DNA of 64,000 bases. Source: the human T2T-CHM13v2.0 reference genome, Homo sapiens. The position numbers and the translations under genes are program-made. The notes beneath the pieces are model-generated. The model worked only from the letters and a program-made list of their open reading frames with translations. It was not told where the DNA came from and searched no databases. The stretch lies in assembly GCA_009914755.4 (NCBI GenBank), contig CP086569.2, positions 50,848,001-50,912,000 of the forward strand. Direction: 5' to 3'. Below are positions 1 to 64,000 of this stretch, in pieces (positions within the stretch are counted from its first letter, which is position 1; each line of letters opens with the position of its first letter).

Positions 1-2002
1 ATAACTGCATATGGAAAATACAGAGGATAATTTTTTAAATAACATATTTTGAAAGCCTTAACTAGTAATTTGAAGAGTTGGCATTTGAAAGGCCAGTATG
101 AATATACCTTCAAAGCAGCAACACAGGTTCCCCATGAGAATAAGCAAACACAGGGGAAATAAAAACACAAAGGTTCAATCTCTTCTGACCTTTGAAAGAC
201 ACAGCACAGACAGTGGTCCTTAGGACGAAGAGCAGGAGACCCCTAATTCCGTCACCATGGCGATAGGGCATAAACATTGCTGGGTGAGGGCACAATCCAC
301 ATTGTGAGGTCCAACTGCTGCCAGGAAGACAGGAGTGCTTTTACATAGACCGAAAGGTCATTGAAGGCTCAGAGTTTTGTTTCAAGAACTGAATCCCAAG
401 CCCACACGTTATTAGGCTGCGCTTCTTAAAACAAGTTATGAGATGGGAAAAAGGGCACCCACAAACATACGTATACATTATGTATATAATAATATACAGT
501 ATCATATATATAATAAATATAACCTATGTATAATATTGTTTTACATCCTGCATCTTATGTTATATATATTGTATAAAATATAATAATTGATAATATATAA
601 GTTTTATAATTATACAATAAGACATACAGTATATATTATAATTTATGACATTTATAGTATATGTTATATATCATATATAGAATATATTATACGGTTAATA
701 TACGTATTAAACATAAATTATACATTATATATATTATATATAATATATCTGTTATATATAATACCCATTATGCATAATATATATATTATGTCTATGTTAT
801 ATATAGTATAAAACAACATATAATAATATATAATTGTATATATAAAATGCCACATATAATATATATTATATTTTCTAACATATGTAATATATATTATATA
901 TTATATATAATACGTTGTATGTATAATACCTATATTAAATATATGTTATATGACTATGTTATTAATTACATGTCACATGTGTTATATATTATATAGTTTA
1001 CATAGAATATACCGGTTACATACAATATATACTATGTTACGTATAATGTATAATTTATTACATGTAAAATAAAGAATGCAATATATTATGTATAATTTAT
1101 AATATACAATATGTGGAATGTGATATATATAACATATAATATATGATATATGATATACAGTATATGATATATAACATACAATATATGATTCCTAATATAT
1201 ATGGTATACAATATATATTTTATGATATGTATTCTATATGTTTTATATTCTGTTATATATAACTATTTGAAATTATATATAACTGTATAATATTTTATGT
1301 AAATATGTAATATAATATATATAACTATATAATATATTATATATAACTATATATTATGTTATATATTCTTTTATAACATAATTTACATAAAATATCATAA
1401 TATAATATATATTATATTATTTCATATTACATAATATATATTACATATCACCCAATATAACTATCATACATAATATTATAATATAGATTATATTATGTTA
1501 TGTTAAATATCATATATATCATGTATCATATATTCTATAATATATATTACACATTATATAATATGTATGTTGTCTATTATGTGATATATATAACTCTATA
1601 TATAATTATATTTTTATACATATAACTAGATAAACATGTAATTCTACATATTTTCATTTATAATATGTAGAATTATATAATCATATATAATTATTTATAT
1701 TCTATAAAAAATTTTATCATTATATAAATTATAATATATAAAAATTATAATATGTACTACAAATATATATACTATATATCATATATGATATAGTACCTTT
1801 GTTATATATCATAATACATATAAATGTGTATTATGTTATCTATAATTATATAATTTCATATATAAGATGTATAATATGTATCATATATTATATATGTTAT
1901 GTAATATATATAGAATATATAAGATGACACAGGATAAATATTATATACTATGACATATAAAATATATGAGGTTATATGTTACATATAAGGCATAGCACAT
2001 AA

Positions 2003-2323
<321 letters not shown>

Positions 2324-2884
2324 ATATTTTTTAAATGAAAAAAAATTTCAAAGGTACTCTGCTTGGTACAATAATCAAATGCATAAACTCAGGAATAAAA
2401 CATAACCATGAAACCTACTTATAACTGCATATGGAAAATACAGAGGATAATTTTTTAAATAACATATTTTGAAAGCCTTAACTAGTAATTTGAAGAGTTG
2501 GCATTTGAAAGGCCAGTATGAATATACCTTCAAAGCAGCAACACAGGTTCCCCATGAGAAAAAGCAAACACAGGGAAAATAAAACCACAAAGGTTCAATC
2601 TCTTCTGACCTTTGAAAGACACAGCACAGACAGTGGTCCTTAGGACGAAGAGCAGGAGACCCCTAATTCCGTCACCATGGCGATAGGGCATAAACATTGC
2701 TGGGTGAGGGCACAATCCACATTGTGAGGTCCAACTGCTGCCAGGAAGACAGGAGTGCTTTTACATAGACCGAAAGGTCATTGAAGGCTCAGAGTTTTGT
2801 TTCAAGAACTGAATCCCAAGCCCACACGTTATTAGGCTGCGCTTCTTAAAACAAGTTATGAGATGGGAAAAAGGGCACCCACAA
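2324..2884. repeat. Representative DYZ2 unit, GC-normal 'unique' segment of about 560–575 bp (shown for unit 2; the same segment occurs in every unit)
   Basis: The non-AT-rich sequence 'atattttttaaatgaaaaaaaatttcaaagg...gggaaaaagggcacccacaaacatac' lies between the Alu 5' end and the AT-rich segment. It contains the recurring 61-aa pseudo-ORF. CpG content is low. Confidence 0.8.
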
Positions 2885-4438
2885 ACATACGTATACATTA
2901 TGTATATAATAATATACAGTATCATATATATAATATATATAACCTATGTATAATATTGTTTTACATCCTGCATCTTATGTTATATATATTGTATAAAATA
3001 TAATAATTGATAATATATAAGTTTTATAATTATACAATACGACATATAGTATATATTATAATTTATGACATATATAATATATGTTATATATCATATATAG
3101 AATATATTATACGGTTAATATACGTATTAAATATAAATTATACATTATATATATTATATATAATATATCTGTTATATATAATACCCATTATGCATAATAT
3201 ATATATTATGTCTATGTTATATATAGTATAAAACAACATATAATAATATATAATTGTATATATAAAATGCGACATATAATATATATTATATTTTATAACA
3301 TATGTAATATATATTATATATAATACGTTGTATGTATAATACCTATATTAAATATATATTATATGACTATGTTATTAATTACATGTCACATGTGTTATAT
3401 ATTATATATTTTACATAGAATATACCGGTTATATACAATATATACTATGTTACCTATAATGTATAATTTATTACATGTAAAATAAAGAATGCAATATATT
3501 ATGTATAATTTATAATATACAATATGTGGAATGTGATATATATTACATATAATATATGATATATGATATACAGTATATGATATATAACATACAATATATG
3601 ATACCTAGTATATATGGTATACAATATATATTTTATGATATGTATTCTATATGTTATATATTCTGTTATATATAACTGTTTGAAATTATATATAACTGTA
3701 TAATATTTTATGTAAATATGTAATATAATATATATAACTATATAATATATTATATATAACTATATATTATGTTATATATACTTTTATATCATAATTTACA
3801 TAAAATGTCATAATATAATATATAATATATTATTTCATATTACATAATATATATTACATATCACCCAATATAAGTAACATACATAATATTATAATATAGA
3901 TTATATTATGTTATGTTAAATATCATATATATCATGTATCATATATTCTATAATATATATTATATATTATATAATATGTATGTTGTCTATTATGTGATAT
4001 ATATAAGTATATATAATTATATTATTATACATATAACTAGATAAACATGTAATTCTACATATTTTCATTTATAATATATAGAATTATATAATCATATATA
4101 ATTATTTATATTCTATAAAAAATTATATCATTATATAAATTATAATATATAAAAATTATAATATGTACTACAAATATATATATATTATATATCATATATG
4201 ATATAGTACCTTTGTTATATATCATAATACATATAAATGTGTATTATGTTATCTATAATTATATAATTTCATATATAAGATGTATAATATGTATCATATA
4301 TTATATATGTTATGTAATATATATAGTATATATAAGCTGACACAGGATAAATATTATATACTATGACATATAAAATATATGAGGTTATATGTTACATAGA
4401 AGGCATAGCACATAACATGTAATATATATCATATATAA
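2885..4438. repeat. Representative DYZ2 unit, ~1.55-kb segment that is >90% A+T and low in complexity (TA/TATAA-rich, HSat1-like)
   Basis: The run 'gtatacattatgtatataataatatacagtatcatatatat...' continues to the Alu poly-T. I could establish no clean short period. There are degenerate internal sub-repeats of about 225 bp. Confidence 0.8.
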
Positions 4439-4736
<298 letters not shown>

Positions 4737-6835
4737 ATATTTTTTAAATGAAAAAAAATTTCAAAGGTACTCTGCTTGGTACAATAATCAAATGTATAAA
4801 CTGAGGAATAAAACATAACCATGAAACCTACTTATAACTGCATATGGAAAATACAGAGGATAATTTTTTAAATAACATATTTTGAAAGCCTTAACTAGTA
4901 ATTTGAAGAGTTGGCATTTGAAAGGCCAGTATGAATATACCTTCAAAGCAGCAACACAGGTTCCCCATGAGAAAAAGCAAAGACAGGGAAAATAAAACCA
5001 CAAACGTTCAATCTCTTCTGACCTTTGAAAGACACAGCACAGACAGTGGTCCTTAGGACGAAGAGCAGGAGACCCCTAATTCCGTCACCATGGCGATAGG
5101 GCATAAACATTGCTGGGTGAGGGCACAATCCACATTGTGAGGTCCAACTGCTGCCAGGAAGACAGGAGTGCTTTTACATAGACCGAAAGGTCATTGAAGG
5201 CTCAGAGTTTTGTTTCAAGAACTGAATCCCAAGCCCACACGTTATTAGGCTGCGCTTCCTAAAACAAGTTATGAGATGGGAAAAAGGGCACCCACAAACA
5301 TACGTATACATTATGTATATAATAATATACAGTATCATATATATAATATATATAACCTATGTATAATATTGTTTTACATCCTGCATCTTATATTATATAT
5401 ATTGTATAAAATATAATAATTGATAACATATAAGTTTTATATTTATACAAAATGACATATAGTATATATTATAATTTATGACATATATAATATGTGTTAT
5501 ATAACATATATAGAATATATTATACGGTTAATATACGTATTAAATATAAATTATACATTATATATATTATATATAATATATCTGTTATATATAATACCCA
5601 TTATGAATAATATATATATTATGTGTATGTTATATATAGTATAAAACAACACATAATAATATATAATTGTATATATAAAATGCGACATATAATATATATT
5701 ATATTTTATGACATATGTAGTATATATTATATATTATATATAATACCTTGTATGTATAATACCTATATTAAATATATATTATATGACTATGTAATTAATT
5801 ACATGTCACATATGATATATATTATATATTTTACATAGAATATACCGGTTACATACAATATATACTATGTTACCTATAATGTATAATTTATTACATGTAA
5901 AATAAAGAATGCAATATATTATGTAAAATTTATAATATAAAATATGTGGAATGTGATATATATAACACATAATATATGATATATGATATACAGAATATGA
6001 TATATAACATACAATATATGATACCTAATATATATGGTATACATTATATATTTTATGATATGTATTCTATATGTTTTATATTCTGTTATATATAACTATT
6101 TGAAATTATATATAACTGTATAATATTTTATGTAAATATGTAATATAATATATATAACTATATAATATATTATATATAACTATATATTATGTTATATATA
6201 CTTTTATAACATAATTTACATAAAATATCATAATATAATATATATTATATTATTTCATATTACATAATATATATTACATATCACCCAATATAAGTAACAT
6301 ACATAATATTAAATTATATATTATATTACGTTATATTAAATATCATATATATCATGTATCATATAGTATATAATATATATTCTACATTATATAATATGTA
6401 TGTTGTCTATTACGTGATATCTATAACTGTATATATAATTACATTATTATACATATAACTAGATAAACATGTAATTCTACATATTTTCATTTATAATATA
6501 TAGAATTATATAATCATATATAATTATTTATATTCTATAAAAAATTATATCATTATATAAATTATAATATATAAAAATTATAACATGTACTACAAATATA
6601 TATATTATATATCATATATGATATAGTACCTTTGTTATATATCATAATACATATAAATGTGTATTATGTTATCTATAATTATATAATTTCATATATAAGA
6701 TGTATAATATGTATTATATATTATATATGTTATGTAATATATATAGTATATATAAGATGACACAGGATAAATATTATATACTATGACATATAAAATATAT
6801 GAGGTTATATGTTACATATAAGGCATAGCACATAA

Positions 6836-7156
<321 letters not shown>

Positions 7157-9278
7157 ATATTTTTTAAAAGAAAAAAAATTTCAAAGGTACTCTGCTTGGT
7201 ACAATAATCAAATGTATAAACTGAGGAATAAAACATAACCATGAAACCTACTTATAACTGTATACGGAAAATACAGAGGATAATTTTTTAAATAACATAT
7301 TTTGAAAGCCTTAACTAGTAATTTGAAGAGTTGGCATTTGAAAGGCCAGTATGAATATACCTTCAAAGCAGCAACACAGGTTCCCCATGAGAAAAAGCAA
7401 ATTCAGGGAAAATAAAACCACAAAGGTTCAATCTCTTCTGACCTTTGAAAGACACAGCACAGACAGTGGTCCTTAGGACGAAGAGCAGGAGACCCCTAAT
7501 TCCGTCACCATGGCGATAGGGCATAAACATTGCTGGGTGAGGGCACAATCCACATTGTGAGGTCCAACTGCTGCCAGGAAGACAGGAGTGCTTTTACATA
7601 GACCGAAAGGTCATTGAAGGCTCAGAGTTTTGTTTCAAGAACTGAATCCCAAGCCCACACGTTATTAGGCTGCGCTTCTTAAAACAAGTTATGAGATGGG
7701 AAAAAGGGCACCCACAAACATATGTATACATTATGTATATAATAATATACAGTATCATATATAAAATATGTATAACCTATGTATAATATTGTTATACATC
7801 CTGCATCTTATATTATATATATTGTATAAAATATAATAATTGATAATATATAAGTTTTATATTTATACAATATGACATATAGTATATATTATAATTTATG
7901 ACATATATAATATATGTTATATATCATATATAGAATATATTATACGGTTAATATACGTATTAAATATAAATTATACTTTATATATATTATATATAATATA
8001 TCTGTTATATAAAATACCCATTATGCATAATATATATGTTATGTCTATGTTATATATAGTATAAAACAACATATAATAATATATAATTGTATATATAAAA
8101 TGCGACATATAATATATATTATATTTTGTGACATATGTAATATATATTATATATTATATATAATACGTTGTATGTATAATACCTATATTAAATATATATT
8201 ATATGACTATGTTATTAATTACATGTCACATATGTTATATATTATATATTTTACATAGAATATACCGGTTACATACAATATATACTATGTTACCTATAAT
8301 GTATAATTGATTACATGTAAAATAAAGAATGCAATATATTATGTATAATTTATAATATACAATATGTGGAATGTGATATATATAACATATAATGTATGAT
8401 ATAAGATATACAGTATATGATATATAATATACAATATATGATACCTAATATATATGGTATACAATTTATATTTTATGATATGTATTCTATATGTTTTATA
8501 TTCTGTTATATATAACTATTTGAAATTATATATAACTGTATAATATTTTATGTAAATATGTAATATAATATTTATAACCATATAATATATTATATATAAC
8601 TATATATTATGTTATATATACTTTTATAACATAATTTACATAAAATATCATAATATAATATATATTATATTATTTCATATTACATAATATATATTACATA
8701 TCACCCAATATAATTAACATACATAATATTATAATATAGATTATATTATGTTATATTAAATATCATATATATCATGTATCATATATTCTATAATATATAT
8801 TATACATTATATAATATGTATGTTGTCTATTATGTGATTTATATAACTATATATATAATTATATTATTATACATATAACTAGATAAACATGTAATTCGAC
8901 ATATTTTCATTTATAATATATAGAATTATATAATCATATATAATTATTTATATTCTATAAAAAATTATATCATTATAAAAATTATAATATATAAAAATTA
9001 TAACATGTACTACAAATATATATATTATATATCATATATGATATAGCACCTTTGTTATATATCATAATACATACAAATGTGTATTATGTTATCTATAATT
9101 GTAAAATTTCATATATAAGATGTATAATGTGTATTATATATTATATATGTTATGTAATATATGTAGTATATATAAGATGACACAGGATAAATATTATATA
9201 CTATGACATATAAAATATATGAGGTTATATGTTACGTATAAGGCATAGCACATAACACGTAATATATATCATATATAA

Positions 9279-9576
<298 letters not shown>

Positions 9577-11698
9577 ATATTTTTTAAAAGAAAAAAAATT
9601 TCAAAGGTACTCTGCTTGGTACAATAATCAAATGTATAAACTGAGGAATAAAACATAACCATGAAACCTACTTATAACTGTATACGGAAAATACAGAGGA
9701 TAATTTTTTAAATAACATATTTTGAAAGCCTTAACTAGTAATTTGAAGAGTTGGCATTTGAAAGGCCAGTATGAATATACCTTCAAAGCAGCAACACAGG
9801 TTCCCCATGAGAAAAAGCAAACTCAGGGAAAATAAAACCACAAAGGTTCAATCTCTTCTGACCTTTGAAAGACACAGCACAGACAGTGGTCCTTAGGACG
9901 AAGAGCAGGAGACCCCTAATTCCGTCACCATGGCGATAGGGCATAAACATTGCTGGGTGAGGGCACAATCCACATTGTGAGGTCCAACTGCTGCCAGGAA
10001 GACAGGAGTGCTTTTACATAGACCGAAAGGTCATTGAAGGCTCAGAGTTTTGTTTCAAGAACTGAATCCCAAGCCCACACGTTATTAGGCTGCGCTTCTT
10101 AAAACAAGTTATGAGATGGGAAAAAGGGCACCCACAAACATACGTATACATTATGTATATAATAATATACAGTATCATATATATAATATATATAACCTAT
10201 GTATAATATTGTTTTACATCCTGCATCTTATAATATATATATTGTATAAAATATAATAATTGATAATATATAAGTTTTATATTTATACAATATGACATAT
10301 AGTATATATTATAATTTATGACATATATAATATATGTTATATATCATATATAGAATATATTATACGGTTAATATACGTATTAAATATAAATTATACTTTA
10401 TATATATTATATATAATATATCTGTTATATAAAATACCCATTATGCATAATATATATGTTATGTCTATGTTATATATAGTATAAAACAACATATAATAAT
10501 ATATAATTGTATATATAAAATGCGACATATAATATATATTATATTTTGTGACATATGTAATATATATTATATATTATATATAATACGTTGTATGTATAAT
10601 ACCTATATTAAATATATATTATATGACTATGTTATTAATTACATGTCACATATGTTATATATTATATATTTTACATAGAATATACCGGTTACATACAATA
10701 TATACTATGTTACCTATAATGTATAATTGATTACATGTAAAATAAAGAATGCAATATATTATGTATAATTTATAATATACAATATGTGGAATGTGATATA
10801 TATAACATATAATGTATGATATAAGATATACAGTATATGATATATAATATACAATATATGATACCTAATATATATGGTATACAATTTATATTTTATGATA
10901 TGTATTCTATATGTTTTATATTCTGTTATATATAACTATTTGAAATTATATATAACTGTATAATATTTTATGTAAATATGTAATATAATATTTATAACCA
11001 TATAATATATTATATATAACTATATATTATGTTATATATACTTTTATAACATAATTTACATAAAATATCATAATATAATATATATTATATTATTTCATAT
11101 TACATAATATATATTACATATCACCCAATATAATTAACATACATAATATTATAATATAGATTATATTATGTTATATTAAATATCATATATATCATGTATC
11201 ATATATTCTATAATATATATTATACATTATATAATATGTATGTTGTCTATTATGTGATTTATATAACTATATATATAATTATATTATTATACATATAACT
11301 AGATAAACATGTAATTCGACATATTTTCATTTATAATATATAGAATTATATAATCATATATAATTATTTATATTCTATAAAAAATTATATCATTATAAAA
11401 ATTATAATATATAAAAATTATAACATGTACTACAAATATATATATTATATATCATATATGATATAGCACCTTTGTTATATATCATAATACATACAAATGT
11501 GTATTATGTTATCTATAATTGTAAAATTTCATATATAAGATGTATAATGTGTATTATATATTATATATGTTATGTAATATATGTAGTATATATAAGATGA
11601 CACAGGATAAATATTATATACTATGACATATAAAATATATGAGGTTATATGTTACGTATAAGGCATAGCACATAACACGTAATATATATCATATATAA

Positions 11699-11996
<298 letters not shown>

Positions 11997-14118
11997 ATAT
12001 TTTTTAAAAGAAAAAAAATTTCAAAGGTACTCTGCTTGGTACAATAATCAAATGTATAAACTGAGGAATAAAACATAACCATGAAACCTACTTATAACTG
12101 TATACGGAAAATACAGAGGATAATTTTTTAAATAACATATTTTGAAAGCCTTAACTAGTAATTTGAAGAGTTGGCATTTGAAAGGCCAGTATGAATATAC
12201 CTTCAAAGCAGCAACACAGGTTCCCCATGAGAAAAAGCAAACTCAGGGAAAATAAAACCACAAAGGTTCAATCTCTTCTGACCTTTGAAAGACACAGCAC
12301 AGACAGTGGTCCTTAGGACGAAGAGCAGGAGACCCCTAATTCCGTCACCATGGCGATAGGGCATAAACATTGCTGGGTGAGGGCACAATCCACATTGTGA
12401 GGTCCAACTGCTGCCAGGAAGACAGGAGTGCTTTTACATAGACCGAAAGGTCATTGAAGGCTCAGAGTTTTGTTTCAAGAACTGAATCCCAAGCCCACAC
12501 GTTATTAGGCTGCGCTTCTTAAAACAAGTTATGAGATGGGAAAAAGGGCACCCACAAACATACGTATACATTATGTATATAATAATATACAGTATCATAT
12601 ATATAATATATATAACCTATGTATAATATTGTTTTACATCCTGCATCTTATAATATATATATTGTATAAAATATAATAATTGATAATATATAAGTTTTAT
12701 ATTTATACAATATGACATATAGTATATATTATAATTTATGACATATATAATATATGTTATATATCATATATAGAATATATTATACGGTTAATATACGTAT
12801 TAAATATAAATTATACTTTATATATATTATATATAATATATCTGTTATATAAAATACCCATTATGCATAATATATATGTTATGTCTATGTTATATATAGT
12901 ATAAAACAACATATAATAATATATAATTGTATATATAAAATGCGACATATAATATATATTATATTTTGTGACATATGTAATATATATTATATATTATATA
13001 TAATACGTTGTATGTATAATACCTATATTAAATATATATTATATGACTATGTTATTAATTACATGTCACATATGTTATATATTATATATTTTACATAGAA
13101 TATACCGGTTACATACAATATATACTATGTTACCTATAATGTATAATTGATTACATGTAAAATAAAGAATGCAATATATTATGTATAATTTATAATATAC
13201 AATATGTGGAATGTGATATATATAACATATAATGTATGATATAAGATATACAGTATATGATATATAATATACAATATATGATACCTAATATATATGGTAT
13301 ACAATTTATATTTTATGATATGTATTCTATATGTTTTATATTCTGTTATATATAACTATTTGAAATTATATATAACTGTATAATATTTTATGTAAATATG
13401 TAATATAATATTTATAACCATATAATATATTATATATAACTATATATTATGTTATATATACTTTTATAACATAATTTACATAAAATATCATAATATAATA
13501 TATATTATATTATTTCATATTACATAATATATATTACATATCACCCAATATAATTAACATACATAATATTATAATATAGATTATATTATGTTATATTAAA
13601 TATCATATATATCATGTATCATATATTCTATAATATATATTATACATTATATAATATGTATGTTGTCTATTATGTGATTTATATAACTATATATATAATT
13701 ATATTATTATACATATAACTAGATAAACATGTAATTCGACATATTTTCATTTATAATATATAGAATTATATAATCATATATAATTATTTATATTCTATAA
13801 AAAATTATATCATTATAAAAATTATAATATATAAAAATTATAACATGTACTACAAATATATATATTATATATCATATATGATATAGCACCTTTGTTATAT
13901 ATCATAATACATACAAATGTGTATTATGTTATCTATAATTGTAAAATTTCATATATAAGATGTATAATGTGTATTATATATTATATATGTTATGTAATAT
14001 ATGTAGTATATATAAGATGACACAGGATAAATATTATATACTATGACATATAAAATATATGAGGTTATATGTTACGTATAAGGCATAGCACATAACACGT
14101 AATATATATCATATATAA

Positions 14119-14416
<298 letters not shown>

Positions 14417-16538
14417 ATATTTTTTAAAAGAAAAAAAATTTCAAAGGTACTCTGCTTGGTACAATAATCAAATGTATAAACTGAGGAATAAAACATAACC
14501 ATGAAACCTACTTATAACTGTATACGGAAAATACAGAGGATAATTTTTTAAATAACATATTTTGAAAGCCTTAACTAGTAATTTGAAGAGTTGGCATTTG
14601 AAAGGCCAGTATGAATATACCTTCAAAGCAGCAACACAGGTTCCCCATGAGAAAAAGCAAACTCAGGGAAAATAAAACCACAAAGGTTCAATCTCTTCTG
14701 ACCTTTGAAAGACACAGCACAGACAGTGGTCCTTAGGACGAAGAGCAGGAGACCCCTAATTCCGTCACCATGGCGATAGGGCATAAACATTGCTGGGTGA
14801 GGGCACAATCCACATTGTGAGGTCCAACTGCTGCCAGGAAGACAGGAGTGCTTTTACATAGACCGAAAGGTCATTGAAGGCTCAGAGTTTTGTTTCAAGA
14901 ACTGAATCCCAAGCCCACACGTTATTAGGCTGCGCTTCTTAAAACAAGTTATGAGATGGGAAAAAGGGCACCCACAAACATACGTATACATTATGTATAT
15001 AATAATATACAGTATCATATATATAATATATATAACCTATGTATAATATTGTTTTACATCCTGCATCTTATAATATATATATTGTATAAAATATAATAAT
15101 TGATAATATATAAGTTTTATATTTATACAATATGACATATAGTATATATTATAATTTATGACATATATAATATATGTTATATATCATATATAGAATATAT
15201 TATACGGTTAATATACGTATTAAATATAAATTATACTTTATATATATTATATATAATATATCTGTTATATAAAATACCCATTATGCATAATATATATGTT
15301 ATGTCTATGTTATATATAGTATAAAACAACATATAATAATATATAATTGTATATATAAAATGCGACATATAATATATATTATATTTTGTGACATATGTAA
15401 TATATATTATATATTATATATAATACGTTGTATGTATAATACCTATATTAAATATATATTATATGACTATGTTATTAATTACATGTCACATATGTTATAT
15501 ATTATATATTTTACATAGAATATACCGGTTACATACAATATATACTATGTTACCTATAATGTATAATTGATTACATGTAAAATAAAGAATGCAATATATT
15601 ATGTATAATTTATAATATACAATATGTGGAATGTGATATATATAACATATAATGTATGATATAAGATATACAGTATATGATATATAATATACAATATATG
15701 ATACCTAATATATATGGTATACAATTTATATTTTATGATATGTATTCTATATGTTTTATATTCTGTTATATATAACTATTTGAAATTATATATAACTGTA
15801 TAATATTTTATGTAAATATGTAATATAATATTTATAACCATATAATATATTATATATAACTATATATTATGTTATATATACTTTTATAACATAATTTACA
15901 TAAAATATCATAATATAATATATATTATATTATTTCATATTACATAATATATATTACATATCACCCAATATAATTAACATACATAATATTATAATATAGA
16001 TTATATTATGTTATATTAAATATCATATATATCATGTATCATATATTCTATAATATATATTATACATTATATAATATGTATGTTGTCTATTATGTGATTT
16101 ATATAACTATATATATAATTATATTATTATACATATAACTAGATAAACATGTAATTCGACATATTTTCATTTATAATATATAGAATTATATAATCATATA
16201 TAATTATTTATATTCTATAAAAAATTATATCATTATAAAAATTATAATATATAAAAATTATAACATGTACTACAAATATATATATTATATATCATATATG
16301 ATATAGCACCTTTGTTATATATCATAATACATACAAATGTGTATTATGTTATCTATAATTGTAAAATTTCATATATAAGATGTATAATGTGTATTATATA
16401 TTATATATGTTATGTAATATATGTAGTATATATAAGATGACACAGGATAAATATTATATACTATGACATATAAAATATATGAGGTTATATGTTACGTATA
16501 AGGCATAGCACATAACACGTAATATATATCATATATAA

Positions 16539-16836
<298 letters not shown>

Positions 16837-18958
16837 ATATTTTTTAAAAGAAAAAAAATTTCAAAGGTACTCTGCTTGGTACAATAATCAAATGTATAAA
16901 CTGAGGAATAAAACATAACCATGAAACCTACTTATAACTGTATACGGAAAATACAGAGGATAATTTTTTAAATAACATATTTTGAAAGCCTTAACTAGTA
17001 ATTTGAAGAGTTGGCATTTGAAAGGCCAGTATGAATATACCTTCAAAGCAGCAACACAGGTTCCCCATGAGAAAAAGCAAACTCAGGGAAAATAAAACCA
17101 CAAAGGTTCCATCTCTTCTGACCTTTGAAAGACACAGCACAGACAGTGGTCCTTAGGACGAAGAGCAGGAGACCCCTAATTCCGTCACCATGGCGATAGG
17201 GCATAAACATTGCTGGGTGAGGGCACAATCCACATTGTGAGGTCCAACTGCTGCCAGGAAGACAGGAGTGCTTTTACATAGACCGAAAGGTCATTGAAGG
17301 CTCAGAGTTTTGTTTCAAGAACTGAATCCCAAGCCCACACGTTATTAGGCTGCGCTTCTTAAAACAAGTTATGAGATGGGAAAAAGGGCACCCACAAACA
17401 TACGTATACATTATGTATATAATAATATACAGTATCATATATATAATATATATAACCTATGTATAATATTGTTTTACATCCTGCATCTTATAATATATAT
17501 ATTGTATAAAATATAATAATTGATAATATATAAGTTTTATATTTATACAATATGACATATAGTATATATTATAATTTATGACATATATAATATATGTTAT
17601 ATATCATATATAGAATATATTATACGGTTAATATACGTATTAAATATAAATTATACTTTATATATATTATATATAATATATCTGTTATATAAAATACCCA
17701 TTATGCATAATATATATGTTATGTCTATGTTATATATAGTATAAAACAACATATAATAATATATAATTGTATATATAAAATGCGACATATAATATATATT
17801 ATATTTTGTGACATATGTAATATATATTATATATTATATATAATACGTTGTATGTATAATACCTATATTAAATATATATTATATGACTATGTTATTAATT
17901 ACATGTCACATATGTTATATATTATATATTTTACATAGAATATACCGGTTACATACAATATATACTATGTTACCTATAATGTATAATTGATTACATGTAA
18001 AATAAAGAATGCAATATATTATGTATAATTTATAATATACAATATGTGGAATGTGATATATATAACATATAATGTATGATATAAGATATACAGTATATGA
18101 TATATAATATACAATATATGATACCTAATATATATGGTATACAATTTATATTTTATGATATGTATTCTATATGTTTTATATTCTGTTATATATAACTATT
18201 TGAAATTATATATAACTGTATAATATTTTATGTAAATATGTAATATAATATTTATAACCATATAATATATTATATATAACTATATATTATGTTATATATA
18301 CTTTTATAACATAATTTACATAAAATATCATAATATAATATATATTATATTATTTCATATTACATAATATATATTACATATCACCCAATATAATTAACAT
18401 ACATAATATTATAATATAGATTATATTATGTTATATTAAATATCATATATATCATGTATCATATATTCTATAATATATATTATACATTATATAATATGTA
18501 TGTTGTCTATTATGTGATTTATATAACTATATATATAATTATATTATTATACATATAACTAGATAAACATGTAATTCGACATATTTTCATTTATAATATA
18601 TAGAATTATATAATCATATATAATTATTTATATTCTATAAAAAATTATATCATTATAAAAATTATAATATATAAAAATTATAACATGTACTACAAATATA
18701 TATATTATATATCATATATGATATAGCACCTTTGTTATATATCATAATACATACAAATGTGTATTATGTTATCTATAATTGTAAAATTTCATATATAAGA
18801 TGTATAATGTGTATTATATATTATATATGTTATGTAATATATGTAGTATATATAAGATGACACAGGATAAATATTATATACTATGACATATAAAATATAT
18901 GAGGTTATATGTTACGTATAAGGCATAGCACATAACACGTAATATATATCATATATAA

Positions 18959-19256
<298 letters not shown>

Positions 19257-21378
19257 ATATTTTTTAAAAGAAAAAAAATTTCAAAGGTACTCTGCTTGGC
19301 ACAATAATCAAATGTATAAACTGAGGAATAAAACATAACCATGAAACCTACTTATAACTGTATACGGAAAATACAGAGGATAATTTTTTAAATAACATAT
19401 TTTGAAAGCCTTAACTAGTAATTTGAAGAGTTGGCATTTGAAAGGCCAGTATGAATATACCTTCAAAGCAGCAACACAGGTTCCCCATGAGAAAAAGCAA
19501 ACTCAGGGAAAATAAAACCACAAAGGTTCAATCTCTTCTGACCTTTGAAAGACACAGCACAGACAGTGGTCCTTAGGACGAAGAGCAGGAGACCCCTAAT
19601 TCCGTCACCATGGCGATAGGGCATAAACATTGCTGGGTGAGGGCACAATCCACATTGTGAGGTCCAACTGCTGCCAGGAAGACAGGAGTGCTTTTACATA
19701 GACCGAAAGGTCATTGAAGGCTCAGAGTTTTGTTTCAAGAACTGAATCCCAAGCCCACACGTTATTAGGCTGCGCTTCTTAAAACAAGTTATGAGATGGG
19801 AAAAAGGGCACCCACAAACATACGTATACATTATGTATATAATAATATACAGTATCATATATGTAATATATATAACCTATGTATAATATTGTTTTACATC
19901 CTGCATCTTATAATATATATATTGTATAAAATATAATAATTGATAATATATAAGTTTTATATTTATACAATATGACATATAGTATATATTATAATTTATG
20001 ACATATATAATATATGTTATATATCATATATAGAATATATTATACGGTTAATATACGTATTAAATATAAATTATACTTTATGTATATTATATATAATATA
20101 TCTGTTATATAAAATACCCATTATGCATAATATATATGTTATGTCTATGTTATATATAGTATAAAACAACATATAATAATATATAATTGTATATATAAAA
20201 TGCGACATATAATATATATTATATTTTGTGACATATGTAAAATATATTATATATTATATATAATACGTTGTATGTATAATACCTATATTAAATATATATT
20301 ATATGACTATGTTATTAATTACATGTCACATATGTTATATATTATATATTTTACACAGAATATACCGGTTACATACAATATATACTATGTTACCTATAAT
20401 GTATAATTTATTACATGTAAAATAAAGAATGCAATATATTATGTATAATTTATAATATACAATATGTGGAATGTGATATATATAACATATAATGTATGAT
20501 ATAAGATATACAGTATATGATATATAACATACAATATATGATACCTAATATATATGGTATACAATTTATATTTTATGATATGTATTCTATATGTTTTATA
20601 TTCTGTTATATATAACTATTTGAAATTATATATAACTGTATAATATTTTATGTAAATATGTAATATAATATTTATAACCATATAATATATTATATATAAC
20701 TATATATTATGTTATATATACTTTTATAACATAATTTACATAAAATATCATAATATAATATATATTATATTATTTCATATTACATAATATATATTACATA
20801 TCACCCAATATAATTAACATACATAATATTATAATATAGATTATATTATGTTACATTAAATATCATATATATCATGTATCATATATTCTATGATATATAT
20901 TATACATTATATAATATGTATGTTGTCTATTATGTGATATATATAACTATATATATAATTATATTATTATACATATAACTAGATAAACATGTAATTCGAC
21001 ATATTTTCATTTATAATATATAGAATTATATAATCATATATAATTATTTATATTCTATAAAAAATTATATCATTATATAAATTATAATATATAAAAATTA
21101 TAACATGTACTACAAATATATATATTATATATCATATATGATATAGCACCTTTGTTATATATCATAATACATACAAATGTGTATTATGTTATCTATAATT
21201 GTAAAATTTCATATATAAGATGTATAATGTGTATTATATATTATATATGTTATGTAATATATGTAGTATATATAAGATGACACAGGATAAATATTATATA
21301 CTATGACATATAAAATATATGAGGTTATATGTTACGTATAAGGCATAGCACATAACACGTAATATATATCATATATAA

Positions 21379-21676
<298 letters not shown>

Positions 21677-23798
21677 ATATTTTTTAAAAGAAAAAAAATT
21701 TCAAAGGTACTCTGCTTGGTACAATAATCAAATGTATAAACTGAGGAATAAAACATAACCATGAAACCTACTTATAACTGTATACGGAAAATACAGAGGA
21801 TAATTTTTTAAATAACATATTTTGAAAGCCTTAACTAGTAATTTGAAGAGTTGGCATTTGAAAGGCCAGTATGAATATACCTTCAAAGCAGCAACACAGG
21901 TTCCCCATGAGAAAAAGCAAACTCAGGGAAAATAAAACCACAAAGGTTCAATCTCTTCTGACCTTTGAAAGACACAGCACAGACAGTGGTCCTTAGGACG
22001 AAGAGCAGGAGACCCCTAATTCCGTCACCATGGCGATAGGGCATAAACATTGCTGGGTGAGGGCACAATCCACATTGTGAGGTCCAACTGCTGCCAGGAA
22101 GACAGGAGTGCTTTTACATAGACCGAAAGGTCATTGAAGGCTCAGAGTTTTGTTTCAAGAACTGAATCCCAAGCCCACACGTTATTAGGCTGCGCTTCTT
22201 AAAACAAGTTATGAGATGGGAAAAAGGGCACCCACAAACATACGTATACATTATGTATATAATAATATACAGTATCATATATATAATATATATAACCTAT
22301 GTATAATATTGTTTTACATCCTGCATCTTATAATATATATATTGTATAAAATATAATAATTGATAATATATAAGTTTTATATTTATACAATATGACATAT
22401 AGTATATATTATAATTTATGACATATATAATATATGTTATATATCATATATAGAATATATTATACGGTTAATATACGTATTAAATATAAATTATACTTTA
22501 TGTATATTATATATAATATATCTGTTATATAAAATACCCATTATGCATAATATATATGTTATGTCTATGTTATATATAGTATAAAACAACATATAATAAT
22601 ATATAATTGTATATATAAAATGCGACATATAATATATATTATATTTTGTGACATATGTAATATATATTATATATTATATATAATACGTTGTATGTATAAT
22701 ACCTATATTAAATATATATTATATGACTATGTTATTAATTACATGTCACATATGTTATATATTATATATTTTACATAGAATATACCGGTTACATACAATA
22801 TATACTATGTTACCTATAATGTATAATTGATTACATGTAAAATAAAGAATGCAATATATTATGTATAATTTATAATATACAATATGTGGAATGTGATATA
22901 TATAACATATAATGTATGATATAAGATATACAGTATATGATATATAACATACAATATATGATACCTAATATATATGGTATACAATTTATATTTTATGATA
23001 TGTATTCTATATGTTTTATATTCTGTTATATATAACTATTTGAAATTATATATAACTGTATAATATTTTATGTAAATATGTAATATAATATTTATAACCA
23101 TATAATATATTATATATAACTATATATTATGTTATATATACTTTTATAACATAATTTACATAAAATATCATAATATAATATATATTATATTATTTCATAT
23201 TACATAATATATATTACATATCACCCAATATAATTAACATACATAATATTATAATATAGATTATATTATGTTACATTAAATATCATATATATCATGTATC
23301 ATATATTCTATGATATATATTATACATTATATAATATGTATGTTGTCTATTATGTGATATATATAACTATATATATAATTATATTATTATACATATAACT
23401 AGATAAACATGTAATTCGACATATTTTCATTTATAATATATAGAATTATATAATCATATATAATTATTTATATTCTATAAAAAATTATATCATTATATAA
23501 ATTATAATATATAAAAATTATAACATGTACTACAAATATATATATTATATATCATATATGATATAGCACCTTTGTTATATATCATAATACATACAAATGT
23601 GTATTATGTTATCTATAATTGTAAAATTTCATATATAAGATGTATAATGTGTATTATATATTATATATGTTATGTAATATATGTAGTATATATAAGATGA
23701 CACAGGATAAATATTATATACTATGACATATAAAATATATGAGGTTATATGTTACGTATAAGGCATAGCACATAACACGTAATATATATCATATATAA

Positions 23799-24096
<298 letters not shown>

Positions 24097-26218
24097 ATAT
24101 TTTTTAAAAGAAAAAAAATTTCAAAGGTACTCTGCTTGGCACAATAATCAAATGTATAAACTGAGGAATAAAACATAACCATGAAACCTACTTATAACTG
24201 TATACGGAAAATACAGAGGATAATTTTTTAAATAACATATTTTGAAAGCCTTAACTAGTAATTTGAAGAGTTGGCATTTGAAAGGCCAGTATGAATATAC
24301 CTTCAAAGCAGCAACACAGGTTCCCCATGAGAAAAAGCAAACTCAGGGAAAATAAAACCACAAAGGTTCAATCTCTTCTGACCTTTGAAAGACACAGCAC
24401 AGACAGTGGTCCTTAGGACGAAGAGCAGGAGACCCCTAATTCCGTCACCATGGCGATAGGGCATAAACATTGCTGGGTGAGGGCACAATCCACATTGTGA
24501 GGTCCAACTGCTGCCAGGAAGACAGGAGTGCTTTTACATAGACCGAAAGGTCATTGAAGGCTCAGAGTTTTGTTTCAAGAACTGAATCCCAAGCCCACAC
24601 GTTATTAGGCTGCGCTTCTTAAAACAAGTTATGAGATGGGAAAAAGGGCACCCACAAACATACGTATACATTATGTATATAATAATATACAGTATCATAT
24701 ATGTAATATATATAACCTATGTATAATATTGTTTTACATCCTGCATCTTATAATATATATATTGTATAAAATATAATAATTGATAATATATAAGTTTTAT
24801 ATTTATACAATATGACATATAGTATATATTATAATTTATGACAAATATAATATATGTTATATATCATATATAGAATATATTATACGGTTAATATACGTAT
24901 TAAATATAAATTATACTTTATGTATATTATATATAATATATCTGTTATATAAAATACCCATTATGCATAATATATATGTTATGTCTATGTTATATATAGT
25001 ATAAAACAACATATAATAATATATAATTGTATATATAAAATGCGACATATAATATATATTATATTTTGTGACATATGTAAAATATATTATATATTATATA
25101 TAATACGTTGTATGTATAATACCTATATTAAATATATATTATATGACTATGTTATTAATTACATGTCACATATGTTATATATTATATATTTTACATAGAA
25201 TATACCGGTTACATACAATATATACTATGTTACCTATAATGTATAATTGATTACATGTAAAATAAAGAATGCAATATATTATGTATAATTTATAATATAC
25301 AATATGTGGAATGTGATATATATAACATATAATGTATGATATAAGATATACAGTATATGATATATAACATACAATATATGATACCTAATATATATGGTAT
25401 ACAATATATATTTTATGATATGTATTCTATATGTTTTATATTCTGTTATATATAACTATTTGAAATTATATATAACTGTATAATATTTTATGTAAATATG
25501 TAATATAATATTTATAACCATATAATATATTATATATAACTATATATTATGTTATATATACTTTTATAACATAATTTACATAAAATATCATAATATAATA
25601 TATATTATATTATTTCATATTACATAATATATATTACATATCACCCAATATAATTAACATACATAATATTATAATATAGATTATATTATGTTATATTAAA
25701 TATCATATATATCATGTATCATATATTCTATAATATATATTATACATTATATAATATGTATGTTGTCTATTATGTGATATATATAACTATATATATAATT
25801 ATATTATTATACATATAACTAGATAAACATGTAATTCCACATATTTTCATTTATAATATATAGAATTATATAATCATATATAATTATTTATATTCTATAA
25901 AAAATTATATCATTATATAAATTATAATATATAAAAATTATAACATGTACTACAAATATATATATTATATATCATATATGATATAGCACCTTTGTTATAT
26001 ATCATAATACATACAAATGTGTATTATGTTATCTATAATTGTAAAATTTCATATATAAGATGTATAATGTGTATTATATATTATATATGTTATGTAATAT
26101 ATGTAGTATATATAAGATGACACAGGATAAATATTATATACTATGACATATAAAATATATGAGGTTATATGTTACGTATAAGGCATAGCACATAACACGT
26201 AATATATATCATATATAA

Positions 26219-26516
<298 letters not shown>

Positions 26517-28638
26517 ATATTTTTTAAAAGAAAAAAAATTTCAAAGGTACTCTGCTTGGTACAATAATCAAATGTATAAACTGAGGAATAAAACATAACC
26601 ATGAAACCTACTTATAACTGTATACGGAAAATACAGAGGATAATTTTTTAAATAACATATTTTGAAAGCCTTAACTAGTAATTTGAAGAGTTGGCATTTG
26701 AAAGGCCAGTATGAATATACCTTCAAAGCAGCAACACAGGTTCCCCATGAGAAAAAGCAAACTCAGGGAAAATAAAACCACAAAGGTTCAATCTCTTCTG
26801 ACCTTTGAAAGACACAGCACAGACAGTGGTCCTTAGGACGAAGAGCAGGAGACCCCTAATTCCGTCACCATGGCGATAGGGCATAAACATTGCTGGGTGA
26901 GGGCACAATCCACATTGTGAGGTCCAACTGCTGCCAGGAAGACAGGAGTGCTTTTACATAGACCGAAAGGTCATTGAAGGCTCAGAGTTTTGTTTCAAGA
27001 ACTGAATCCCAAGCCCACACGTTATTAGGCTGCGCTTCTTAAAACAAGTTATGAGATGGGAAAAAGGGCACCCACAAACATACGTATACATTATGTATAT
27101 AATAATATACAGTATCATATATATAATATATATAACCTATGTATAATATTGTTTTACATCCTGCATCTTATAATATATATATTGTATAAAATATAATAAT
27201 TGATAATATATAAGTTTTATATTTATACAATATGACATATAGTATATATTATAATTTATGACATATATAATATATGTTATATATCATATATAGAATATAT
27301 TATACGGTTAATATACGTATTAAATATAAATTATACTTTATATATATTATATATAATATATCTGTTATATAAAATACCCATTATGCATAATATATATGTT
27401 ATGTCTATGTTATATATAGTATAAAACAACATATAATAATATATAATTGTATATATAAAATGCGACATATAATATATATTATATTTTGTGACATATGTAA
27501 TATATATTATATATTATATATAATACGTTGTATGTATAATACCTATATTAAATATATATTATATGACTATGTTATTAAATACATGTCACATATGTTATAT
27601 ATTATATATTTTACATAGAATATACCGGTTACATACAATATATACTATGTTACCTATAATGTATAATTTATTACATGTAAAATAAAGAATGCAATATATT
27701 ATGTATAATTTATAATATACAATATGTGGAATGTGATATATATAACACATAATATATGATATAAGATATACAGTATATGATATATAACATACAATATATG
27801 ATACCTAATATATATGGTATACAATATATATTTTATGATATGTATTCTATATGTTTTATATTCTGTTATATATAACTATTTGAAATTATATATAACTGTA
27901 TAATATTTTATGTAAATATGTAATATAATATATATAACCATATAATATATTATATATAACTATATATTATGTTATATATACTTTTATAACATAATTTACA
28001 TAAAATATCATAATATAATATATATTATATTATTTCATATTACATAATATATATTACATATCACCCAATATAATTAACATACATAATATTATAATATAGA
28101 TTATATTATGTTATATTAAATATCATATATATCATGTATCATATATTCTATAATATATATTATACATTATATAATATGTATGTTGTCTATTATGTGATAT
28201 ATATAACTATATATATAATTATATTATTATACATATAACTAGATAAACATGTAATTCGACATATTTTCATTTATAATATATAGAATTATATAATCATATA
28301 TAATTATTTATATTCTATAAAAAATTATATCATTATAAAAATTATAATATATAAAAATTATAACATGTACTACAAATATATATATTATATATCATATATG
28401 ATATAGCACCTTTGTTATATATCATAATACATACAAATGTGTATTATGTTATCTATAATTGTAAAATTTCATATATAAGATGTATAATGTGTATTATATA
28501 TTATATATGTTATGTAATATATGTAGTATATATAAGATGACACAGGATAAATATTATATACTATGACATATAAAATATATGAGGTTATATGTTACGTATA
28601 AGGCATAGCACATAACACGTAATATATATCATATATAA

Positions 28639-28936
<298 letters not shown>

Positions 28937-31058
28937 ATATTTTTTAAAAGAAAAAAAATTTCAAAGGTACTCTGCTTGGTACAATAATCAAATGTATAAA
29001 CTGAGGAATAAAACATAACCATGAAACCTACTTATAACTGTATACGGAAAATACAGAGGATAATTTTTTAAATAACATATTTTGAAAGCCTTAACTAGTA
29101 ATTTGAAGAGTTGGCATTTGAAAGGCCAGTATGAATATACCTTCAAAGCAGCAACACAGGTTCCCCATGAGAAAAAGCAAACTCAGGGAAAATAAAACCA
29201 CAAAGGTTCCATCTCTTCTGACCTTTGAAAGACACAGCACAGACAGTGGTCCTTAGGACGAAGAGCAGGAGACCCCTAATTCCGTCACCATGGCGATAGG
29301 GCATAAACATTGCTGGGTGAGGGCACAATCCACATTGTGAGGTCCAACTGCTGCCAGGAAGACAGGAGTGCTTTTACATAGACCGAAAGGTCATTGAAGG
29401 CTCAGAGTTTTGTTTCAAGAACTGAATCCCAAGCCCACACGTTATTAGGCTGCGCTTCTTAAAACAAGTTATGAGATGGGAAAAAGGGCACCCACAAACA
29501 TACGTATACATTATGTATATAATAATATACAGTATCATATATATAATATATATAACCTATGTATAATATTGTTTTACATCCTGCATCTTATAATATATAT
29601 ATTGTATAAAATATAATAATTGATAATATATAAGTTTTATATTTATACAATATGACATATAGTATATATTATAATTTATGACATATATAATATATGTTAT
29701 ATATCATATATAGAATATATTATACGGTTAATATACGTATTAAATATAAATTATACTTTATGTATATTATATATAATATATCTGTTATATAAAATACCCA
29801 TTATGCATAATATATATGTTATGTCTATGTTATATATAGTATAAAACAACATATAATAATATATAATTGTATATATAAAATGCGACATATAATATATATT
29901 ATATTTTGTGACATATGTAAAATATATTATATATTATATATAATACGTTGTATGTATAATACCTATATTAAATATATATTGTATGACTATGTTATTAATT
30001 ACATGTCACATATGTTATATATTATATATTTTACATAGAATATACCGGTTACATACAATATATACTATGTTACCTATAATGTATAATTGATTACATGTAA
30101 AATAAAGAATGCAATATATTATGTATAATTTATAATATACAATATGTGGAATGTGATATATATAACATATAATGTATGATATAAGATATACAGTATATGA
30201 TATATAACATACAATATATGATACCTAATATATATGGTATACAATATATATTTTATGATATGTATTCTATATGTTTTATATTCTGTTATATATAACTATT
30301 TGAAATTATATATAACTGTATAATATTTTATGTAAATATGTAATATAATATTTATAACCATATAATATATTATATATAACTATATATTATGTTATATATA
30401 CTTTTATAACATAATTTACATAAAATATCATAATATAATATATATTATATTATTTCATATTACATAATATATATTACATATCACCCAATATAATTAACAT
30501 ACATAATATTATAATATAGATTATATTATGTTATATTAAATATCATATATATCATGTATCATATATTCTATAATATATATTATACATTATATAATATGTA
30601 TGTTGTCTATTATGTGATATATATAACTATATATATAATTATATTATTATACATATAACTAGATAAACATGTAATTCGACATATTTTCATTTATAATATA
30701 TAGAATTATATAATCATATATAATTATTTATATTCTATAAAAAATTATATCATTATATAAATTATAATATATAAAAATTATAACATGTACTACAAATATA
30801 TATATTATATATCATATATGATATAGCACCTTTGTTATATATCATAATACATACAAATGTGTATTATGTTATCTATAATTGTAAAATTTCATATATAAGA
30901 TGTATAATGTGTATTATATATTATATATGTTATGTAATATATGTAGTATATATAAGATGACACAGGATAAATATTATGTACTATGACATATAAAATATAT
31001 GAGGTTATATGTTACGTATAAGGCATAGCACATAACACGTAATATATATCATATATAA

Positions 31059-31356
<298 letters not shown>

Positions 31357-33478
31357 ATATTTTTTAAAAGAAAAAAAATTTCAAAGGTACTCTGCTTGGT
31401 ACAATAATCAAATGTATAAACTGAGGAATAAAACATAACCATGAAACCTACTTATAACTGTATACGGAAAATACAGAGGATAATTTTTTAAATAACATAT
31501 TTTGAAAGCCTTAACTAGTAATTTGAAGAGTTGGCATTTGAAAGGCCAGTATGAATATACCTTCAAAGCAGCAACACAGGTTCCCCATGAGAAAAAGCAA
31601 ACTCAGGGAAAATAAAACCACAAAGGTTCAATCTCTTCTGACCTTTGAAAGACACAGCACAGACAGTGGTCCTTAGGACGAAGAGCAGGAGACCCCTAAT
31701 TCCGTCACCATGGCGATAGGGCATAAACATTGCTGGGTGAGGGCACAATCCACATTGTGAGGTCCAACTGCTGCCAGGAAGACAGGAGTGCTTTTACATA
31801 GACCGAAAGGTCATTGAAGGCTCAGAGTTTTGTTTCAAGAACTGAATCCCAAGCCCACACGTTATTAGGCTGCGCTTCTTAAAACAAGTTATGAGATGGG
31901 AAAAAGGGCACCCACAAACATACGTATACATTATGTATATAATAATATACAGTATCATATATATAATATATATAACCTATGTATAATATTGTTTTACATC
32001 CTGCATCTTATAATATATATATTGTATAAAATATAATAATTGATAATATATAAGTTTTATATTTATACAATATGACATATAGTATATATTATAATTTATG
32101 ACATATATAATATATGTTATATATCATATATAGAATATATTATACGGTTAATATACGTATTAAATATAAATTATACTTTATATATATTATATATAATATA
32201 TCTGTTATATAAAATACCCATTATGCATAATATATATGTTATGTCTATGTTATATATAGTATAAAACAACATATAATAATATATAATTGTATATATAAAA
32301 TGCGACATATAATATATATTATATTTTGTGACATATGTAATATATATTATATATTATATATAATACGTTGTATGTATAATACCTATATTAAATATATATT
32401 ATATGACTATGTTATTAAATACATGTCACATATGTTATATATTATATATTTTACATAGAATATACCGGTTACATACAATATATACTATGTTACCTATAAT
32501 GTATAATTTATTACATGTAAAATAAAGAATGCAATATATTATGTATAATTTATAATATACAATATGTGGAATGTGATATATATAACACATAATATATGAT
32601 ATAAGATATACAGTATATGATATATAACATACAATATATGATACCTAATATATATGGTATACAATATATATTTTATGATATGTATTCTATATGTTTTATA
32701 TTCTGTTATATATAACTATTTGAAATTATATATAACTGTATAATATTTTATGTAAATATGTAATATAATATATATAACCATATAATATATTATATATAAC
32801 TATATATTATGTTATATATACTTTTATAACATAATTTACATAAAATATCATAATATAATATATATTATATTATTTCATATTACATAATATATATTACATA
32901 TCACCCAATATAATTAACATACATAATATTATAATATAGATTATATTATGTTATATTAAATATCATATATATCATGTATCATATATTCTATAATATATAT
33001 TATACATTATATAATATGTATGTTGTCTATTATGTGATATATATAACTATATATATAATTATATTATTATACATATAACTAGATAAACATGTAATTCGAC
33101 ATATTTTCATTTATAATATATAGAATTATATAATCATATATAATTATTTATATTCTATAAAAAATTATATCATTATAAAAATTATAATATATAAAAATTA
33201 TAACATGTACTACAAATATATATATTATATATCATATATGATATAGCACCTTTGTTATATATCATAATACATACAAATGTGTATTATGTTATCTATAATT
33301 GTAAAATTTCATATATAAGATGTATAATGTGTATTATATATTATATATGTTATGTAATATATGTAGTATATATAAGATGACACAGGATAAATATTATATA
33401 CTATGACATATAAAATATATGAGGTTATATGTTACGTATAAGGCATAGCACATAACACGTAATATATATCATATATAA

Positions 33479-33776
<298 letters not shown>

Positions 33777-35898
33777 ATATTTTTTAAAAGAAAAAAAATT
33801 TCAAAGGTACTCTGCTTGGTACAATAATCAAATGTATAAACTGAGGAATAAAACATAACCATGAAACCTACTTATAACTGTATACGGAAAATACAGAGGA
33901 TAATTTTTTAAATAACATATTTTGAAAGCCTTAACTAGTAATTTGAAGAGTTGGCATTTGAAAGGCCAGTATGAATATACCTTCAAAGCAGCAACACAGG
34001 TTCCCCATGAGAAAAAGCAAACTCAGGGAAAATAAAACCACAAAGGTTCCATCTCTTCTGACCTTTGAAAGACACAGCACAGACAGTGGTCCTTAGGACG
34101 AAGAGCAGGAGACCCCTAATTCCGTCACCATGGCGATAGGGCATAAACATTGCTGGGTGAGGGCACAATCCACATTGTGAGGTCCAACTGCTGCCAGGAA
34201 GACAGGAGTGCTTTTACATAGACCGAAAGGTCATTGAAGGCTCAGAGTTTTGTTTCAAGAACTGAATCCCAAGCCCACACGTTATTAGGCTGCGCTTCTT
34301 AAAACAAGTTATGAGATGGGAAAAAGGGCACCCACAAACATACGTATACATTATGTATATAATAATATACAGTATCATATATATAATATATATAACCTAT
34401 GTATAATATTGTTTTACATCCTGCATCTTATAATATATATATTGTATAAAATATAATAATTGATAATATATAAGTTTTATATTTATACAATATGACATAT
34501 AGTATATATTATAATTTATGACATATATAATATATGTTATATATCATATATAGAATATATTATACGGTTAATATACGTATTAAATATAAATTATACTTTA
34601 TATATATTATATATAATATATCTGTTATATAAAATACCCATTATGCATAATATATATGTTATGTCTATGTTATATATAGTATAAAACAACATATAATAAT
34701 ATATAATTGTATATATAAAATGCGACATATAATATATATTATATTTTGTGACATATGTAATATATATTATATATTATATATAATACGTTGTATGTATAAT
34801 ACCTATATTAAATATATATTATATGACTATGTTATTAATTACATGTCACATATGTTATATATTATATATTTTACATAGAATATACCGGTTACATACAATA
34901 TATACTATGTTACCTATAATGTATAATTTATTACATGTAAAATAAAGAATGCAATATATTATGTATAATTTATAATATACAATATGTGGAATGTGATATA
35001 TATAACATATAATGTATGATATAAGATATACAGTATATGATATATAACATACAATATATGATACCTAATATATATGGTATACAATATATATTTTATGATA
35101 TGTATTCTATATGTTTTATATTCTGTTATATATAACTATTTGAAATTATATATAACTGTATAATATTTTATGTAAATATGTAATATAATATATATAACCA
35201 TATAATATATTATATATAACTATATATTATGTTATATATACTTTTATAACATAATTTACATAAAATATCATAATATAATATATATTATATTATTTCATAT
35301 TACATAATATATATTACATATCACCCAATATAATTAACATACATAATATTATAATATAGATTATATTATGTTATATTAAATATCATATATATCATGTATC
35401 ATATATTCTATAATATATATTATACATTATATAATATGTATGTTGTCTATTATGTAATATATATAACTATATATATAATTATATTATTATACATATAAGT
35501 AGATAAACATGTAATTCTACATATTTTCATTTATAATATATAGAATTATATAATCATATATAATTATTTATATTCTATAAAAAATTATATCATTATATAA
35601 ATTATAATATATAAAAATTATAACATGTACTACAAATATATATATTATATATCATATATGATATAGCACCTTTGTTGTATATCATAATACATATAAATGC
35701 GTATTATGTTATCTATAATTATAAAATTTCATATATAAGATGTATAATGTGTATTATATATTATATATGTTATGTAATATATGTAGTATATATAAGATGA
35801 CACAGGATAAATATTATATACTATGACATATAAAATATATGAGGTTATATGTTACATATAAAGCATAGCACATAACACGTAATATATATCATATATAA

Positions 35899-36195
35899 TT
35901 TTTTTTAGACAGAGTCTTGTCCTGTTGCACAGGGTGGAGTAAAATGACGCCATGTTTGCTCACTGCAACATCTGCATCACGGGTCCAAGCGATTGTCCTC
36001 CCTCAGCCTCCCAGGTAGCTGGGACTACACCACACTGGGTCTACACCAGCTGCCACCATACCTAGCTAATTTTTTGGGATTTTATTAATGACAGCGTTTC
36101 ACTGTATTGGCCAGGATGGTCTTGATCTCTTCACCTTGTGATCCCCTTGCCTTGGCCTCCAAATTTGCTGGGATTACAGGCCTGAGCCAAGATCC
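35899..36195 (-). mobile_element. Alu, unit 15 copy
   Basis: Same Alu, with an 8-T tail. It carries the variants 'gtaaaatgacgccatgtttg' and 'ctgcatcacggg'. Confidence 0.9.
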
Positions 36196-38324
36196 ATATT
36201 TTTTAAAAGAAAAAAAATTTCAAAGGTACTCTGCTTGGTACAATAATCAAATGTATAAACTGAGGAATAAAACATAACCATGAAACCTACTTATAACTGT
36301 ATACGGAAAATACAGAGGATAATTTTTTAAATAACATATTTTGAAAGCCTTAACTAGTAATTTGAAGAGTTGGCATTTGAAAGGCCAGTATGAATATACC
36401 TTCAAAGCAGCAACACAGGTTCCCCATGAGAAAAAGCAAACTCAGGGAAAATAAAACCACAAAGGTTCCATCTCTTCTGACCTTTGAAAGACACAGCACA
36501 GACAGTGGTCCTTAGGACGAAGAGCAGGAGACCCCTAATTCCGTCACCATGGCGATAGGGCATAAACATTGCTGGGTGAGGGCACAATCCACATTGTGAG
36601 GTCCAACTGCTGCCAGGAAGACAGGAGTGCTTTTACATAGACCGAAAGGTCATTGAAGGCTCAGAGTTTTGTTTCAAGAACTGAATCCCAAGCCCACACG
36701 TTATTAGGCTGCGCTTCTTAAAACAAGTTATGAGATGGGAAAAAGGGCACCCACAAACATACGTATACATTATGTATATAATAATATACAGTATCATATA
36801 TATAATATATATAACCTATGTATAATATTGTTTTACATCCAGCATCTTATAATATATATATTGTATAAAATATAATAATTGATAATATATAAGTTTTATA
36901 TTTATACAATATGACATATAGTATATATTATAATTTATGACATATATAATATATGTTATATATCATATATAGAATATATTATACGGTTAATATACGTATT
37001 AAATATAAATTATACGTTATATATATTATATATTATATATCTGTTATATATAATACCCATTATGCATAATATATATGTTATGTCTATGTTATATATAGTA
37101 TAAAACAACATATAATAATATATAATTGTATATATAAAATGCGACATATAATATATATTATATTTTGTGACATATGTAATATATATTATATATTATATAT
37201 AATACGTTGTATGTATAATACCTATATTAAATATATATTATATGACTATGTTATTAATTACATGTCACATATGTTATATATTATATATTTTACATAGAAT
37301 ATACCGGTTACATACAATATATACTATGTTACCTATAATGTATAATTTATTACATGTAAAATAAAGAATGCAATATATTATGTATAATTTATAATATACA
37401 ATATGTGGAATGTGATATATATAACATATAATGTATGATATAAGATATAAAGTATATGATATATAACATACAATATATGATACCTAATATATATGGTATA
37501 CAATATATATTTTATGATATGTATTCTATATGTTTTATATTCTGTTATATATAACTATTTGAAATTATATATAACTGTATAATATTTTATGTAAATATGT
37601 AATATAATATATAACTATATAATATATTATATATAACTATATATTATGTTATATATACTTTTATAACATAATTTACATAAAATATCATAATATACTATAT
37701 ATTTTATTATTTCATATTACATAATATATATTACATATCACCCAATATAAGTAACATACATAATATTATAAAATAGATTATATTATGTTATATTAAATAT
37801 CATATATATCATGTATCATATATTCTATAATATATATTATACATTATATAATATGTATGTTGTCTATTATGTGATATATATAACTATATATATAATTATA
37901 TTATTATACATATAACTAGATAAACATGTAATTCTACATATTTTCATTTATAATATATAGAATTATATAATCATATATAATTATTTATATTCTAAAAAAA
38001 TTATATCATTATATAAAATATAATATATAAAATTTATAATATGTACTACAAATATATATATTATATATCATATATGATATAGTACCTTTGTTATATATCA
38101 TATTACATATAAATGTGTATTATGATACCTAGAATTATATAATTTCATATATAAGATGTATAATATGTATTACATATTGTATATGTTATGTAATATATAT
38201 AGTATATATAAGATGACACAGGATAAATATTATATACTATGACATATAAAATATATGAGGTTATATGTTACATATAAGGCATAGCACATAACATGTAATT
38301 GATATCATATATAATTTTTTTTTT

Positions 38325-38613
38325 AGACAGAGTCTTGTCCTGTTGCACAGGGTGGAGTACAATGGCGCCATCTTTGCTCACTGCAACATCTGCCTCACGG
38401 TTCCAAGCGATTGTGCTCCCTCAGCTTCCCAGGTAGCTGGGACTACACCACACTGGGACTACCCGAGCTGCCACCATGCCTAGCTAATTTTTTGGAATTT
38501 TAGTAGTGACAGCGTTTCACTGTATTGGCAAGGATGGTCTTGATCTCTTCACCTTGTGATCCCCTTGCCTTGGCCTCCAAATTTGCTGGGATTACAGGCC
38601 TGAGCCAAGATCC
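38325..38613 (-). mobile_element. Alu, unit 16 copy (flank-type markers reappear)
   Basis: Same Alu. It carries 'ccatgcctagctaattttttggaattttagtag', 'cacggttccaagcgattgtgctccctcagcttccc' and 'ctacccgagctgcc'. Confidence 0.9.
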
Positions 38614-40708
38614 ATATTTTTTAAATGAAAAAAAATTTCAAAGGTACTCTGCTTGGTACAATAATCAAATGTATATACTGAGGAATAAAACATAACCATG
38701 AAACCTACTTATAACTGCATATGGAAAATACAGAGGATAATTTTTTAAATAACATATTTTGAAAGCCTTAACTAGTAATTTGAAGAGTTGGCATTTGAAA
38801 GGCCAGTATGAATATACCTCCAAAGCAGCAACACAGGTTCCCCATGAGAAAAAACAGACTCAGGGAAAATAAAACCAAATAGGTTCAATCTCTTCTGACC
38901 TTTGAAAGACACAGCACAGACAGTGGTCCTTAGGACGAAGAGCAGGAGACCCCTAATTCCGTCACCATGGCGATAGGGCATAAACATTGCTGGGTGAGGG
39001 CACAATCCACATTGTGAGGTCCAAGTTCTGCCAGGAAGACAAGAGTGCTTTTACATAGACCGAAAGGTCATTGAAGGCTCAGAGTTTTGTTTCAAGAACT
39101 GAATCCCAAGCCCACACGTTATTAGGCAGTGCTTCTTAAAACAAGTTATGAGATGGGAAAAAGGGCACCCACAAACATACGTATACATTATGTATATAAT
39201 AATATACAGTATCATATATATAATATATATAACCTATGTATAATATTGTTTTACATCCTGCATCTTATACTATATATATTGTATAAAATATAATAATTGA
39301 TAATATATAAATTTTACATTTATACAATATGACATATAGTATATATTATAATTTATGACATATATATTATATGTTATATATCATATATAGAATATATTAT
39401 ACGGTTAATATACGAATTATATATAAATTATATATTATATACATTATATATAATATATCTGTTATATATAATACCCATTATGCATAATATATATATTATG
39501 TCTATGTTATATATAGTATAAAACAACATATAATAATATATAATTGTATATATAAAATGTGACATATAATATATATTATATTTTATGACATATGTCATAT
39601 ATATTATATATTATATATAATACGTTGTATGTATAATACCTATATTAAATATATATGATATGACTATGTTATTAATTACATGTGACATGTGTTACATATT
39701 ATATATTTTACATAGAATATACCGGTTACATACAATATATACTATGTTACCTACAATGTATAATTCATTACATGTAAAATAAAGAATGGAATATATTATG
39801 TATAATTTATAATATACAATATGTGGAATGTGATATATATAACATATAATATATGATATATGATATACAGTATATGATATATAACATACAATATATGATA
39901 CCTAATATATATGGTATACATTATATATTTTATGATATGCATTCTATATGTTTTATATTCTGTTATATATAACTATTTGAAATTATATATAACTGTATAA
40001 TATTTTATGTAAATATGTAATATAATATATATAGCTATATAATATATTATATATAACTATATATTATGTTATATATACTTTTATAACATAATTTACATAA
40101 AATATCATAATATAATATATATTATATTATTTCATAATACATAATATATATTATATATCACCCAATATAAGTAACATACATAATATTATAATATAGATTA
40201 TATTATGTTATATTAAATATCATATATATCATGTATGATATATAATAATATATATTATACATTATATAATATGTATGTTGTCTATTATGTGATATATATA
40301 ACTATATATATAATTATATTATTATACATATAACTAGATAAACGTGTAATTCTACATATTTTCATTTATAATATACAGAATTATATAATCATATATAATT
40401 ATTTATATTCTATAAAAAATTATATCATTATATATTATAATATATAAAAATTATAATATGTACTACTAATATATATATTATATATCATATATGATATAGT
40501 ACCTTTGTTATATATCATAATACATATAAATGTGTATTATGTTATCTATAATTATATAATTTCATATATAAGATGTATAATATGTATTATATATTATATA
40601 TGTTATGTAATATATATAGTATATATAAGATGACACAGGATAAATATTATATACTATGACATATAAAATATATGAGGTTATATGTTACATATAAGGCATA
40701 GCACATAA

Positions 40709-41029
<321 letters not shown>

Positions 41030-43121
41030 ATATTTTTTAAATGAAAAAAAATTTCAAAGGTACTCTGCTTGGTACAATAATCAAATGTATAAACTGAGGA
41101 ATAAAACATAACCATGAAACCTACTTATAACTGCATATGGAAAATACAGAGGATAATTTTTTAAATAACATATTTTGAAAGCCTTAAGTAGTAATTTGAA
41201 GAGTTGGTATTTGAAAGGCCAGTATGAATATACCTTCAAAGCAGCAACACAGGTTCCCCATGAGAAAAAGCAAACTCAGGGAAAATAAAACCACAAAGGT
41301 TCAATCTCTTCTGACCTTTGAAAGACACAGCACAGACAGTGGTCCTTAGGACGAAGAGCAGGAGACCCCTAATTCCGTCACCATGGCGATAGGGCATAAA
41401 CATTGCTGGGTGAGGGCACAATCCACATTGTGAGGTCCAACTGCTGCCAGGAAGACAGGAGTGCTTTTACATAGACCGAAAGGTCATTGAAGGCTCAGAG
41501 TTTTGTTTCAAGAACTGAATCCCAAGCCCACACGTTATTAGGCTGCGCTTCTTAAAACAAGTTATGAGATGGGAAAAAGGGCACCCACAAACATACGTAT
41601 ACATTATGTATATAATAATATACAGTATCATATATATAATATATATAACCTACGTATAATATTGTTTTACATCCTGCATCTTATGTTATATATATTGTAT
41701 AAAATATAATAATTGATAATATATAAGTTTTATATTTATACAATAAGACATATAGTATATATTATAATTTATGACATATATAATATATGTTATATATCAT
41801 ATATAGAATATATTATACGGTTAATATACGTATTAAATATAAATTATACATTATATATATTATATATAATATATCTGTTATATATAATACCCATTATGCA
41901 TAATATATATATTATGTCTATGTTATATATAGTAGAAAACAACATATAATAATATATAATTGTATATATAAAATGCGACATATAATATATATTATATTTT
42001 ATGACATATATAATATATATTATATATTATATATAATACGTTGTATGTATAATACCTATATTAAATATATATTATATGACTATGTTATTAATTACATGTC
42101 ACATGTGTTATATATTATATATTTTACATAGAATATACCGGTTACATACAATATATACTATGTTACCTACAATGTATAATTTATTACATGTAAAATAAAG
42201 AATGCAATATATTATGTATAATTTATAATATTCAATATGTGGAATGTGATATATATAACATATAATATATGATATATGATATACAGTATATGATATATAA
42301 CATACAATATATGATACCTAATATATATGGTATACAATATATATTTTATGATATGTATTCTATATGTTTTATATTCTGTTATATATAACTATTTGAAATT
42401 ATATATAACTGTATTATATTTTATGTAAATATGTAATATAATATATATAACTATATAACATATTATATATAACTATATATTATGTTTTATATACTTTTAT
42501 AACATAATTTACATAAAATATCATAATATAATATATATTATATTATTTCATATTACATAATATATATTACATATCACCCAATATAAGTAACATATATAAT
42601 ATTATAATATAGATTATATTATGTTATATTAAATATCATATATATCATGTATCACATATTCTATAATATATATTACACATTATATAATATGTATGTTGTC
42701 TATTATGTGATATATGTAACTATATATATAATTATATTATTATACATATAACTAAATAAACATGTAATTCTACATATTTTCATTTATAATATATAGAATT
42801 ATATAATCATATATATCATTATTTATATTCCATAAAAAATTATATCATTATATAAATTATAATATATAAAAATTATAATATGTACTACAAATATATATAT
42901 TATATATCATATATGATATAGTACCTTTGTTATATATCATAATACATATAAATGTGTATTATGTTATCTATAATTATATAATTTCATATATAAGATGTAT
43001 AATATGTATCATATATTATATATGTTATGTAATATATATAGTATATATAAAATGACACAGGATAAATATTATATACTATGACATATAAAATATATGAGGT
43101 TATAATATATATCATATATAA

Positions 43122-43419
<298 letters not shown>

Positions 43420-45507
43420 ATATTTTTTAAATGAAAAAAAATTTCAAAGCTACTCTGCTTGGTACAATAATCAAATGTATAAACTGAGGAATAAAACATA
43501 ACCATGAAACCTACTTATAACTGCATATGGAAAATACAGAGGATAATTTTTTAAATAACATATTTTGAAAGCCTTAACTAGTAATTTGAAGAGTTCGCAT
43601 TTGAAAGGCCAGTATGAATATACCTTCAAAGCAGCAACACAGGTTCCCCATGAGAAAAAGAAAACTCAGGGAAAATAAAAACACAAAGGTTCAATCTCTT
43701 CTGACCTTTGAAAGACACAGCACAGACAGTGGTCCTTAGGACGAAGAGCAGGAGACCCCTAATTCCGTCACCATGGCGATAGGGCATAAACATTGCTGGG
43801 TGAGGGCACAATCCACATTGTGAGGTCCAACTGCTGCCAGGAAGACAGGAGTGCTTTTACATAGACCGAAAGGTCATTGAAGGCTCAGAGCTTTGTTTCA
43901 AGAACTGAATCCCAAGCCCACACGTTATTAGGCTGCGCTTCTTAAAACAAGTTATGAGATGGGAAAAAGGGCACCCACAAACATACGTATACATTATGTA
44001 TATAATAATATACAGTATCATATATATAATATATATAACCTATGTATAATATTGTTTTACATCCTGCATCTTATGTTATATATATTGTATAAAATATAAT
44101 AATTGATAATATATAAGTTTTATATTTATACAATATGACATATAGTATATATTATAATTTATGACATATATAATATATGTTATATATCATATATAGAATA
44201 TATTATACGGTTAATATACGTATTAAATATAAATTATACATTATATATATTATATATAATATATCTGTTATATATAATACCCATTATGCATAATATATAT
44301 TATGTCTATGTTATATATAGTATAAAACAACATATAATAATATATAATTGTATATATAAAATGCGACATATAATATATATTATATTTTATGACATATGTA
44401 TTATATATTATATATTATATATAATACGTTGTACGTATAATAACTATATTAAATATATATTATATGACTATGTTATTAATTACATGTCACATATGTTATA
44501 TATTATATATTTTACATAGAATATACCGGTTACATACAATATATACTATGTTACCTATAATGTATAATTGATTACATGTAAAATAAAGAATGCAATATAT
44601 TATGTATAATTTATAATATACAATATGTGGAATGTGATATATATAACAAATAATATATGATATATGATATACAGTATATGATATATAACATACAATATAT
44701 GATACCTAATGTATATGGTATACAATATATATTTTATGATATGTATTCTATATGTTTTATATTCTGTTGTATATAACTATTTGAAATTATATATAACTGT
44801 ATAATATTTTATGTAAATATGTAATATAATATATATAACTATATAATATATTATATATAATTATATATTATGTTATATATACTTTTATAACATAATTTAC
44901 ATAAAATATCATAATATAATATATATTATATTATTTCATATTACATAATATATCTTACATATCACCCAATATAAGTAACATACATAATATTATAATATAG
45001 ATTATATTATGTTATATTAAATATCATATATATCATGTATCATATATTCTATAATATATATTATACATTATATAATATGTATGTTGTCTATTATGTGATA
45101 TATATAACTATATATATAATTATATTATTATACATATAACTAGATAAACATGTAATTCTACATATTTTCATTTATAATATATAGAATTATATAACCATAT
45201 ATAATTATTTATATTCTATAAAAAATTATATCATTATATAAATTATAATATATAAAAATTATAATATGTACTACAAATATATATATTATATATCATATAT
45301 GATATAGTACCTTTGTTATATATCATAATACATATAAATGTGTATTATGTTATCTATAATTATATAATTTCATATATAAGATGTATAATATGTATTATAT
45401 ATTATATATGTTATGTATTATACATAGTATATATAAGATGACACAGGATAAATATTATGTACTATGACATATAAAATATATGAGGTTATAATATATATCA
45501 TATATAA

Positions 45508-45805
<298 letters not shown>

Positions 45806-45902
45806 ATATTTTTTAAATGAAAAAAAATTTCAAAGGTACTCTGCTTGGTACAATAATCAAATGTATAAACTGAGGAATAAAACATAACCATGAAACCTAC
45901 TT

Positions 45903-49644
<3,742 letters not shown>

Positions 49645-49650
<6 letters not shown>

Positions 49651-49658
49651 TATGGACT
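49645..49658. other. DYZ2 (AT-rich segment) to HSat3 array junction
   Basis: The DYZ2 AT-rich text 'ccataatatatcata' gives way abruptly to 'tggactcctttggaatggtctagtatacaatgcaatcgactggcaggg'. Both flanks could have supplied the 2–3 bp 'at(a)' at 49,649–49,651. Confidence 0.8.
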
Positions 49659-51727
49659 CCTTTGGAATGGTCTAGTATACAATGCAATCGACTGGCAGGG
49701 AATTAAAAGGAATGCAATCGAATGGATTGCACAGGAATGCAATGGACTCGAATAGATTGGAAACAGAATGCAAAGGAATGGAATGGAATAGTATGGAATG
49801 GAATGGAAAGGAATGGAGTGGAATAGACTAGAGTAGAATGGAATTTACTCGAAAGCAATGGACTGGAATAGAACTTTATTGAATGGGCTGGAATCAAACG
49901 GAATGGAATGCTGTGCAATCAAATAGAATGAAAGAGAATCAAATCCAATCGAATGGATTGGAAAGGAATTGACTGAAATGGAATGGACTAGAATGGAAGG
50001 CAAAGGAATGGAATCTATAGGAATGGACTGTAATGGAATGGAATGGAATGGGTTGGAATGGAATCGAATGGAATGGACTGCAATAGAAAGGATTCGAATG
50101 GAATGAAAAAGAATTGAATGGAATAGAACAGAATGGAATCAAATCGAGTGAAATGGAATGGAATAGAAAAGAATGGACTCGAATGGAATGGAATGTCATG
50201 GAATGGCATCAAATGGAATGGAATCGAATGCAATGGAATGCTATGGAATGGAATGGAATGCATTGGAATGGAATGTCCTCTAATGGAATGGATTCGAGTG
50301 GAATGGAATCGAATATAATGGAGTCGAATGAAATGGAATTGAAAGGAATGGGACTGAATACAATGGAATATACTGGAATGTAATGTAATGAACTCGAATG
50401 TAATTGACTGGAATGGAATGTACATGAATGGAATGTAATCGAATGGAAAGTAATCCAATGGAATAGAATCTAATGCAATAAAATCGACTCAGATAGAGTA
50501 GAATGTAATGGAATGGAGTGCAGTGCAATGGAATGGAATGGAATGGAATGCAGTGGAATGGAATGGAATGGAATGCAATGGAATGGAATGTATTAGAATG
50601 TAATGAACATTAATGGAATGTACTCGAATGGATTCGACTGGAATGGAATGTTCTGTAAGTTTATGGACTCCAATGGAATGGATTCGAAAGGAATGGAATC
50701 GAACGGAATGGAATCTAATGGAATGGAATTAAATGGAAATGAATCAAATTGAATAGCACGGAATTGAATTGAATGTAATAGAATGCAATGTAATCTAATG
50801 AAACAGAAAGGAAAGGAATGGAATGGAATGGAATGGGCTGGAATGGAATGGAATAGAAACGAATGGAATGGAATCGAACTAAAGAGACTGGAATGGAATG
50901 CACTGGAATGGAAGGGAGTGTAATGGAAGGTTCTCGAAAAAAATGGAATCGAATGGAATGAAATTGAATGGAACGGAATAGAGTCGAATGGAATTGAATG
51001 GAATGGAATGGACTAGAGTGAAATGGAATCGAACCACAAGGAATGGACAGGAATAGAATGGTCTCGAATTGAATGGAATCGTATGGAATGGCATCAAACG
51101 GAATGGAATGGACAGCCACGGAATGGAATGCACTCGAATGCAATGGAGTCGAACTAATGGACTGGAATAGAATGGACTCGACTGGTACGGACTCCAATGG
51201 AATGGAATCGAATGGAAGGGAATCGAACGGAATGGACTCGAAGGGAAAAGACTGCAATGGAAAGGTCTCGAATGGAATGGAAATTAATGGAATGGAATGG
51301 AATCGAATGAAGTGGAGTCAAAAGGAATGGAATCGAATGGCAAGAAATCGAATGTAATGGAATCGCAAGGAATTGATGTGAACGGAACGGAATGGAATGG
51401 AATCCAAAGGAATGGAATAGAATGGAATGGAATCAAATGGAAAGGACTCGAATGGAAATCACTCGAATAGAATGCAATTTAATAAAATAGGATCAAATGT
51501 AATGGAATGGAATGGAAAGGAATCGAAACGAAAGGAATGGAGACAGATGGAATGGAATGGAACAGAGAGCAATGGTATAGAATGGAATGGAATCATCTGG
51601 AATGGAAATGAATGGAATGGAATAACATGAAATGGAATGGAATGGAATGGAATACCCTTGAATTAAATGGACTGGAATGGAATGGACTCGAACAGAGTGT
51701 AATGGAAAGTGTTGAAATAGAATGGAA
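49653..51727. repeat. DYZ1 higher-order unit A' (junction-proximal, internally deleted, 2,075 bp)
   Basis: This unit is collinear with unit B, but the alignment offset steps from 2,075 to about 2,140, then to about 2,883, then to 3,544. That implies roughly 65 bp plus 720 bp plus 660 bp missing. The missing segment includes the GGCC/EcoRI-containing part of the unit. Confidence 0.75.
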
Positions 51728-54700
51728 TGGACTCGTTTGGAATGGTCTAGTATGCAATGCAATCGACTGGCAGGGAATCAAAAGGAATGTAATCGAATGG
51801 ATTGGACTGGAATGCAATGGACTCGAATAGATTGGAAACGGAATGCAAAGGAATGGAATGGAATAGTATGGAATGGAATGGAAAGGAATGGAGTGGAATA
51901 GACTAGAGTGGAATGGAATGGACTGGAAAGCAATGGACTGGAATGGAACTTTCTTGAATGGACTGGAATCAAACGGAATGGAATGCAATGCAATCAAATG
52001 TCATGGAATAAAATAGAATGCAAGAGAATCAAATGGAATTGAATCGAATGGAATCGAATGGATTGGAAAGGAATAGAATGGAATGGAATGGAATTGACTC
52101 AAATGGAATGGACTAGAATGGAATGGATTCGAATGGAAGGCAAAGGAATGGAATCTATTGGAATGGACTGTAATGGAATGGAATGGAAGGGATTGGAATG
52201 GACTCGAATGGAATGGACTGCAATAGAAAGGATTCGAATGGAATGAAAAAGAATTGAATGGAATAGAACAGAATGGAATCAAATCGAATGAAATGGAATG
52301 GAATAGAAAGGAATGGAATGAAATGGAATGGAAAGGATTCGAATGGAATGCAATCGAATGGAATGCAATCGAATGGAATGGAATCGAACGGAATGGAATA
52401 AAATGGAAGAAAACTGGCAAGAAATGGAATCGAAATGAATGGAGTGTTATGGAACGGACTCAAAAGGAATTGAATGTAATAGAATGGAGTGGAGTGGACT
52501 CGAATATAATGGACTGGAATGGAATGAAATCACATGGAATGGGAACGAATGGAATGGAATGGAAAGGAATGGAATGGAATGGAAAGGAATCGAATGGAAG
52601 GGAATGAAATTGAATCAACAGGAATGGAAGGGAATAGAATAGACGGTAATGGAATGGACTCGAATAGAATGGACACGAATGCTCAAATTGAATGGACTCG
52701 AATGGAATGGAAACGAAAGGAATGTCATCGAATGGAATTGAATCGATTGGAATGAAATCGCATAGAATGGAGTGGAATCAAATGGAATTGAATCGAAAGG
52801 AAAGGAAGCGAATGGACTGAAATGAAATGGAATGGAATTGAATGGAAAGTAATGCAATGGAATAGAATGGAACGAAATTTCACGGAATGGAATCAAACTG
52901 AATGGAATCAAATCAATGGAATATAATCAAATGGAATGGAAAGGAATTGAATGGAGTAGATTGGATTGGATGGGATTGGAATGAAACGTACTGGAAAGGA
53001 CTCGAATTTCATGAAACGGAATGGAATGAATTGGAACGGAATGGACTCGAAAGGAATGGAATGACATGGAATGGCATCAAATGGAATGGCATCAAATGGA
53101 ATGGAATCAAATGCAATGGAATGCTATGGAATGGAATGGAATGCATTGGAATGGAATGTCCTCTAATGGAATGGATTCGAGTGGAATGGAATCGAATATA
53201 ATGGAGTCGAATGAAATGGAATTGAAAGGAATGGGATCGAATAGAATGGAATATACTGGAATGTAATGTAATGAACACGAATGTAATTGACTGGAATGGA
53301 ATGTACATGAATGGAATGTAATCGAATGGAAAGTAATCCAATGGAATAGAATGTAATGCAATAAAATCGACTCAAATAGAATAGAATGTAATGGAATGGA
53401 GTGCAGTGCAATGGAATGGAATGGAATGGAATGCAATGGAATGGAATGGAATGGAATGGAATGGGATGGAATGGTATGGAATGGATAGTAATGGACTGGA
53501 GTGAAATGGACTGGAAAGGACTGGACTCAAATTGAAAGGGCTCGAAAGGAAAGGAGTCAAATGGAATGGTCTGGAATGGAATGAACACGAATGTAATGCA
53601 ATCCAATAGAATGGAATCGAATGGCATGGAATATAAAGAAATGGAATCGAAGAGAATGGAAACAAATGGAATGGAATTGAATGGAATGGGAATGAATGGA
53701 GTGAAATTGTATGCAGTAGAAGAGAATAGAATGCAATGGAAGCGAAAGGAAAGGAATGGATTGGAATGGAATGGAATTCATTGGAATGGAAGGGAATGTA
53801 GTGTAATGGACAGGCCTGGAATAAAGTGGAATGCTACGGTCTCGAATGGAATAAAAATGTATGGAATGGAATGCAGTGAAACGGAATCGAATGTCATAGA
53901 ATGTAATGGAATGCAAAAAAATGGAATCCAAAATCATTGACTGGAAAGGCTGGGTGTCGAAAGGAATTGACTCCAATGGAATGGAATCTAAAGGAATGGA
54001 AGTGAATAGAATCGAACTAAATCGAATGGAATGGAATTGATAGGAACGGAATGGAAAGGAATGCAATGATTTGGCATGGAATGGAATCGAATGGCATCGA
54101 ATGGAATGGAATGGAATGCAATGGAATGGAATGTATTAGAATGTAATGAACTTTAATGGAATGTACTCGAATGGATTCGACTGGAATGGAATGTTCTGGA
54201 AGTGAATGGACTCCAATGGAATGGATTCGAAAGGAATGGGACCGAACGGAATGGAATCTAATGGAATGGAATTAAATGGAAATGAATCAAATTGAATAGC
54301 ACGGAATTGAATTGAATGGAATGGAATGCAATGGAATCTAATGAAACGGAAAGGAAAGGAATGGAATGGAATGGAATGGGCTGGAATGGAAAGGAATCGA
54401 AACGAATGGAATGGAATCGAACTGAAGAGACTGGAATGGAATGCACTGGAATGGAAGGGAGTGTAATGGAAGGTTCTGGAAAAAAATGGAATCGAATGGA
54501 ATGGAATTGAATGGAAAGGAATAGAGTCGAATGGAATTGAATGGAATGGAATGGAATAGAGTGAAATGGAATCGAACCACAAGGAATGGACAGGAATAGA
54601 ATGGTCTCGAATTGAATGGAATCGTATGGAATGGCATCAAACGGAATGGAATGGACAGCCACGGAATGGAATGCACTCCAATGCAATGGAGTCGAAACTA

Positions 54701-55271
54701 ATGGACTGGAATAGAATGGACTCGACTGGTACGGACTCCAATGGAATGGAATCGAATGGAAGGGAATCGAACGGAATGGACTCGAAGGGAAAAGACTGCA
54801 ATGGAAAGGTCTCGAATGGAATGGAAATTAATGGAATGGAATGGAATCGAATGAAATGGAGTCAAAAGGAATGGAATCGAATGGCAAGAAATGGAATGTA
54901 ATGGAATCGCAAGGAATTGATGTGAACGGAACGGAATGGAATGGAATCCAAAGGAATGGAATAGAATGGAATGGAATCGAATGGAAAGGACTCGAATGGA
55001 AATCACTCGAATAGAATGCAATTTAATAAAATAGGATCAAATGTAATGGAATGGAATGGAAAGGAATCGAAACGAAAGGAATGGAGACAGATGGAATGGA
55101 ATGGAACAGAGAGCAATGGTATAGAATGGAATGGAATCATCTGGAATGGAATTGAATGGAATGGAATAATATGAAATGGAATGGAATGGAATGGAATGCC
55201 CTTGAATTAAATGGACTGGAATGGAATGGACTCGAACAGAGTGGAATGGAAAGTGTTGAAATAGAATGGAA
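51728..55271. repeat. DYZ1 higher-order unit B (3,544 bp)
   Basis: The anchor 'tggactcgtttggaatggtctagtatgcaatgcaatcgactggcaggg' lies at 51,728 and recurs at 55,272. Confidence 0.85.
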
Positions 55272-58200
55272 TGGACTCGTTTGGAATGGTCTAGTATGCA
55301 ATGCAATCGACTGGCAGGGAATCAAAAGGAATGTAATCGAATGTATTGGACTGGAATGCAATGGACTCGAATAGATTGGAAACGGAAAGCAAAGGAATGG
55401 AATGGAATAGTATGGAATGGAATGGAAAGGAATGGAGTGGAATAGACTAGAGTGGAATGGAATGGACTCGAAAGCAATGGACTGGAATGGAACTTTCTTG
55501 AATGGACTGGAATCAAACAGAATGGAATGCAATGCAATCAAATGTCATGGAATAAAATAGAATGCAAGAGAATCAAATGGAATTGAATCGAATGGAATCG
55601 AATGGATTGGAAAGGAATAGAATGGAATGGAATGGAATTGACTCAAATGGAATGGACTAGAATGGAATGGATTCGAATGGAAGGCAAAGGAATGGAATCT
55701 ATTGGAATGGACTGTAATGGAATGGAATGGAAGGGATTGGAATGGACTCGAATGGAATGGACTGCAATAGAAAGGATTCGAATGGAATGAAAAAGAATTG
55801 AATGGAATAGAACAGAATGGAATCAAATCGAATGAAATGGAATGGAATAGAAAGGAATGGAATGAAATGGAATGGAAAGGATTCGAATGGAATGCAATCG
55901 AATGGAATGCAATCGAATGGAATGGAATCGAACGGAATGGAATAAAATGGAAGAAAACTGGCAAGAAATGGAATCGAAATGAATGGAGTGTTATGGAACG
56001 GACTCAAAAGGAATTGAATGTAATAGAATGGAGTGGAGTGGACTCGAATATAATGGACTAGAATGGAATGAAATCACATGGAATGGGAACGAATGGAATG
56101 GAATGGAAAGGAATGGAATGGAATGGAAAGGAATCGAATGGAAGGGAATGAAATTGAATCAACAGGAATGGAAGGGAGTAGAATAGACGGTAATAGAATG
56201 GACTCGAATAGAATGGACACGAATGCTCAAATTGAATGGACTCGAATGGAATGGAAACGAAAGGAATGTCATCGAATGGAATTGAATCGATTGGAATGAA
56301 ATCGCATAGAATGGAGTGGAATCAAATGGAATTGAATCGAAAGGAAAGGAAGCGAATGGACTGAAATGAAATGGAATGGAATTGAATGGAAAGTAATGCA
56401 ATGGAATAGAATGGAACGAAATTTCACGGAATGGAATCAAACTGAATGGAATCAAATCAATGGAATATAATCAAATGGAATGGAAAGGAATTGAATGGAG
56501 TAGATTGGATTGGATGGGATTGGAATGAAATGTACTGGAAAGGACTCGAATTTCATGAAACGGAATGGAATGAATTGGAACGGAATGGACTCGAAAGGAA
56601 TGGAATGACATGGAATGGCATCAAATGGAATGGCATCAAACGGAATGGAATCAAATGCAATGGAATGCTATGGAATGGAATGGAATGCATTGGAATGGAA
56701 TGTCCTCTAATGGAATGGATTCGAGTGGAATGGAATCGAATATAATGGAGTCGAATGAAATGGAATTGAAAGGAATGGGATCGAATAGAATGGAATATAC
56801 TGGAATGTAATGTAATGAACACGAATGTAATTGACTGGAATGGAATGTACATGAATGGAATGTAATCGAATGGAAAGTAATCCAATGGAATAGAATATAA
56901 TGCAATAAAATCGACTCAAATAGAATAGAATGTAATGGAATGGAGTGCAGTGCAATGGAATGGAATGGAATGGAATGCAATGGAATGGAATGGAATGGAA
57001 TGGAATGGGATGGAATGGTATGGAATGGATAGTAATGGACTGGAGTGAAATGGACTGGAAAGGACTGGACTCAAATTGAAAGGGCTCGAAAGGAAAGGAG
57101 TCAAATGGAATGGTCTGGAATGGAATGAACACGAATGTAATGCAATCCAATAGAATGGAATCGAAAGGCATGGAATATAAAGAAATGGAATCGAAGAGAA
57201 TGGAAACAAATGGAATGGAATTGAATGGAATGGGAATGAATGGAGTGAAATTGTATGCAGTAGAAGAGAATAGAATGGAATGCAAGCGAAAGGAAAGGAA
57301 TGGATTGGAATGGAATGGAATTCATTGGAATGGAAGGGAATGTAGTGTAATGGACAGGCCTGGAATAAAGTGGAATGCTACGGTCTCGAATGGAATAAAA
57401 ATGTATGGAATGGAATGCAGTGAAACGGAATCGAATGTCATAGAATGTAATGGAATGCAAAAAAATGGAATCCAAAATCATTGACTGGAAAGGCTGGGTG
57501 TCGAAAGGAATTGACTCCAATGGAATGGAATCTAAAGGAATGGAAGTGAATAGAATCGAACTAAATCGAATGGAATGGAATTGATAGGAACGGAATGGAA
57601 AGGAATGCAATGATTTGGCATGGAATGGAATCGAATGGCATCGAATGGAATGGAATGGAATGCAATGGAATGGAATGTATTACAATGTAATGAACTTTAA
57701 TGGAATGTACTCGAATGGATTCGACTGGAATGGAATGTTCTGGAAGTGAATGGACTCCAATGGAATGGATTCGAAAGGAATGAGACCGAACGGAATGGAA
57801 TCTAACGGAATGGAATTAAATGGAAATGAATCAAATTGAATAGCACGGAATTGAATTGAATGGAATCGAATGCAATGGAATCTAATGAAACGGAAAGGAA
57901 AGGAATGGAATGGAATGGAATGGGCTGGAATGGAATGGAATCGAAACGAATGGAATGGAATCGAACTGAAGAGACTGGAATGGAATGCACTGGAATGGAA
58001 GGGAGTGTAATGGAAGGTTCTGGAAAAAAATGGAATCGAATGGAATGGAATTGAATGGAACGGAATAGAGTCGAATGGAATTCAATGGAATGGAATGGAA
58101 TAGAGTGAAATGGAATCGAACCACAAGGAATGGACAGGAATAGAATGGTCTCGAATTGAATGGAATCGTATGGAATGGCATCAAACGGAATGGAATGGAC

Positions 58201-58815
58201 AGCCACGGAATGGAATGCACTCGAATGCAGTGGAGTCGAAACTAATGGACTGGAATAGAATGGACTCGACTGGTACGGACTCCAATGGAATGGCATCGAA
58301 TGCAAGGGAATCGAACGGAATGGACTCGAAGGGAAAAGACTGCAATGGAAAGGTCTCGAATGGAATGGAAATTAATGGAATGGAATGGAATCGAATGAAA
58401 TGGAGTCAAAAGGAATGGAATCGAATGGCAAGAAATCAAATGTAATGGAATCGCAAGGAATTGATGTGAACGGAACGGAATGGAATGGAATCCAAAGGAA
58501 TGGAATAGAATGGAATGGAATCGAATGGAAAGGACTCGAATGGAAATCACTCGAATAGAATGCAATTTAATAAAATAGGATCAAATGAAATGGAATGGAA
58601 TGGAAAGGAATCGAAACGAAAGGAATGGAGACAGATGGAATGGAATGGAACAGAGAGCAATGGTATAGAATGGAATGGAAACATCTGGAATGAAATTGAA
58701 TGGAATGGAATAACATGAAATGGACTGGAATGGAATGGAATGCCCTTGAATTAAATGGACTGGAATGGAATGGACTCGAAAAGAGTGGAATGGAAAGTGT
58801 TGAAATAGAATGGAA
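55272..58815. repeat. DYZ1 higher-order unit C (3,544 bp)
   Basis: The same anchor recurs at 58,816. The unit is near-identical to unit B. Confidence 0.85.
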
Positions 58816-61800
58816 TGGACTCCTTTGGAATGGTCTAGTATGCAATGCAATCGACTGGCAGGGAATCAAAAGGAATGTAATCGAATGGATTGGACTGGAA
58901 TGCAATGGACTCGAATATATTGGAAACGGAATGCAAAGGAATGGAATGGAATAGTATGGAATGGAATGGAAAGGAATGGAGTGGAATAAACTAGAGTGGA
59001 ATGGAATGGACTCAAAAGCAATGGACTGGAATGGAACTTTCTTGAATGGACTGGAATCAAACGGAATGCAATGCAATGCAATCAAGTGGCATGGAATAAA
59101 ATAGAATGAAAGAGAATCAAACGGAATTGAATCGAATGGAATCGAATGGATTGGAAAGGAATAGAATGGAATGGAATGGAATTGACTCAAATGGAATGGA
59201 CTAGAAAGGAATGGATTCGAATGGAAGGCAAAGGAATGGAATCTATTGGAATGGACTGTAATGGAATGGAATGGAAGGGATTGGAATGGACTCGAATGGA
59301 ATGGACTGCAATAGAAAGGATTCGAATGGAATGAAAAAAAATTGAATGGAATAGAACAGAATGGAATCCAATCGAATGAAATGGAATGGAATAGAAAGGA
59401 ATGGAATGAAATGGAATGGAAAGGATTCGAATGGAATGCATTCGAATGGAATGGAATCGAACGGAATGGAATAAAATGGAAGAAAACTGGCAAGAAATTG
59501 AATCGAAATGAATGGAGTGTTATGGAACGGACTCAAAAGGAATTGAATGTAATAGAATGGAGTGGAGTGGACTCGAATATAATGGACTGGAATGGAATGA
59601 AATCACATGGAATGGGAACGAATGGAATGGAATGGAAAGGAATGGAATTGAATGGAAAGGAATCGAATGGAAGGGAATGAAATTGAATCAACAGGAATGG
59701 AAGGGAGTAGAATAGACGGTAATGGAATGGACTCGAATAGAATGGACACGAATGCTCAAATTGAATGGACTCGAATGGAATGGAAACGAAAGGAATGTCA
59801 TCGAATGGAATTGAATCGATTGGAATGAAATCGCATAGAATGGAGTGGAATCAAATGGAATTGAATCGAAAGGAAAGGAAGCGAATGGACTGAAATGAAA
59901 TGGAATGGAATTGAATGGAAAGTAATGCAATGGAATAGAATGGAACGAAATTTCACGGAATGGAATCAAACTGAATGGAATCAAATCAATGGAATCAAAT
60001 CAAATGGAATGGAAAGGAATTGAATGGAGTAGATTGGATTGGATGGGATTGGAATGAAATGTACTGGAAAGGACTCGAATTTCATGAAACGGAATGGAAT
60101 GAATTGGAACAGAATGGACTCGAATGGAATGGAATGTCATGGAATGGCATCAAATGGAATGGCATCAAATGGAATGGAATCTAATGCAATGGAATGCTAT
60201 GGAATGGAATGGAATGCATTGGAATGGAATGTCCTCTAATGGAATGGATTCGAGTGGAATGGAATCGAATATAATGGAGTCGAATGAAATGGAATTTAAA
60301 GGAATGGGATCGAATACAATGGAATATACAGGAATGTAATGTAATGAACGCGAATGTAATTGACTGGAATGGAATGTACATGAATGCAATGTAATCGAAT
60401 GGAAAGTAATCCAATGGAATAGAATCTAATGCAATAAAATCGACTCAAATAGAGTAGAATGTAATGGAATGGAGTGCAGTGCAATGGAATGGAATGGAAT
60501 GGAATGCAATGGAATGGAATGGAATGGAATGGAATGGAATGGGATGGAATGGTGTGGAATGGATAGTAATATACTGGAGTGAAATGGACTGGAAAGGAAT
60601 GGACTCAAATTGAAAGGGCTCGAAAGGAATGGAGTCAAATGGAACGGTCTGGAATGGAATGAACACGAATGTAATGCAATCCAATAGAATGGAATCGAAT
60701 GGCATGGAATATAAAGAAATGGAATCGAAGAGAATGGAAACAAATGGAATGGAATTGAATGGAATGGAATTGAATGGAATGGGAACGAATGGAGTGAAAT
60801 TGTATGCAGTAGAAGAGAATAGAATGGAATGCAAGCGAAAGGAAAGGAATGGATTGGAATGGAATGGAATTCATTGGAATGGAAGGGAATGTAGTGTAAT
60901 GGACAGGCCTGGAATAAAGTGGAATGCTACGGTCTCGAATGGAATAAAAATGTATGGAATGGAATGCAATGAAACGGAATCGAATGTCATAGAATGTAAT
61001 GGAATGCAAAAAAATGGAATCCAAAATCATTGACTGGAAAGGCTGGGTGTCGAAAGGAATTGACTCCAATGGAATGGAATCGAATGCAATGGAAGTGAAT
61101 AGAATCGAACTAAATCGAATGGAATGGAATGGAATGCAATGGAATGGAATGTATTAGAATGTAATGAACATTAATGGAATGTACTCGAATGGATTCGAAT
61201 GGAATGGAATGTTCTGGAAGTGAATGGACTCCAATGGAATGGATTCGAAAGGAATGGAATCGGACGGAATGGAATCTAATGGAATGGAATTAAATGGAAA
61301 TGAATCAAATTGAATAGCACGGAATTGAATTGAATGGAATCGAATGCAATGGAATCTAATGAAACGGAAAGGAAAGGAATGGAATGGAATGGAATGGGCT
61401 GGAATGGAAAGGAATCGAAACGAATGGAATGGAATCGAACTGAAGAGACTGGAATGGAATGCACTGGAATGGAAGGGAGTGTAATGGAAGGTTCTCGAAA
61501 AAAATGGAATCGAATGGAATGGAATTGAATGGAACGGAATAGAGTCGAATGCAATTGAATGGAATGGAATGGACTAGAATGAAATGGAATCGAACCACAA
61601 GGAATGGACAGGAATAGAATGGTCTCGAATTGAATGGAATCGTATGGAATGGCATCAAACGGAATGGAATGGACAGCCACGGAATGGAATGCACTCGAAT
61701 GCAATGGAGTCGAAACTAATGGACTGGAATAGAATGGACTCGACTGGTACGGACTCCAATGGAATGGAATCGAATGGAAGGGAATCGAACGGAATGGACT

Positions 61801-62294
61801 CGAAGGGAAAAGACTGCAATGGAAAGGTCTCGAATGGAATGGAAATTAATGGAATGGAATGGAATCGAATGAAATGGAGTCAAAAGGAATGGAATCGAAT
61901 GGCAAGAAATCGAATGTAATGGAATCGCAAGGAATTGATGTGAACGGAACGGAATGGAATGGAATCCAAAGGAATGGAATAGAATGGAATGGAATCGAAT
62001 GGAAAGGACTCGAATGGAAATCACTCGAATAGAATGCAATTTAATAAAATAGGATCAAATGTAATGGAATGGAATGGAAAGGAATCGAAACGAAAGGAAT
62101 GGAGACAGATGGAATGGAATGGAACAGAGAGCAATGGTATAGAATGGAATGGAATCATCTGGAATGGAATTGAATGGAATGGAATAATATGAAATGGAAT
62201 GGAATGGAATGGAATGGAATGCCCTTGAATTAAATGGACTGGAATGGAATGGACTCGAACAGAGTGGAATGGAAAGTGTTGAGATAGAATGGAA
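58816..62294. repeat. DYZ1 higher-order unit D (3,479 bp, with small indels)
   Basis: The anchor recurs at 62,295. Relative to unit C there is a 15-bp deletion near 59,440, a 15-bp insertion ('ELNGM' repeat) near 60,760 and a deletion of about 70 bp near 61,120. Confidence 0.8.
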
Positions 62295-64000
62295 TGGACT
62301 CGTTTGGAATGGTCTAGTATGCAATGCAATCGACTGGCAGGGAATCAAAAGGAATGTAATCGAATGGATTGGACTGGAATGCAATGGACTCGAATATATT
62401 GGAAACGGAATGCAAAGGAATGGAATGGAATAGTATGGAATGGAATGGAAAGGAATGGAGTGGAATAGACTAGAGTAGAATGGAATGGACTTGAAAGCAA
62501 TGGACTGGAATGGAACTTTCTTGAATGGACTGGAATCAAACGGAATGGAATGCAATGCAATCATATGACATGTAATAAATTAGAATGAAAGAGAATCAAA
62601 TGGAATTGAATCGAATGGAATCGAATGGATTGGAAAGGAATAGAATGGATTGGAATGGAATTGACTCAAATGGAATGGACTAGAATGGAATGGATTCGAA
62701 TGGAAGGCAAAGGAATGGAATCTATTGGAATGGACTGTAATGGAATGGAATGGAAGGGATTGGAATGGACTCGAATGGAATGGACTGCAATAGAAAGGAT
62801 TAGAATGGAATGAAAAAGAATTGAATGGAATAGAACAGAATGGAATCAAATCGAATGAAATGGAATGGAATAGAAAGGAATGGAATGAAATGGAATGGAA
62901 AGGATTCGAATGGAATGCAATCGAATGGAATGGAATCGAACGGAATGGAATAAAATGGAAGAAAACTGGCAAGAAATGGAATCGAAATGAACGGAGTGTT
63001 ATGGAACAGACTCAAAAGGAATTGAATGTAATAGAATGGAGTGGAGTGGACTCGAATATAATGGACTGGAATGGAATGAAATCACATGGAATGGGAACGA
63101 ATGGAATGGAATGGAAAGGAATGGAATCGAATGGAAAGGAATCGAATGGAAGGGAATGAAATTGAATCAACAGGAATGGAAGGGAATAGAATAGACGGTA
63201 ATGGAATGGACTCGAATAGAATGGACACGAATGCTCAAATTGAATGGACTCGAATGGAATGGAAACGAAAGGAATGTCATCGAATGGAATTGAATCGATT
63301 GGAATGAAATCGCATAGAATGGAGTGGAATCAAATGGAATTGAATCGAAAGGAAAGGAAGCAAGTGGACTGAAATGAAATGGAATGGAATTGAATGGAAA
63401 GTAATGCAATGGAATAGAATGGAACGAAATTTCACGGAATGGAATCAAACTGAATGGAATGAAATCAATGGAATCAAATCAAATGGAATGGAAAGGAATT
63501 GAATGGAGTAGATTGGATTGGATGGGATTGGAATGAAATGTACTGGAAAGGACTCGAATTTCATGAAACGGAATGGAATGAATTGGAACGGAATGGACTC
63601 GAATGGAATGGAATGTCATGGAATGGCATCAAATGGAATGGCATCAAATGGAATGGAATCGAATGCAATGGAATGCTATGGAATGAATGGAATGCATTGG
63701 AATGGAATGTCCTCTAATGGAATGGATTCGAGTGGAATGGAATCGAATATAATGGAGTCGAATGAAATGGAATTGAAAGGAATGGGATCGAATACAATGG
63801 AATATACTGGAATGTAACGTAATGAACTCGAATGTAATTGACTGGAATGGAATGTACATGAATGGAATGTAATCGAATGGAAAGTAATCCAATGGAATAG
63901 AATCTAATGCAATAAAATCGACTCAAATAGAGTAGAATGTAATGGAATGGAGTGCAGTGCAATGGAATGGAATGGAATGGAATGCAATGGAATGGAATGG
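62295..64000. repeat. DYZ1 higher-order unit E (partial, runs off the window)
   Basis: It continues the higher-order repeat and is collinear with units B–D. Confidence 0.8.

What the first reader, a model, noticed from the sequence alone, without database searches (positions are those of the whole stretch)
49653..51727. The junction-proximal DYZ1 unit carries about 1.47 kb of deletions whose breakpoints lie inside pure GGAAT runs, and it lacks the unit's only GGCC site
Relative to units B–D, unit A' is missing about 65 bp near 49,930–49,960 and about 720 bp at about 50,178. The latter corresponds to 52,319–53,037 and has its breakpoint at 'gaatggaatagaaa(a)gaatgga'. It is also missing about 660 bp at about 50,560. 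That corresponds to 53,441–54,120 and has its breakpoint inside 'ggaatggaatggaatggaatgc'. Slippage or unequal exchange within perfect pentamer tracts is the likely mechanism. The second deletion removes the GGCC at the position equivalent to 53,813, so this unit would not release the 3.5-kb HaeIII fragment.
Basis: seen in the sequence. Interest (0 to 1): 0.5.

Follow-up and report, generated by a model that had tools for sequence, protein, structure and literature searches.

The report
Internally deleted edge copy of DYZ1
The first copy of the human Y-chromosome DYZ1 satellite next to a DYZ2 block is a decayed copy that has lost 1,469 bp in several deletions between short direct repeats, which is the ordinary fate of repeat copies at the edge of a satellite array.

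Summary
The core observation holds. Unit A' (49653-51727, 2,075 bp) aligns colinearly with the 3,544-bp units B and C and is 1,469 bp shorter. It has no GGCC, whereas units B, C and D have one each.

Three details need correcting:
- The "65 bp" is four gaps of 15+15+20+15 bp.
- The "~720 bp" is a 728-bp deletion (B 52310-53037) plus a separate 15-bp copy-number difference. That 15-bp difference is a common DYZ1 polymorphism.
- The third deletion is 660 bp (B 53439-54098).

Only the 660-bp deletion has its breakpoint in a pure pentamer run. It shares 20 bp of exact microhomology, and 0.03% of random 500-900-bp deletions do as well. The 728-bp deletion shares only GGAATGGA (8 bp; about 3% by chance).

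An independent metagenome contig (L029) carries the same DYZ2-DYZ1 boundary. It has the same four small gaps and the same diverged last DYZ2 unit, but it lacks the 728-bp deletion. So the small gaps belong to the boundary type, and the 728-bp loss is younger or specific to this copy.

Divergence rises towards the boundary on both sides. This is known edge decay of satellite arrays, with deletions mediated by short homology. It is real but ordinary, and of low interest.

The parts
49653..51727 (+). Unit A': the first, internally deleted DYZ1 (HSat3A6) copy after the DYZ2 block. It is 2,075 bp long, against 3,544 bp for units B and C.
   Evidence: Anchor motifs and period. Colinear blocks with B, C and D.
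49630..49652 (.). DYZ2/DYZ1 boundary. Detectable DYZ2 homology ends at about 49618-49629, and DYZ1 homology starts at 49653 (TGGACTC...).
   Evidence: The same boundary sequence is present in L029.
49653..49920 (+). Most diverged block of A'. It is 94.0% identical to B and to 47 independent DYZ1 copies, but 99.3% identical to L029.
49920..49991 (+). Four small gaps relative to B-D: 15 bp (B 51996-52010), 15 bp (B 52032-52046), 20 bp (B 52070-52089) and 15 bp (B 52116-52130). They sit at A' 49920/21, 49941/42, 49964/65 and 49990/91, each with 4-8 bp of microhomology.
   Evidence: The 24-mers spanning each gap occur only in A' and L029.
50169..50177 (+). Breakpoint of the 728-bp deletion (B 52310-53037). 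The shared sequence is GGAATGGA, which reads AGAATGGA in A' after a private G>A change.
   Evidence: The junction 36-mer and 24-mer were found nowhere else.
50197..50198 (+). 15-bp copy-number difference. A' has one copy of ATGGAATGGCATCAA; B, D and E have two (B 53066-53080). This is a common polymorphism.
   Evidence: 5 single-copy and 30 two-copy states among independent copies.
50555..50575 (+). Breakpoint window of the 660-bp deletion (B 53439-54098). The 20-bp exact microhomology GAATGGAATGGAATGGAATG lies inside a (GGAAT)4 run.
51151..51152 (+). 1-bp gap relative to B (offset changes from 3543 to 3544).
52310..53037 (+). Segment of unit B that A' lacks (728 bp). It contains the site of the published DYZ1 primer E.
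53439..54098 (+). Segment of unit B that A' lacks (660 bp). It contains the unit's single GGCC (53813-53816) and the site of the published primer A.
47210..49629 (+). Last DYZ2 unit. It is strongly diverged, about 88.6% identical to its neighbour, whereas interior units are more than 99% identical to theirs.
   Evidence: L029 is 99.2% identical to this unit over window 48501-49652 and 88-91% to the other DYZ2 units.

Best explanation
The window holds a boundary in human Yq12 heterochromatin between a DYZ2 (HSat1B) block and a DYZ1 (HSat3A6) block. Unit A' is the first DYZ1 copy after that boundary. It is a decayed edge copy. Copies at the end of a tandem array take little part in the unequal exchange and conversion that keep interior copies alike, so they keep their private substitutions and indels.

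A' lost sequence in at least six separate events:
- Four gaps of 15-20 bp between very short direct repeats, of the replication-slippage type. These are older, because another copy of the same boundary shares them.
- A 728-bp deletion between two GGAATGGA motifs.
- A 660-bp deletion between two (GGAAT)n tracts that share 20 bp.

The two large deletions are deletions between short direct repeats. They could arise by out-of-register intrachromatid or sister-chromatid exchange, by single-strand annealing or microhomology-mediated end joining after a break, or by template switching. The 660-bp deletion removed the single HaeIII site of the unit.

Shown: the anatomy, the microhomologies, the sharing with L029 and the divergence gradient. 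Inferred: the direction of the small gaps, the repair pathway, and the idea that L029 is a paralogous boundary. Nothing suggests that the deletions have a function.
For: Identity as DYZ1 next to DYZ2:
- The periods are 3,544 and 2,420 bp.
- There is one GGCC per unit.
- Seven of eight published DYZ1 primers hit once per full unit, at the spacing expected from the HaeIII site (primers from PMC3925983).
- The 2,420-bp unit agrees with the DYZ2 consensus length given in bioRxiv 10.1101/2022.12.01.518658.

Deleted copy: colinear blocks at offsets 2075, 2140, 2883 and 3543/3544.

Direction of change: about 58 independent copies continue in the full-length way after the left anchor of the 728-bp deletion. 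About 35 do so after the left anchor of the 660-bp deletion.

Microhomology: 20 bp for the 660-bp deletion, the maximum available at that spacing, and 8 bp for the 728-bp deletion. The chance frequencies are 0.034% and 2.9%.

Indel-prone sites:
- The (GGAAT)n tract at the left end of the 660-bp deletion varies from n=1 to 13 among independent copies.
- Unit D has its own 75-bp deletion that ends 3 bp from the right breakpoint of the 660-bp deletion.
- Unit D also has a 15-bp deletion, and L029 a 40-bp deletion, next to the left breakpoint of the 728-bp deletion.

Edge decay:
- A' identity to bulk DYZ1 copies is 94.0% in the first 268 bp and 97-99% further in, whereas B is 98-100%.
- DYZ2 units go 88.6, 93.5, 96.6 and about 97% and then above 99% moving away from the boundary.
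- Published work reports more divergent units at the periphery of Yq12 arrays.

Order of events: L029 has the same boundary. It is 99.2% identical in the DYZ2 part and 99.0% over 517 bp of DYZ1, with the same four small gaps. It then continues into the segment that A' lacks.
Against: - Neither large deletion junction could be found in any other sequence. Their reality rests on this one assembly.
- L029 is a short-read metagenome contig. An 87-bp stretch that is identical in A' and in ordinary units lies between its last boundary-specific marker and the 728-bp breakpoint. A chimeric join there cannot be fully excluded. However, its tail carries a 40-bp gap seen in none of the about 58 other copies, which argues against a switch to a bulk unit.
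- The 728-bp deletion has only 8 bp of microhomology, which is only weakly above chance.
- There is no outgroup for the small gaps. They could instead be 15-20-bp duplications that spread through the bulk array after the boundary copy was isolated.
- The repair pathway cannot be told from sequence.
Confidence: 0.85

Rival explanations
1. Assembly artefact: the first DYZ1 unit is really full length, and the assembler collapsed or skipped sequence at repeated pentamer tracts.
For: Both large junctions lie at short repeats, where aligners and assemblers can slip. Neither junction was found in any other collection. Several short-read contaminant contigs show similar jumps that may themselves be misassemblies.
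Against: - The unit lies next to a unique, diverged boundary that anchors reads.
- The flanks of the junctions carry many A'-private substitutions, so the region is not a consensus of bulk units.
- Microhomologies of 8 and 20 bp are far shorter than long-read overlaps.
- The 5' 517 bp is independently confirmed by L029.
Confidence: 0.06
2. Fossil, not deletion: the boundary copy keeps an older, shorter form of the repeat, and the bulk DYZ1 unit later gained the extra segments, which then spread by homogenisation.
For: Edge copies escape homogenisation, so they can preserve old states. The four small gaps are shared by both known copies of this boundary. In the bulk units those gaps correspond to imperfect 15-20-bp tandem-like duplications. 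For these small gaps this reading is a serious possibility.
Against: - For the 728-bp segment, L029, which is the same boundary type, contains at least the first 125 bp or so of the segment. Its absence from A' is therefore derived.
- The 660-bp and 728-bp segments are complex, non-duplicated sequence. Unit B has no internal homologue apart from two 76-bp matches 25 bp apart. That is hard to create by insertion in perfect register.
- A' blocks 3-5 are otherwise typical DYZ1, at 97-99% identity.
Confidence: 0.07
3. A' is a different HSat3 subfamily, or a mosaic of unrelated HSat3 pieces, and not a DYZ1 copy.
For: The first 268 bp are only 94% identical to DYZ1 units.
Against: A' shows strict colinearity with B over all 2,075 bp, with the same order and orientation. 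Identity is 94-99%. Five DYZ1 primer sites sit at the expected places.
Confidence: 0.01

Closest known systems
DYZ1 / HSat3A6, the ~3.56-kb HaeIII repeat of human Yq12
   Same: It is pentamer (GGAAT/ATTCC) based. Its neighbours have a 3.5-kb period with one HaeIII site per unit. Published DYZ1 primer sites are present, and it is adjacent to DYZ2.
   Different: This copy is 2,075 bp long. It lacks 1,469 bp, including the HaeIII site and two primer sites, and its first 268 bp are 6% diverged. The neighbouring units are 3,544 bp. Published work cites 3,564 bp as the standard unit and 3,569 bp as the most abundant virtual HaeIII fragment.
Peripheral divergence of satellite arrays (Yq12 DYZ1/DYZ2 arrays and centromeric alpha-satellite HOR arrays)
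   Same: Identity to the bulk falls towards the array edge on both sides of the boundary. This matches what is reported for Yq12 arrays and for DYZ3 in bioRxiv 10.1101/2022.12.01.518658.
   Different: Published descriptions are at the level of percent identity or k-mer profiles per unit. Here the decay is resolved to individual deletions and their breakpoints.
Small 5/15/20-bp indels within DYZ1 units (PMC3925983)
   Same: The four small gaps and the 15-bp copy-number difference are multiples of five, the size class reported there.
   Different: The 728- and 660-bp deletions are about 40 times larger, and the 728-bp one is not a multiple of five.
Deletions between short direct repeats (replication slippage, single-strand annealing, microhomology-mediated end joining)
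   Same: Every event is flanked by 4-24 bp of exact direct repeat, one copy of which is retained.
   Different: The pathway cannot be assigned from sequence. In a pentamer satellite some microhomology is expected by chance.

Membership tests
DYZ1 (HSat3A6) | Built from GGAAT/ATTCC pentamers and their derivatives | tested here: met
   Sequence read directly. Strong G-over-C and A-over-T skew from 49653 onward. 19% of unit B lies in runs of (GGAAT) with n>=2.
DYZ1 (HSat3A6) | Higher-order unit of about 3.5-3.6 kb | tested here: not met
   Units B and C are 3,544 bp and D is 3,479 bp, so the array meets this feature. A' itself is 2,075 bp. It is a deleted copy, colinear with the full unit.
DYZ1 (HSat3A6) | One HaeIII (GGCC) site per unit | tested here: not met
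   One site in each of B, C and D (53813, 57357, 60906) and none in A'. The equivalent position falls inside the 660-bp deletion.
DYZ1 (HSat3A6) | Sequence match to published DYZ1 (primer sites of the 3,564-bp unit) | tested here: met
   Seven of eight primers from PMC3925983 match once per full unit with 0-2 mismatches, at the spacing expected from GGCC. A' retains primers B, C, D, F and G and lacks A and E. No alignment to a full reference DYZ1 consensus was possible with these tools.
DYZ1 (HSat3A6) | Location in Yq12, alternating with DYZ2 (about 2.4 kb: AT-rich part, Alu fragment and HSATI part) | tested here: met
   A 2,420-bp-period array with alternating AT-rich and GC-richer parts occupies 1-49652. 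2,420 bp equals the published DYZ2 consensus length. The chromosomal location itself cannot be tested.
Short-homology-mediated deletion | Direct repeat at both ends of the lost segment, with one copy retained, longer than chance would give | tested here: met
   660-bp deletion: 20 bp, chance 0.034%. 728-bp deletion: 8 bp, chance 2.9%. Small gaps: 4-8 bp, which is not above chance for 15-20-bp spacings.
Short-homology-mediated deletion | The lost segment is present in the ancestral state | tested here: met
   Both large segments are present in all independent copies sampled. The start of the 728-bp segment is present in L029, which is of the same boundary type. This remains inconclusive for the four small gaps.
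Short-homology-mediated deletion | The deletion exists in the genome, not only in the assembly | not testable with these tools
   No reads are available. No second sequence carries either large junction.

The most novel reading that the evidence does not exclude
Copies of the same DYZ2-to-DYZ1 boundary in Yq12 share an old, diverged core: the same breakpoint, the same four small gaps and the same decayed last DYZ2 unit. They differ by later private deletions such as the 728-bp loss. Each boundary would then carry a barcode. The barcodes could be used to order the large block duplications that built Yq12, and to anchor reads and assemblies in a region that is otherwise nearly uniform.
Probability: 0.4. 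Interest if true: 0.3.

Novelty: new member of a known kind. Interest (0 to 1): 0.12.

Why it matters
It matters little on its own. The case shows base by base how a copy at the edge of a satellite array decays, through substitutions, pentamer-multiple slippage and larger deletions between short direct repeats.

It also explains why a virtual or real HaeIII digest gives an odd fragment of about 5.4 kb at this boundary in place of the 3.5-kb band.

There is a modest practical use. Boundary copies with private deletions are among the few unique landmarks in Yq12. They could help validate assemblies and reconstruct the order of block duplications. There is no sign of any function.

Tried and rejected
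- **MAFFT global alignment of A' with B-D.** It pushed all the missing sequence into one end gap and aligned A' out of register. I rejected it in favour of BLAST blocks, affine-gap pairwise alignment and unique-17-mer diagonals.
- **BLAST chaining with cheap gaps.** It failed the A' control, so I discarded it.
- **Protein route.** I used an ORF spanning the 728-bp junction as a tag for the variant. There was no exact product on record, and the only homologues were distant. The protein collections hold little human satellite.
- **Exact junction patterns.** The 36-mer for the 728-bp junction gave nothing in metagenome contigs. The gapped pattern for the 660-bp junction gave nothing in bacterial and archaeal genome contigs. 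The boundary and both junction patterns gave nothing in viral contigs.
- **Long internal repeats as drivers of the deletions.** Unit B has no off-diagonal self-match apart from two 76-bp matches 25 bp apart. I rejected this idea.
- **A 24-mer across the 660-bp junction hit L011.** This is a chance match at another position in the unit.
- **Jumps in short-read contaminant contigs.** I did not count these as real variants, because de Bruijn assemblers can create them.

Full report
**What the window is**

Positions 1-49652 are a tandem array with a 2,420-bp period in which very AT-rich and GC-richer parts alternate. From 49653 to the end the sequence is a GGAAT-rich array with a 3,544-bp period and strong G and A excess on the + strand.

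There is one GGCC per 3.5-kb unit. Seven of the eight DYZ1 PCR primers published in PMC3925983 match once per unit, at the distances expected from the HaeIII site. They match on the strand opposite to the published orientation. The 2,420-bp period equals the DYZ2 consensus length built in bioRxiv 10.1101/2022.12.01.518658. The window is therefore a DYZ2 (HSat1B) to DYZ1 (HSat3A6) boundary of human Yq12.

**Checking the observation**

A conserved motif defines the units: A' 49653-51727 (2,075 bp), B 51728-55271 and C 55272-58815 (3,544 bp each), D 58816-62294 (3,479 bp), and a partial unit E.

BLAST gives four colinear blocks of A' against B, C and D. Affine-gap pairwise alignment and unique-17-mer diagonals give the same offsets: 2075, 2140, 2883 and 3543/3544. 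A global MAFFT alignment misplaced everything and was discarded.

- **The 65 bp.** This is four gaps of 15, 15, 20 and 15 bp within 49920-49991.
- **The second loss.** This is 728 bp (B 52310-53037) at A' 50169/50170, plus an independent 15-bp difference 28 bp downstream, where A' has one copy of ATGGAATGGCATCAA and B has two. Among independent DYZ1 copies the single-copy state occurs in 5 of 35, so it is an ordinary polymorphism.
- **The third loss.** This is 660 bp (B 53439-54098), with 20 bp of positional ambiguity.

Beyond position 49000, GGCC occurs only at 53813, 57357 and 60906. A' has none, and 53813 lies inside the 660-bp interval. A HaeIII fragment across the boundary would run from 48380 to 53813, which is 5,433 bp.

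**Are the breakpoints special?**

The 660-bp deletion is flanked in B by GAATGGAATGGAATGGAATG on both sides. That is 20 bp exact, embedded in about 45 bp of imperfect homology. It is the longest microhomology available at that spacing in the unit. Only 0.034% of all possible 500-900-bp deletions in B reach it, or 0.13% if only multiples of five are counted.

The 728-bp deletion shares only GGAATGGA (8 bp), a length that 2.9% of random deletions reach. It is not inside a pure pentamer run, and 728 is not a multiple of five. So "breakpoints inside pure GGAAT runs" is true for one of the two large deletions.

Unit B has no long internal repeat that could have driven either event.

Both breakpoint regions are indel-prone in other copies:
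- The (GGAAT)n tract at the left end of the 660-bp deletion ranges from n=1 to 13 among independent copies.
- Unit D has its own 75-bp deletion (B 54021-54095), which ends 3 bp from the right breakpoint of the 660-bp deletion.
- Unit D also has a 15-bp deletion, and L029 a 40-bp deletion, immediately next to the left breakpoint of the 728-bp deletion.

**Independent copies**

The T2T-Y paper reports Y-satellite contamination in microbial databases. I therefore scanned the metagenome and bacterial-genome collections.

The exact junction patterns found nothing, and nothing in viral contigs either. Anchors common to all units returned 63 loci, totalling 192 kb of independent DYZ1.

After the left anchor of the 728-bp deletion, about 58 copies all continue in the full-length way. 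After the left anchor of the 660-bp deletion, none of about 35 copies is of the A' type. The missing segments are thus the norm, and their absence from A' is derived.

**The key comparator, L029**

L029 (contig PKQM01000722.1, 1,841 bp) contains the same boundary.
- Its first 1,159 bp are 99.2% identical to the last DYZ2 unit of the window, but only 88-91% identical to the other DYZ2 units.
- The boundary sequence is identical.
- The next 517 bp are 99.0% identical to A' without gaps, so L029 shares all four small gaps and the A'-type substitutions. The 24-mers across those gaps occur only in A' and L029.
- All five differences in that stretch are positions where L029 has the bulk state and A' has a private change.
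- After AATAGAAA, L029 continues into the segment that A' lacks. It has its own 40-bp gap there, which none of the other copies has.

The small gaps and the diverged edge units therefore belong to the boundary type, and the 728-bp loss is younger or specific to this copy. L029 ends before the 660-bp site.

The ~0.9% divergence between L029 and the window suggests a paralogous boundary and not the same locus in another man. This is an inference. It fits the multi-block duplications described for Yq12.

One caveat applies. L029 is a short-read contig, and 87 bp identical between A' and bulk units lie before the breakpoint, so a chimeric join cannot be strictly excluded. The unique 40-bp gap in its tail argues against one.

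**Edge decay**

Identity to the bulk copies, for each block of A', with the corresponding B block for comparison:

| Block of A' | A' vs bulk | B vs bulk |
|---|---|---|
| 49653-49920 | 94.0% | 99.3% |
| 49991-50169 | 97.2% | 100% |
| 50198-50535 | 99.4% | 98.2% |
| 50576-51150 | 96.8% | 97.8% |
| 51152-51727 | 97.8% | 98.6% |

On the DYZ2 side, identity to the preceding unit is 88.6% for the last unit. It is then 93.5%, 96.6%, about 97% and 96.4%, and above 99% further in.

This is the published pattern of divergent units accumulating at the periphery of Yq12 arrays. Small 5-, 15- and 20-bp indels in DYZ1 are also documented.

**Mechanism**

The best reading is a decayed edge copy that lost sequence in at least six events between short direct repeats. 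The 15-20-bp gaps are of the slippage type. The two large losses arose by out-of-register exchange, single-strand annealing or microhomology-mediated end joining, or template switching.

The anatomy, the microhomology statistics and the order of events relative to L029 are shown. The pathway, the direction of the small gaps and the paralogy of L029 are inferred.

The rival readings and their weights are:
- **Assembly collapse (about 6%).** No reads are available, and no second sequence carries the large junctions.
- **Older short form with later insertions in the bulk (about 7% overall).** This is plausible for the small gaps, but L029 contradicts it for the 728-bp segment.
- **A different HSat3 subfamily (about 1%).** Colinearity and the primer sites refute it.

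**Verdict**

The finding is real and largely as described, with corrections to the number, size and breakpoint context of the events. It is an ordinary example of a known process in a known satellite, and nothing points to function. A modest novel angle is that boundary copies may carry private deletions usable as landmarks in Yq12. The interest is low.

Noticed in passing
window 30270-49629: The DYZ2 side shows a steep divergence gradient towards the boundary. Identity to the preceding unit is 99.5-99.6% for the two innermost units measured and 99.1% for the next. It is 96-97% for the next three, then 93.5%, and 88.6% for the last unit (47210-49629).
   Followed up: partly
window 49618-49652: About 25-35 bp (…acatactttccataatatatcata) lie between the end of detectable DYZ2 homology and the first base of DYZ1 homology. 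Their origin was not resolved. The same bases are present in L029.
   Followed up: partly
window 61113/61114 (unit D) and 59426/59427: Unit D (3,479 bp) has its own 75-bp deletion (B 54021-54095) between ATCGAATGGAATGGAAT repeats, ending 3 bp from the right breakpoint of the 660-bp deletion of A'. It also has a 15-bp deletion (B 52339-52353) close to the left breakpoint of the 728-bp deletion. It carries +5, +15 and +5 bp insertions as well.
   Followed up: partly
window 53401-53460 and equivalents; loci L001-L063: The second (GGAAT)n tract after GTGCAGTGCAAT(GGAAT)4GCA[AG]T is hypervariable. Among independent DYZ1 copies n ranges from 1 to 13, and it is 5-6 in the complete units B, C and D.
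   Followed up: yes
L062 (BMTH01000073.1, Streptomyces griseoincarnatus JCM 4381 assembly) about 192-234: A contaminant DYZ1 contig jumps 1,720 bp from the same (GGAAT)n tract (B about 53422) to B about 55184. This is either another large deletion from the same hotspot or a short-read misassembly. Several other short contigs show similar jumps.
   Followed up: no
L052-L063: Human Y DYZ1 sequence sits in the assemblies of 12 bacterial species representatives. They include Actinomadura cremea JCM 3308, several Streptomyces JCM strains, Vibrio ouci, Legionella sp. and Azospirillum sp. This is contamination of the kind reported in the T2T-Y paper.
   Followed up: no
L023 4290-5892 (BNJU01004413.1, a 54.6-kb metagenome contig): This contig holds a boundary of the opposite polarity, DYZ1 followed by AT-rich DYZ2 with its Alu part. 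It appears to be a noisy long-read metagenome contig. It was not compared in detail.
   Followed up: no
window 51728-64000: The local DYZ1 units are 3,544 bp, 3,544 bp and 3,479 bp. Published work gives 3,564 bp as the standard unit and 3,569 bp as the most abundant virtual HaeIII fragment. B and C are 99.1% identical to each other but only about 97% identical to D and E, so the first few units are still heterogeneous.
   Followed up: partly
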